A stretch of 64,000 nt of DNA from Sphagnum compactum. Lineage: Eukaryota. The stretch is from positions 14,808,213-14,872,212 of the forward strand of contig OZ234493.1 of NCBI GenBank assembly GCA_965153455.1, given 5' to 3'. The translations under genes and the position numbers were made by a program. The notes under the pieces are model-generated. The model saw only the letters and a program-made list of their open reading frames with translations. It was not told where the DNA came from and ran no database searches. This document shows, piece after piece, positions 1 to 64,000 of the stretch; the stretch's first letter is position 1; each line of letters starts with the position of its first letter.

Positions 1-400
1 CTCCTGCATCCATTCCCGTCCTCAATCCCCGCACAATTGCTTGCAAAGAAACCCGATTCTCCGCGAGTTCCTCCCACAAGCTTCCATCCAAAAAAGCACC
101 CTCGCTACTACCACTACTACGACCATTGCCGCCCCGCCTACTGCCACTTTTCCTAGAAGACGAGAATTCAAACCCTTGTACACCAGACGATTGCCGGGCG
201 GTTCCGGAAGATGACGCGACAGGAGGATTGCCGAAGATGCTGTAAAGCTCCAGAACAAGCGCTTCTGATAAACCTGAAGAAGAAGAAGAAGAAGACGCTA
301 TACCAGTTTCCAACCGCCGATTTGCAACTGCACTCGTCTCCCCTTCCTCTGCCACTCTTTGCAGCAAGGAGCATATACGCTTGATCTCGTCTTCGTCCAT
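1..400 (-). CDS. CAP-D3: 5' part (first exon, runs off the window) of a probable condensin-2 complex subunit D3
   Basis: My translation from ATG at 400 is open to the window edge: MDEDEIKRICSLLQRVAEEG...LSEALVLELYSIFG...LWEELAENRVSLQAIVRGLRTGMDAG. This resembles the recalled plant CAP-D3 N-terminus (LFDELSSKNLS...LASAMDSG). E2F/MSA-like motifs upstream fit a cell-cycle gene. Absent from the ORF track because there is no stop in the window. Confidence 0.6.
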   Translation of the reverse strand, partial: MDEDEIKRICSLLQRVAEEGETSAVANRRLETGIASSSSSSSGLSEALVLELYSIFGNPPVASSSGTARQSSGVQGFEFSSSRKSGSRRGGNGRSSGSSEGAFLDGSLWEELAENRVSLQAIVRGLRTGMDAG

Positions 401-405
401 GTTTT

Positions 406-673
406 CAACGGCATTCGATGCATACAATATCTAACAAACAAGCAATTGCGAACAAAACAACAGCAAGAAAAGAGAGCTTCTTCTGTGAAGCACGAGCACC
501 CGACCTTCGCCCTGAAAAAACCCCCCGCGAAATGGGACTTCGTTCCAGCATTCCCGAACAAGTGCGTTGTTGGAAAGCGTATTTGGAAAATAGAGCCGTT
601 GGGGTAGTGTGATCATGATGATGCTTTTTTTAAATTCAAATATTTTCTTCCCGCCATTCATTTTTGGCGGGAA
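406..673. promoter_or_regulatory. Cell-cycle promoter motifs (E2F-like and MSA-like) upstream of the minus-strand gene
   Basis: TTCCCGCCA (648-656) and TGGCGGGAA (665-673) form an inverted pair. TTTCGCGG lies on the minus strand near 525-532. AACGG cores occur at 406-411 and, on the minus strand, at 596-601. Confidence 0.45.
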
Positions 674-3600
674 CAATGAACAAGCGTCTTTTTAGTTAGT
701 GAGATGACGACATTTTAGGCCTCTCTTTACGCCAGGTGAACTTTTTTTTTTTTTTTTTTTTTGGGGTCAATTTTGTGATGTTGCTCAAGTGGCAATCATC
801 CATAAATATATATTTAGCCAAATTTGGCGATATTCAAGATATGAAATTAAAAAATCTCTTAAGTATCGGGCCTTTCATGTTGTAGGGAATTGTGACAAGT
901 TTTGGAGATTTTTTTAAAGAAAAAAACGGGAATTTGTGAAAGAATGTTTAAAACATAGAAATTTTGAATTCACACTATATCACTTTGGATTAATGTAGGA
1001 GCTTTTGTCCCCAACGAGATGGGGTACTAAACATTGTCAAATGATTCAATACATACATATAACATATATTTATATGCATTTGCATATAGTTTGCAATGTA
1101 TGTGAATATGATGGATTTGTTTGAATTATATGGTCTCTAACTATTGAGAATATTTGCTTTTATATCTATATTTTGACATTTTTTTTACCATGGAAAACAC
1201 TTATTTTTTATTCTTTTGAATTTTTTTTTTTTTTTTTCATGTGAAGCTTAGTAACATTTTATTACTATTGTTTTTATTATTTACACATGTTTTAAAACCA
1301 CTAGTCATTTAATTCTAAACATCCGTTGAAATGCTAGCCCATGACACGACATCAAAAACATAATTAAAAATCTCACCACTTGGAATTAAAGGGTTTGTGC
1401 AAAATTTCATCGAAAATTGAACACAAAAACAAAACAAAAAGGATATTTTGTGACAAAATTCTCAAACATTTGGAATAAAAGACTCAATATCAAATAAATG
1501 CCCATTTTGATTTTTTTTCCCAACACATTTGGACTCCAAGTTCAATTTGATACATTTTTTCAATTGGGTTTTTTTACTATTTAGATAGGTTTTAAAAACT
1601 GATGGTCATTTAGTTATGAATATTTGAATGTTCAAATCTAATCGATCAAGTTTAAGTTCTTCTTCCATTGACATCAAGGAGATAACATCCATTTTAGAGT
1701 TGAAGGGGTCTATACAAAAATGAAACAATTTCTTACATATGAAATTCAAAAGTATTTCAAAATGATTGAATCGTGTGAGAGTTTTTGATTGAGAGCTTGC
1801 CTTCCAATTGTTTCCACTAATTATTGATGTTAGACATCTATGAGGTTTGCTAGCAATAAGCTTAGAAAACTTTTATTTAATTTCATTTGTTGAAGTTTAT
1901 TTCTAGAAGTTGGGTTAAAGGAAGGACTTTTTATGAAATGGTTGGCCTTATGCAACAACAAAGAATAAGAAAGTTTGTCATCTAAAAGAAAGAATACGGG
2001 TGATGGAAGTTGCAACTCAACAAAATTACATTTGAATATTGACAACCTCATGGAGATGGGATATGCATGGATGGTGACCCCCATATATAAATGCCAAGGA
2101 ATTATGAGTAGACTTGAAATGATATAATGCACAAAAAATATATAACCATAAACAAAGCGAAAACACATGATGATAGTTTGAAAATATGAAGATATGATGT
2201 GATATGGAGAATATATGATTTAAGAATATGTTTTTGAAAAATGAAAATGTACATGTTTTTTAATTGAACCCATTTGCATAATCATTATACTCTTTATATG
2301 GCAATTAAACCCACATCAAATCACAAATGATATCAAAGAAAGAAACCTAATTATTTTTTCTAGGTTTAAAAGTATGTTGTCACATTGTCAATATTATAAA
2401 TAATATTTGAAATTTAAGTGAGTCCAATATTATCTCAAACATGAAATGATTGAATTTAGGGTTAATCACACTCAACTATAAAGGGAAGTATACAAATGTG
2501 GATATGTTGATTAAGTGAATACAAACATTACCACACTTATTAAGTCTTCAAAAAGTGCACATAATTTGATAGTTTGGCACAACCATTGAAATGAAAAATA
2601 ACAATGTTATATGAAAACCCACGTACACCAACAAAATCTCACTTTTTTACAAGTAAAAAATTCCAATTAATAAACCCATTATAACACAAAACTTAGCAAA
2701 GATGAAATATTAAGTACCATGGAAAATCTCAATAATAGAAGAAAGGACACACTTCAAATATGAAAACAACAACACCCACACCTTCAACTTGATAGTCTAT
2801 GATAGTAATGTACGATTCATGCCCTTGGAGTTTCTTCTAACCATAATTGGTTTTCTCTAGCCTTAATTTGAAGTTGGGCCAACATATTTTCCCAACTTGC
2901 ACCCAAAACACAAACATGAAGATTTATCAAGTTCGAAAATAGAAATGGAGAAAAAGAGAAAAATATGCATGCAAAACAATCATGCAATCTTCAAAAATCA
3001 TGAATATGAATTCATGGTTCACCACAAAGCCAACAAAAAAAAAGGGCACTCATATCCTTTAATTGCACTTAAGTTGAAAAGATGTGACAAACATCTTGAT
3101 AAGGTACACGCAAAGTGAAAGGTTATGAGGTCTCTGAAACTTTTTTGTTGTTGGCAACCAAGTCAAGTGAAGAAAATGGTACAAAAATATTCATAGGCAA
3201 ACACAAAGTTAATGGAAATGCTTCAAAAAACCAAAAAAATCAAAGAAAGATAATATGATTTCAGAAAACCATGAAAAAACCTTACCTAAAAAAAAATGTA
3301 AAAAGATGGGTGTTGGAAAAACATGATCTTTAATAAGAAAAAAGTTCCACCCTACATAGGAAATGAGATTGGAACTTTGACACTAAAGAATTATCTATAC
3401 ATAAAACTTGTACAAATGTCACTCGATGTCTCACAAAGAATACAAAATAGTCCATTCAAAATAAATCAACACAATTAAGTTGCAAAAGACTTAATTTCAC
3501 AAAAACATTATTCTTGAAAATAGTTTGTGGCATTATCTTGTTGTTAACAATTATAGATGGTCATTTTGATGTAAGAACCAAAAGGAAAAAATGCAATAAA

Positions 3601-6251
3601 AGTCAATAAAAAATGTAAAACACTTCCAATATTTGTAATACTATTAATGCATTCCTGAGTATAAAAAGAAATATTTTGGCTTAGAAAGAAGAAAAAATTG
3701 AATCCACATTTTGCTAAATCTCCCTCCTTGCAAAAAGACACATATTGTTTTAATAAACATCGTAAAGAAAAAAAGACATCATGTTACAATAAACCATGCA
3801 AAAAGAAAATGAATGTTCTTAAAAATTTGGAAGCAAATGAAAATGAAATCACTCCATATCTTTGCCTAAAGGATAGAGCCAATAAAATTGTGTTTAATAT
3901 GTATAAAGTGATTATTTATTAGTGAATAACCATTCGGGAAAATTTGTGTGAAACCCAAATGAACGCCAAACCGCCCCAAGGCTCTATGCTATCATACATC
4001 AATGGAACTTTTTACCCTCCTAGCAAGGACCCTACATGTAAGATATTTTTTATGTTTGTTACTTGGATGGGTAGAAAACACTAACACAACTATGTTTTGT
4101 CTAGTTGTGAAATGTTGTTAACTTTATTTCATGTGGATAATAAATTGTTATCAACTTTTTATCGCTTAGCAAAATGTTACAATATGTGGTAGAGTGTTCT
4201 TTCCAAGCTTGGTCATGACTACAAAGGGGATTTATGAAGACAATGGAAAGAAGTATTATTATTGTTTTATGTGCACTTTGGAATGATGTGGGTTTGTCTA
4301 TTCCTTTTGGGAGAAAAGTAGGTGGTGGAAGAAAAAATCACATTAATGAAAATGATGAAAAAGTTTTGCAAGATGCATGATCCTAAGAGTGATGCAAGAA
4401 AGGATAAGAAGGTGGCTAAATGATGCAGTAAGCAATGTGACAATGTGGAATGTGTGGAGTTGAGTTTTGAAAATAAACATGAATATTCAACTAAAATTAC
4501 AATTGAATCATGGTGATTCTTATTTATTCTTATTTTGCTACACCAATAACAATTAAGTTAAAATGAACAATTTGTTCCCATATAACTAAAGGTTGATGCC
4601 AAGACATGAGGATACTGTGAAATGGTTTGGATTATAGAGTATGGGCTTCTAAGAAATTCTAGAGGGAATTTGCATTGAGAAGAAAAGAGTCTAGGGGTTT
4701 GAGTCTAAAGTTGGTGTTGGTGCTAAAGTTAAAAACATAAAAAACCTCTATTGGGTACCCTTGGGGGGAGTTAGACTTGCAAAAAGACAAAAGAGCCCAT
4801 TAAAACTTATAAAACAATTTTAAGAATTGATGGAACAAGAATAAAAGTCACTTTTGCTTCAATGGTTTTTAAAACCTTATATTGACATTAATAAACATAT
4901 ATGGATTGTAATTGATTATGAGGAATCGGAGAAGGAATAGGTGTTGACTCATTGCATAGAGTTGAACACGAAAAATAAAAAGCACCATTTTGCATTACAT
5001 AATAAGGGCTTAATGTATCAACTAAAAAAACCCACTAAACATTGAGAGTTTTGATCTTTGGCCATATTTGAAATCAAAAAATCAACACGGTAGATCAAAG
5101 TACATTAGTAGGTGGAATTGTAATTGTTGTTATTTCTTTAGGTTAAAATATCTTGGGATTACAAGTGTTTTTGTAAGATTTGTATTAATGTCATTTGTGT
5201 AAAAGGACTTTGAGTTTCAACTTTATATTTGTCAATGTGCGACATTCGAGATGCTTTATATATGTGTAGGAAGTTATTCTCATTCTAAAACATGTCAAAG
5301 GAAGCAAAACAAAAAATATAAATCATGTTAATTACTAAGCACTCCTTTTCTTTTGTTCACACTAAGTTTTTATCTCTTGACAACTTAATACATGATCTAT
5401 AAAAGTATACACATCAATTAATGAAGATGATCTAAAGGAATAATCTTTGAAGGATTTATGATGCCTTTTGTTTGTCCAATTTAAAAAATGGTGAATTTTA
5501 ATGTGGAAATTATAAATTTTTTTTTCACCCTTATTGTTTTACCCATCTAATAGTTGAAGTTTACCTTTACCTTAAGGCATATAATTGTTGTGAAAAAGTT
5601 GTAACAACAATTTACAACACAAAGCAAGGAATCACACATAGCAAATAATCAAGCAAAACCCAATCCAATGAAACAACTTTCTAACACAATATTTGCAAGC
5701 TACTTATAGTGGGTACATCTCTCCAAATGATTAAACCTACCATGAGTCTTATGAAAATCGATTTAAAAGTTTGCCCATGACATCATGCAAGAAACTAAGC
5801 ATAGATTTAGGAGTTTCTTCAACTTCAATTGAATTTATATTTGCTACTATTCAAAAAAAGGGTCTAACTTGTATCATGTATTTGAATAAAAGTCATTCCA
5901 ATCATTGTCAATCTTTATTAATGTTGTTTTTGCATGTGGATTGCAATAGTTTTCAACAAATCAAATTGCTTTAATGTTTATTTATCTATATTGATGCACA
6001 TTACATACCAACAGTGATGAAAAAATGAGTTGATTTTGTGAAAATTAAGTTTCATTTGAATGAAAATATTGAACAACATTGCATGTAACTTGAATTGAAT
6101 TCAAATTCCATTGAAAAGAATCCTATATATAAAAGCTACAGTGGTGTCTGTGTGTCCGTCTGTGTGTCACAAAACGTTTTGCGTTTTAACATTACGCCAG
6201 AACCGGCGGCAGTTAGGGCAGTTGGGAAACATCTTTGAAAAGCAAATTCTT

Positions 6252-6975
6252 AGAAATTGCCATGATGTCTCTGATCTCTGAAAAAGCTCCAAGAGACAGA
6301 CAAATGCTTCACATCAAAGCAGAGCAATGTTCAATGAGACCACATTCAAATCCCTTTTGTATTTCTCTCTGAAGAAGATGCATTCAGATCAGAGCAGAGC
6401 AATGTTCAATGAGACCACATTCAAATCCCTTTTGTATTTCTCTCTGTGTGTTTGTGTCTGTGTCTCTTTGTCTTTCAATTCATAACTTTAGATGCCAATG
6501 GCACATTCAAGAGATTTGCTGACCTCCAGAATGTAAGAATCAAAGTAAGAGCTGCAATGAATTCATAACAAAATTAAGAAATTGCCATGATGTCTCTAAT
6601 CTCTGAAAAAGCTCCAAGAGACAGACAGATGCTTCACATCAGAGCAGAGCAATGTTCAATGAGACCACATTCAAATCCCTTTTGTATTTCTCTCTGAAGA
6701 AGATGCATTCAGATCAGAGCAGAGCAATGTTCAATGAGACCACATTCAAATCCCTTTTGTATTTCTCTCTGAAGAAGATGCATTCAGATCAGAGCAGAGC
6801 AATGTTCAATGAGACCACATTCAAATCCCTTTTGTATTTCTCTCTGTGTGTCTGTGTCTGTGTTTCTCTGTCTTTCAATTCATAACTTTAGATGCCAATG
6901 GCACATTCAAGAGATTTGCTGACCTCCAGAATGTAAGAATCAAAGTAAGAGCTGCAATGAATTCATAACAAAATT
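6252..6975. repeat. Nested tandem repeats: two ~325-400 bp units containing 75-bp subrepeats
   Basis: AGAAATTGCCATGATGTCTCT starts at ~6252 and ~6577. The 75-bp unit (CAGAGCAATGTTCAATGAGACCACATTCAAATCCC...) occurs twice in the first copy and three times in the second, visible as a 25-aa repeat in ORF 6652-6885. Confidence 0.9.
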
Positions 6976-7972
6976 CAACAATCTTCATAAAAAAAATTCA
7001 TAAAAAAATTCATAGGCCAGCAGCTTGAAATGTTTTGGAATTGGAGCTGTAAAAGCCAACAAATTGTTTGTGTACAGGTGAACAGGGGCAGAAAATGGGT
7101 AAATCTCTATTGAATGCGGTTATATTTGTTAGCGTCAGTCCCTTGCTCTCTTCCTCTCTATGTATGTCAAGATTGCAGGCCCAATAACATCTGCTGCAGG
7201 TGGAGTGGAGAGCACCTAAGATTGTAATGTGGATGATCCTCTGTTACTTAATTTGCCACTATCAGTGTCCATCTTCCCTGTGTCAGTCATTTAGGTGTGA
7301 GAGTAGAATGTAACACATTGATACCATTTGATCCTGTGCAGGTTTGCAGGTCAGTCAGAGCCATTATTGCTTTGATTCTTTTTTTCTTGCACAGGGTACA
7401 AGGATTTCTGAATGTGACTCATTACGTGCAAGGCCCTCCTTCCTGCTTCACCTATGCCAGGTGAGTGTTGGAATATGCAGGTACTCAGCAGCTTTCCTTG
7501 CAGTATGGACCTATAGGAAGGACAACAGAAAATCTCATATGTTAGATTCTTGGGACTGATAGTTTGTATCTATTTTCACCAAGTTTGCTGATGAAGTGGA
7601 CACAAGTACCCTCCATGCTCCACTTATCAATGGGTAAAGACTTGAGTCAGGGTTTGTTTGTCTCATTTGTTTGATTGTGTGCTTCTAAGGTCTGCAAATC
7701 ACCAAGTGCTGGAATTAGGTTGCAAAATGGATATTATCAGGTATTTTGAAAACTTAGCACCAAAAGTCTATATTGTCAATGATGCAACAGAAAGAACCAA
7801 TATGGCATTGGAGACATGTATTCTGCAAATTGCAAAGGACCTGAGAAACACTTGAAAATGGATGTGCATTGGCATCGTTGCTCCACTACATAGTGTGTCA
7901 TTGTCTACATGTCCAAGAGCATTCATGATGCTGTACTTTCTGCTTCCAGGAATTGACTGGTAGAACCAACCT

Positions 7973-8134
7973 TTCCTAAGCAATAAACACATGTCTGTGA
8001 TCTGTCATCATTTCTTTTCAGTGTAGCTTTCTCTAGCAGCTTTGCATTGGAAGTTCCTAAGCAATAAACACATGTCTGTGATCTGTCATCATTTCTTTTT
8101 AGTGCAGCTTTCTCTAGCAGCTTTGCATTGGAAG
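7973..8134. repeat. 81-bp tandem duplication
   Basis: TTCCTAAGCAATAAACACATGTCTGTGATCTG at 7973 and 8054. Confidence 0.9.
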
Positions 8135-8606
8135 TGTCATGCAGGAAACTCAGCCTGCCAAAGTAAACCATATGCATGCAAGGACAGTAGTGGGATGTAT
8201 CACCAAAGGATGGCAGGTTTCAGTGTTTAGTCCATTTGAGTGGGTTTGCTTGAGAACAACCAGCCTGTATCAGGCATGATTGACCTGAATGCTCAACCTA
8301 GACACTTGCTGTCTCAAGCCTCTCTCCCTGACAAAGTAATGCATTTCTTGCAACAATTGTATGATAACATGAAACTGTTGAAATTGTATGAAGCTGGGAC
8401 ATCAAGATTTCCTGGTATGTTCTCTATGAAGGGAGGGAGAAGGGAAGGAAATTTTAACTTATGACTTTCTTTTTTTCAAGCTATCTTGGTTTATCAAGAT
8501 CAATGAAAACATAATTTGATCACAAAAACATACAAGAAACAAAGGGTATCAATCAAATGTCCTATCTTGCTTTATCACAAAAAACATACATGACATGAAT
8601 ATTAAA

Positions 8607-10470
8607 GGAGGTATAGGTCAATCCAATAATGGAAGTTACTCTGATGGACATGGAGGAGGGAGTGCTGTGCCTTAGACTGACTCTGGTGACTTCCAGAGGC
8701 CAGCTATGGGTGGAGTAGGTGGGGTTAATAATCAGCAAGTTCAGCAACAAAACACATATGGAAGACCCAGTGTTGCTCCTCCCTACCAACCTGCCCCTGT
8801 TTATTCAAATAGAGGACCCATTGCCAAGAATGAAGCACCTGCCAGAATTGTCCCAATTGCCGCCTTGAATCCATACTAAGGTCGGTGGACTATCAAAGCA
8901 AGAGTGACTGCCAAGAATGATGTCCGCTGTTTCCACAACGCCAGGGGAGATGGCAAGGTTTTCTCCTTCGACCTTTTGGATGCAGATAATGGAGAGATTC
9001 GAGCTACTTGCTTCAACAATGTTGTGGATCAGTTCTATGATAAAATTGATGTGGGCATGGTGTATTTCATTACAAAGGGTTCTCTAAAGGCAACAAACAA
9101 GAATTTTAATCATTTAAAAAATGATTGGGAAATATTTCTGGAGTCATCATCAACAATGGAGCCTTGCTTTGAGGGAGATGGATTAATCCCTCAGCAGCAG
9201 TTTCACTTCAGGCCTATTGGTGATGTTGAAAATATGGAAAATAATGCAATGGTGGATGTCATTGGAATTGTTGTGTCAATCAATCTCTCAAGTACCATTA
9301 TGCGCAAGAATGGCATTGAGACACACAAGAGAACTTTGCAGATAAAGGATAGATCTGGCCACAGTGTGGAAATCACAATGTGGGGCAGTTTTTGTCAAAA
9401 AGAGGGGCAGCAGATACAAGATCTTTGTGACTCTGGCCAGAACCCTGTACTGGCTGTGAAGGCAGGTAGGGTCAGTGATTTCAGTGGCAAATCAGTTGGA
9501 ACAATATCTTCAACACAGCTCCTTATAGATCCTGATATACCGGCAGCACATCAGCTTCGGGATTGGTTTGATGGGGAGGGACGACATTCAGTTTCCCAGT
9601 CAATTTCCAGGGAAGGTGGTACTGGCATGCGAACTGAGCTCCGCAAAACTGTCTCTGCAATCAAAGATGAAGGACTAGGCAGAGGTGATAAGCTTGACTG
9701 GATAACTGTAAGAGCTACGGTCTTCTATATCAAGCCCCACAATTTCTGCTACACTGCCTGCCCACTTGACAATGGTGGTAAGCAATGCAACAAGAAAGTG
9801 ACCAACAATGGCGGTACATGGCGGTGTGATAGATGTGATCGCACTGTACCGGAATGTGATTACAGGTCAGTCTTTCAGTTCCTAATTATTCAAGAGACAT
9901 TGTCTTGGTTATAACCCTGGTGGTCTATTGTATGAGGGGGAGCCTTTGTTTAACCATAATTAGTAAAACACCACTGTAGGGGCAGGGTATGTGGAATTGC
10001 ATGTTCTTCCCATAATATGACAGTGGAGGATGTCATTGAAAGTTTGTCAAATCTTGCAGTGCCTCTTTGGGTTCCTATTCAGAACTTAATCAATTGGCTG
10101 CAGGTATTTGCTTAACATCCAAGTGCAAGATCATACGGGTCCAACATGGGTTACAGCCTTCCAGGAGGTTGGCGAGGAGATTATGCAACACCCAGCAAAA
10201 GAACTTTTCTTATGGAGCCAAACTGATAACCAAAAATTCATTGAAGCAATACAGAAGCTGACATTCACGGAGCACCTCTTTAAGCTGAAAGTGAAAGAAG
10301 AGATGTACAATGATGAGTAGCAGTTGAAATTGACAGTGGTTAGAGTAGATCGTATTGACTGGGTTGCAGAGAGTAAGCTCATGATAGATTCGATTACAAA
10401 GCTTAACCGAGGAGAAACTATTGATGTCCCAATTGGTAGTGGAATCAATGGTGGTAGTACCTATACTTAG
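8607..10470 (+). pseudogene. RPA1: Replication protein A 70 kDa subunit (RPA1A/C-like) pseudogene, 5'-truncated, inside a Helitron
   Basis: NRGPIAKNEAPARIVPIAALNPY*GRWTIKARVTAK, OB-folds A and B (GKVFSFDLLD...EIRATCFN; VDVIGIV...RTLQIKDRSG), and the C4 zinc motif CPL..CNKKV..WRCDRC. A GT-AG intron at 9866-10103 joins DYR|YLLNIQVQDHTG. In-frame stops at 8673, 8877 and 10318. The N-terminal DBD-F is missing. Confidence 0.92.
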
Positions 10471-11503
10471 TCTATCTGTCTGTCTGTGAGGTGTGGTCAT
10501 AACCTTATGCGGAGAATTTGGTGTCTGTGTGTCCGTCTGTGTGGCTGGAGTGGCATAGCCACGGGTTACCCACTAATATAACAAGATACAAATCGGTGCA
10601 CAAGGTATTGAAAATCTACTTGTCATTTCCATCAATTCATGACTTTGGTGTTGAAAAAAAGTTAGTTTAAAAACAAAAGATTAAAAAATAACAACTTTGC
10701 ATAATCCTTACTATGGTCCTTGACATTTTATTTGAAATTGTCAAGACCCTTTATGTACAAAGGATCCTTTCTATACTAGTTTTGAGATCCTCATCAATAG
10801 AATGATTTATGTAAGGGGACCAAAAAATATGGGTTTATGGTGTATAACTTAGTTCATTTGTTTATTGAAGACCTTGTGACAAGTTGTGGTAAACTTTTCA
10901 AAAATCTTTAGATGATAATTAGGTGTGCCACATGTATGGTGGATGATTTAAATGTGAGTTAACTCCTTAGAAGAAGCTTCATAATGCTCACATTAATGTT
11001 TGTAATGTGGCCTAAAAATAGCCACACAAAAAAAAATTATTTAAAGAAAATTTAAAATGAAATTAAAATTCAAACCCAATATTCCCCAATTTGGCAAAGG
11101 CAAGATAATCATTGATATTAAAAAAGGTTCTAACTTATGTAATTTTGTTCTTAAATCTAGACCATCCACATGCAAGCATCAAAAATTAATTTAAAAAAAT
11201 AAATATTGAATAAGTGGGAAGAGTGTTGGAGATAGCTATAATTTTTTGTGTGAATTTTCCCAATAATGCAAAAAAATTGAAATTAAAAATGGAATATTTT
11301 GTCATATATTCTTTTTTTGGGGGGGAAATTGTTTAATATGCTATATGAGGCAAAATAAAAAATTTGAAAGGAAAAAATACTGGAACTTGGATAGTTTTGT
11401 GCAAATAAAATAAAATAAAATAATCTAATATCCCTCAATTTGAGATAGGTAAGAAAAATAATTGCGAACTTGTGTAACTAAGTGTTCTTGAAATCTAGAC
11501 CGT

Positions 11504-11512
11504 CCACGTGGC
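11504..11512 (+). promoter_or_regulatory. G-box/ABRE (CCACGTGGC) about 90-100 bp upstream of the HCAR start codon
   Basis: Perfect CACGTGGC in an otherwise AT-rich upstream region. Confidence 0.45.
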
Positions 11513-11602
11513 AGCATCTGAAAATAACAGTATTGAGTAAGTGGGGAAGAGTGTTGGAGAGTTTTGTCCTCCGAAGACGAAAGGAAGGAAAGCTTTGCGG
11601 CG

Positions 11603-14600
11603 ATGGCGATAGCGATGGCGCTCGGTCCCTTGACGACTATCTCTGGACATCCCAAGTTGGCTTCTGCGCTTTTCGGTTTTGAAGGAGGTGCTTCGCGTCC
11701 TCACTCCCGTGATGGCAAGCTGAATTGTAGGCAACGAGGAGTTTCTACCACAGCACAAGCTGCCAGGCAAAGCGACTATGGAGGTGAGTGGATCTCTTGG
11801 TTTCTTCTCTACGGGAGTAGGGGAATTTTTGCGCTGGTTTGTGTGTGCTTTCTTTTCTTTTCAATACTTAGGCGCTGAGTTTAGAGATCGGTTCGATTCT
11901 TTCATATGGAGTGTAGTCGATGAGCTTTTGTGCGAGATTTTTATCTGTAAGGTGCAATTTGATAGATGTTATTGTTGTTGTTTGGCTTAGCATCAACGAT
12001 TGATTGTCCATTGCGCTAGGGTTTCTGGTCTCCTTTAAGAACTCGCTGGAATTCTGTTGCCAATATTTCATGTGCATTCGAGATGTGTGACTCGGTTTTT
12101 TTTAGGGGATCCCTGAGATATCACTGGATATGTCGAAGTGTGGAAAGCTAGGGTGGCCGAGTTTTTGGGAGCAATTTGAGTAATTAGCTGCCTGGTTGAG
12201 CCATTACAAACTGTGCCTACTTGTTATAAGTTTAGCAATAGGAAAGAGGTGGTAATTCAGGCAGCTTGAATCGGTAGACAAAGTCTTTGTTCTTCCGCAG
12301 ATTTGCAAGAATTTCAGATGAAGACAAATGGTTTGGAAAATGCATTGGTGAAAACCTTAGGGGGTGCATCCTTTTGAGGAAAGGTTCTTGAGGGATTGAG
12401 ATGACTTTTTGAGGTTTATGCATGAGTTTACTGAGTGCAGCTGCTATGGTAGAACCACCTACAGATTGGAGACAAAAGTCAAAGCCTATCAAGCCTGGAT
12501 CCACTTATCCTGCCAAGGATCACTGCAGGCATGTTCTTCAGCTAAAAATCCCTTTGCAATTGAGTTGAAAAAATCCTAGTTTCTGAAATGTGCTCTAGAT
12601 GCTGTGTGCTGCTTTATGACTCTTGGAAGCAGAACTGCAGGGTTAGGCTGTTGTATGGTGCCACTGTTTCTTCCTACATGCTGTGAATGTTATCTGCTTG
12701 TCATCGGGTGCAACTGCAGACTGAAGGGGCAGTGTGGATGGCAGTCAATGTGGATTGTGTGACACATATTACATAGCACATGTGCGAGATGCCTGTGCAT
12801 TTTTAGGAGATGGCATGTCCAGGGTTGAGGTGCCTTCTCCTCCCTTGCTTGTTTAGACTGAATGACGTTGTCATTTTAGAGCTTGTGTCAAGCCTAACCA
12901 ACGACTGAAATGAATGCATTGCCACCATTTTGGCATGTATTCATGGTGTCAAAAGGCACTGGAACCTGAGGTTCATGGACGTGGTCGGGATCCAAATGCA
13001 ATGGACGATCTTTTCTTTGGAGTACATGATGAAATGTTGTATGCTCGCAAAAGTGAGCCTATACAAGGTGCGTGATTGGTTCCAGCATGATCATTCAGAG
13101 GATTCTTTTTGAATGTCCTCAGCCGCCCGATCTGCACCAGCATCTTTGAACATGTATCTCCTCTTTATTGATGCAAATCCATTCAATTTGTTGCATGTCT
13201 GACAGGTGCCCAATGGACTGGTATTGTAACAGCAATTTCTATGGAAATGCTGCGAGCAAACATTGTTGATGCAGTGGTTTGTGTACAAAGGTTGAGCCCT
13301 GTTCCCTATATCACATTTTGGAAAGGAAAAATAAAATTATGTTTGTTCCTAGATGTAGTAGACATAGGAAATGAGAGGCAGAGGAAGACTTGTGATTTGT
13401 TGCTAATATGTTTGAGGCCCTGGTCTTTGCAGTGATCCAAATGACAGGTTCAGCCCTAGACCAGTTCTTGCCAGGTTGAGTTTCCTTTCAACCTTCTCAT
13501 TGATTTGAATAAGTTTTGGTTTCCCTCTCAAGTACAATTGCTAATGAGTTGAAACATTCCCATTGAATTTCGATTGAAGGCCATCAAGTACTTTGAAGCA
13601 CGTTTATTTTAGCAAGGACACCTGTTCTCTGAAGCACAAATTGCTTTCCTCCCTGTATTTGCTACTTGTGGACAAATTTGGATATTGAATCCTGTTTATA
13701 ATATTTCCATCTTGGGCTAACCTCAGCACTTAGAGACAGATTGCATCTTGATCTTGGGTACAGAACAGTTGAGGAAGTTTTGGCTGCGCGAGGGGTGAAG
13801 CCTACTCTTTCACCAAACCTGAATACACTAGCACTAGTTGAGGTAATTGAATCCATTCTGATTCAGTAGGTTGATCATCTGTTTCTGCATTTGTCTAACA
13901 TCATCTATTGCCATGGTGAACCCAACAAGAATGTACTCATTGACCTACCCTCAGGGTGGTTGATTGTCCTTTCTGTAGTTTGTTGGAGAGGTTGTTGGAC
14001 TGAGATGTCAGAGGCTAGGTAGACTTAAGCGGTTGTTGTACTTGCATTGATTGCTTTGTGTTGGGTTGATATCCAATCCATTGATATGTGTGTGGCAAAT
14101 GCTATTGTCTATTTCAGGCTGCAGGGGTGAAACGATTACTCTTTTGTGGTGTAGGGTGTCAAGTGCAAGGTAGGACCCCTTGATTCCTTTGAGTAGCTGC
14201 TATACCTGCTTTCAAATTTCAAAGAAAGTAATCAGCGTCTGGAACCAGCTGGGGTCGTTAAATGATTCAATTGCGTCATGGAATATTTGAAAGTGTATCT
14301 TGGAATGATTTGATTTTGCACATATATGCTGTTTTATGTTCCTGACTCTTGGATATTTGATGCTTCAATTTTTTGTCTGTTTAGCATTACGGAAAGTGGA
14401 AAAGTATTTGGGATTGGAAAAGCTGTATGTTCTTGGCACCAATTGTGGTAAGCACGTCAGCTACAGCAACCAACGTTTCCACTACCTTTAATGCATGATG
14501 TTTTGTAGCACATGTTTGATGTCGCTTTCTGACAGGGAAGTCAAGCTTGAATGTCAGTGCAAGTCAAGCTTGAAGCTCACTCATTGGAAAATGCAAACCT

Positions 14601-16844
14601 TGATTTCTGTGGTCTGATTTGAGAAAGAATGTGGGTCAGTTTGTGATGTAGTCCAAATGGAAGAAGTACATGAATAGCAACCAGAGTCAATGGTTTGTGC
14701 TGTGAAAGGATGATGCTTCATATTCTGAAAGAGTTCATTTCCCTTCTTATGATTTTAAAAAAAAAAACCCTCTTATTGCATGGACAACAAGTCATGTGTA
14801 TTGATGGGGGTCTCAGTGGACAATGGGCCTAGGCAGGGACTTGACAAATTTCTGAAGGCTGCCAGTGATGACCCTGACACAGTACTCCATTATGAGTTTA
14901 TGCAGGACTACAAGGTTTTGCTTGGTCTCTTCATCTTTCAAACTTTGATGAGTGGGAGAGGGAATGAAAGAAACTTCTGAAACTTAAGCATGAGGTATTT
15001 TATGCAGCACGGGTTAATACTATATAAGGACATGCACTGAGTAATATACCATCACTTTGCAGGTGCACCTAAAGCATTTGGACGGCCGTAATGAGGAGGT
15101 AAGGTACTTTACCGAATTCAATTAAGGGATGTTTCTACTGCATCTCTCAAGGATCTTGCAAGCATCTGACAATGCTCATCATTGATATCCAGGTCCCCTA
15201 CTTCTGCTTACCAGCTGATGATTTGACTGATGTGATTGCTCCCTCATGCTACAGGTCACTCTTTTCTTCATGAATTATTTTATGCAGTAACTTGCCACAC
15301 TGATGTTTCTGTGGTAGAATTCATCATATCTGACACACATGGTTACCAGGAATTTGGAAAATAGGCATCTCTGTTACCATATGTGATGAAAGTGAGGCTT
15401 TGAATTTTTTTTTTTGGCATAACATGTTTTCTATCTTGTGGTGGAGGATTGCAGCTGCTTTGACTATACAAATGGCCTGGCAGTAAGCCATCGTTACCCT
15501 TTGTCTCATGTGCATGGAGTCAACAATCTGCATTATCTATTGCTGGCTGTCCCTCATTATGTGCAAGGCAATTTTTGGGCTTGTTCATGATAGAGGCAAT
15601 ATCAAATGACAAGGTGTGTTTGTGGAAACAGGATTTGGTAGTTGGATACATGGGAGTGCCCAAGTATGCAGGGGTGCCCATGACAAAACATCCTCAATAT
15701 ATAACTGTTAGGTGACTAATCAAAAGCCCTCCAGTCTCCCATCTGCTGTTTCAAATGTTTCCTCATGAGGTGGATTTGCATTTTTAACCAACTGATCAGG
15801 CTGTTTTGTCCTTGTCTGGAAAGCCTTTTGAAAGTTTCTTTGCTCAGACTGATGGATGTACTTTGTGTGTGAGTGAACATTGCAGAAACAAGCGAGGAAA
15901 GGAGATGCTGGATCTAGTGCGACCTCTTCTGGACATTACTCCTACCATCAGCACTGTGTGTAACTTCTTCCTTTCAAGCTAGTCTTGGGATTAAATTGAT
16001 ATTTTCATGACATCTTACCATGATTCTACTGGTGCTGTAATCTACAGGGCAACAGAAAACCCTTTGTGATGGAAACTGTGAAAGCAGATGACAAGGCAAA
16101 GCTAGGTACACAACTCTGGCAACAAGATTCTGGCTCAGTCACAGCCACTCCTTCATGATTCAGCAGCTGAATATTCTACTTCTATTTTGACAGAGGGCAT
16201 GTCACTCCCTCATGTATAAGTCAGTGGCTACTTAGCCCCTATTCTGGCAGAGAAATGATGAACACAATGATGTGACTGTGTCCCAGGTCAAGGAAAAACT
16301 CAGCCAGCACCAAGATTTGTGGGAAACTTGATTGCTTTCCTTCTCAATTTGGTGTGTCAATCTTTTCCTTCAAAATCAAAGTTGGAAATCCCTCCCTTTG
16401 GATGTTGTGTTGATGTTGTAGTCAATAACAACAGACTTGGAAATGACCGTGGTTAGTGTCTCCAGGTTGCAGTGCTTCCACATGGTGGACTAGAAACTGA
16501 CAATATTGGGCACTGATTTGTTCAGGTTGGACCCAAGGGCTTGGAGTTTGGACGGTATTCATTGGACTATCATAACATTCGCAACTACCTTCATGTATAC
16601 AGAGCTTGGGGCAAGTCAAGGTAAAATTGCCTATTACATAAAAGTGCTTGAAATATCTGTCAACATTCCTCTGGATGCTGTTGCCTTTCTGGTGCAAGAA
16701 TTCCATACTGATCTTTGAGAGTCAAACTTTGTTCATTGGAGAATCAGGGCAGAGCGGCACATTCCATCTTATGCGAAGAAGTTGGTGGCCATGTATAACG
16801 AGAGGGGGGAAATCGACAAGCTTCTGAAGGATGGGACAAAGTGA
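11603..16844 (+). CDS. HCAR: 7-hydroxymethyl chlorophyll a reductase, chloroplastic (19 exons)
   Basis: Exons 11603-11783, 12441-12528, 12745-12829, 12956-13067, 13206-13290, 13433-13474, 13764-13842, 14118-14169, 14385-14447, 14817-14914, 15063-15098, 15193-15254, 15455-15482, 15632-15711, 15886-15955, 16048-16105, 16287-16351, 16526-16620, 16748-16844. They give a transit peptide followed by YPAKDHCSQCGLCDTYY, GAQWTGIVT, LFCGVGCQVQ, LGTNCVDNG, LHYEFMQDYKV, APSCYSCFDYTN and VGPKGLEF, all HCAR motifs. Confidence 0.96.
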
Positions 16845-19800
16845 TCACATCTCCATGCTATACACAATATTCTGCAGTTATCATCACCACCCCTAGTGTT
16901 GCATGTGAGGTATAATACATAATATCGCATCAAGGTTGTAAAGATCTATCTGGCACTTTCAGTTTCAATTGTCAATGCAGGTAGTGATTGCGCTGGAGAT
17001 TTGCATTTCAAGTTTGAAATAAGGTGATTTCATGTCTGTCAGCCATGAGATCAGATTTTACAAAAAGAATGCACAACATTACATAGCATCTGAGAATTCT
17101 TTCTTGATAAACTTTTTTGATGACTGAACTTGGGTAGTGCCAAACTTTGGATTACCAATTGTTCCATTATTGTTGTTCATTGAAAATTGGATTTGGGAAC
17201 AGCTTTGGACTGTATAATTGTTTACAAGCATCCTTTCTGGATGAATGAAACTGGAGCTTTTGTTCCTCTGAGAACATTCAACTTAGTAACTTTTATTTAT
17301 GCTTTTATTTGATTTTATCATCCTCGAACGCAATATACAATAAATACTTAACACTATATGTGATTTGTGTTGCAAACAATAGTAATGGTTAGTTATAAGA
17401 TGGAAAATGTAATCTTTTGTCTCGACAGATGGATGGTACTCAAAACCCGTTTTCAAAATCAAATATTAGTTTAAATTTAGCTTTGGAATTGCACTATTAC
17501 TCTCCAGAATTATGAATTATGATTACGTGGTAACATAAATTGTGGTTGTAATTTGAATGCAAGATATCTCGATTTGCGATTTGTCCACTAAGTTTATGTT
17601 CATCTAGAATGACAATATTGTATTAATGCATAAGTCCATACATGATTTAATCATGTACTGAAAGTGGTTCTTCTGCAAAAAAATAACAATGTTCAAGTTA
17701 TATTTATTCATAAGATCTCATAATGTTGTTGATGAAGATGTGTTTCTTAACGTGTTTATCTTGAAGTCTCCAATTGTTATGGTTGGGCAATAGTTTCTTG
17801 CACCTTACTTAGAGGTATATATAGAGCTTTTCATCTATATTTGTTGAAAGATCCAATGATGAATTTGGCACTTGATTTTGTTGTTGAAATTGTTTGTGAT
17901 AAAGACAATACTCGATCATAAAGTATCATGGTTTTTTTGTTCATTGTAACATGACAAAATATTGAAATTTCTTTAATATGACATTGTAAATTTCTTGAGT
18001 TGCATGAATGTTTTGGTTTTTTTTTTTTCATTCAACAAAGAATGTGGGATACTAACAAGTGTGGATCTACCAAATAATCTAAAAAACGTAAGTTTACATA
18101 ACAAGTGTGGAGAGACTATTATGACTATAAATTTTCTGTATTAAGATTTGTGACAAGCAATTAATGGTTTGTATTGTGCATTTGTTTTAAGATGAAACGA
18201 TTCTTTTTCAATAAGGGAATGTACTTGGAATTTTTTTGTTTGATAATGCAAAAACTAAATACAAGTGTTCTTTTGGAATGAATTATGGATTAAATTGTGT
18301 ATGTTAAACCATGTTTTGTTACACCAATTGAGTCAAGTGTCAAATTGTTGAGACTTAACTTTTTTGCACAATGTATATTATGTGTTGTAACAAGTGGAAT
18401 ATAGAATTGAATTATCATAATGATATGAAAAAGGTAACTATTTATTTGCAGTTTGGAAAAATGTTTTATTTATTGGGTGTCCACTTTTTGTTTTGTCCAA
18501 GGAATTTTTCATGGACGTGCGAATGTATTATTCTTATGTTAATTTTGATTCACAAGTTTTGAAATTTTTGTCTAGATTATGTGTAATTTAAAAAAATTTA
18601 TATGCACCATTTATGAGACCTTTTGGTATAAAGTATTTTTTTACACATAATATTCAATTAAGATATTTTTAATGTAATAATTCATAGTGTGGGCTAGTTG
18701 TTTGACTTATCATCATAAATAATTTAAAAATGTGGATGATGCTTCAAATATTGAATGCAAATGTAAAAAAATTGCAATGCATTAAAAAATAATTGAAGAA
18801 TGAAAATTTTAAATGGCATTAAAATATAAAAATATAGAAAACTAAAATAATCCTAGTGAAAATGTAAAACTAAATTGTAATTTGAACATTTACAAATTTG
18901 AACAATTGTTTAGCCTTGAATTAGTCACAAATGTTATTATCACTACTATCTTGATGACTATAATCTTATTTGACATAGATATGAAAATTAATTTGACAAT
19001 TTACATTAAACGACATTTGTCGAATGTTAATTAATTTTGGATCATACAATTTAAGGTCAATAAATTGTCAATACCTAACACTTATGTAAATAAGTAAAGA
19101 AAGTAGGCCTATGGAAATAAGTAAATAAGCTTAAGTTAGTTAGTTAGGTTTAAAGTAATCTTATTATACTTTTATTATCTCATTTGTTACAGGTATTATT
19201 AACCATAATAATCAATGTTTAATAATAACAAAATAAAAATAATTTCCTTAAGTATAATAACCCTTGGATACACTTGTACTTAGATGGCCTTAATATGTTC
19301 CATATATATATATATATATATAATGCATGATTGATATATTTTTATAGGATTTAGTTACATAAAATTCTAATACACCCAATATACATATTTGTATTATACA
19401 TTTTTACATCTTAATATGCCCCCAATATTTTTTTAAATACCTTTAATGGACTCTAATATACATGTAGGGCTATAATTAATTTTCGTCACGTTTGCAATTA
19501 ATCGGACATATAAAACCTTTTCTGGAAGTAAACCAAACTAAAAATTGTCTTCTTGGAAGGACAAAGAAAATAATAATCACAAACTAATTGCAATGTAATT
19601 ATAAAAATGACCAAACATAACAAATAGTTGCAAAAATGACCGAAACTAATTACAAATGACATTTCATTCTATAGAGTGGTTACAAAACCATAATTCCTGT
19701 AATGGTTATTTTTCGTTATTTTAAATCTACTTTCCTTTGTTCCCACTATTGCACCATGTGGTCACCTAATGTTTTTGTATTGTGTCATCAATGATTTCAT

Positions 19801-22800
19801 CAAATGCTAACTATTATGTGAATTTATGTTATAATTCCACATTGAAATTAGATGGCCACCCAATGAGCTCAAGTTTTCAAATCCTCAAAAAACAAAAGCA
19901 TGTGCACTTCTTTTTTGACATGTGTGATCACAATTGCTCCCAAATCTAAATTAAGTGGCCACATGAGATTGTCTTTAACATTGAATTTTGTTCTTACAAT
20001 TGAGTTGTGTGGTGATGCGATTTGATCTACTTTTCTGTCACCACAAAACAAGGCCACATTTGTAATTTACTTTTTAATTTACAATTAAATCACGTGGTTG
20101 CTTAGTCTTTTTTTTTCTTTGTTCAAAAGAAACCATAAATTTTAGAAATATCAACACTCCTTTAAATAATTCAAGATTGTAATTCCTATCTTTTGTGCTC
20201 ACAATTATATGTTATGTTGACCCACTTTTTTTTATGCATTTGGTTTATTATTCCTTTGTATCAAAGTTCTTTATCACAATGTTTTGAAGTTCTTTTAAAA
20301 AGTTTCATAGATTTAGGACAAAGGACTTTTGTACATGAATCATAACATGTTTGATCATCAACCTAAAAATAAACAAGGATTTTGCAAATCCAAGAATTTA
20401 TTATAAGACTCAGTCTTCAAATCACATCAAATCAAAATCATCCTTGGGTTTTGTAATGTCTATGAATTCACAACAACTTATGATTTCAAAATCTTTAATT
20501 GTTAAATTTGCAAAATTACACTAGAAAAAATTTCATCGTTTGTAACAAAAAAACAATAACTATAGGTCTTTAATGATTTTATCAATGACTATAATCATAA
20601 ATATAACCATGAATATTACATGTAAAAAGGGGCATAAACATCTTTGGGTGGACCCACCAAGTGTCATGAACACAAAAATTAAGAAAACGACTAATGAAAA
20701 GACAGACCTAAGCGTAAAACGAAACACAAAATATAAAAATCAAAACAAAATCATAAGAGGCTAAAGACAAGAACATGAAGTGTGCAAATGAAAATGCAAA
20801 TTTTTTTAATTGTGATAACACGAAAATGTAAATACAAAAGGTACAAAACAAGGTTATAAAACAAGATTATATTTCAAATTAATGTTGAACAAACTAAAAG
20901 TAATAAAGGGGTCCCACCTTTATTTATATTCCTTTGAGAACTTAAGTTAAAAAAAATTCCATCAAAATTTCCATGTGCCCATTGATTAAATTTTTACAGA
21001 AAAATACTTCCTAACTACAAATGAACTACGAGTTAATTAAGACTAAATTAGAAGTGAACTAGGAATTGATGAATTAAAAATGAATTAAGAATGAACTATT
21101 AATGAACCATGAGTCATAGATGAACATCCATATGAATGAACTCCATTTGTCATGTGAAAATGATGTTCTTACATTCTATGTGATAAAAAAATACTTAACT
21201 TCTTAGAATGTAGATATTTCAATTCAAAAAAAAAAATTTTTTTTTTTGTAGTTGACAACATTGAATGTTCAAAGTTTATGTACATTATGTAGTTTAAGGA
21301 ATATCCTAGAGATTTAAATTTTGTTTCTCTCCATGTTTTTGAATGTCTATTTTCTATTGTTGAAAGTGTTGAAGGGGATTTCTTTTTATACTTACATGCA
21401 TTTTATTTTTGTGCATGAAAATAAAAAACAACCTTCAAATCTTTCAAAAATTACTAATCTATGCCTATGTAGGCAATCTTTTTCAAGCCCCTATTGATAG
21501 AAAACTTTTCACTTTCTAACTATGGATGTAACATTGCCTTTAAGTGCAAAGTGATGATTGACTAGTAATTAATATAAAAAATTGCATGTTTGTTGTTTAC
21601 CACCACTTTGTACTAAATCATAAACAATAATTTGTGAACTAAATGATTTGTGCATGTGTGAGCCTCATGTGCAATCCACCTAAAAGAACATGGTGATAGT
21701 GAGGAGCTATGGATAACCAAAAAAAAAAGAGGGCGTTTATTAAAACTCTTTAAAAGATGCAAAAGAAAGTTCCCAAATTGCAAATGGAAGATGTTCTTTG
21801 ACTAAGGAACAAGAAAGGTGACATGTATATGCAACATTGCAAAAAAATCTTAAATGAGCTCACTTTGATGGGGGTCATTGAGTAGTAGAAATTGAATGCC
21901 AACAACAAGCAAATGTTCTTCCAACTTGTGTTGCAATAAAGATTGTGTGATGGTGAAACTTAATAGACATGGGTTTCACCCAAATGAAAATATGCATGCC
22001 ACTCTAGAAAAGCCAAGCATGATTTTCACATCTATGGAACATGTTGCTTAATGGAATCTCAAATAAATCTCAAGCTCTTTCTAAACAAAAACTTGAAGGT
22101 GATGATGTCTTTGAATGTGTGTTCTCCTTTGATTCAAAAGAAGAATATTTTATAATACAACAAATTTTTGAACATTCTAGCAATAAATTGTACTTATTAA
22201 TCTATTGCCTACAATGAAGTTGGAGCTCTTACTAATGTTAAAAAATGAAGTTGTAGGAGTCAAGTTTCTTGTATGAATTTGTAAGTCTTATTGAAGAATA
22301 AAATTGTAGACTTCTACTCTTATGGTTTAGTGGTTTAGTTTTTTAGGTACTTGATTTTGTTGTGTTGGTAGATTGTACTTGCAAAGGTTGTTTTAGTACT
22401 TCAATGAAGAATGTTGCAATTGTTGGTTTAATGCGAGAAGAAAATTCCATTTTTTTTGGGAAGTATATTGGTCTTTCAAGTACTTGCATGCCTTATGAAA
22501 TAATATTCTAGTGGTATTCCCATTTTATCATTTTGGTCCTATCTAGAAGTCTTGTTTCAAAATACTGATAGTCAAGGTTCTTGTTGTTTGTTTTGTAGTA
22601 TTTGTGTACTTCATGCATTTTTGCATTTGCCTATGATATGTTTGGTCGTATCTACTTTTTGTTTACCATAATACCATGGCAAGTTGAACATTTTGATGCT
22701 GAATAACTATTTCATTTTCAAGATTCCATGTATAAGTTTTTTTTCCAAAAATCATAAAAAATTCCATATTTTCCTTCACAAAATTTCCTTCTTTAAAAAA

Positions 22801-25800
22801 CAGTTTCAAAAAATCTCAGCATTTCTGAAAACAATACAATAGAGTGTTGAAGCTGCCAAGGTACTTCATGGTAGAACAATTACCAAGGTTTCAAGTATGG
22901 CATAGTCTATGCCTTCAAGTGGGTGCTGCAGTGTTTCTTTGAAGCTCAAAGGAGTTCAATGTTACACACAATGTAATTTTTGCAATTGTGCAACAATTTT
23001 CTAGTCATCATAATACAAGAAGCTGAGATTCAGTCCCAACCCAAAGTACCTACAGTCTGTAACCCAAGCAGATTCTGGCAAATGCTTCAACCACAAATCC
23101 TTTGTGCACTTGAAGATCCAAGGATTTTGTCTATGTAAAACTTGAGTAGATTTCTTTTCTAGAGGTTTTGTCTATCCAAAACTTGTCCCTCTAGAAGAAT
23201 TACTGAACAAAAAAGTGCTTTTTTGAATGAGAATGTGTTGATTTAGATTACAACTTAGAGGAGTGTGGATAATTTGTAAAGTGGATTGGAAAGAGGAAAG
23301 GTTCATCCATAATCAAAACCAAGCTCCATTGGAGCTAGAACATATCCTGGGTTGATTTGAGTTGCATGTGCCTATTGGGTTTTTGTGATCTCTTCAATTC
23401 CAGAGATTATCATTCTTGACATTGATTTCATCTTTGGTAAGTAGACCCCAAAGTGAGTTACATGAAGGAACCCAAATGTCAATATGTACATAATGTTAGC
23501 AAATTATGAAAAAACAAACACTTGGGTATGTCTTGAAATCTTGTATTTAACCCCTAAATGTCAGATAGGCATGGTATGGGTTGCTTTTCAGTGTAAATTC
23601 TCACTGTCCTGACGATTACAGGTTAAAACAATAAGTGAATTTCTTTTATGGATTTCCAGAGGTTGTGGACTTTTCGTTTCCAAGTTAGCAAACCTTCAAC
23701 TAGTCCATAACAAATTGTTCTTTTTTGACATGGGACATGATTGTCAATTGGGAATTCACAAATTGCATAGAGCTAATAATCATCATAAGAGAAAAGAGGA
23801 GATTTGATGGAATTTATTTAAGGTTTGTAGTTGCAAGAATGTGTATGTAGGTTGTAGGCCAACAAGCATACACTTCTTTTGCTGAAAAGAAAAGGCTTTT
23901 GCTTCATATGGCCTCTCCATAAATTTTGGGGCCTACTACACCTGAGGGTGGAAACTTGGCATTCTTGCAACTTATACTTGACATTCTTGGATTAAAAACA
24001 ACTTCCTAACAATTCACAATTGAATACACAATAATTCATAAAGGATTGGGAGACACATTCAACTTTGGGAAGTTAATGAATTATTTAACTGCATCATTCC
24101 AAAATATACACTCTACCTTTGAAAAATTGATACTTTTTTTGTGAGAAGATAGAAAAATGTCTTAGTTAGCATTGGTAAACCGCGAGGAGGTTACCGCCCC
24201 TTGTCAAGGCTGGGCTCTAAATGTGTATATTTACAGCAATTGAGAGGGAGGTTGGGCAATAAGGGAAGGACCAAAGAGGTAGGGTTAGGAGGGGCCAAGT
24301 GACCATGTGGATTGCTGTTAAATGCTTGTACCATGTATAAACAAGGAGTGCATCACACTGCAGCCGTGTCATTTACATTAAAAAGTATCTTAAGGCAAAA
24401 GAAGAATTATGGAAACTCAAATATATTTCACCATGCAAAAATTTATAATCTTCAGAAAATCCTCTAAAAGAAACCAAAATCCTTCAAAATATTATAACTC
24501 TATAACTAATCTCAAGTTTCAACACAAGCCAGAATATCATCATATTTCAAAAATCCTCATATAAAAATAGACCTATTATTATTATTACCTAGTAGGGGCC
24601 AAAATCCCTTAAGCTACTATACTCTATAATGAATCTAAACACAACAATATCCTTGCCTTGGTAGGCAAGGCCAACCAATAGAAAATAGAGTATGGTTTAC
24701 ACAAAGTTTAGTGCACATAGGTGCATTCTGCCTCCTATTGAGTCACTAGGATGAGGCCTTTAGGCTCATTATCTGTAGGGACAAACTGGAGGCTGGATGT
24801 GCCCTAGGGTGCGTTCCCTAGCCTGTAGGACCACAGGTAGGTAGGTAGGAAAATGGATAATAGAGCGGAATAGGTAGGTAGGAAATGATTTTTCTGCTGG
24901 TGCTTTATGTTGGGTAACACCCTCAAAGCACGCACCGCTCCTTGGGCGTTACCCTACTCATAAAAATACCTACAGAATTTACTAGGTATGGTCCTTTTTA
25001 CATAGACAAATCCTAATCACCTAATCCTCAACACCAAATGTGTTGGGGTTGGCTTTCATATGGTACCCAACACACAACCAAGTGCAAAATGTATCTCGCC
25101 CTCAAAGATGGGTGTTACAAAGTCTTTCTATCTACATAGGTAACAACTTTGAGCACAAATACCTAATAAAGAACCAAGCCCCAAAGGTGTGAGAGAGATA
25201 GATAGTGACTATTGACCAACACCCAACAACAACTTACCTTCCCACTTTTATGTATAAAGAGGTTACGATGTTTGTACCATATAGGACTCACTAATTTGAA
25301 GAGATTTCAAGAAGGAAACACTTGAAGTGCATTAGAGTTATCCATAAAGTCATCCCCAGTATGAACCCTTGTTCGATCCTTTGTTTTCCATCTCATTCCT
25401 AGTTTAAGGGCATTTGCAATGTCGGCCAAACTGGGGATGAAAACACAAAATTTAGGTGAACTATAAAGCTGCCCAATTTTGGTTTGGGCTGTATGGGTTC
25501 TTAGGTTGTAACATTCTAAGGTTTGTTTGGTTATATAGGCTTTAGGGTTCGACATTTTTAGGTGGTGGATTTTTAGGGTTTTAGGGTTCTGGGTTTTAAG
25601 GGTTTAAATGGCACTATTTGATATTTGTTCATGTGTACAGGAGACATGAACTTTGTGTGTCATCAACATGATGGGATATGATAAATTCTGAAACGATACT
25701 CTGGGTCCCAAGAAGGCTTTTAACATTGGCCTATGATTTGTGGGTATGCAAGGGATTTAGATAAGTTCCATTGGCAAAAAGCATTTGTGTGATTTGTGGG

Positions 25801-25967
25801 GTTCAAGAATTCATGTGTACATGATTAAAAAATGATAAAAAATAAAGTGTATGAGGGGAGTAGGTCTAGAGTTATATAGATTATGGGAGAAGCACTAGGT
25901 AAGTAGTAGATGGTGTGTAAATAGGAAACACTTTGTCATTTTATTCCTCTCCCATAGCTACTACCAT

Positions 25968-26516
25968 CAGTTCCGGGCAATTGAAAATTTTCAGAATCAA
26001 AACAACTGTTGGGTTTGGGTAGTTGAAAAAAAAATCAGATTCAAAGAACCGTTGGGTTCACCATATTTCTAAAGCTTCAAAGAACCGTTGGGTTTGATGA
26101 AAGAACCAACAAAGACCTGGCAGTTTTAGGCGGATATATCCCCCCCCCCCAAATTTTTTTTTTGAAAAGTCTGATAATATGTAATGACTGGGTATTTTTT
26201 TTTTTTGATAACCGTGGTTATATATCAAAACTGCGTATTTGGTTTTTTATTTATTTTAATAACCACAATTATCAACTTAGACAGAGCATTAACCAAAAGT
26301 TGATTGCTGGTTCTGGTCTAGGGTAGTAAGAATTGGACTAGAACCGGGTAGGCTTTTCAAAACCAAAATCAAGATTGAAATTTCTTTTATATGTAGAAGA
26401 AATGGACTTGAAACTGGATTCCTGAATTCCATTTATGTATGTTATCAAAATTAGTCTAATTATTTTTCAGAACCAAAACCAGAGGTTCTTCATAAAGATA
26501 AAGAATTGACTAACAT
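25968..26516. repeat. Interspersed MITE-like repeat rich in AAAGAACC/AACCG motifs
   Basis: Recurrent AAAGAACCGTTGGGTT and AGAACCAAAACC motifs, similar in style to 53934-54395. Boundaries are approximate. Confidence 0.4.
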
Positions 26517-26594
26517 GAGGGATTACCTCCTTAGTGTGATAGTGGAGAAGTAGGAGGGTTTATAGGGGATAGGTTCATCCACAATTGAGTCTTA

Positions 26595-26902
26595 GAGCAT
26601 CTCCACCCCACACTGGCAAAAACCCTTTTTCATTCAATCTTGCAGCAGGATAAAGCAAATCCTGCTGCTCTCTCCCTTATTATTGATGGTCCATTTTACA
26701 GTGGTCATTTTAACCCCTTGAAAAGTTTTTTTAAACTATGGATTTGGAGAGTGAATATTACTCGTCCGGATGTAAAGACATAAATGGTCTTTGAGTGTTC
26801 AAAGGGACTGTAATGACATTTATCAGTGGCGACAGTGCTCATTAAACGGTATTCTATTCTGAAATACAAGAGTTGTTTGCCAGTGTGGGAGTGAAGATGC
26901 TA
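26595..26902. mobile_element. Tourist-like (PIF/Harbinger) MITE
   Basis: TIRs GAGCATCTCCACCCCACACTGGCAAA ... TTTGCCAGTGTGGGAGTGAAGATGCTA, flanked by TTA and TAA. Confidence 0.8.
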
Positions 26903-28189
26903 TAAGAACCTGTTTGACGAAACCTTGCCAACCATAAATTAACCAAAGCACCCCAAAAAAAGGGGAAAACAAGGAACAAAATGGAAGGACCCATTGTGAC
27001 AAAAAATAGGGATTTAGGGTTTTTGTGTGAAGAGGATGTTTTCTATCATTGTCTTGGTGCTGGAAATCACCTTCTATCTTGTCATCTTGTGATGCACAAT
27101 ATCACTTTTGATGGGAAAGTTTTATGTTGACGATAAGTATATCTTTAAGGAGGAATGAAAGTTTAGGGATCAAGGTTTGTTGTTTGTTTTCTATTTTGTG
27201 TGGTGGAAAATGGTATGAGCAATGGAGTTGGACAGTGACGCGAGACTACAAAAGGTGTCGAATTTTTCAAGCTAAACATCTTGTTCCTAGTAATTAGAAT
27301 TGCTAGTTTTTGTTGTGTAGATCTTGTTTTGTTTGAAGAGATGGATATTGGGATGAATGCCCATGAGATGTAGTAAACATTTTTTTGATTCCAAGAATTT
27401 CATTGCGTTGGAGTTAGGAACAGAATGTTGGTCTTCATTAGGTTTTTAGAGGTCGATAATGGAAGAGATCAGAGGCTCTACAAGATTTGTTGGCTAGTCA
27501 GTTGTGGAATTCATTGATAAGACTTGTTATGTTTGAGTCAAATTTTAATTATTGTTTGGGAGGGTTGAGTACCTTACACCGGGAGCTTTGAATAGTTGTT
27601 CTTTCATGGGGAAGCTGGGTGTTTACTGGGAGATTTTCTAAATTTTTCCAATGATGGGATTACAGCTTGTTAAAAACTTTTTTCAAACCCTAATTAGTTG
27701 CTCACTAGGAGATCAACTATTTTTAAACCACTGTGTGAAATTCCACAACCATTGACCATGATAGCCATTGAGAGAGGATCCAAAATGATCTGATCCATTG
27801 TTTGCTTTAGTTTAAAATCCACATTGCATAGGGTTGGTAATAATCATATTGTTGTGTGAATAATCATATTTGAAATTTTAAGTTAGAATTAATGTCTATT
27901 GCATTTCAGTCTAAAGAAGTGATTACATTCTCTTTGAACTTGATGTGACTTCCTTTTTTGGTTACACCCTGTCCAAGAAGACAAATAAACCACCTAAGTG
28001 GGCGAATCACAAGGGGAACATCAAGTTTTCAAACCTCCTCCTGTCGTGAAAGGCATATCAAATAAGGAAAGAGGAGGACTTCTTAAAAAGATGTTTAGTT
28101 TAAACGAACCCTCACTTACTATAATAACACATTTCAAACTTAAAAAAATCTATGCAGATTATAACATCACTCACACCCTCTACATATAA

Positions 28190-30190
28190 AATGCACACAA
28201 ATTTGAAAAAGGAGGGCCTTTAGTGCCCTTTGTTCTTCACACCATGTTGGCACACTGATGGAAAAACTTGTCCACTTATTGGTGTAAACATTCAAAAACC
28301 TCTACAACTAAAGGGAAAAACATGTCCATTGATAATCTATCACGATAAATATCGTCTTTTGTTTGAACTGTAATTATTGCAGTAACCCCATGAGAAAAAA
28401 TAGTCCGCAAAACCAAATCAACTTGAATGGAATTGACAATGATAACATTTGCCAACGTGCAGACATCATCGATTGATAGCACAATGTTGATTCAACAACG
28501 TGAAGACTACATATCAAGGGGTGGAAAGACATGAATTTGTTGTCGAAAAAATATGAAATCTTGCATCTTTTGCAATGGCCACAAAAATATCTTGTAAAAT
28601 ATCATGCAAAATCGACTTTTCCTCATCATGAGCGCAACAAAGAAGGTGGATCCCCATAGGATCCAAAGGTTGGCTATAAATGCCATGTGACACCCCAAGA
28701 CCAAAGGATGGGAAAGACCCAACCTACTACACAATGTGATGAAATGTTTTTTTGAAGCAAGGCATAAAAAAAGGATGACTAGGTCGGCTGACAACCAATC
28801 ACCTACATTTGACCCCACACATGATCTCAAACATGTCCAATGTAAATCAAAAGGTAAATAAAAAAGAATGTTAATAAAAGAATGGTTGTGTAATCTCTCT
28901 AAAATATTCTCTTGAAAGTGATTTGCGCCTCTTTTAACCACTTGCTCAAAAATGGGCACACATGTTACAACCCCCAAAGGAAGAAACTTTTGCATTGATC
29001 TTAAATGTATCAAGAAAAGGAGTGGCTTTAGGCTGTTCACAACTATCATCTCCAACAAGAATGGGCAAAAATTCAACAAAAACCTAGAAGCTATGACATG
29101 GGCAACTAAAGCCCAACTCCCCAAATAAGCAGCTTGAGTAATGGCCTTTAAAAAAATCAGCCATATGCCCCCACCAAAAATGGGGAAAGCCACTTGTCTT
29201 GGACCAAAGAGGCATGGAGGCACTGTAATGAGCATCGACCCAAAAGTTTATAAAACATTTCCCATTAAGGTCAAATCCAAAACAATAAGCTAATTTTGAA
29301 AACTTGGAAAGGGGAAGAACAACGAATAAAAAAGGAAAGCCTTTGGGTCAAACATAAAAAAAAGATACCCAAAGCCACCTACACATCCATTAATTTCGAG
29401 AGCACGTTTGGGTGCTAAACATGTTCACCTAGAGCCTCCTACAAAAAAACAAAAAACAAAGGAAGAAAAGCCAAAAGGGACACTAATCATCCTGATGCCA
29501 TCAAGGTGACAATAAAACTCAATAGGGGGGACAAATCCAGGAAGTAAGCTAGATAAAGCCCAAGTTGAACACTTGCGGGGTTGAATGGACAACCCCATAA
29601 AACCAATTAGGAAGCAAAATGATTAAAAGTGAGGGAGACGACATGGGCAAGGTCAAGGATATGTGTGTCATTGGCCAAGGAAGGGAAATGATATGAAGTG
29701 AAAACCATAAAAAAACACAAAGCATAAAAATGAACTAGTGCAAAAAAAGGCCATGCAAGTGGGTTGTTTTGGGTGTGTGCCCATAGAAGAAAGAATGATA
29801 GACAAAGCCCTGAAGGAATGATGATGACTAAAGAACAAAAGAATTTGAAGGCCATAAAAATAATAAACAAAGGAAAAAATTAGAACAACTAACCTCCTAT
29901 TGTTTGAAGTTTCTAAAAAATGATATTACGTAAGATGGTGTTGAAAACATTTGCAATGTCTACTTAAAGCACCACCCAATCAAGACAAACATGCAAAGGA
30001 GAAGAACTTGATAAGCCTAACAATGTCTCTGATGTCGAACTATGCCATGTTGGGGAAAATACGGTTCCACAATGGGAACATGAAATGTTGGGAAGGGCCC
30101 CACCCCTACACCCAAGGGACAATGATACACTAGAAGGGCTACAATTGTTCGAGGAATCAAATTGGAATAAAAACTTGGGGGAGGCCAAGT
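28190..30190 (-). mobile_element. Degenerate non-LTR retrotransposon, RT plus restriction-like endonuclease (CRE-like)
   Basis: Frameshifted fragments. RT: TQNNPLAWPFFALVHF...FPSLANDTHIL, a degenerate QGDPL...LADD. Then GGGIWL, AAYLGSWALVA and RLGLSHP, followed by a degraded CCHC-type segment (QPLDPMGIHLL). C-terminal LSIDDVCTLANVII...FFPLVVEVFECLH is typical of RLE domains. Confidence 0.7.
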
Positions 30191-30194
30191 GTTA

Positions 30195-30430
30195 AAGAAG
30201 GAAGTGCCGAAGGATAGGGAAGAAGAAGGAAAGAAAGAAAGAAGAAAGAATGAAAAAAAAAGGGAAGAGAGGAAGAAAGAAAAAAAAGGAAAGAAGGAAA
30301 GACAAAGGGAAGAGAAAAAGAAACAAAAAGAATAAAGGAAAAAGAAAGGAAGGAAAAGAAGTAAGAAGGAAAGAAAGGAGAAAGAAAGAAAGAATAAGAG
30401 AAGAGAGGGAGAAAGAAAAAAAGAAAGGGA
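30195..30430. repeat. Purine-rich (GA) low-complexity tract
   Basis: About 235 bp of almost pure A/G, which generates spurious K/R/E-rich and F/S/L-rich ORFs. Confidence 0.9.
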
Positions 30431-30451
30431 GGTTCAAGTCCTTGTGTTCTC

Positions 30452-30553
30452 GTATCTCCTCCTCCTCTTTTGCTTTGGTGGTTGCACCCACTTGTAGCAA
30501 TGTATCCTCCTCCTCTTTTGCTTTGGTCGTTGCACCCACTTGTAGCAATGTAA
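30452..30553. repeat. ~51-bp tandem duplication
   Basis: CCTCCTCCTCTTTTGCTTTGGTNGTTGCACCCACTTGTAGCAATGTA occurs twice. Confidence 0.85.
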
Positions 30554-32064
30554 CCTCGTGAGCAACGTGATAACAGAAACATCTAAAACCAAGTGAAAAA
30601 AATGAATAATGGGTAGGCAATGGTTGGCACACTCGTTGGTGCATAATCACAAACTCCACATGAAATTTGAGCCTGAATCTTATGTAGCTCCCACATCCAA
30701 AAGGGGATGATGAGGCTATATAGAAATTTCTTAACAAACATTTCTCTAACATTCATCACTGTTGAAGAGCATAGTAGCAATTGTTAGTAGTGTGGGTAGT
30801 CTTAGCAAAGTGTGTGCCATTCATTTAATCATGAGAATTGCTCCAACCAGTGATCTATGTATGCACATATACAGGTATGTTCACACATACACTCGACTTA
30901 TGAGTTCTTGTCTCATATAATTTTGGTGGCTATCATTGCCAAAGGATATATACTTATTACTTCTCTACATCATTAATTTGTGCAAATTCGATGACTGGGT
31001 ATATTTTGGGCCATATATTCATTCCAAGGTTTTGGAATGAGGATCTTGAAATAATGTTGCTAAATGGGTCATTGTACTAATTAATATAGATCACTATTAA
31101 CTAACCCAAGATAATATTTCTTGAGTTTAAGTTGAATGAATGATTTGGAATATGATGGGATGTCATTCAAAATTGTAGTGTTATTTTTAAGGTCCTAGGA
31201 AATTATATTGAACTTGTTGGAAATGAAGTTCTCTAAAGTACTCTTTCAATTCACAGCTGAAAAGTTAACACAACTGAACAGGTGTGCCTCTTTATTTTGA
31301 GAGGTGGAAACAAAAGGCTACACGCAATTGGAACTTTGCATGAACTTTGTCACACATTACTCACTTTTGTTCGCTTTATTCTATCCCAAGGTCATTCACT
31401 TCCCATTTACCACCAACTTCAAGTTCTATAACTACATCAAAACAAATAGTTTTGTGCTCAAATTTTGCAAAAACATTTGAGAATTTGACAATCTGAACTT
31501 TTCCACCCAAAAAAAAAAAGGGTTTAGGGGGGATCCAAAACTCCTTTACATTATTATTATTGTGCTAGAAACATGACCAATTTTTTGGCTCATATGAATT
31601 TAACAAATTATCATCATTAAAGCTTCAATCAAAATTGTTGTAATCATCACTCGGTAATCCCCTTTCCCCATTTATATATACATATGTATGCAGGTGGGCC
31701 TTTACAAGTGCATTTTTTTACACCATGGTTTTTTTCCACATCTTGATTCTCAACTTCCACACCATCATACTCTTTACAGGCCATTAGATTGGTGCTATTT
31801 AAAACCTAAAATTCATCCAAATTCTCTTTACATGCCATTAGACTTGTGGGAGCTATTGAAAACCTGAACTTGTTCAAATTACTACTGTGTACAGGCCATT
31901 ATAATACCATGTACAGGTGAACATGCTCCAAAAACCTCTCTACTTCTGTCTACTAGCAAAGTTCAGACCAGCAATACCAACAAAAGTTTAAAAATTTTCA
32001 GACCAGTGTGTTGGCTGGTTCTTCCTTCCTTCCTTTTGTTCAAAGAGAACCTTCCATCTGGATT

Positions 32065-32610
32065 TTGACACTTAAATTTTATTTTTCATAGGTTTTTTCA
32101 TCACTTAATTTTTTTTAATAGGTTTGTTTGTCACTTTTTTAAAAAAATTCATTTTTTTTTTTTTTTTTGGGGCAATTTTTCACAGTTCAATTTTTATGAG
32201 TAATTTTACGGTACGTTTGTTCATCAGTTAATTTTTTTGTGATATGTTTGTTCATCCCTTAAATTTTTTTCAATAGGTTTGTTTGTCACTTAAAAAAAAT
32301 TTCAAAGTGTTTTTTTCGCAATTTTGACGCTTCAATTTTTATGAGTGATTTTTCAATAGGTTTGTTCATCATTTAAACTTTTTTTGGCTATGTTTGTTCA
32401 TCAATTAATTTTTTTTCAATAGGTTTGTTTATCACTTAAATTTTTTTCAATGTGTTTTTTTTTTTTTTGCAATTTTGACACGTCAATTTTTATGAGTAAT
32501 TCTTCAATAGGTTTGTTCATGAGATTTTATTTTTTTTGTTTTCGATAGGTTTTGTTCATCACTTAAACTTTTTTTTGATGGGTTTTTTTTTGCAATTGTT
32601 GATACTTAAA
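32065..32610. repeat. Degenerate T-rich tandem array (~30-bp units with higher-order repeats)
   Basis: Recurrent AGGTTTGTTCATCACTTAAATTTTTTT and GCAATTTTGAC..TCAATTTTTATGAGT. Confidence 0.75.
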
Positions 32611-33482
32611 AAGTATTTATTAGTTGAGATGTTCAGACTTCAGACAAAACACCAACAACAGTTGAAAATAAGAAATGTTCCATAAAGTCCCCCCCCCAAA
32701 AAAAAAACCCCCATAAACTCACAAATTTAGGTACACACTAACAACAAGCACTTTGGAGAGCATTTTTCCTCAAAATGTGGGACCAGTTGAAAACTACATC
32801 ACTTCCTGCTCTAATGTATCTCCCCAAGCTTTTAACTCCACTTTAAGAGGTCTGTGTCTTTTACACACAAAGTGCAATCACAAGAAAAGAGGGGTGAGGA
32901 AAACTGGAGAAGAAGAGGACAGAAAGTGAGAGAGAAGAAGAGAGATCCAAGACTGGCAAGAAACAGAAGAACAAGAGAAGGAATTGATTACACAAACATA
33001 ATTTAGCCACAAGAGAAGAGAAGAGAAGAGAAGAGAAGGGCAGATAAGAGGGAGAAAGAGAGCAGAGAACTATAGAAAGATCAAAAAGGAGAAGAGAGTA
33101 AAAACAACTAAAGAAGAGACAAGAAGTGAAAAGAAGACTAAGAGATTAGAGTATTACAAGAGGAAAATAGATAGGAGAAAAAAGAGTAGAGAAACCAATT
33201 GGAGAACAAGAGTTGAATTAGGAAGTACCCAAAAGAGGAGGAGAAGTGGTATAGACACGAGAAGAGGATTGAAGCCAAAAAGGAGGAGTTTTGAGAGGGA
33301 AGGAATTATATAAACATAAAGGAAAAATTGAAGAAGAAGAAGAATTGAAGAATTGGAGGATTGAAGAAGAATTGAAGAAGAAGAATTGGAGAATTGGAGA
33401 AGGAGGAGAAGAATCACAGGGCTTTGGACTTGATCTGGGATTTGGGTGAATTGGAAAAAGAAAAGGTTGAGGAAGCTGAGAA

Positions 33483-36292
33483 ATGAGGGAGATGGTGTTG
33501 ACAGGAGGTGAGCAGGCAGTGGGTGGAGATCAGCAACAGCAGCAGAGATGGGTGTTGGTGACTGGGGGAGCAGGCTATATTGGGAGTCATACAGTTTTGC
33601 AGATGTTGCTGAAGGACTACAAGATTGTGATTGTGGACAACCTTGAGAATTCCTGCGAGGAAGCTGTGCACAGAGTTAGAGAATTGGCTGGCAACAATGG
33701 CCAGAACCTCATCTTTAAGCAGGTGTGATGATGAAGCCCAGTCTAAAGTGTAGCACATGCATGCATGCAAAAACTCCACAAGAATCTTCAGACCCTGTCC
33801 CTCTCTTATCAATTCCTTTATATTTCTTTCTTCACTTCTTGTTCTGGAGGTTGGTTGCATGTTGACAAAATTCTTTTCATTTGAGCAAAATCTAAACTTG
33901 TCAAGGAGATGCTGAATTTTCCACAAAGACAGGTCTACATAATTTTTTAGTGTGATACTAATACATGGAGAAGAACTCTGAGCTGCAGGTGGATCTTCGT
34001 GATAAGGATGCATTAGAAGAAGTCTTCAAGACTTTCCGGTAATGCTTTGTGCATACTGCAAATTCATTTCTGGATTGTGCAAGGAGTCTGCGAATTGCTT
34101 GCAGGCAGCTTTTGTGAATTCCTTGTCCAACTTTGAGGATTGGGCAAATTCTTTCAGGACATTTTGTAGGAGATTCCATCCTGAAAACTGACAAAGAAAG
34201 AGCCTTGGATTGATTGCTTGGCAGATTCAATGCTGTAATTCACTTTGCAGGCTTGAAAGCCGTGGGTGAAAGTGTTCGCATGCCTTTGCATTATTATAAC
34301 AACAATATAATCGGTACTTTGAATCTCTTGGATGCCATGACAAGGCATGGATGTAAGCAGGTAAAAAAAAGCTACTGCTTCTTCTTCTCACAGTGCTCTC
34401 CAAGTTTCTTCTTCTTCTTCTTCAGAGAATTGTAATTGTCTTGTGATGAAGATGATGATGGTGATGATATGGCCTGCATGCAGCTTGTGGATTGACAGTT
34501 GCAACCCTAAAGGATAGATTTGCAAGTGTAAATCTGTCTGTCTTTCTCTTCACATTGTTGGTAATCTTTTTCTTGGCTACATGTGTACGTATGTCCATTT
34601 TTGCAGATTGTTTTCTCATCATCTGCCACAGTTTATGGACAACCCAAATCTGTGCCTTGCACTGAAGAATTTCCTCTTGAAGCCACCAACCCATACGGCC
34701 GTACTAAAGTAAGCTGAACATGATTGGGTCCTGGGTTGTCACTTGGTTTATCATCTGACATTGTGTAGTTCTATGATCAATGCAGAATAGTGTGTTGATC
34801 AAGATGCTGGGTTTTTACAGGTTTTGGCTTCCTTCGAATCAAAATCACTGAGTGCAGTTTGTGTTTTCGTCTGAATCATGCAGCTTGTTATCGAAGGCAT
34901 CTTGAAAGATGTTCATGTAGCAGATCCCACTTGGAGGATTGTGTTACTCCGCTTCTTCAATCCAGTCGGATCACATCCAAGTGGCCACATCGGGGAGGAC
35001 CCCCGAGGTGTCCCAAATAATCTGATGCCAGTTGTGCAGCAGGTTGCAGTTGGCAGACGCACAGAGCTAACAGTGTTTGGTAATGACTACAACACCCGAG
35101 ATGGCACAGGAGTGAGTCTTCTTCTGAATCCTCTCCTGGAACTTCTTTCAAGCTGGACATTTGAAGGCCCTGTGTTTTATTCTGGGATCTGCATCGTTGT
35201 ATGTCTGCTCAATTCTTTCTGTCTACTAGTCTTGATTTTAGTGTCGAGAATGATTTCCAAAGGTAGAGAGAGACATTGAATCTGTGTGTGTTGGGGGTTT
35301 TTTTTTCCCAGGTGCGTGACTATATTCATGTCATGGATTTGGCAGCTGGTCATATTCAAGCTCTTCATAAGCTATTCAATACTCCTGACATAGGTAAGGG
35401 AATTTATGCTCAGACTTCATCACTTGGAACTGGTTCTCTTGGTGTTTTTGGAACTTAAAAAGCTTCAAGAAATATAAAAGGGGATGTCAAATGTTGGTTG
35501 AAAAATTGACCATGAACTGTTCCATGTTCTTTAGTTCATTTTTTAATCCAAATGCACCTCTGGTTTTTCTGCTTCTACAGGATGTGCGATTTACAATCTT
35601 GGAACAGGGAGAGGCACATCTGTTTTAGAGATGGTTGCTGCATTCGAGAAGGCATCTGGGAAGGTCTAAGATCAGTCTCCTATCTGTTTAAATTTTCTCC
35701 CTTTTCATTGCTTGCTGGATTCTTCAAGGATATCATTGTATAATTTCAGACAATAATATGCAGATATCTTCAAAACATGTTTGACTCAGTTCACAAAATG
35801 TTTTGCTAATAGTGGGCTGCATTTGGGATCAACACTGTGATCAGAAAATTCCTTTGCGATTCACGGATCGTCGACCAGGAGATTGTAGCGAGGTTTATGC
35901 TGCAACAGAGAAAGCAGAAAAAGAGCTCGGATGGACGTAAGCCTCCATGATTAATTATTCAGCTTGATTGTATACTGTGTTATCAATCTTTGAAAAAGGT
36001 GCAAGTTCTTTTGATTAATTGAACTGAAAGATATTGATGTTCAAGGGTCGTGTTGGATGTTGAAGAATATTTGCCCACTGGTTATTAATTTCCAAGAGGA
36101 AGTCCTTGGAACATATGCAGAGCTAAACTCGGTATAGAGGAGATGTGCCGTGACCAGTGGAATTGGGCAAGCAAGAACCCATATGGGTATCAAGCTGCTG
36201 CTGCAAGCTCCAATGGATTGTCAAAAGCAACTCAGAATGGGACGACTGTTGACCACAACCTGACATTGCATGGAGAAGCAATTACAAGCTAA
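33483..36292 (+). CDS. UGE: UDP-glucose 4-epimerase (9 exons)
   Basis: Exons 33483-33722, 33989-34038, 34225-34360, 34607-34708, 34884-35111, 35312-35393, 35581-35663, 35845-35936, 36121-36292. Motifs [59 protein letters not shown] and RRPGD. All introns are GT-AG. Confidence 0.96.
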
Positions 36293-39200
36293 AAAGCACT
36301 CCTCAGCCAACATAGATCTCCAAAATTCTCATTTTTGTGTAGTAGAAACACAAATCCAAGTTCTTGTACCCCGAGCTTCCTTCCTTCCACACATGATTTT
36401 ACAACCTCCAAAATAGCTTGTTACAGGATGTCAGGTTACTTTGAGATTTAGGCACCCAAGATTTTGAGAGATTTTTCTTGGTGTTCTGGAATCTGAATAA
36501 TAATAATATTGCGGGTAGCAGTTTGGACATTATATGGAGATGTGAGATTTTAATGCAAACCCAAGTTGTGGGCTTCATGGGACATTGAACTCCAGTAGAA
36601 AATATGGAAGATGGGAGGAAACTAGTGTGGAGATCTAGGAAAGCTCAGAGAGGGGAACAAATTATGCATATATAATTTTCATGGTTGTCACTCTTTGATT
36701 CTTGGTACGTGAGGATTAAACATACAGAATTTGTACACGAAAATTTGTACAGAATTTGCTTGTTTTACAGTGGTCTCAGTTGCGCACTTTTGGGTTCCTT
36801 TGTCAGCTGCACAAGTTTCATAGCTCAGGCTCAATGATACATGACAATGAGAGATGATCACTACGCCACTTGGAAAAATTTCCAACAGAGTTTGTAACAG
36901 ATGAAAACATGAGATTCCAATAGTTTTATGCCATATTCATGTCATATCATGCAATTTTTGCAAGACAAATCATATGAACTTTCCATTAAGTCTGCAACAT
37001 GAACGTCATTTGGAAATTTTATCAGCATGTCACATGAAAATATTAGAATGTAATTTGCCTTGCATTGTGTCAAGATTTATCACAACCATATATGGTGTCC
37101 ATTTTTGTCAGATTATAGAAATTAAAATCGTGTAACATTTTTGACAAATCTAAGATCATCATGCAATCCACAAATGAGTAGCATAACTCCCTCATGCATG
37201 ATGCAACATTGTGATGGTTTGTGAGGGTGAAGTAGTAGGAGGGTCCAATTGTGATTTGATCTAAATGAACATTATTTTGTTAGATTACTATACAAATTTA
37301 ATTAGGATCATATTGATGATGATTTGAGCCATTTTGATATTTTCAAATTTTAATACTCATAGTTTTATATTGATTAAGATAGTACTTTTTACAAAATATT
37401 AAGGCCATTGTCATAGCTCATTCACACTAGAAAAACAAGCATCCACTACAAAATACACAAGTTACATTGAACCTTCAAATAACATACAAACAAATCCCTC
37501 TTCTAATAATTATTTAGGATGAATTATGCAAAGCTACCTTATGGTGCAAATGGTTTTGTCCAATGTTGGGTCTGTATCTCGATTATAACAAATTAGCCAA
37601 GTGAAAAAAATTTAAGTTGAAAAAAGACAATGAGCTTCATATATTATTAACCTTGAAATTTTTCAAGGGTAATCGATTTGCAATTTGTCAATTTAGGTAA
37701 GGGTAAATGACCCACATTTGCATTTTTCACATTGTAAGAGAAGCACTAAATGTTTACCCTTCATCCATATTAGTAGGACATGTAAATCAATAAAAGGTAG
37801 GATGAAGTGGAGTATGAACAATATGTGCATAGTCATGCACAATGTTATGTTTTTAACAAAACATATTTCATGAAATCGGTGAATCTTTGCTGAAAAAATA
37901 TATTTTAACTCCAAAAATACAAATCTCCAAGTTTTTCTCCAAAAAGATTTCACCAAAAAAAATGGCAAAAAAATAGGGGGAATGCCATGTTGGCAATTGG
38001 TGAAAAATAGGTGGACCTTGTATAGTTAATTTAATGAAAAACGTGAAAAGTCAAAATAGTTATTAATCAATCACCACAATTCAAACAAATCCATTGCAAA
38101 ATTTGGGAATACACATAATTTGTAATATAATTATTGCATTTACCCTCTTTTCACCCACCTTAAAAAATTTACATGTCCAAAACACAAATGTAACCCCAAA
38201 TATCTACTAATCAACTAAGGTAGAGAAATTAAGTGAACTTGAACAATTACCATTGATGAGTGGCGCAAGTAAAAGGGTGGCATAAAATTTCCTTCATAAG
38301 CAAGCTCCATTTGTCATCTTAGTATATATTCACCAATTTATAAATATTGAAGTACCTAGCTTGGTTTGGTAGCAAGGTGCCTAATAATAATTATATTTTG
38401 GTCATGTACTTTGGACAATAATAATATTATGATTTTATGATTAAGCTTATACTAGATGGTGAAGCTAGTGAGCTTGAGAGTTTCTTTTAGATTTTAGAGT
38501 TTTTTTCATATTTTTGGCAATTCCAAAAATAATTTGTTACTACCTAACCAACCTAGGGTACAATATATAAGGAGTTATTCCCCTGACCCAAGTTTTGTCA
38601 ACTTATTAAAGATTATGACAAAGGAATATCTTACAGAAAGTTTTGCCTAAAATCGAGTAGTTTTTAGATCCACAAGAAAAAATGGTCACAAATCAATTAT
38701 GCCTTTCACATGGCACCCTTTTAAAACTTAAAATTAGAAACATAGATATTCCACTTCCATCACCAAGTATATATTGAATGTTACCCATATCCAAATGCAC
38801 TTTGCAATCTCCTTAAAAATATATATAAAGTTAAACTCCATATATGCTCACATTTCCAACAACCAATTAATTTGATGCAAACAATTTAATAATGGTGCAA
38901 GGACAATTTAATATTTGTTTCACATATGTATATGATGCATTAATGGAATTTGAAGTGTAAAGGCTATTTTCAAAATGAAAGATCAAATATAAGAATTTTC
39001 ACTATCTTTTTATTTCCAACTTAAAAGCATCTCCACCCATACTCGTATCAAGGCATGCATTGGTATTTCTCACATTCATTATTATTTATTTACATATCTG
39101 AAGCCCCACCCATAAACTTGAAAGAGGGAGCTTAAAAAGTGGGAGACCACACTAATTACAAAGCAAGTGAACTAATCAATTAATATGGACAATCCACAAT

Positions 39201-39849
39201 AGGATTTAAACTATGCAGAGGTTTTTGGCAACCACCACCAACATCATGTGCAAACATGTTGTCCAAAACCCTTTTCTTGAACCAAATCATAAGCTTTTAC
39301 TGTTATACATCCAAAACATGCTTTTATAGTGCGTGAGTGGGGATGCTCTAACCAATGACATTTTGTTTGTGAGAGCTTCCAAAATCTTTGGCTGAATTGT
39401 AGAGCTTGGAATTGTGTTTAATGTAAATGTGATGAATTGACTATAACAACCTAGAACACAACTTAAACACACCAAAAAAAAAATCAAACCACAACATAAC
39501 AAGGTAAAAAATAACATACACCAAGTTCAACACAAAGGGAAAATAAGATGTGTCAAAACCATAGATAGAAAAATGTAAAATTGAAACTTAATATTGCACA
39601 ATGATAAATCAAAAAGCAAAAAGGAAATCATATGAACTACATGTATTTATACTTATTGGAGGATGATTGTTGAGTTCTTTTCTATAATTAGGGAGTCTGT
39701 GCTAAATTGACCCAAAGTATATTAACCCTCTTTCAAGGTCACCCATCCCATTATTATTTAGATTGAAAGTAGGTTAATTCTAAAATTCTTTTGAAAAGAC
39801 AAATTGTTAAAAAACTTAAGTGATTTCCAAAAATAAAATTATTCTAAAT

Positions 39850-42800
39850 TCAATAACTTTTGCCATCATTCAGAGTGCATCTATCTCTCACTTAAATGGC
39901 CAAGTTGAGCATGTATGTTTTCCACCAATAGCTTTCTCTCTTCAAGCTTGGGTACGAAGAAGCCTTTGTACTATAATTCAACCTCTTCTTTATCACAAAG
40001 TCTGATGATTTACCCCAAATCAACTTGTTGTACTTATTTAATGTCAAGTTAACACATCTCATCTTTCTCCATTCTTCTTCCTTTCCTATTGCAGAGAGAA
40101 TCATCACCTTCATATCTAATATTTCAGCTTGAAAGTCCTCATCCTCTTTAGGCATTCCAACAAGATTCCTACTTAATGTGTCAACATTTGTGTGTTTGCC
40201 TCCTACCTTGTGGATCATCTTGAAACTAAAGTCTTGGAGCATATTCACCAAGCATCCCCTCCACTCAAGTGGCTTGTGGTACATGCACAAAATAAAATAA
40301 ATGTGGTGTAGATATTGCCTATAGTGCATCACAACCTAGATCAATGCGTAACATTTTCCCTCCATTGGGTGGTAGTTTTTTTGGCTCTCGGATAGGTCTT
40401 TACTTGCATAAGCCACAACCACTTCCTTTTTCCCACCTTGTTGACACAAAACAGCCCCCACTCCTTTGGTGGATTAGTCTACATCCAAAATGAACATCTT
40501 GGTGAAATCAAGTCCCACCAAGATTGGAGCTAACATCGGGCATTTCTTCAACTCCTCAAAAGCCAATTGACAAGCCTTACTCCTGACAAAAGACACTTTG
40601 ACAATTACTTTGAGCTGATGCATGTTTGTTTGTTTTAGCTCAAACAAAGATGCACAAAGTATTAGCTCAAACAAAGGTCCTACCACATGAGCTTAACCTT
40701 TAATAAAATTCTTGTTGTAACCTGTGAACCGTAGGAATGCCCCTCATGTTCGTTGGAGTTGTAGGGATTGGAAAGCATTGTATTACCACCATTATGCTTG
40801 GATCAAACCAAATTCCAACAACATCATCTAAGTGGCCCAAAAACACAATGTCAAAAGCTCCAAACTTACACTTGGAAAGGTTAAGCCTCATGTTCACCTC
40901 TTTTCATTGACTTAATACCCTGCATAGATGTGGTAGATGCTCCTTCCAAAATCTAGTCCAAGCATGGATGTTGATGTCATCTACAAAAACCTTCACAAAA
41001 CTATCAAGCTCATCTTTGGAAATTTCATTCATCACCTTGGAAAAGGTGCCAATGGCATTTTTTAGGCCAAATGGCATCACTAGCCATTCAAAAAGTCCAT
41101 TCTTGGTGATCACTATTGTTTTCTTTATATACTCTAGAACCATTCTAAACTGCTAGAAGCCAGGATACAGATCATGAGCTGAAAATGTTGTGGATTTTCC
41201 CAACTGTGCTAAAACATCTTTTATTAAAGGCAAAGGGTATATATGAATCATGCCTTGTTTGTTGATTTAAAGGTGTGTAGTCTCCACAAAACCTTATGGG
41301 TCCATCCCACTTTGTTGGTAATGTCACCTTGCAGGCATATTCCAAATGATTAACACACATCCTCCCAATTTGCACCAAAGCTTCAATCTGCATTTTAACC
41401 TCCCCTTCTTCCCAATTTTTGAGAGATGGTTGGGTATAATGTGACGTGGAAAGAAGCCTTACATGTCAATGGAATAGTCTCCAATTAGGCAACATCCAAG
41501 CTCTCCCTTATTCCATGCAAAGACATCATACTATCCCCTCAACAACTCCCACAGTTCATCAACTTTCTGCATATCCATTTTAGGGCTTACTTGAATTTTC
41601 CTTCTTATGTCCTACCACCATACTTCTTGCTTGCTTGTATCTTCAGGCGTTTTCATTCCTATTGCTGTAACTCCTTCCGTCAATGCCCAGGTAATTAAAG
41701 TAACTTTGATTATGGATTCACCATGCTTCTACTTCAGCTCTTGCATCTTGCATTTTTCTTCCTCCGTAACCCAACTAATCTACTCTGAGAAGTCATCCTC
41801 CTCTTCTTCAAATGTTTCTTAGATCTTTTTTTGTTGGTCTTGCAGTAATACACCAAATGATTGCTCTAATCTCTTTGTTTTGATCAAGGCATCAAACTTT
41901 TCATCCTACATCTCCTCCTCCATCTGTCTTGAGTCCAAAAAAAAGCTCTTCATTAAGGGGTCCTTTCTGTGGTTCAATAGCTTCTCTTATGAATTTTTTT
42001 GAAAGAAGATGCCTTTGATCTAAGTTCGTTTCTTTTGTCACCAACTTTTTCAAGGGCATTTGTTTTTGTTTTACTATTGCCACCTTTTTTAAGAATGCCC
42101 TTAGGTACATTTGATCCTTTTTCACCTCCTTAGCTTCATATAAGAAATCACCCAAATACAATTATTGTTTCTACAAATGGACATTCTTTTTTCACAAATC
42201 CCATTCCTTTTGCAAAAATTGCCAGAGGTAATTGTCTTTGTTATGTCCCATCTAACAACTTCCCTGGACATTAGCTCCCCTTCCTCCTTTCATCCTTTTT
42301 ATAAAAACCTTCCTAAAGCATATACCTCTCTCCTTCTTAGGCAATTCCTGCTACAAAATTTTCTAGAAACAAATGCCTTCTTCCCACATCTTTGGCTGTT
42401 CTTGAGAAAAATTCTAGAGACAATTGCTTCTATTCCCTCCCAACCTCATGACTTCATGATTCCTTCAAAGACAAATGATGGATCCCCCATAGCTAATGTT
42501 TTGTCCTTGCCTCTTGTTCCAACTGTTGCCATTCTCTAGTTTTGACACTTTCATGTACATTCAACAATCCAAATCGTTCACATCCCTCCCAATCATTAGA
42601 ACTCGCATCGACTTTTTCTTCAATCTCACTTTCACTTTCTTCACACATTATAAACATGGGGATTATTGTTATTCTAGATTCATTCCACTACATCCCCAAT
42701 TTTCATTAGACAGTCCAAACCCATCAATAGGTTGTACCCATCAGTGTCTAAACCCATGAACGTCATGAAACATTTAGTCCCACCCCTTTTCACATGTAAA

Positions 42801-44833
42801 TTCTCAACTCTACTCATTGCTTATGTGATTATGCCTAACACAGACTTGTAGTTTTTAGAGCCCACCACCAAATGCATCATCCTAGTTCCCTTATTGTGCG
42901 AGTTAAAATCACACACACAAAAGCCCTTGCATCAACTAAACCATGTATTTGATGTTCATCAATCTCAACAGAGGTGAATGCTTCTCCCTTTTCCTTGTGA
43001 TTCAAACATGTTACCTCCTTGTGCAACTTACTAGGTTTCCCCACAATTTGCACTTTTGTTTGCCTTGTTTCATTATTTTTCCTTCTTCCTAGTTTGACCA
43101 AACCCTCCAAGTACTCCAATTCTTCAGGAATTGTTATTATCATCTCCATTGGGGAAAATGAGATCCTCCCCTTCATGAAATGCATAAGAATTTTTGACCT
43201 CATAATTGTACCTTGATTTGTAACTTAGTTTTAATTCTTAAATATATATTTTTAATATGTCTCCTTTTTCTTAGGAGGGGTGTGACCTGGATCTGTGTTA
43301 GCATAAACTTTTGATGACTAAGCCCTAACCAGAAGAAGTGATGAGATAGCCCTAACAAATGAAGTACTAGGTTGATGGATGTATTGGCAAAAAATGCCAA
43401 GAGAGAGGATGGTTGGCGATCATTCATGTTAAAGGGGTTGCATTTTGCTTCTTGATGTCTTCACTATTTTTTGTTTTTTTCTTGTTTGCAGGTTATGGAA
43501 TTTGGTGTGTTGTTTTTCATGGAATGTCAGCACCCAAATGTCGCAACCCTACTTTGAGAGAGTGTGAGGATGAGACTTACACTCCCGAAATGGGGACTTG
43601 GGAGTCCTCCGGGACTCCCAAAATTTCAGAGTTCGATTGCAGGGGTCAAAACACCTCACATTGGGGTGTTCTTTATATCATTGGAAAGCTATCCAAGTGT
43701 AAATGTCAAAAATGGGCTTGCATGGGCCATTTGAACATCTGCAGCACAAGTTATGGCAAAAAGAAGGGCCGGGAGTCAAATTGGCAATTTGACTCCCGGC
43801 CACTAAAAGTCAGGAATCGACCCGACCCCAGTGCGTGCAGGTGTAGTGCGACATACCGTTGGAAAGCTCTCGAGGAGAGCTACAAGTTTGCTTTAGACCT
43901 CATCTCAATCGAAGGTCTGAGCAAGGAGTTATGATCTTTCAAAGTCCCGAGAGTCCAAACCTGGACAATTTTGGGACTCCTCCTTGGGAGTCTCGGGACA
44001 AAAAGCCATTCGGATGTGCATACCGCAGAGAGGCACAGAGAATATTATATGGGGGAAGGTGGTGGCTTCCCTCGAGTCTGGGCCATGGTGAGTCTTGTGA
44101 GTCCAGAGTTGCCCATGGCTTGTCCTAACACTAAAGGTGCTCCAGAAAGTGAACTAACCAACTTGTTGGTTGGTTTAATGCAGGTTCGAGTAAGTAACTA
44201 AAGCTTGTAACTCTTCTTAGTCCCATCCCGGAGCTTCAACACGCCCCACTACCCCTTTTAGTGTTGAGGGCTGGGAGCGTGCCCCGAGTTCCTCACCATT
44301 CCGTTGTTTGAGTAACTCAGACCCATCTTGAATCTAACTAGGAACTTGGGAGCGCGTCGTCTTTGCTATTTTTTGTTTTTTTTGTTGTTCGCAAGTTATA
44401 GAATTTGGTGTGTTGTTCTTCATGGAATGTCAACACCCAAATTAGAAGCTGGTGGTGGAGTGTTGCTTGCTGGATTTTCTTTGTTGGTGTGATGTAGGAT
44501 TTGCTAGAGGGAATAAAGAAGGCACTTGGTGAAGGAACAAGACAAATACCTAGCGATGAGAAAAGCTAAACACTCTGGTTTTCTCGCCTCCACATGTGAC
44601 ACATGGCTATTTTCTCACGAATGCCATGGCTGAGTTGCAGGAAAATTAGGGTTTCCACTATTTGGGGGCCCCAACAACATGTGAGCCCCAAAATAGGTCA
44701 GAAGGTATTGGGATTTGTCAAGCCCTAAGGGTCTTTTTGTGTGAGTAAAGCCCTAGGCATGGGACGATCTGAAAAATAAGGGGCCTAGGATGAGGTGGTA
44801 ATCAAGTCTGGCCCCATATTGGGGGAATGTACA
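39850..44833 (-). mobile_element. Degenerate, 3'-truncated Ty3/gypsy LTR retrotransposon
   Basis: Order on the minus strand: putative 5' LTR 44833-44595 (TGTACA...TCACA) with a PBS-like TGGAGGCG after it, gag-like region, protease (GLVDARAFVCVI), RT (RFCGDY..LNQQT; GLFEWLVMPFGLKNA; VFVDDINI), RNase H (FILDVD; HKPLEW; HTNVDTLSR), integrase start (YWW). Many stops and frameshifts. Confidence 0.88.
43539..44359 (+). mobile_element. ~820-bp solo-LTR-like insertion nested in the gypsy element
   Basis: GC-richer, less decayed block starting TGTCGCAACCC and ending GGGAGCGCGTCG (a TG...CA-like end with a substitution). Flanked by an ~81-bp direct duplication. Confidence 0.65.
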
Positions 44834-45082
44834 ATGTACCCCCCTGTGAGGCCTTAACCATTGTAAAGCAAAAGGTGAACTTTATACGACGATAGAATTG
44901 TAGAAACAATGTCAAACTGGCTAAATTTGCAGCAATATTCCTTCCATCAGAAGTGCTTTCCAATTTGCAATTCAGGAAATTTCTTCAATGCACCTTGGTT
45001 GCAATGAGCTCACATTACGCCCCCTTTCCAGAAGCCGGAACTCCAAAAATCATAATCCTCTTAAAAGACTGATCAATATCAA

Positions 45083-47335
45083 TCAATCCTTGGTTGAGTT
45101 CTGGGGGCAGGTTTTCAGGAAATTGAGGATGATGCGGTTATATTCCTTGGGATTCTCAATTTGAGGTATGTGCCCACAATTCTTCATCACAACCAACTTT
45201 GTTCTGCTTGTACCTAAGTGTCTGCACAGTTAATGCCTAAGTTAATGCCCTGGTCGCAAGGGCACTCCTGAAATATGTGCCCTTCCTTGGCTGTGTGCAG
45301 AATATCAAAAGGGCCATACTGGTACATGACTCCAACCTCAAGCCAAATTGTTAAAAAATGTTTCAACCATAGGCCAAAGTGCTCAAAAAATTCTAATCCT
45401 AGGCCAAAGTGTCCAAAAAAGATTTTAACATTGAACCACATTCTCTAAATATATTCCAACTTTGAGCCAATATGCATATGCAAAATTTAGTTTTGTCTTG
45501 GGGTAAACTTTCTTGACATGAGGTCTAACAATAAGCCAATATACGTGTATTATTATTATTTTAAATGTGTATTTGCATCAAATACACAAAAATTCTTGGT
45601 CCAATGGCTTAGGGCTATTACAATTTGACCCAAGGTCATTGTCTTAAGGGCATAGGACAATTGTCTTAAGGGTGTAGGACATTTACCTTAAGGGCGTGGG
45701 ACATTTGTTTTGAGAATGGATGACATTTGGCTTAAGAGAGCAAGACATTTGTCCTAGGGGTGTGAAACATTTGTCTTAAGGGTGCCAAAACATTTGTCCT
45801 AATGTTGGTCTACCCAACATACTGACTTTCATGTGAGAAGAGCACCCGGGATGGTGGGCAGTGACAAAAAAAAGTTTTTTCACCTTCATAATATGCTCGA
45901 ACTTACTGGACAAAAGAAATTCTCAAACTGCCCAAAATTTCTAAAACATGAGAACATTTTCAGAATGCCCCAAAAATTTGGGCATAAATGAAACTATCTT
46001 CAACATTAATAAGGTGCCGGTTATTATTGAGCAAAATGAGAATTCCCAAAATGCCAATAAATTTCAAGCATCCAGATTTTTCAGAGTGCCCAATATATTT
46101 TGGGCAGAAATGATAAAAATCAGCATTTATAACTTTCTAAAGCAAGCTAAAATTTCCAAAATTGCCTGAAATTTTTTCAAGCATCTTAAAAAAAAAATCT
46201 CATGAATATTTCCGAGCATAGGATTTGTTGATTTCCCAAATTCTTCAGCAAAAATGAAAAAAAATCAACCTATATAATCTGCCCAAAATATATTGGGCAG
46301 AATAAAGATTCTCAAACTAATGAATATTTTTCAAGCATTTTGAAAAATGTTTTTCAGGAATTTTTTAGAATGCCCAATTTAAAACCTAATTGTAAGCCTC
46401 AGTGCTAAATTTTTGTTACTCTTAAGTCAAAACAATAAAAAGATTCTAACCCAAGCCAAAATGGCAATTCTTTAAAATCCTAAGTCAAAATAATAAAAAG
46501 ATTCTAATCCTTAGGCCTAAATAGATTTTAACCTTTAGGCCCAAATAGATTTATCTTTAGGCCTAAAAAGATTTTAAACTTAAACCAAAATATTAAAAAC
46601 CTTCTAACCTTAAACTTAACTATTAAAAGAATTCCAACCTTAGGCTTAAACATTAAAAATATTTTAATCCTAAACCAAAGTATTGATATATTTTTTAACT
46701 ATAGGTTAAATTATTTTTAAAATAATTAACCTTAAGTCATAATTCTCACAGGAGCAGGGCGAGCCTTTTCGGCTGGAGTGGTCCTCTCTCAGCACTCTTG
46801 TTTTCAATTTCACTGAAACTTTTAGGGTTTAAAATAGCTTCCAAGTTGTCTGCACATCCTCTCATTGTGGATTCTTCTTTTTCACCCAAATTCTCATATA
46901 GGAGTGGTATTTTGTTTTCTTAGGATTAAAAAATTGAAAATAAGAAAATCCTGATGTACATGATGATGATGACTTTAAGAAAGTTCAAAGTCTTGAAACA
47001 ACCAATTTTCTCAATTGGATTTTTCAGGTTTGTGATAATGGATGATGATGAGTTAAACTCACTTGGAGCATATCGTGAAGAATGAAATTCAGGAGCCACA
47101 TTGCTTTGTATGTCACATTTGCAAGGAAGACCTTCATTCCCTTGACTGAAGATGGCAACATGAGCTCCGATATGCTGGACAGATTGCTCCTGGCAAGAAG
47201 CTCGTCCAAGCTAGTCGACACGAAATCCACCCCTGAGCTAGAAATCACCACTTTCTTCACAAAATTTGGATACATCTCTGCAATTCGAAATGCCACCATG
47301 CCACCATAGTTGGTTCCCACCAATTGTATATGGTT
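45083..47335 (-). pseudogene. Alpha/beta-hydrolase fragments (two exons)
   Basis: Exon 47335-47063 reads NHIQLVGTNYGGMVAFRIAEMYP...HDMLQ|gtgagt, with the nucleophile motif GxSYGG changed to GTNYGG. Last exon 45221-45083 reads RHLGTSRTKLVVMKNCGHIPQIENPKEYNRIILNFL...*, with the catalytic His motif. N-terminal and middle exons were not found. Confidence 0.8.
45638..45801. repeat. ~22-bp minisatellite, about 7 copies
   Basis: CATTTGTCTTAAGGGTGTAGGA-like units. Confidence 0.8.
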
Positions 47336-47616
47336 CTGAAAACCAATTTCGCCAGAGGAAAAAAAACTTTGAAATTTTGTTAACAAAAAACTTGAATTGA
47401 ATTTTCTTTAAATTAAAAAAAAAAAATGATTATGAAATGACCCACCTTTGTGATGAAGTTGTTTGGAAACACTAGAAAATCCTCACACTGAAATCCTGAC
47501 AAAAGCCTCAGAACTTCAAACCTTTCATAAAGTACACGCAAAACATGTTGAGAAAGAATTTCCAAGTTCTCTAATGGCATCTTCCAAGAATTCCAGGCAA
47601 GAATTGCCTTCTAGAA

Positions 47617-47773
47617 ACAAAATAGCAAGCCTATTGTCCACATCCGGAATGTCCATACCGGTAGACTCGGATCATCCGTATTGGGAACCGTTAGTCTCAC
47701 TTATTCCACTGGCGACTCGTCCACGTTCCCACCCTGTTCCAATGCTTTCAATCCCTCTAGTCCCTCCCCCGGA
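47617..47773 (-). pseudogene. Oligopeptide transporter (OPT family) N-terminal fragment
   Basis: My translation: [37 protein letters not shown], the conserved OPT motif SPxEEVRLTV..TDDP..P..TFRMW. Stop at 47701-47703, and the sequence is truncated after the motif. Confidence 0.85.
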
Positions 47774-47902
47774 CTGCACAAAACCAAAACCCACATCAAT
47801 CCATCTTCTTCTTCTTCTTCTTCTTGGCATCCCCCACTTTCCACAACAATCACAACAAAGGTGCAAATGGGTGTCACTAGCAGCAGTCAAGGAAAGACAT
47901 AC

Positions 47903-48535
47903 CCAGACTGGCAGCAGCAATGGGGTCCCGGTCAAATCGATCAAATATCACATCTACTGGTTGGCCAAGCCCTGTCTCTATGATTCTCACAACTGTCTCT
48001 GACTCAAATGGCGGCACTTGATCCTTCTCACAGGAAAAACAAACATCCAACCTTCAGCAAAAATAGAAAATTATTCCTTAAATCTCTCCTCCCTGATGAA
48101 GAGGAAGAAAAAGATCATGAAGAGAAAGATCATGTGGAGCAGTTGCAAAAAGACCATGAAGAGAACAACCATGCAGAGCTGCAGAGAAAAGCCTGAAGAG
48201 AAAGATCATGCAGAGCTGCAGAAAGATTGTGAAGAGAAAGATCATGCAGAGCTGCAGAAAGATTGTGAAGAGAAAGATGGTCATGCAGGGAAGCAGAAAA
48301 GATCATGGAGAGAGATCATGAGTTGCTGCTGCTACTACTGCAAAAAGATTGCAATTTGTACTACTGACCTACAGTTCTGCCAATTCATCGACATACTCCT
48401 GAGCAAGAATGTCAACACGGGTGGAGAATTGTTGCCCAATTTTGATGAAAGTTGGCCCCAATCGCAGCAACCCTTCCTTCACCCATTTCGCAAGCCTCTT
48501 CCTCTTCTCCTTTTTCTTCAGCTCTGTCATACCAC
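47903..48535 (-). pseudogene. ABC1K8: ABC1 atypical kinase (ABC1K8/OSA1-like) fragment: two consecutive exons and their intron
   Basis: Exon 48535-48369 reads GGMTELKKKEKRKRLAKWVKEGLLRLGPTFIKIGQQFSTRVDILAQEYVDELAEL*, with TAG where Q is expected. Exon 48023-47903 reads [41 protein letters not shown]|gt. Splice sites are canonical. Confidence 0.85.
48095..48320. repeat. 36-bp tandem repeats inside the captured ABC1K intron
   Basis: GAAGAGAAAGATCATGCAGAGCTGCAGAAAGATTGT repeated, with degenerate copies. Confidence 0.8.
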
Positions 48536-48983
48536 CTGCAAAACAACCTACAACCAAACTCTCCTCCTCCACCAATCTGCTGTTGCTGCTGTTGCTAATC
48601 CAAACTCTCTTCCTCCACCAATCTGTTGCTAATCCAAACTTCTCCTCCTCCACCAATCTGTTGCTGCTGCTGTTAATCCAAACTTCTCCTCCTCCACCAA
48701 TCTGCTGTTGCTGCCATTCGTCCTCCTCCTCTTCCATCATCTTCTTCTTCCGGGATGAAGAACTTGGATGGATGGATGACGCGACGGATGGATGCTGCTG
48801 CTGTTGCTAATCCAAACTTCTCCTCTTCCACCAATCTGCTGCTGCCATTCGTCCTCCTCCTCTTCCATCATCTTCTTCTTCCGGGATGAAGAACTTGGAT
48901 GGATGGATGACGGGACGGATGGATGGAAAGGACGACCGAACACCACCGCAAGAGGACAAAACCAAGGATATTATATAAGTAGA

Positions 48984-49775
48984 CTAGTGGGTACCCGTGA
49001 CCTTCAGACACTGTGAAGTCCCCCAAAAGTGAGTGGGGGGGGGGGGGGGGGGCGGGAGGGGCGAGCAAAAAGGGACAAAATTATCAAATATATTTGGTTG
49101 GTTTGAGTGTGTAGTCAAAGATATAGAAGCTTGATTACAGTTGTTTACTTCATATCCGGCTTTATAGCCAGTTTTGGCACAATCTTCTTGAGGAAGGTCG
49201 TCACATTTTTCTATGGAAGATTCCCACTGTGGCTACAAACAAAAAATCTTAGAAAAATAAAATAAAAAACAACACTGCTAGGAACGACCTGGGGTCGGTC
49301 CCTCCTGGCAACTACCTCCGTACTATGAGATAAATTGCCACATGATTGTCTCCTCCATTCCATGGATGGATGACAGGACCCCCACCCCCAATAGAAAAAA
49401 GAAAAAATTTCTCCCTTTCCCCCTCTCCCCAAAACCCAAAAAAGGAAAAAATTGGCTGCACTGATTGCATACCGAGCCTTCCTCAGTGCCTGCCTGAAAT
49501 TTTTATTATGGGCCAATACCCCTTCATAACTGGATGGATACCTATTGTGCTATAAATAGGGCAGAATGGGCAATTCCCTGAAACATTGGAGTTTTGCAAT
49601 TTAAGAAGGGCCCGCGCCCTCCCCCCCCCTCTTTGCCTTGGATGGATGAAGGGACGAATGGATGACGGGATGGACGACAGAACGGATGGATGATGGGATG
49701 GATGACGGGACGGATGGATGGAAAGGACGACCACCAACCACAACAGGACAAAACCTAAAATATTATATAAGTAGA
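48984..49775 (-). mobile_element. Short non-autonomous Helitron (792 bp)
   Basis: Minus strand: A|TCTACTTATATAATATTTTAGG at 49775. 3' end CTTCA-CAGTGTC-TGAAG hairpin then GTCACGGGTACCCACTAG|T (CTAG 48984-48987). Confidence 0.8.
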
Positions 49776-50145
49776 TATATACAGGTCTCTGTTGTTTGTA
49801 CCAAACATCTGGAAATCTCAATTCATATGACTGAAATATAGAAAGAGATACTCAGCCTGTTGCGGCGGTGGCTCCACCCATAAACCTGAATCCTTAACAT
49901 CAGGAGTAATCTGAACCGCACGCTGGGGATGGCGTGTCACTTAAGGAAAATATGTTTGAAATTTCCACACTGAGCCACAACAGACGTCCTCTTCTGGTAG
50001 CAGCTGTGTAGCTTGACTTTCAGTTCATGGAGCCCTAAAACCTTTCACTGAAAATTATGTATCAAAGGGGCAACCTTCCCAACCACAATTTCTGGCTCTT
50101 GGATATTTTTCATTATCCCCGTAGAGAGGGGAGATTATTGACACA

Positions 50146-50577
50146 TCTATCTATGAAGGAAGGTAGTTTGTTTTGTGGTTATGAGATCCACCAAACCGGG
50201 ATGCTTCAGATTGTGTTCTTGATGTCTTTGGGAAGCTCTCGACGAGGAGGGGTGCATGCGCTTGGTTCCATGACATTTGGACTTGCTGTGCAATAGTTCT
50301 TGAATAATGAATGATTTCTGCACTGAAAATTAAATTAAATCAGAGCTGAAAATTTCAGAGGAATTGGAATGTGCCTTTGGTGTTGTTGGAAAGAAAGATC
50401 TTGACGAGCAGGATTTAATGAATTTTTTTGGGTAAGATTTGGATTCAGAATGTGGGAGATATTGGTTTTTAAGTGATTTCGGATGAAAATTGAAATAAAT
50501 TCCAAAAAACCAGGTTTTGGAAGGAAGAATCAGTTGTGGATGTGATAACACTTGCGCCAATGGCACAGCCACACTAG
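50146..50577 (+). mobile_element. Short non-autonomous Helitron
   Basis: A|TCTATCTATGAAGG 5' end; 3' TGGC-ACA-GCCA hairpin then CACTAG|T. Confidence 0.7.
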
Positions 50578-50760
50578 TCCTCATGATGGGAGAGATTTGT
50601 TGCAAAGTGACCTGCAACATTCATTTGAATGTGTTTGGGCCATCCTTATAATAGTGCACCTCAATTTTTACAAAGAGGAGACACTCCTGTCTTTTTGGCT
50701 TGCACCATAGGCTTTGCCCTCAATTCATGGGACATTAAAAGGCACTAATAGCAGTGCCTC

Positions 50761-51107
50761 TCCCTATACGTGAAAACCTGGGTGTTTGTTTTAGTGTAGT
50801 TGTAGGGCACCTTACAAGGTGTAATATGTGGTTCGACAGTGATGGGTGTTTTGACAAATAAAATGCCTGCTCTACAGGCATTTTGTTTTCTGAAATGCTC
50901 ATCCTTGTTATCTCCTACCTAGTATCTGACAGGTACCTACAAGGTATTGTGAGAATTGTTTTTTGTGAAAAAATCTAGTGTGCCAATTTTTATGCCATTT
51001 GAAGCCCTTGAGGGCAACCTTTACAGGAATGTGGCCTACAGTCAGGTCCATCTCACAGGCCCTTATTCCGGTAATGCCCGCCCACCCAGGGCTTTAGCCT
51101 ACACTAG
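50761..51107 (+). mobile_element. Probable short non-autonomous Helitron
   Basis: TCCCTATACGTGAAAAC 5'-like end, although the preceding base is C rather than A. 3' GGCT-TT-AGCC hairpin then TACACTAG|T. Confidence 0.5.
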
Positions 51108-53933
51108 TTACAGCTCGGAGAAAACATGTCACGGAAAGTGGCTGCAGAGGTAGATTCTACAGTCGCAGTGGAACACTGGAAGGGTGCCCTAAAGAAAGGG
51201 AGGCGAATCTGGGTCTGGAATGGGTGGAAAGTTTTGATGAAGAAGAAAGTCAGGGAAGAATTTTTCCAGTGTAATTGGAGGGCAGCTTACCTTCAGTGAA
51301 ATTTTGGCTTACCTCTTGATTTTGTCTTTCCATGCTAAAGTTATCTGTTCGACGAGTTTTCAAACATAGATATATGGCACAGAGAGTATAATACTGCATT
51401 ACTCGAATGAATAACAGCCATCCAATATAAAAGAAAATTGTTTCCTATTTCTTTCCAAAGGGTAAGGACTAAGGATCTCAAAGGGTCATTTTGGAGAATT
51501 CAGGTCCCTCCCTCAAGAGGACTCCTGCCTGCTGCTGAGCCCTCATTCCCAGAACAGCCCCATTCTCTCTCCTTACCCTACACATCAGACCCTACTAGGC
51601 AAAGAACATGATCACACAGTTGGGATTCGAATGTGGCAGACGTGAATGGATGGTATTTTGTACAATACTTGGACCACTCTTGATCAAGGGAGATGAGCAT
51701 TGCAGGAGTTGACAGTTTGGGAGGCAATGTAGGTTTGACTTGACAGCTTGGGAAGCCAGCCAGAGTGTTAGGGAATACTTTGCTGTGCAGAGATTGAGGG
51801 TTGGGTGAGAGTAGAGCTACAGGTCATGCAGGTTCATGGGTAAGTATCAAAGGAACTCCTGTATATTATGTTGTGGAAGAGAGGTTGGAGCTTTGAGAGT
51901 CTGAGTAGTCATCAGAGAGTAGATATGGCTTGCTGCATAATTGGGGTGGGCTTGGACTCAGCTGTCCTTTGTGCTGTTGAACCCATCACAGATTACTGCT
52001 ACAGGTACTTCATTACACCTCCATACCCCTTCAACTACAATTTTTCCTTGAATCTTCTGGTGAACAATGCCAACATGACTCTAAATCTGTGAAGGATCCA
52101 TGATGTTCTGTTGTAATGGTTCTTTTGTTTCATCTTTTGTGTAGGTTATGACTTTTGACTGCATCCTGCATCCCTTGTCTTGCTTCTGCACTGGGTGGTT
52201 GTTTGTGATGGCTCAAGAAGCGGAAGTGATTGTAGCCAAGGAACAAATGGGTGTGTATTCCTAATAGAAGAATTGGCAAAAGCATTTGAATGATGCACCA
52301 CACGAAACTGATGCAAAACACAAGAGGGCAATTGAACTTGGCAACATGCCTACAGAGCTTGCCAAGGTTTGGCTATGTCTGAAGCTCTGGAGTTTGCAGC
52401 AGAAGGCAAGGAACCAGAAAATGCACTTCAAATGATAGGTAAGCTGGTCTGCATTGCCAGTTTAGGGATTGGTGTGGTGGACAAGTCTTTGTTTGATTTA
52501 AAGCTCCATAATAGGAGGTATTTTGTCCTGTGCAGATTTAAGCTCATTGAGATTCAAGACATGCCCATGGTGCAGTGACCCACTGGGCACCAAAGCTGTT
52601 TGCCATGTAGCCCACACACAATGACCCATGTATTACAATTGTGGTACATTGGCCAACAAGCTCTTGGGCTTGAAGCTGCCTAACAAAACAAGGTCCAAAG
52701 TGGAGTTTGATATAGATTTGGGGCACATGTTCCAGCCAGCTATGTTAGAGGATATGGTGAAGCAAACAGGTTACAAGTCCTCCATTTTGGCAGTCATATT
52801 CTTAGGTAGTACTTGGTGCAAGTGGGGTTGATGTAGATGTGATTGCTAAGCATTTCCTGCAGGAAGAAGAGGGAGGTACTTACAACCATGTAGCTTCTTT
52901 TCCATCTCTGCAACTCTATTTGCTGGTAAGCAGCTGATCATGACTACTATGACATCAACTATGCCAAACACTAGAGTTCTCTGCAATGAAACTGAAACGC
53001 CTCCTACAACACTACAGTTTTTCAATTCATAATGCACACAGGCAGATTTTTTTAGTGTAGTTGGACAATGCCTCACTGCACAGAAATTTTCCTCCACAAA
53101 GGGTTCAAAGAACTTAATGGCAGTTTTGTTTTTCAAAGCACTTGCTTTTGGCTTTTTCCCTGTGATACCCAATGGGTATCCTCCAGGTAGCACAGGAAAA
53201 ATTTAAAAACTAAAATCCGCCCAGTGCTTTGCTCTCAGTAAAGCCTGAAGCTTGTGGCCTCAGCCTTTATCCTAAACAAATAAATGCCAGAATTGCAAAT
53301 TGCAGAACAGGTACCGAATGATTAGGACTCTACTTGATCCCAAGAGAGGACTTTAGGATGTTTACCTGGTGTGATCTGTGTAGTGGAATAAAGACCCACA
53401 GACTACTGAACAAAGTTTTGCAAGAATCAGTTGGGCTTTCAGTAAATATTCTTGTTCTCTGTACATGTGTGTCTTTTTATAGGATTTGATATGGTATTTT
53501 ATAGAATTTGGTCCACCCTGACTTTCATGCGTTAATTGACAAGTGCAAAAAGAATTTCATTAATATCCCAAAAACCTGCTACTAAAAACTGAATCAAAGT
53601 CTCTTTTTCTCGCTTAACCTTAAGATCTTAGGAGTAACAGGCACTTAGAGTGCACATTTGAGGGCTTGGAACCCACAACCAGTTGCAAACTGGTAATGAG
53701 GCAAAGCAACAACTATGGCTATTGCATATCAACAAGAATCAAGCCTGGCAAGTTGCCAAAAAATCAAACTGTATTCAACTTCAAGGATCTGGAGCTCCAG
53801 GTTTACTTCTTGAACATGAACTGCAATCCAGATTGCTTTACAATTGAGAAGCAGGACAAGGAGAGCTGGAGAGGAGAACAGAGGAGAACATTCACAGTAA
53901 ACATTAGGGCTGGACTGCAAGAGAATTAGGGTC

Positions 53934-54395
53934 CCAACGTTAGTCGGTTGTAAGAAATGGCGCCAGATGACCGGCGGTTATCATGGCAGTTCGTTAGGAT
54001 ATATAACCATGGATTTTCTCAAAAATCCAAATAACCGGATTTTGCCAGAAACCCCCACAATCCTGAAAAGCATCTACGAAGTGGTCCTTATACATAACCG
54101 CAGTTCTCAGAAAACCAAGAACCAAATCTGATATAACACCACAGTCCTCAAAAAAATCTAGGAACCTATCAAAATTCTGATACTCTCCCTGTTATTCCCT
54201 GAAAACCGCAGGTCCTTTTCTTAGGGTTTAGAGGTTTCTCCATTACAAAAGAATTCCAAAAACCTGAACCAAAGGTTCTTTGATTCTTAAAATTTTCAAG
54301 AAATTCTGGAAACCAGAGGCTCTTTGATTTCTAAATTTCATAAAACCAGAAACCGGAGATAATTTGGAAAAATCAAGTAACCGACCAAATCTGGG
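53934..54395. mobile_element. MITE with imperfect TIRs
   Basis: CCAACGTTAGTCGGTT ... AACCGACCAAATCTGG, with an AACCG/AAACC-rich interior. Confidence 0.55.
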
Positions 54396-56518
54396 TTTCA
54401 TCTGGTTGGTCACCCAGGAGAATTAGGGTTTCCACCCACAGTTTGAAGGGCCCCCAAGAAGCACATAGGAGGCCAAAACAGGTTCTCAGAAGATACAGGG
54501 ATTTGTGAAAAGCCCTAGGGGTTTTCTTGTTTGTTGAGGAACTGCAGAACGTCTCAGGACTGCACCCAGAAACAAAGCGTTTGTAAAGGGCAGATAAATC
54601 TAGTGTTTGTCCGCTTTGAAGCTTCAGTATTCAAGCTCGAAGCAGATTGTGTGATTGAGATACAACGCTCCCCTGCATCGCATTAGGCATGAAAAATTAT
54701 TAGACCCCCCCCCCCAAAAAAAACCAATCCCAAGATTTTGTAGACCTGGCAGCAACTCTAATATTGAAGATGAGAGCGGATGCTGCACATAGGCATCAGA
54801 TCAGCTTGGTAGATTCTTCAGCGTTCCTGACGTTGGAACCGAATTCGGAATGGAATTGTGAAGCTAGTCCTGCACGAGATTACTGATCAGATGCATGCTA
54901 GTTAGTTACAGATCAAGATTAAACAAACTAGATCGTCGATACTCCATCTGCAAGTTCAACTCAGATATTTGTACAACAGTATGCTGCCTTTGGCTAAGCG
55001 CACAGGCCGCCTGACTCGGATCTATCGAAGAGATTTTCAAATTGCCTTCAAGTTCATCAGCTACTCCACCTTTATATTCTCCTCATCTTGGAATGCATCC
55101 CCGCCTTCTGTAGTTCCTGCAAATGAAGACAATCCAGTAGCAGTACCATTAAAAAACGAATTATGTGTCAATAACAATCATGGTTGCGTTGGGTGCTCGT
55201 ATGACAGCAGGCATAGGGGGGACGCACAAGAACTGATCTGGTTCACTTGGTTGGTTCGCCTGAAAGGGTGGGGGGGGAATTGATTCTATACACTGTGTGA
55301 TCATGTGCAGGACACCCATGACGCGGCCATCATGCATGCGACATATTTGGTACAATCCCAATCTCTGGAATTTTACAATTTCTCAAATCTAGTAATCGAT
55401 CACAGAAACACAGTATCTCAAGTGTTTAGTCGAGTACTTACCCATGATTTCTACAATCCTTGATGATACACGTGATGATGCATTGGCTTCTACTACGACT
55501 GCCTGCAACTGAGCATCATGGGGAGGGATGACAATCGGCTCCCGCCCACGTGCAAGAAACTCTCGAGTAAGCTTCCTAAGATATCGGAGGAGTTTCACCA
55601 ATTCTGTTGCCAGTCGCACTGAGAGCACGAGACTGAGAAACCCAGGATCAGAACTTCCGCATGTGGATCATCAACATGGAACTGCTGGCGTGGAATTAGT
55701 AGCTGGAGCTCATGGCTGGATCTGGTCACTGGTGCCATGAGTCGACCCGGGGGACGTGATCGCGAGTTGGGTGGAGACTTCAGTTTTCAGCTGCAGCAGA
55801 TGATCAGTAGTACTGAAGCTCCTGCAACGAACAAATCACTACTATTATATTAGAACTGTAGTCACAAACGAAGCCTTGATCAATGAAGAGAAAGTTGCAG
55901 TGCAAGACGGTACTGAAACATGCAGGAGAGATGAAGCATTGAAAGGGGAGGTGATCAAAGACTTGATCACAACCTGTTTCAACTCAACCCTTTTATACGT
56001 CCCATGATCCACAGACGTCCATTCAGGTTCATCTCAAGGACGAGCCGCCGTTCGGGTATGTGGGGGGAGTGGGGGGGCGCTTGGAGGAATCAAACAAAAT
56101 CAGGAGTTGAGAAGAAGGACCTGCCGGCTGGTTTTTCGACCACAGAGGAGAGCTACCCGCCGGGTAAGCATGGTGAACAAGAAGTGGATTCTTCAGTTAT
56201 GCTGGAATTTTTTCTTTAGTGGACTCCACATGACCCTAAAATGTAGGGATACCAAACTTTGGCCCGTTTCTGGATGCATCACAATGTCTCTTCCCTGAAG
56301 AGCAGAGCCAATAAAAACATATAAAAATATACATTAGATGCATAAGTTGCTATTTGTTACAATATAAACAGTTTCACTAGTGTTAAAAATAAGCTCTCAA
56401 AAAATAAAAAACGAGTCACCTAATCATGGGCAAAATGCCCACTCGTGCAAGCATGAAAATTTGTCCTGAATAGGGTCCCCTCCAAGTACACTGAAAAACC
56501 ATTTGGAGCAGGTTTTTA

Positions 56519-57018
56519 GAGCAGCTCCACTGATGCTCAATATGTGACCCTCCAAAAATATTTCTCGCATCCAAAACTAGTTATTTACTTTTTTTGAATC
56601 CCAACTATAACAACTTAAACTAGGACTGCAAAGAGGTGGGGACTGCTACCCACACTACCTTGACAAATTTAGCATTTAATTATATTATTTTTAGAAATGT
56701 TGAATTTTTCAAAGAAAAAAGAAAATAACAAAAAAATTTGAAGGAAAATATTGAATCTTCAAGAATATTCTATCTGTTCAAATAAAAAAATAAAAAAAAT
56801 AAAATTATTCAAGCTGTGAACCTACAATTGTAATAGCAACCCCACCTGAACCAATCAAACTTATATCTAGCCATTCAAGAGCAGGTGTTAAGCTCTGCTG
56901 TGCCATTTACCAGCCTCAGAAAAAAAGCTGGGCCAAATCCCTTTTGCTGAGCCGAACTGGCATAGTTTGACTTTGATTCATCTAATTTTCCACATACTGA
57001 GCACCGGTAGAGCTGCTC
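56519..57018. mobile_element. Tourist-like (PIF/Harbinger) MITE
   Basis: 28-bp TIRs GAGCAGCTCCACTGATGCTCAATATGTG ... CACATACTGAGCACCGGTAGAGCTGCTC; TTA on the left flank. Confidence 0.8.
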
Positions 57019-58832
57019 TTCCGACTAAAAGCTCAAAGGGGTATATGCAAACTGAAGGGGTTAGCGCCAAGGGGGATAGGTGGGGATGACAAAATGGGGC
57101 CAAATGGATGATGTGATGAATCCACAGAATAAGTCTAAAGGATCAATCCCAGAATGGTAGAAAAGAAAAGAGTCAATGGACGCCTTATTAAGAGCACCTT
57201 TTGATTCGCCCACAGTAGACACAGTTCGACCCAGTTAGAAAATAGACGATCCAAAACCTGGGAAACTATTGGCTGCACGGACAGTTGTTTTCCAGGATTG
57301 GAATTTGGGTGGGTGAGGGTTCTACCCTCATATACCCGTGGGTAAAATTAAGGTGAACATATACCCTAATTGGATGATTTTTCTGTTACCCTTTGCTTAT
57401 TATATACCCCAACCTGTCAGTATTTCAGACTTACCCTATTTTTATCCAAAATGGGGAATGTAGATTCAACACTTACACTTACTCAACAAAGGTTATTTGT
57501 TTCGAAGCGGGTTAACAAGGGCATATGGTATATGTCAAAATTGTCCTTGCATCCTTTATGCAAAACATGATTGTAGTGGAGGTCCAGATGTTTGTGAGTA
57601 AGTAATGAATATATATTGCTTCTCGCATGTTATTTGTGTTCATTACTCTAATTACCTAAATATCCATTCTTAGATAATGTTCTTAGGACCCTTTTAATAT
57701 TCAACTATCATTTGCCCATGTAGTAAAGCCCACTGCTACCCCCATTCCCTTGCTCACCTCTTTTTGTAAGACATGTTGCTCCCCCTTTCCTGACCCACAC
57801 CTTGCTACTCAAGAGTTTAAAAAAGGTTCATGGATTTTTTTCCTTCAAACAAGCACATTAGCATGCATTTTTTGTTCGGGAAATTGTTCAGGGCTTCAGG
57901 AAGTTGATGTTCCCTATGTGGTTTGCCCTCTTTTGTGGTTTTTTTGTCTTCTTGGACGTGAGTCCTTCCATTTTGTTCCTTGTATTCCCCCTTTTCTTAT
58001 GGGTGCTTTGGTTTATTTATGATTAACAGGGTTTCATCATTTTTTCATTAGTTAAAACCTTCAAACAAGCGCATGGATTTTTCACCAGTTAAAGCCTTCA
58101 AACAAGCACATTATCAGCAATTCTGCATGGATTTTTGACCAGTTTAAAGCCTTCAAACAAGAGCATTATCAAGAACTGAGCATGGACTTCAAACAACTGA
58201 GCCTATGCTCAGCTCCCCTTCACTTGAAACCTAATTCAAACAACACCCTCATCCTCGGGTTTACTTTTTCTTTCCAATGAGTTTCAAACCATAGGTAGCT
58301 TATATTGGGTAACGAGTATAATCCTGCAACACAGTTGTCAAGTACAAAAGAAAAAGTCTTGCCTTTCTTTACAATGGGTAAGGACCTCAAAGGGGACCAT
58401 TCGGGAGATAGGTCCCACACTCAAGGGGACTCCCCTCTCATGAGGCACCCTCGTTCCCAGAACAGAGGCTGTTCTGTGTCCTTAGGGGTGGGTATACCTT
58501 TTACCCTGATATACTCCTGAGGTACAAATAAGGTATATTACTGGGTCACCCTAACCCAGTTTCTTAAAATCAATACACCTTAATGAAATGCATGGACAGG
58601 AGTATGTAAATCTGAAAAATTCTAACCTATTCATAACCTTGAATATATGTTAAAAATGCCCATACTTGAAGCTAGATATGTTTTGGAATTTGGGTAAAAA
58701 GTATTAGTGTAAGAATGACCTGAACCCTAAACTTTGTTGGTTCTATTAACTAGATGGTATGCTTCCCACATTTTTGTTGGCTCTGCCCATAGACTACGCA
58801 TCTATGTAGGATTTGGATTTGGCGATAAAATT

Positions 58833-59230
58833 TTGACTCACTGATTGGTCAATGTGGAGACGACAAGTGTTCACAAAATGAAAATTTTCACATGGATATA
58901 ATTTTCCATGTTTGGGTGGATATAACCTTAAGCACAGACTTAGGTTTCACAAACTTAGGTCAAAATGAAAATATTGACTCACTGATTGGTCAATGTGGAG
59001 ACGACAAGTGTTGACAAAATGAAAATTTTCACATGGATATAATTTTCCATGTTTGGGTGGATATAACCCTAAGCACAGACTTAGGTTTCACAAACTTAGG
59101 TCAAAATGAAAATATTGACTCACTGATTGGTCAATGTGGAGACGACAAGTGTTCACAAAATGAAAATTTTCACATGGATATAATTTTCCATGTTTGGGTG
59201 GATATAACCCTAAGCACAAACTTAGGTTTC
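58833..59230. repeat. 141-bp tandem repeat, about 2.8 near-identical copies
   Basis: TTGACTCACTGATTGGTCAATGTGGAGACGAC starts at ~58833, ~58974 and ~59115. Confidence 0.92.
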
Positions 59231-61086
59231 TTCTTGCAACTCCAACCCTTGCACAAGAAGGTGAAGAGGGTGTGTGTGTATGAAGGTGGTGGTGGTGCAT
59301 GTGGTCGTTTTGTTGTAGTTTGAATTTCATTTAACAAATCAAACTCTGCTTGGAGAATTGAAAATCAACGTGTTTAATGAATGTAAAAGTGGCACTAGCA
59401 TACGAAACAATTTCCTAGGAAGAGGCTATACTTATGAACATTATATAGAACAAACCTACTGATATTGTGAAATGGTATCCACTCCTGAAACGTGGGCTAT
59501 TTTCAAACATCAAAGGAGACCTTAGGTAATCTTTTATTTATCATCTTTCATGTGAATCATTTCCTGTTGCTATCATCGGCAACCATAATCTTTGACCCTA
59601 ATCTTCATTTATCTCTTTTCATCTTTAAACTTCATACCTATTTAGCTTTTGTGTTAATTTGCTTTGAATTGTACATGGTTTGTTCACAAGCTTGACAATG
59701 AGCCTTTTATTCCTAAGTTCTAGATGCAACTCATGTGGTTAGTCTTTCCAAGTATGTATTGGAGTTGGTTATAAATTCATCATTGATGATGGTAGGTGTC
59801 AAGTTCTAAAGGATCATTACGAAATGGAGATGCAATTTTACCAAGTGAGTTGTGTCGCTTAAACAAAGCTTTGATGCAGAGTTTACTTAGACTTGATGGG
59901 ATTGAGGCAGTTAATGAGGCCAAGATTTTGAGGGAAACACAAGTATCATGCCATGTTTTCATTGCCACTACCTTTCTAATGTTTCGTTCCAAAGTTGTTG
60001 AAAAAAGAATTGGAAACCCTTTAGCATTTCCATTCTTTCTTGACATGTTATGGACACCAATGTGAAAATGGTAGTTGTGGGGTCCACACAATTGTCAATT
60101 TGCATCTAAATCACCATTGAACCTAGTAGAAGCATACGTGAAAACCCTTTCATAGGAGACTTGAAGTTGTGTTCCATAAGTATCATGGTTGAAAACTATT
60201 GTTGGGATGGCAAACCAATGTCGTATCCCAAATATGGGCTTTTGAATTTCAAAAAACTACTGAAAATCTGGGAGAGTATCATACAACAGGGACTTCAATC
60301 ATAATGGATACAAAACCCACATTGTTCACCAGATAATGAATGTTCTCCTTAAATAAAGGTCTTTAGACCTTCTCAATTGATTACTTTAATTCAATTCTGA
60401 GCCATTATTGACCTTTGCTAATGGTTACATTGTTGTTTTGGAATATCTCTTCCCCCATGTTGCTGATTGGTTAATCTCATCAATGTTTTCCCAATTGTGC
60501 ATGTGAAGAGGGTTCAAGGACTAGTGGAAGCAGTGGATAGATTAAAAATAACACTTATGCAACCACCACCAAAAAAGAATCAAGTGGTAATGACCACTTA
60601 GTGGGAAACTTTTAATGGTGGTATGGGCAACCTTGTAGTTCCTCCTCCCTCCTCTGCCTCTATGAATGCAAATTGGGAAACTTTTAAATGAAAACAATAC
60701 CATTGTCTTAAAGCTAGTGGTGTGCATGTATTTTTTTAGTGTATGAAGTTGAGTAATATCACTACCATATATAATTTTCATAGATGCCTTAGGTGTCTGG
60801 AATGGTATAAAATTAGAGCATTAGAATTAACAGTCTTTGTACACTTAGAATCCCTCATCTTGTGAGGTTGGTTATTGTTTAGAGGGTAACATAATTGTGT
60901 GTATCCTTCTACCCTCTTCTTTCCCTTTCAACTTTTACCTGGTTGCCCAACTTTTAGGTAATTAACTATGTGTACAAGCTGAAAATCTACTATGGTTTTG
61001 AGCAACTACCCCCACCACCTCTTATGATGAAGCCACTGGCAAAGGAAACTGCTAGGCTTGATGTGCCAGTTTAGGTTGTTCAACAA

Positions 61087-61829
61087 ATGCCAAAGCCCCC
61101 CAAAAGAACTGAAATGATGCCCAACTCATTAACTATTCATGAAGTTGATTTCATTGTCAAGGAAACAAATCCTGATCTTGGGAAGGTTGTTGACTATAAC
61201 CATCACTATGATATTGTGGAGCATATGACCTATCTATTTATCTGTGTGGTGAAAACATGTGGTCTTACAATGAAAGATTCAAATGGAATTAGTGATCTTG
61301 TAAGTCTTTTTTGTCATCTTGCCTTTATTCATCATCTTCGTTGTTATTCATCGGTGCCATCATTGTATGCATATGGCATTAACCTACCACAAGTCGGATT
61401 TAGAATTCCACAACTTCTATTATGTCAATATGTTTAGTTAAATACATTTGATTATGCATTGTTGAATCCATCTATCTATTTGTGATATCTAGTAGCCTTA
61501 TTGCCCTCTAGCTTCTTTCCTTAGCAATGCAACTAACTAGAAATGGTGAGTTCCCAACCAGACATTTTCTAATACAAATGCTTGAAATTTCTGTTGAAAT
61601 TTGACTTTTTATTGATGGAGCTTATGATATGAGTATTTATTGCAATGATGACCTACATTTGGGTGTGGATTGGGGTTGGCATCCAACAATTTGTAAAAAT
61701 ACAAGTGGAAATGTGAAAGTAGAGACTACAATTGTCTCACACAACCTTAACCCAAAATGGAATCAAGTTTTTGTAGTTGGAAAGGACAAAATTCAAGGTA
61801 AAACCCTTGAATTGAAAGTTTGGGATGCG
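61087..61829 (+). pseudogene. MCTP (multiple C2 domain and transmembrane, FTIP/QUIRKY-like) fragment
   Basis: DFIVKETNPDLG...HYDIVEHMTYLFICVVKTCGL..KDSNGISDL|gtaagt (donor at 61300), then GNVKVETTIV..NLNPKWNQVFVVGKDKIQGKTLELKVWDA|gt. This is a degraded C2 domain, and no further exons were seen. Confidence 0.75.
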
Positions 61830-62049
61830 GTACATGCCTTTCCTTCTCTTGCCTCCCTTTGACAATTCTCCCACCTGACCTAAAGTTTGAAACCTTTAGT
61901 AGTGCCAATTGACACTTCAATTGCAAGCACTAAAAAAAAAAAGGCACAAAAGCATATCCTCTTACGGATTTTCTCTCAAAAGGAAAGCTCAATGTAAAAA
62001 TGGGAAGAAACTATGGGCATCAAAGGATGAGAAGCTTTGGGTCCATTAC

Positions 62050-62450
62050 CATACATCCACAACACATAAATTCACATGTATCAATGACCTTGCTCGTAAT
62101 AGGCATCCACAACACATAACTTCACTCGAACTAAGCATCCAAAACACATAACTGCCATGTAAAATGCATCCACAATACATAACTTCATTTGTGATTAACA
62201 ACCACAACACATAACTTCACTTGTAACAAACATCCACAACACATAACATCACTTGTAAAAGGCATCCATAAGACATTAAAATTTGCTCATGACAAGCATT
62301 GAAAACACATAACTTGGCTACACATGACATAATTTGGCATTACAAGCAACATCACCCTGTAACATGTCCACTTACACAAACCAATAACACATAACCCGAC
62401 TACAAACAAGATTCCAAAACATGTAGCGCTCCCAATACATAACTTGGCAA
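62050..62450. repeat. Degenerate ~35-40 bp tandem array
   Basis: Recurrent CATCCACAACACATAACTTCAC. Confidence 0.75.
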
Positions 62451-62529
62451 CATGAACCTACAATAGAAAATGTGGCCTTATTTACTAACAAGGACCCACA
62501 GTATAGAAATATGGGAGGTGATAAATTTA

Positions 62530-63930
62530 CCTGAGGCTATTTATTTTTGCGTTCGCATCATCCACAATGAAGGCATTTGGATGCCAATTGCTCTTGACCA
62601 TCAACAAACTTTTGTTTAATGCATCCATCTACAAGGCTAAGTCATGTTGTTTGTAACTTGATGTGATGATGTACACCACAAGGACCCCGTTACACATTCA
62701 TCGAACACCATCATCATGTATAATGGAAACTGTAACAACAATGTGATATGGTTTACTTTAGGTGGTTGGTTATTACAAAGTCAGCACACAAATTATTCAC
62801 GTACCTTCTTCTCGTTCAATACCCCACCATAATTACATACCTTCTTCTCATTTGTTCTGAAAGTGGCATCAATTGAAACACCACTTTCATGACCACGTTC
62901 TAACATCATTTGCCATTCCATTTGTATCCCAATAGTGAAAGGCATATTACTGCCTTGAAAACCCCCTTCAACCTAAAGACCATTCTCTTGATAGAAGAAG
63001 ATTTTGTTTTTGTTCTCAATCACCCACATTCGCACACTTTGTGCATCATTTTTGTGCTTCTTGTATGTCTCTTTTGCTTACTTACGTGCCATGTTCCGAA
63101 TATCTTATTCATTCAAAAATAGGTTTCGTAATAGTTCAGCCCTATTCTCCATCATATCCTTCACCCAAACTTTGTGTTTACTCATCACTTGATAAATAGA
63201 TAGGCACAATCAAAGGTGTTCTAACACAAATGCTTGAGTCTCATTTGATACATGCAAAGAAAATGTTGACCTTAACCCAAATTTCACGATTTTGTGGATA
63301 ACAAGCCCAATTTTGTTGACATGATGGAATGTGGCATAACAATTTTTGCCAATAGTTGGGTGCTAGTATAATTGTTTCAAAATGAATGAACAATAACAAC
63401 CCTTCTTATGGCCATCACCCTAGCTCTTCATCGAAACTTGATGGGCCTTGTTCCCTTCATTAATTACCTCTTTGGTTGTTTTTGCTCTTTTCTTTCGAAT
63501 TGCCCATTCTTATGTATAGCATGGAACCATGCATATTTTCCGTACAATCAACTAGGCCATACTCATAGTGATACTTGAAACATGTCATCAAAGTTGGTAG
63601 TTGTTTAAAACAAAAACATGTGAAAGTCAATTGTTATAACCTAATACAATTGACAAGATCTCTCATTCATGTTCCATGTTTAAGAAGAAATCCTAGTTGT
63701 TCAGGAATCATGTTATTTCCCTCATGTTTTCTCAATAGCTATTGGGTTTAAGGTGTTTCAAGATTGAAGTCATTCGATGTTCTTTCCTAATGAACCTACA
63801 TTGCACACCTCCCTTGTTTTCTTCTCTGACTAGAAAATCTAAAACCTTAATCCATGGAACATGAGCCACATACAACCTTTTCCATATGGTATCTATCTCT
63901 ATATCATGCTTAGGTGTTTGTTGCAATTCA
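62530..63930 (-). mobile_element. Degenerate Mutator-like (MULE) transposase
   Basis: My translations: VAHVPWIKVLDFLVREE..VQCRF; KKGCYCSFILKQLY*HP...HHVNKIGLVIH; NDAQSVRMWVIENKNKIFFYQE...PFTIGIQMEWQ..GH...SIDATF; WHPNAFIVDDA. These match the MULE DDE core (first and second Asp). Stops and frameshifts are present. Confidence 0.75.
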
Positions 63931-64000
63931 ACTTGTCAACACAAATCCCTAAAAGTAAAAGGACTCAAGGGTGGTGGCATTACACCGCACCCTACTTTGT

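Follow-up and report, generated by a model that had tools for sequence, protein, structure and literature searches.

This study asked whether an RPA1 copy that lies between Helitron ends in Sphagnum is a transposition helper newly recruited from the host or ordinary passenger DNA. The copy sits in a 64,000-nucleotide stretch of DNA, the whole of which is called the window here and whose positions are used throughout. The original prediction, made from the letters of the window, proposed that complete Helitron termini enclose a recent and independent capture of a protein that Helitrons are known to recruit.

Ends and insertion site of the element

The element occupies 6121-10576 (4,456 bases) and is a real Helitron. 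At the 5' end, the junction is A^TC at 6120/6121, with TC at 6121-6122; at the 3' end, the palindrome GTGGC-ATA-GCCAC (10550-10562) is followed by CTAA (10573-10576) and then by T. All 32 of the raw DNA reads that cover base 10576 give G, compared with A in the window; because of this, the family end is CTAG and the final A of the window is a private change. Its stem measures 5 bp, 10 nt separate the palindrome from CTAA, and a different structure is predicted as the minimum-energy fold (z -1.09). Taken alone, it would be weak evidence for a Helitron. The terminal features are as follows.

6015-6120, unstranded: host dispersed repeat, the insertion target, which resumes from 10577 (many loose ends and joints from its other copies)
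6121-6166, forward strand: Helitron 5' terminus, with the TC start after the target A and a 25-nt GT-rich motif at 6142-6166 (loose-end pile at 6120; approximately 100-fold or more depth in the bin; similar 5' ends in loci L032 and L028)
10519-10543, forward strand: exact repeat of the 25-nt 5'-end motif (two matches in 0 of 100 shuffles)
10544-10576, forward strand: Helitron 3' terminus, comprising the palindrome at 10550-10562 and CTAA (family CTAG), then the target T (sequence, fold, and read data)

In the raw DNA of X21, 41 reads break off at 6120 and 60 do so at 10575, each group continuing as loose ends into unrelated sequence. Furthermore, a joint that skips exactly 4,456 bases between A and T was found in X8 and X10, two contig sets from different studies, at depths of 35.3 and 26.5, respectively. 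Both its depth and its 28-base short side agree with contig records 16 and 8, which continue through the unique flank to 12600 at single-copy depth. The joint represents the empty orthologous locus, A^T, without duplication of the target. The analysis relied on this 4,456-base joint alone; most of the others around the termini trace to further copies of the repeat on the flanks. Because of the loose-end piles and the empty-site joint, the boundaries are settled independently of the palindrome, and because an orthologous empty site exists, the insertion is recent or polymorphic. The complete termini claimed by the original prediction were thus confirmed. That prediction named as a refutation an RPA1 gene standing at the orthologous locus without the termini; this did not hold, as the site is empty, and the intact host gene lies elsewhere (L001).

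The depth of the terminal bins is far above that of the flank and their flanks are heterogeneous, which indicates dispersed copies with common termini; related ends occur in L008, L028, and L032. The element is a canonical, non-autonomous Helitron (HLE1): it begins with TC, ends with CTRR, is inserted at A^T without duplication, and has dispersed copies. No RepHel ORF was found inside the element or elsewhere in the 64-kb window, and the element therefore does not qualify as an autonomous Helitron.

The exact 25-nt direct repeat at 6142-6166 and 10519-10543 links both ends of the element. According to the reads, the sequence preceding 10541 differs in most family members, and in some of them 6247 is followed by a second 5' end. 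This mixed sequence around the repeat suggests nested mini-elements.

The RPA1 piece, its donor gene, and the other cargo

The RPA1 piece (8609-10464, 1.86 kb) contains three whole OB domains, with Pfam matches to OB/tRNA_anti-codon, REPA_OB_2, and Rep_fac-A_C (the DBD-A, DBD-B, and DBD-C models). It lies among other captured sequences and repeats.

6228-6281, forward strand: sub-terminal segment common to the 5' region of the RPA-carrying Helitron in L032 (sequence match)
6252-6975, forward strand: internal repeats, 75-bp tandem units within a 273-bp duplication (repeat analysis)
7003-8479, forward strand: mosaic cargo from other host genes, with an 81-bp tandem at 7973-8135 (RNA-read and depth tables; repeats)
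8480-8608, forward strand: non-RPA sequence joined to the RPA1 piece and common to L005, bringing an in-frame ATG at 8595-8597 (alignment)
8609-9865, forward strand: captured segment of host RPA1 exon 3, comprising half of the linker, DBD-A, DBD-B, and the start of DBD-C; stops at 8673-8675 and 8877-8879, a 48-nt in-frame deletion at 8675/8676, and a 3-nt deletion near 9811 (Pfam, alignment)
9866-10103, forward strand: host intron 3, GT-AG, phase 2, 238 nt, 13 differences from L001 (alignment, hand count)
10104-10464, forward strand: captured segment of host RPA1 exon 4, the rest of DBD-C; stop at 10318-10320; ends before the Gly-rich zinc-knuckle tail (Pfam, alignment)
10465-10509, forward strand: junction sequence common to L005 and L006, beginning with a remnant of the 5'-end motif of another Helitron; TAG at 10468-10470 (alignment)

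The host gene is intact in L001, where the DBD-F exons, three introns, and two CCHC knuckles in a Gly-rich tail are all present. Alignment of the copy to it begins mid-linker within exon 3, runs across intron 3, and stops early in exon 4; because this intron is retained, the capture took place at the DNA level. By hand count, the exons differ from L001 at 52 of approximately 1,550 bases (approximately 96.6% identity). The second host paralogue (L007 and L017) is only 84% identical to the window copy; therefore, the donor was an L001-type gene. At the protein level, the copy is 97% and 90% identical to Sphagnum-type core RPA1 and 73-76% identical to RPA1 of other mosses and lycophytes. Its best named protein matches are from Sphagnum fallax, and several of the sequencing runs in which it occurs are moss metagenomes, in line with a peat-moss source. 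The alignments indicate that the piece derives from one of the two Sphagnum-type RPA1 A/C paralogues. The small number of introns and the two CCHC knuckles of the Gly-rich tail liken the donor to the plant RPA1 A/C group, with the RPA1C-like layout set out in PMC4731521. The copy has kept DBD-A, DBD-B, and DBD-C, has lost DBD-F, half of the linker, and the C-terminal Gly-rich zinc-knuckle tail, and carries three stops.

These results bear out part of the original prediction. The predicted RPA1 copy with DBD-A, DBD-B, and DBD-C, one intron, and three stops was recovered through Pfam and alignment, the cellular RPA1A/C motif quoted in that prediction is present, and DBD-F, whose loss was predicted, is missing from the copy and present in L001. 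The proposed recent and independent capture from the RPA1 A/C gene of the host itself was likewise upheld by the exon identity, the retained intron 3, and the finding that the copy does not belong to the PHRPAs (see below). The prediction did not include the loss of the zinc-knuckle tail, the 48-nt and 3-nt in-frame deletions, or the content of the 5' 2.4 kb of the element, where tandem repeats lie together with fragments of further host genes.

In the cargo upstream of RPA1, RNA reads match 7170-7205, 7440-7471, and 8247-8336 and then run into unrelated sequence on both sides; these segments are short pieces of other host genes. The cargo at 7003-8479 yielded no Pfam match at the curated cut-off. 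In the reads, the cargo outside RPA1 is amplified to a depth similar to or greater than that of the RPA1 piece. The 5'-end motif at 10465 also occurs after a CTAG end in L036 and after RPA1 in L026; alone, it is a 3-mismatch match that 16 of 100 shuffles reach. Low-depth RNA reads of opposite orientation were observed over the 5' part of the element (6121-7002), probably from a family copy inside some transcript.

Related copies, coding decay, and transcripts

We compared 37 loci. Four hold the donor-type host gene, two hold the second paralogue, and nine come from other plants or relatives further removed; the remaining 22 are non-host copies, with some sites counted in more than one data set. 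The sister elements that the original prediction had recommended seeking therefore exist, and their RPA1 pieces occupy Helitrons elsewhere that differ in both their 5' and 3' ends and in where RPA1 is truncated. The terminal motifs of the window element itself were absent from the 37 loci, in which related but different ends were found. The RPA1 piece is multicopy, at roughly 4-20 times the flank depth: in X21, a Hi-C library, the mean depth is approximately 12 over the RPA piece versus approximately 0.5x on the flanks, and single RPA contigs reach roughly 4-11 times the flank depth in X8 and 4-8 times in X10, read depth being a rough guide and contig depths not equal to copy numbers.

The copies begin at no fewer than five 5' truncation points (in intron 1 for L036; in intron 2 or exon 3 for L008, L028, L032, L006, and L033; and in the middle of the linker for the window and L005), which ignore the domain borders, and the RPA1 piece ends at four different 3' junctions. 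Helitron 5' ends of two sequence types lie upstream of RPA1 in L008, L028, and L032; by eye, no 3' end was found for the L008 element. From 10509 onward, L005 and L006 no longer follow the window; the hairpin and CTAG^T in which L006 terminates differ from those of the window element. The sequence immediately after RPA1 in the window, L005, L006, and L026 resembles the Helitron 5' end of L036. Judging from these junctions, the copies appear to be composite elements that exchange ends, and the series seems to record stepwise truncation and end-swapping.

Several copies exhibited further rearrangements. The DBD-A region is tandemly duplicated in L010, L029, L032, and protein P0126. In L013, L014, and L027, which apparently represent a single site across three data sets, an internal RPA1 segment of 689 bp (matching 8867-9555 of the window) adjoins sequence that we take, from its motifs, to be LTR-retrotransposon pol. 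The minus strand of L016 (5187-6842) has an unbroken 551-codon ORF without introns, presumably a calcium-dependent protein kinase to judge by its motifs. The annotated Sphagnum fallax proteins P0004 and P0123 seem to represent decayed RPA1 copies carried by elements and not genes of the cell. The junction of L008, L015, and L016 is also where P0004 stops; gene models such as BDL97_17G018700, which ends at this same junction, are probably such decayed copies.

Eleven copy-bearing loci were scanned for long ORFs, and 10 of the 11 had no RepHel ORF. The exception was L028, which has a 1.1-kb RepHel-like fragment (3394-4530) lying between the two copies of a direct duplication of approximately 55 bp, directly before the 5' end of the RPA-carrying element. 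We take this fragment to be RepHel on the basis of its motifs and of atlas neighbours at 0.89 with Helitron_like_N on 28-49% of members; the fragment had no Pfam match. L028 was considered as an autonomous RPA-RepHel element and rejected, because the RepHel piece lies outside the TC end, the duplication of approximately 55 bp brackets it, and L008 has the same 5' end without RepHel.

The window copy, six of the 22 non-host copies, two host alleles, and the second paralogue were aligned in full. All seven element-borne copies carry stops or frameshifts, and L005 has additionally lost the intron acceptor. The recommended search for RPA copies with open frames or RepHel thus returned only broken copies (7/7) and one RepHel piece among 11 loci, outside the element end. 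Substitutions were counted by hand rather than through a formal dN/dS analysis, and ancestral states were assigned by comparison with L001, L011, and L007; a number of sites are ambiguous, and some of the changes scored as private also occur in copies in the read sets. The ratios of non-silent to silent changes were 11:7 for the private changes of the window, 24:9 for L005, and 17:6 for L004 (pooled 52:22, approximately 2.4:1), compared with 4:14 on the host L001 branch. On these counts, the copy branches appear near neutral. Summed from the inferred ancestor down to the window copy, the changes numbered 19 non-silent to 15 silent, a ratio higher than that of the host branch (chi-square p approximately 0.02-0.04) and somewhat below that of L004 and L005 combined (41:15; chi-square p approximately 0.09). 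The changes are mostly C-to-T and G-to-A, the decay expected for methylated transposon DNA.

The three stops of the window are nearly private, as 7 of 7, 17 of 17, and 9 of 10 DNA reads are open at these sites; thus, the amplified master may have had an open frame. The in-frame ATG at 8595 and TAG at 10468, both in flanking element DNA, bracket a 545-codon DBD-A/B/C frame, the gene caller began the sister protein P0177 at the same ATG, and both deletions on the path to the window copy preserve the frame. The subfamily progenitor seems to have had this 545-codon frame open. The shared branches show 8:8 with no stop and two in-frame deletions, but they are short (approximately 1%), partly ambiguous, and may include host history; given how short they are, a young capture would be expected to have a master frame still open. 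The shared changes also affect residues conserved in the host and other mosses, namely the D of NNGDGTW, which is lost beside the zinc-binding cysteines, and the D of KPDNF, which is changed to H; an F-to-L change at 9725 is likewise shared (21 of 21 DNA reads).

Sense RNA reads of one run (X22) cover the RPA1 piece. Among the difference sites listed, window alleles were absent from the RNA at the 8877 stop (0/7), at 10318 (0/9), and at 9093, 9098, and 9694 (0/17 each), and the A at 9725 was found in 0 of 14 RNA reads versus 21 of 21 DNA reads. No RNA read covers 8556 or 8673, the sites of element-specific sequence. At 9811, where the copy is missing three host bases, these bases appear in none of the RNA reads (depth 8), a pattern that may reflect reads clipped at the gap. 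The RNA over the RPA1 piece is best read as host transcripts.

Passive cargo versus recruited helper

The flowering-plant PHRPAs are a known lineage of Helitron RPAs. As PMC4683698 describes them in the sections relevant here, they fall outside the core RPA clade, are approximately 21% identical to each other, and occur only in monocots and dicots. Because the present copy is core RPA1 and near-identical to the host gene, it is not a PHRPA, and because it is not a PHRPA, its capture was independent of theirs. An RPA-like gene within Helitron termini and without RepHel in the element does recall the Mothra mother element of rice in that account, a likeness of layout only; in view of the 97% and 90% identity to Sphagnum-type core RPA1, the 73-76% identity to other moss and lycophyte RPA1, and the retained host intron, descent from the PHRPA lineage is scarcely credible. 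It is only slightly less improbable that a host RPA1 duplicate or pseudogene came by chance to be flanked by unrelated Helitron ends. The ends may indeed stem from different ancestral elements, as the divergence of L005 and L006 at 10509 and the different hairpin of L006 illustrate, but all 4,456 bases from TC to CTRR are absent as one block in both X8 and X10, which refutes this explanation unless the contigs are misassembled.

A weightier alternative is an incipient functional capture, in which masters expressed a trimmed RPA70 core (545 residues, DBD-A/B/C, lacking the tail and the protein-docking DBD-F) that promoted the rolling-circle amplification of the masters themselves, as in the semi-autonomous Mothra, the broken copies being silenced offspring. 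The ATG and TAG that flank all three DNA-binding domains, the start of P0177 at that ATG, the frame-preserving deletions and nearly private stops, and the several-fold amplification of the RPA1 piece all fit this explanation. The window path of 19:15 below the 41:15 of L004 and L005, the stop-free shared branches, and the missing host bases in RNA at 9811 count against passive cargo. An incipient functional capture is nevertheless unlikely in our judgment: shared changes had already reached conserved residues (NNGDGTW, KPDNF, and the F at 9725), neighbouring non-RPA cargo is amplified to a similar or greater extent, no expression was seen in the one RNA run, truncations vary among families, and no RepHel ORF was found in 10 of the 11 loci scanned, with the L028 piece lying outside a TC end that L008 shares without it. 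The view that the element recruited RPA as a transposition helper is thus not supported. Neutral decay in a single copy, which the original prediction held would reduce RPA1 to passive cargo, was largely what we found, given that all seven aligned copies are broken, the ratios are near neutral, the truncations vary, and no copy-specific RNA was detected; the copies, however, are many rather than single.

We consider it highly probable that the element is a non-autonomous HLE1 Helitron with a dead host RPA1 A/C fragment as passive cargo. Because the examined copies are broken and unexpressed, this appears to be ordinary passenger DNA rather than a newly recruited helper, and ordinary Helitron gene capture with an unusually apt cargo is the most likely explanation. 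A single capture would have taken a longer stretch, from intron 1 to early exon 4, possibly through 3'-end bypass or template switching. RepHel supplied in trans would then have copied the element, which may have lost sequence in steps, acquired fragments of further genes, and exchanged its termini. The part of PMC4778049 on Helraiser demonstrates capture by 3'-end bypass, and the end-swapping of the Sphagnum copies is in line with that behaviour.

Among known systems, the element is most readily compared with the gene-fragment Helitrons of the maize type, with which it shares a TC start, a CTRR end preceded by a putative hairpin, A^T insertion without duplication, intron-containing pieces of multiple genes, composite ends, and decay of the cargo; it differs in its unusually long cargo (1.86 kb and three whole OB domains) of RPA1 and in its moss host. 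PHRPA, compared here by description, is in rice an ancient gene of high divergence that stands outside core RPA, has several exons, appears intact and transcribed, and has a RepHel-bearing sister family according to PMC4683698, whereas the present piece is a recent, near-identical host copy, broken in every aligned copy, with no RepHel-linked form found among the loci scanned. The HELIANO report (PMC11417382) describes autonomous families of HLE1 and HLE2 in which the RPA domain keeps a constant position beside RepHel; the elements described here likewise contain an RPA domain inside a Helitron-like element, but no RepHel-linked arrangement was found among the loci scanned. The only Sphagnum example in the consulted main text of HELIANO is an HLE2 with a GIY-YIG domain. 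Our literature search found no report of RPA1 capture by moss Helitrons; the supplementary captured-domain tables of HELIANO could bear on this.

The locus is a well-delimited further case of Helitron gene capture, and it illustrates that an RPA Pfam match inside Helitron ends need not signify a functional PHRPA. According to PMC4683698, Helitrons have acquired single-strand binding proteins independently at least three times, and biochemical assays are still needed for the role of PHRPA in transposition. If the functional capture were true, Sphagnum Helitrons would provide a further, very recent independent gain of a single-strand DNA binding protein, and a first step toward a PHRPA-like state would have been caught with the donor gene and intermediates still in the genome. 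If the masters were under selection, the question of why Helitrons repeatedly gain such proteins would become directly testable.

Outside the element, RNA depth indicates that a transcribed host gene begins approximately 1 kb downstream of the 3' end (11537-11878 onward). Other host-gene pieces lie at 33414-35279 and 47024-49850; from their motifs, we take these to include a sugar-nucleotide epimerase near 34875 and an ABC1-type kinase near 48369. A weak Pfam match marks an alpha/beta hydrolase piece at 47024-47404.

What the first reader, a model, noticed from the sequence alone, without database searches (positions are those of the whole stretch)
47063..48983. Helitron-associated mosaic of three unrelated host genes (ABC1K8 + OPT + alpha/beta hydrolase)
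Seen in sequence: directly downstream of a Helitron 5' end, and on the same strand, lie two ABC1K8 exons with their intron, an OPT transporter N-terminal piece and a hydrolase exon, all within ~1.5 kb and mostly with intact splice signals. Established: Helitrons capture co-oriented, intron-containing gene fragments (well known in maize). Inference: serial DNA-level capture (exon shuffling) in a bryophyte-type genome, and a possible source of chimeric transcripts or siRNAs against the parent genes. By my frame count the ABC1K-to-OPT splice is out of frame and both pieces carry stops, so a fusion protein is unlikely.
Basis: partly seen in the sequence, partly recalled or inferred. Interest (0 to 1): 0.8.

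Follow-up and report, generated by a model that had tools for sequence, protein, structure and literature searches.

The report
Peat-moss Helitron carrying host gene fragments
A rolling-circle transposon (Helitron) in a Sphagnum-like moss genome has picked up broken pieces of three host genes one after another, a process well known in maize but little described in mosses.

Summary
On the minus strand, directly 3' of a Helitron 5' end (TC at 48983), lie two ABC1K8 exons with their intron, an OPT transporter N-terminal piece and part of an alpha/beta-hydrolase exon. All are co-oriented and decayed: TAG in ABC1K8, TAA in OPT, catalytic Ser to Asn in the hydrolase.

The Helitron reading is strongly supported.
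- The same 5' end plus the same hydrolase pieces occur in moss contigs from metagenomes. Seven distinct 5' flanks there all end in host A before TC.
- In 9 loci these parts lie upstream of a RepHel ORF (Pfam Helitron_like_N and PIF1).
- All 20 Helitron-borne hydrolase copies that cover the motif share Ser to Asn. All 7 parent-gene loci keep Ser. This fits one old capture.
- The OPT and ABC1K8 pieces are absent from all 62 fetched loci. Run contigs show forms with OPT but without ABC1K8. Capture was therefore stepwise.

Corrections to the finding:
- The element runs to about 44886 and includes a second hydrolase piece (45086-45241).
- It has no recognisable 3' end in the window.
- It sits head-to-tail behind a 792-bp high-copy Helitron (48984-49775).

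This is a new member of a known kind, of moderate interest. Mobility of the ABC1K8-bearing form, chimeric transcripts and siRNAs remain untested.

The parts
48984..49775 (-). Element A: a 792-bp non-autonomous Helitron. 5' TC at 49775 after host ...TATATA; 3' CTAG at 48987-48984. Head-to-tail with element B.
   Evidence: Motif hits. Summed contig depth is 4000-20000 against about 35-110 in the flanks. Contigs (31 in X9, 45 in X10) start at 48983 with unrelated AT-rich left flanks. Copies at 90-92% in L014 and L025.
48897..48983 (-). Element B: 5' terminus (TC at 48983-48982) and the conserved 5' region.
   Evidence: 78-96% identical to the 5' ends of 14 loci that also hold the hydrolase piece. 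Shares 80 bp with the 5' end of A.
48554..48925 (-). Tandem repeats (periods 35, 44, 78 and 131 bp), partly duplicating the Helitron 5' region. They lie between the 5' end and ABC1K8.
48372..48542 (-). ABC1K8 exon fragment (parent residues 135-191). It ends in TAG (48372-48374) where the parent has Gln.
   Evidence: 96.5% identity to P0008; angiosperm hits are named ABC1K8; the 982-nt RNA contig has 812 nt upstream of this point that are not in the window.
48024..48371 (-). Retained ABC1K8 intron (GT..AG) with a 36-bp tandem repeat at 48110-48320.
   Evidence: An RNA contig joins the two exons across it (joint 48025/48376).
47901..48023 (-). ABC1K8 next exon (parent residues about 193-233). 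Its donor gtatgt and about 50 bp of the next intron follow, down to 47851.
   Evidence: Pfam ABC1 6.5e-10; 92.9% identity.
47617..47850 (-). OPT 5' piece. The coding match (parent residues 52-106) is at 47781-47617, with an in-frame TAA at 47701-47703. In copies without ABC1K8, 47850 is joined to the Helitron 5' region.
   Evidence: 89-92% identity to P0128. table 5c: joint 47850/48930 in X3 and X9.
47482..47622 (-). Exon-like stretch of unknown origin; possibly a fourth captured fragment.
   Evidence: A 534-nt RNA contig matches only this stretch, with 8 differences in 141 nt. The ORF finds only two short unnamed proteins, P0182 and P0183. No Pfam family.
47060..47366 (-). Hydrolase piece 1 (parent residues 133-228; nucleophile motif GTNYGG instead of GTSYGG). 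Family-wide homology starts at 47366.
46858..47059 (-). Intron DNA captured with piece 1 (parent homology down to 46960), followed by sequence shared by the family.
   Evidence: (P0003 reads into the same intron).
45346..46857 (-). AT-rich, repeat-rich 1.5-kb block. It is present in some family copies (L006-8, L015-17, L027, L033) and absent from the RepHel-bearing type.
44886..45345 (-). Hydrolase piece 2 (last exon, residues 276-327, at 45241-45086, with an internal stop) plus 3' UTR. Homology to the Helitron family ends at about 44886.

Best explanation
Window 44886-49775 (minus strand) holds two canonical (HLE1-type) Helitrons joined head to tail, in a Sphagnum-like moss genome.

The upstream one (A, 48984-49775) is a short, high-copy, non-autonomous element. 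The downstream one (B, from 48983) is a derivative of an autonomous family without RepHel and truncated at its 3' side. That family long ago captured two pieces of an alpha/beta-hydrolase gene at the DNA level and carries them between its 5' end and its RepHel gene.

In the lineage leading to the window, the stretch just behind the 5' terminal 90 bp was replaced by an OPT 5' fragment. Later an ABC1K8 exon-intron-exon fragment, with local tandem duplications, was added between the 5' region and OPT.

Shown here: the identity of the fragments, the Helitron termini, the RepHel-bearing relatives, the single origin of the hydrolase cargo, and forms with fewer cargo pieces.

Inferred:
- the order hydrolase, then OPT, then ABC1K8;
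- that cargo entered by repair or template switching inside the element rather than by 3' read-through;
- that the pieces are non-coding passengers, which at most yield chimeric or aberrant transcripts.
For: Fragment identities.

5' ends: TC follows a host A at 7 of the 10 distinct flanks examined. The other 3 follow the CTAG or TTAG end of another Helitron. The motif occurs twice in the window against 0.08 expected.

The 3' end of A is a true repeat boundary. 31 contigs (X9) and 45 contigs (X10) begin at 48983 with unrelated AT-rich flanks. The same CTAG|TC junction is in L014, and TTAG|TC in L015-17.

RepHel: 9 loci (L013, L018, L021-25, L028, L029) have the hydrolase pieces followed by a RepHel ORF. 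For L028, Pfam gives Helitron_like_N 6.2e-36 and PIF1 3e-68.

Single capture of the hydrolase:
- 20 of 20 Helitron-type rows that cover the motif read GTNYGG, and 7 of 7 parent rows read GTSYGG. Six rows do not cover it.
- The parent rows form one starred branch (98/93) in the tree.
- 31 Helitron-type loci all lack residues 1-132. The 7 parent-type loci have residues 17-228 in one exon.

Stepwise cargo:
- 0 of 62 loci match 47367-48896, apart from tandem-repeat matches in L031.
- Contigs of X3 and X9 join 47850 to 48930 (table 5c).
- 15 distinct X3 contigs cover OPT position 47662 (table 3).
- The Sphagnum gene model P0006 (129 aa) reads Helitron repeat, then ABC1K8 exon 1, exon 2, then out-of-frame OPT-upstream sequence.
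- P0125 carries the same OPT variant between Helitron-repeat translations.

Parents are not neighbours: 0 ABC1K8 or OPT hits in any locus, including the 7 parent hydrolase loci with up to 6 kb on each side.
Against: - Element B has no family 3' end in the window. The 22-nt 3' motif occurs once, at A, even with 3 mismatches allowed. B diverges from its relatives at 44886 while they run on together. B as it stands is therefore probably immobile.
- The ABC1K8 part has near-flank depth in the runs (X9 62-107 against about 35-70). It was never seen at a second flank, so it may have been added after insertion at this one locus.
- The predicted 3' subterminal hairpin is no more stable than shuffled sequence (z from +1.1 to -0.9).
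- Depth from contigs is not a copy number, as the tool itself warns.
- No genomic DNA of the ABC1K8 and OPT parents was seen, so the junctions could not be examined.
- The metagenome loci come from unnamed mosses and are partly redundant assemblies of the same sites.
Confidence: 0.85

Rival explanations
1. Only the hydrolase cargo (and perhaps OPT) is truly Helitron-borne. The ABC1K8 fragment and the neighbouring tandem duplications were pasted into an already inserted, dead element at this one locus by double-strand-break repair. That part was never mobile.
For: The ABC1K8 bins have depth close to single-copy flanks (X9 62-107; X10 89-261), while the OPT and hydrolase bins are several-fold higher. 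No second flank was seen for the ABC1K8-bearing form. Element B lacks a 3' end. Tandem duplications at the junction are typical of repair synthesis.
Against: The same ABC1K8-to-OPT arrangement is annotated in another Sphagnum species (P0006) and is covered by contigs of two organisms (X3 record 19 spans 47850). These could, however, be orthologous sites. X3 depth there (270-500) is above its flank value (about 70-90).
Confidence: 0.3
2. The region is a decayed segmental duplication or a rearranged gene cluster. The Helitron-like ends are coincidental neighbours.
For: The fragments are decayed and adjacent. Sphagnum genomes are said to contain duplicated regions (recalled, not tested).
Against: The hydrolase pieces travel with the TC end and RepHel at many distinct flanks. 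Breakpoints are identical in all copies and one lies inside an exon. Ser to Asn is shared. The parent hydrolase loci have no ABC1K8 or OPT nearby.
Confidence: 0.03
3. The mosaic is a functional new gene made by exon shuffling, producing a chimeric protein or a regulatory RNA under selection.
For: Public annotations call short ORFs on such copies (P0006 at 129 aa; P0125 at 321 aa; P0001 with 24 member sequences). RNA-library contigs overlap parts of the element.
Against: In the window there are stops in the ABC1K8 and OPT pieces, the catalytic Ser is lost, and the hydrolase N-terminus and two of its exons are missing. Copies accumulate stops: 1-3 in 9 of the 33 rows. The RNA contigs come from metatranscriptomes that may contain DNA, and no cross-fragment splice was seen.
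Confidence: 0.05

Closest known systems
Gene-fragment-carrying Helitrons of maize (and rice, Arabidopsis, bats)
   Same: 5' TC and 3' CTAG ends, insertion after a host A, several co-oriented intron-containing fragments of unlinked genes, non-autonomous derivatives, and mis-annotated chimeric gene models. Background comes from the abstracts listed (PMC2575219, PMC4528327) and passages of PMC11417382.
   Different: The host is a Sphagnum-like moss. The oldest cargo (hydrolase) sits in RepHel-bearing, potentially autonomous copies upstream of RepHel. The newer cargo entered just behind the 5' terminal 90 bp, not at the 3' end.
Head-to-tail adjacent Helitrons (maize r1 region, Du et al. 2008, PMC2267711; Myotis arrays cited there)
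   Same: The CTAG of one element abuts the TC of the next, giving a G/T junction instead of A/T (passages read). The window has this at 48984/48983, and L014 has an array of three.
   Different: Here the same junction recurs in several loci (L014; L015-17 with only a 38-nt 3' stub). The junction itself was therefore either copied or formed repeatedly.
Helitron-like elements annotated in Sphagnum by HELIANO (HelenSM92, an HLE2 with a captured GIY-YIG domain; PMC11417382)
   Same: Same host genus, a RepHel element, and captured host-like sequence (passages read).
   Different: That family is a Helentron/HLE2 type with terminal inverted repeats and TT target sites. The present family has TC...CTAG ends and A|T targets (HLE1 type) and carries decayed gene fragments, not a domain fused to the element's own protein.

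Membership tests
Canonical Helitron (HLE1) | 5' terminus TC | tested here: met
   TC at 48983 and 49775. The same start is present in 14 loci.
Canonical Helitron (HLE1) | Insertion between host A and T without target-site duplication | tested here: met
   A precedes TC at 7 of 7 distinct host flanks. Three further flanks are the 3' end of another Helitron. At the 3' side, contig matches start at 48983, which is T on the element strand. No empty site was recovered.
Canonical Helitron (HLE1) | 3' terminus CTRR | tested here: met
   This holds for element A and its relatives only. CTAG at 48987-48984, CTAG twice in L014, and TTAG in L015-17. It is not met for element B: no 3' end was found in the window.
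Canonical Helitron (HLE1) | GC-rich hairpin about 10-20 nt before the 3' end | tested here: inconclusive
   A 5-bp stem (CTTCA...TGAAG) lies 17 nt before CTAG, with one compensated copy (CTTCG...CGAAG) in L014. Folding energy is not better than shuffles (z from +1.1 to -0.9).
Canonical Helitron (HLE1) | Autonomous relatives encode a RepHel protein (HUH Rep plus PIF1-like helicase) | tested here: met
   L028:4012-7602 scores Helitron_like_N 6.2e-36 and PIF1 3e-68. Homologous ORFs lie in 8 further loci downstream of the hydrolase pieces. There is none in the window.
Gene-capturing Helitron | Cargo is a partial copy of a host gene whose intact parent lies elsewhere | tested here: met
   Hydrolase: the parent loci have all exons, and the copies have only residues 133-228 and 276-327. 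ABC1K8 and OPT: full-length Sphagnum proteins exist, and the parent mRNA contig has 812 nt that are absent here. The genomic positions of these two parents were not seen.
Gene-capturing Helitron | Cargo is mobilised with the element (the same cargo at several insertion sites) | tested here: met
   This holds for the hydrolase cargo, which sits behind 5' ends at 7 or more distinct flanks. For OPT it is probable: many distinct contigs and the gene model P0125. For ABC1K8 it is not shown.

The most novel reading that the evidence does not exclude
Peat mosses may host a recently active Helitron lineage in which new host-gene cargo enters repeatedly at one place, just behind the 5' terminal 90 bp and upstream of older cargo and RepHel. 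Entry would be by break repair or template switching, which leaves tandem duplications, and not by 3' read-through. The nested forms (hydrolase only; OPT plus hydrolase; ABC1K8 plus OPT plus hydrolase) spread over closely related Sphagnum species would then be a natural time series of Helitron gene capture. Some copies would already be transcribed and annotated as chimeric genes.
Probability: 0.3. Interest if true: 0.55.

Novelty: new member of a known kind. Interest (0 to 1): 0.4.

Why it matters
Helitron gene capture has been worked out mostly in maize and a few other angiosperms and animals.

This family offers several things together: a potentially autonomous, RepHel-bearing form that already carries host cargo; short high-copy derivatives; head-to-tail arrays; and three successive cargo states in closely related species. 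That combination gives material to test how capture happens, whether by internal repair or by end bypass.

Practically, it also explains odd short chimeric gene models in public Sphagnum annotations (for example the 129-aa and 321-aa models found here). These should be flagged as transposon-borne pseudogene fragments.

My searches for Helitron with Physcomitrella and gene capture, with Sphagnum, and with bryophyte and gene fragments returned no paper whose listed title or abstract, or the passages I read, describes gene-fragment capture by canonical Helitrons in mosses. The library is limited to open-access papers, and most of the returned papers were not opened.

Tried and rejected
- Whole-genome search: not possible, because no genome is held.
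- Cluster look-up of the parent and chimeric proteins: the database was switched off. I therefore could not confirm from accessions that the parents lie on different chromosomes, nor whether P0001 and P0002 are transcripts.
- 3' end of element B: the family 3' motif with up to 3 mismatches hits only A. Self-BLAST of 46000-50500 found only the shared 5' 80 bp and local tandem repeats. RepHel tblastn on the window gave nothing.
- The repeat at 43539-44283 follows truncated RepHel copies in L024 and L025. I considered it as a possible 3' part of the family, but found no CTRR end and dropped the idea.
- ORF 47413-47610: the Atlas gave only weak LRR-like and M49-like leads at low recognition. The representative search found two short unnamed proteins. 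No Pfam family. Its origin stays unknown.
- ORFs of the alternative 5' cargo regions of the metagenome copies showed only glycine-rich and low-complexity reading frames. I did not pursue them.
- The joint 46939/50145 (skips 3205 bp; X3 and X9; side 25) was considered as an empty site and rejected. Position 46939 is internal to the family sequence, and 50145 is the edge of another very high-copy repeat.
- RNA contigs of one metatranscriptome run overlap 45743-47114, 47482-47622, 48214-48537 and 49074-49492. I do not count them as proof of transcription of this copy. No RNA cover was seen on 47156-47339.
Full report
**What is in the sequence.**

- ABC1K8: P0008 residues 135-191 align at 48542-48372 (96.5%). 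Residues 192-233 align at 48026-47901 (92.9%). The two are separated by a GT..AG intron that holds a 36-bp tandem repeat. Exon 2 scores Pfam ABC1 at 6.5e-10.
- The best named angiosperm hits are 'ACTIVITY OF BC1 COMPLEX KINASE 8'.
- OPT: P0128 residues 52-106 align at 47781-47617 (89%).
- Alpha/beta-hydrolase: P0004 residues 133-228 align at 47347-47060 (89.6%).
- Decay: TAG replaces the Gln codon at the end of ABC1K8 exon 1. TAA interrupts OPT. The hydrolase nucleophile motif reads GTNYGG instead of GTSYGG.

The host is a Sphagnum-like moss, judged from the best hits.

- The hydrolase piece starts inside a large parent exon that encodes residues 17-228 in one block in the parent loci.
- A second hydrolase piece, the last exon (residues 276-327), lies at 45241-45086.
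- The two small exons between these pieces are absent.
- A 141-bp stretch (47482-47622) is matched at 94% by the middle of a 534-nt RNA contig. Its ORF finds only two short unnamed proteins. It may be a fourth fragment.

**Is it a Helitron?**

The motif TCTACTTATATAATAT occurs twice in the window (48983 and 49775, minus strand; 0.08 expected). The two copies share 80 bp that end exactly at TC.

A protein-guided scan of metagenome contigs with a read-through ORF of this family (P0001) returned 62 loci.
- Seven of them are the parent hydrolase gene.
- 31 carry only the same partial hydrolase pieces.
- Fourteen of the 31 also hold the 5' end. Among the 10 distinct 5' flanks examined (8 from these loci, 2 from the window's own elements A and B), 7 end in a host A directly before TC. 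Three are the CTAG or TTAG end of another Helitron.
- In nine loci the hydrolase pieces are followed, about 1 kb downstream and on the same strand, by a long ORF. In L028 that ORF scores Helitron_like_N 6.2e-36 and PIF1 3e-68.

The family is therefore a canonical Helitron, and RepHel-bearing copies already carry the hydrolase cargo. The window has no RepHel.

**Element A and the head-to-tail junction.**

The G before TC at 48983 is the last base of CTAG. Positions 48984-49775 form a 792-bp element with its own A|TC 5' junction and a CTAG 3' end.

When contigs of three DNA runs were laid on the region, summed depth over 48628-49731 was 4000-20000, against about 35-110 in the flanks. 31 contigs (X9) and 45 contigs (X10) begin at 48983 with unrelated AT-rich sequence to the left. 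This is the signature of a true, high-copy terminus.

L014 shows an array: 3' end, TC...CTAG, then TC... again. Such G/T junctions are described for maize and bats (PMC2267711, passages read).

The expected 3' hairpin is only a 5-bp stem and folds no better than shuffled sequence.

**One capture of the hydrolase, later captures of OPT and ABC1K8.**

Evidence for a single hydrolase capture:
- All 20 Helitron-type rows that cover the motif read GTNYGG, and all 7 parent rows read GTSYGG. Six rows do not cover it.
- The parent rows form one supported branch (98/93).
- The breakpoints are the same in all copies.

Evidence that OPT and ABC1K8 came later:
- In every metagenome copy, the stretch between the 5' 90 bp and position 47366 is 0.86-1.95 kb of unrelated sequence.
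- None of the 62 loci matches 47367-48896, apart from tandem-repeat matches in L031.
- In the runs closest to the window, contigs join 47850 to 48930 through 11 other letters (X3 and X9, table 5c). That is the Helitron 5' region followed by OPT without ABC1K8.
- Fifteen distinct X3 contigs cover OPT position 47662 (table 3).
- The OPT and hydrolase bins have several-fold higher summed depth than the ABC1K8 bins. The tool warns that this is no copy number.

Two public Sphagnum gene models match these forms.
- P0006 (129 aa) reads Helitron repeat, ABC1K8 exon 1, exon 2, then eight out-of-frame residues from the sequence upstream of OPT.
- P0125 (321 aa) contains the same diverged OPT variant between translations of the Helitron 5' repeat.

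The order hydrolase, then OPT, then ABC1K8 is the simplest reading. It is an inference.

**DNA-level capture and unlinked parents.**
- The ABC1K8 intron is retained.
- An RNA contig joins the two exons across the intron. A 982-nt RNA contig has 812 nt upstream of 48537 that are not in the window. The parent mRNA is therefore longer and spliced.
- 106 bp of hydrolase intron came along with piece 1.
- No ABC1K8 or OPT match occurs in any locus, including the parent hydrolase loci with up to 6 kb on each side.

**What remains open.**
- Element B diverges from its relatives at about 44886, while they continue together for 3 kb into RepHel. No 3' end of B was found. The window copy is a truncated, probably immobile derivative.
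- The ABC1K8-bearing form was not seen at a second flank. It may be a local addition to a dead element (rival, 0.3).
- The 1.5-kb AT-rich block at 45346-46857 is present in some copies and absent from others. Its nature is unknown.
- Transcription of this copy, cross-fragment splicing and siRNAs were not testable. The RNA contigs come from a metatranscriptome and may include DNA.
- I could not see genomic DNA of the ABC1K8 and OPT parents, and I could not look up cluster members.

**Comparison and verdict.**

This is Helitron gene capture as known from maize and others (abstracts listed; passages of PMC11417382), here in a peat-moss genome. Two features are useful: cargo-bearing, potentially autonomous copies, and nested cargo states.

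Helitron-like elements with captured domains have already been noted in Sphagnum, but of the HLE2 type. Mosses are cited as Helitron hosts in PMC4683698.

My three literature searches returned no paper whose listed title or abstract, or the passages I read, describes canonical-Helitron gene-fragment capture in mosses. Most of the returned papers were not opened, and no supplements were consulted.

It is a new member of a known kind, with interest about 0.4.

Noticed in passing
window 8880-9914 (+): An uninterrupted 344-aa ORF with RPA70-type domains (REPA_OB_2 8.7e-30, Rep_fac-A_C 3.6e-18, OB-fold 5.1e-13). Plant Helitrons often carry RPA-like genes, but no RepHel is in the window. It may simply be a host RPA1 exon.
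   Followed up: partly
window 50145-50650: A very high-copy repeat of about 500 bp. Summed contig depth is 30000-95000 in three DNA runs. The left edge is sharp at 50143-50145, with many unrelated AT-rich flanks. This looks like a SINE or MITE-type element.
   Followed up: no
window 45801-46091: A repeat of about 290 bp found at 90-98% identity in more than 20 of the fetched loci (L039-L062). In each case it lies about 57 bp after a 16-28-residue match to the hydrolase-derived query. It may be another mobile element that carries a tiny hydrolase-like piece.
   Followed up: no
window 43535-44360: A dispersed repeat, 72-79% identical to stretches in many loci, that overlaps ORF 43371-43934 (+). 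In L024 and L025 it follows a truncated RepHel and precedes an A-like Helitron copy.
   Followed up: partly
window 47097-47104 (equivalent site in loci L009, L013-L018, L020-L030, L034, L035): Most metagenome copies carry an extra 600-850 bp at this point inside the hydrolase exon, and the flanking alignments overlap by 8 bp. This looks like a nested insertion with an 8-bp target duplication that marks a subfamily. The window copy lacks it.
   Followed up: partly
window 48110-48320: The 36-bp tandem repeat inside the ABC1K8 intron. Contigs of X3 and X9 join 48180/48183 directly to 48837 in the Helitron 5' repeats. Similar letters also appear between Helitron 5' pieces in other contigs (tables 5 and 5c). 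This repeat may belong to the Helitron family rather than to the parent intron.
   Followed up: no
window 46939 / 50145: Single contigs in X3 and X9, at near single-copy depth, join these two points and skip 3205 bp. The shorter side is only 25 nt. Unexplained.
   Followed up: partly
window 45743-46768 (-) and 48883-48921: A 1103-nt RNA-library contig covers 46768 to 45743. It then continues through 37 other letters into sequence that matches the Helitron 5' region. In some other copy this AT-rich block therefore abuts a Helitron 5' region.
   Followed up: no
proteins P0006, P0125, P0001, P0002 (public gene models): Short chimeric or read-through ORFs derived from copies of this Helitron family are present in public protein sets, some under Sphagnum species names. 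They are probably annotation artefacts of transposon cargo.
   Followed up: partly
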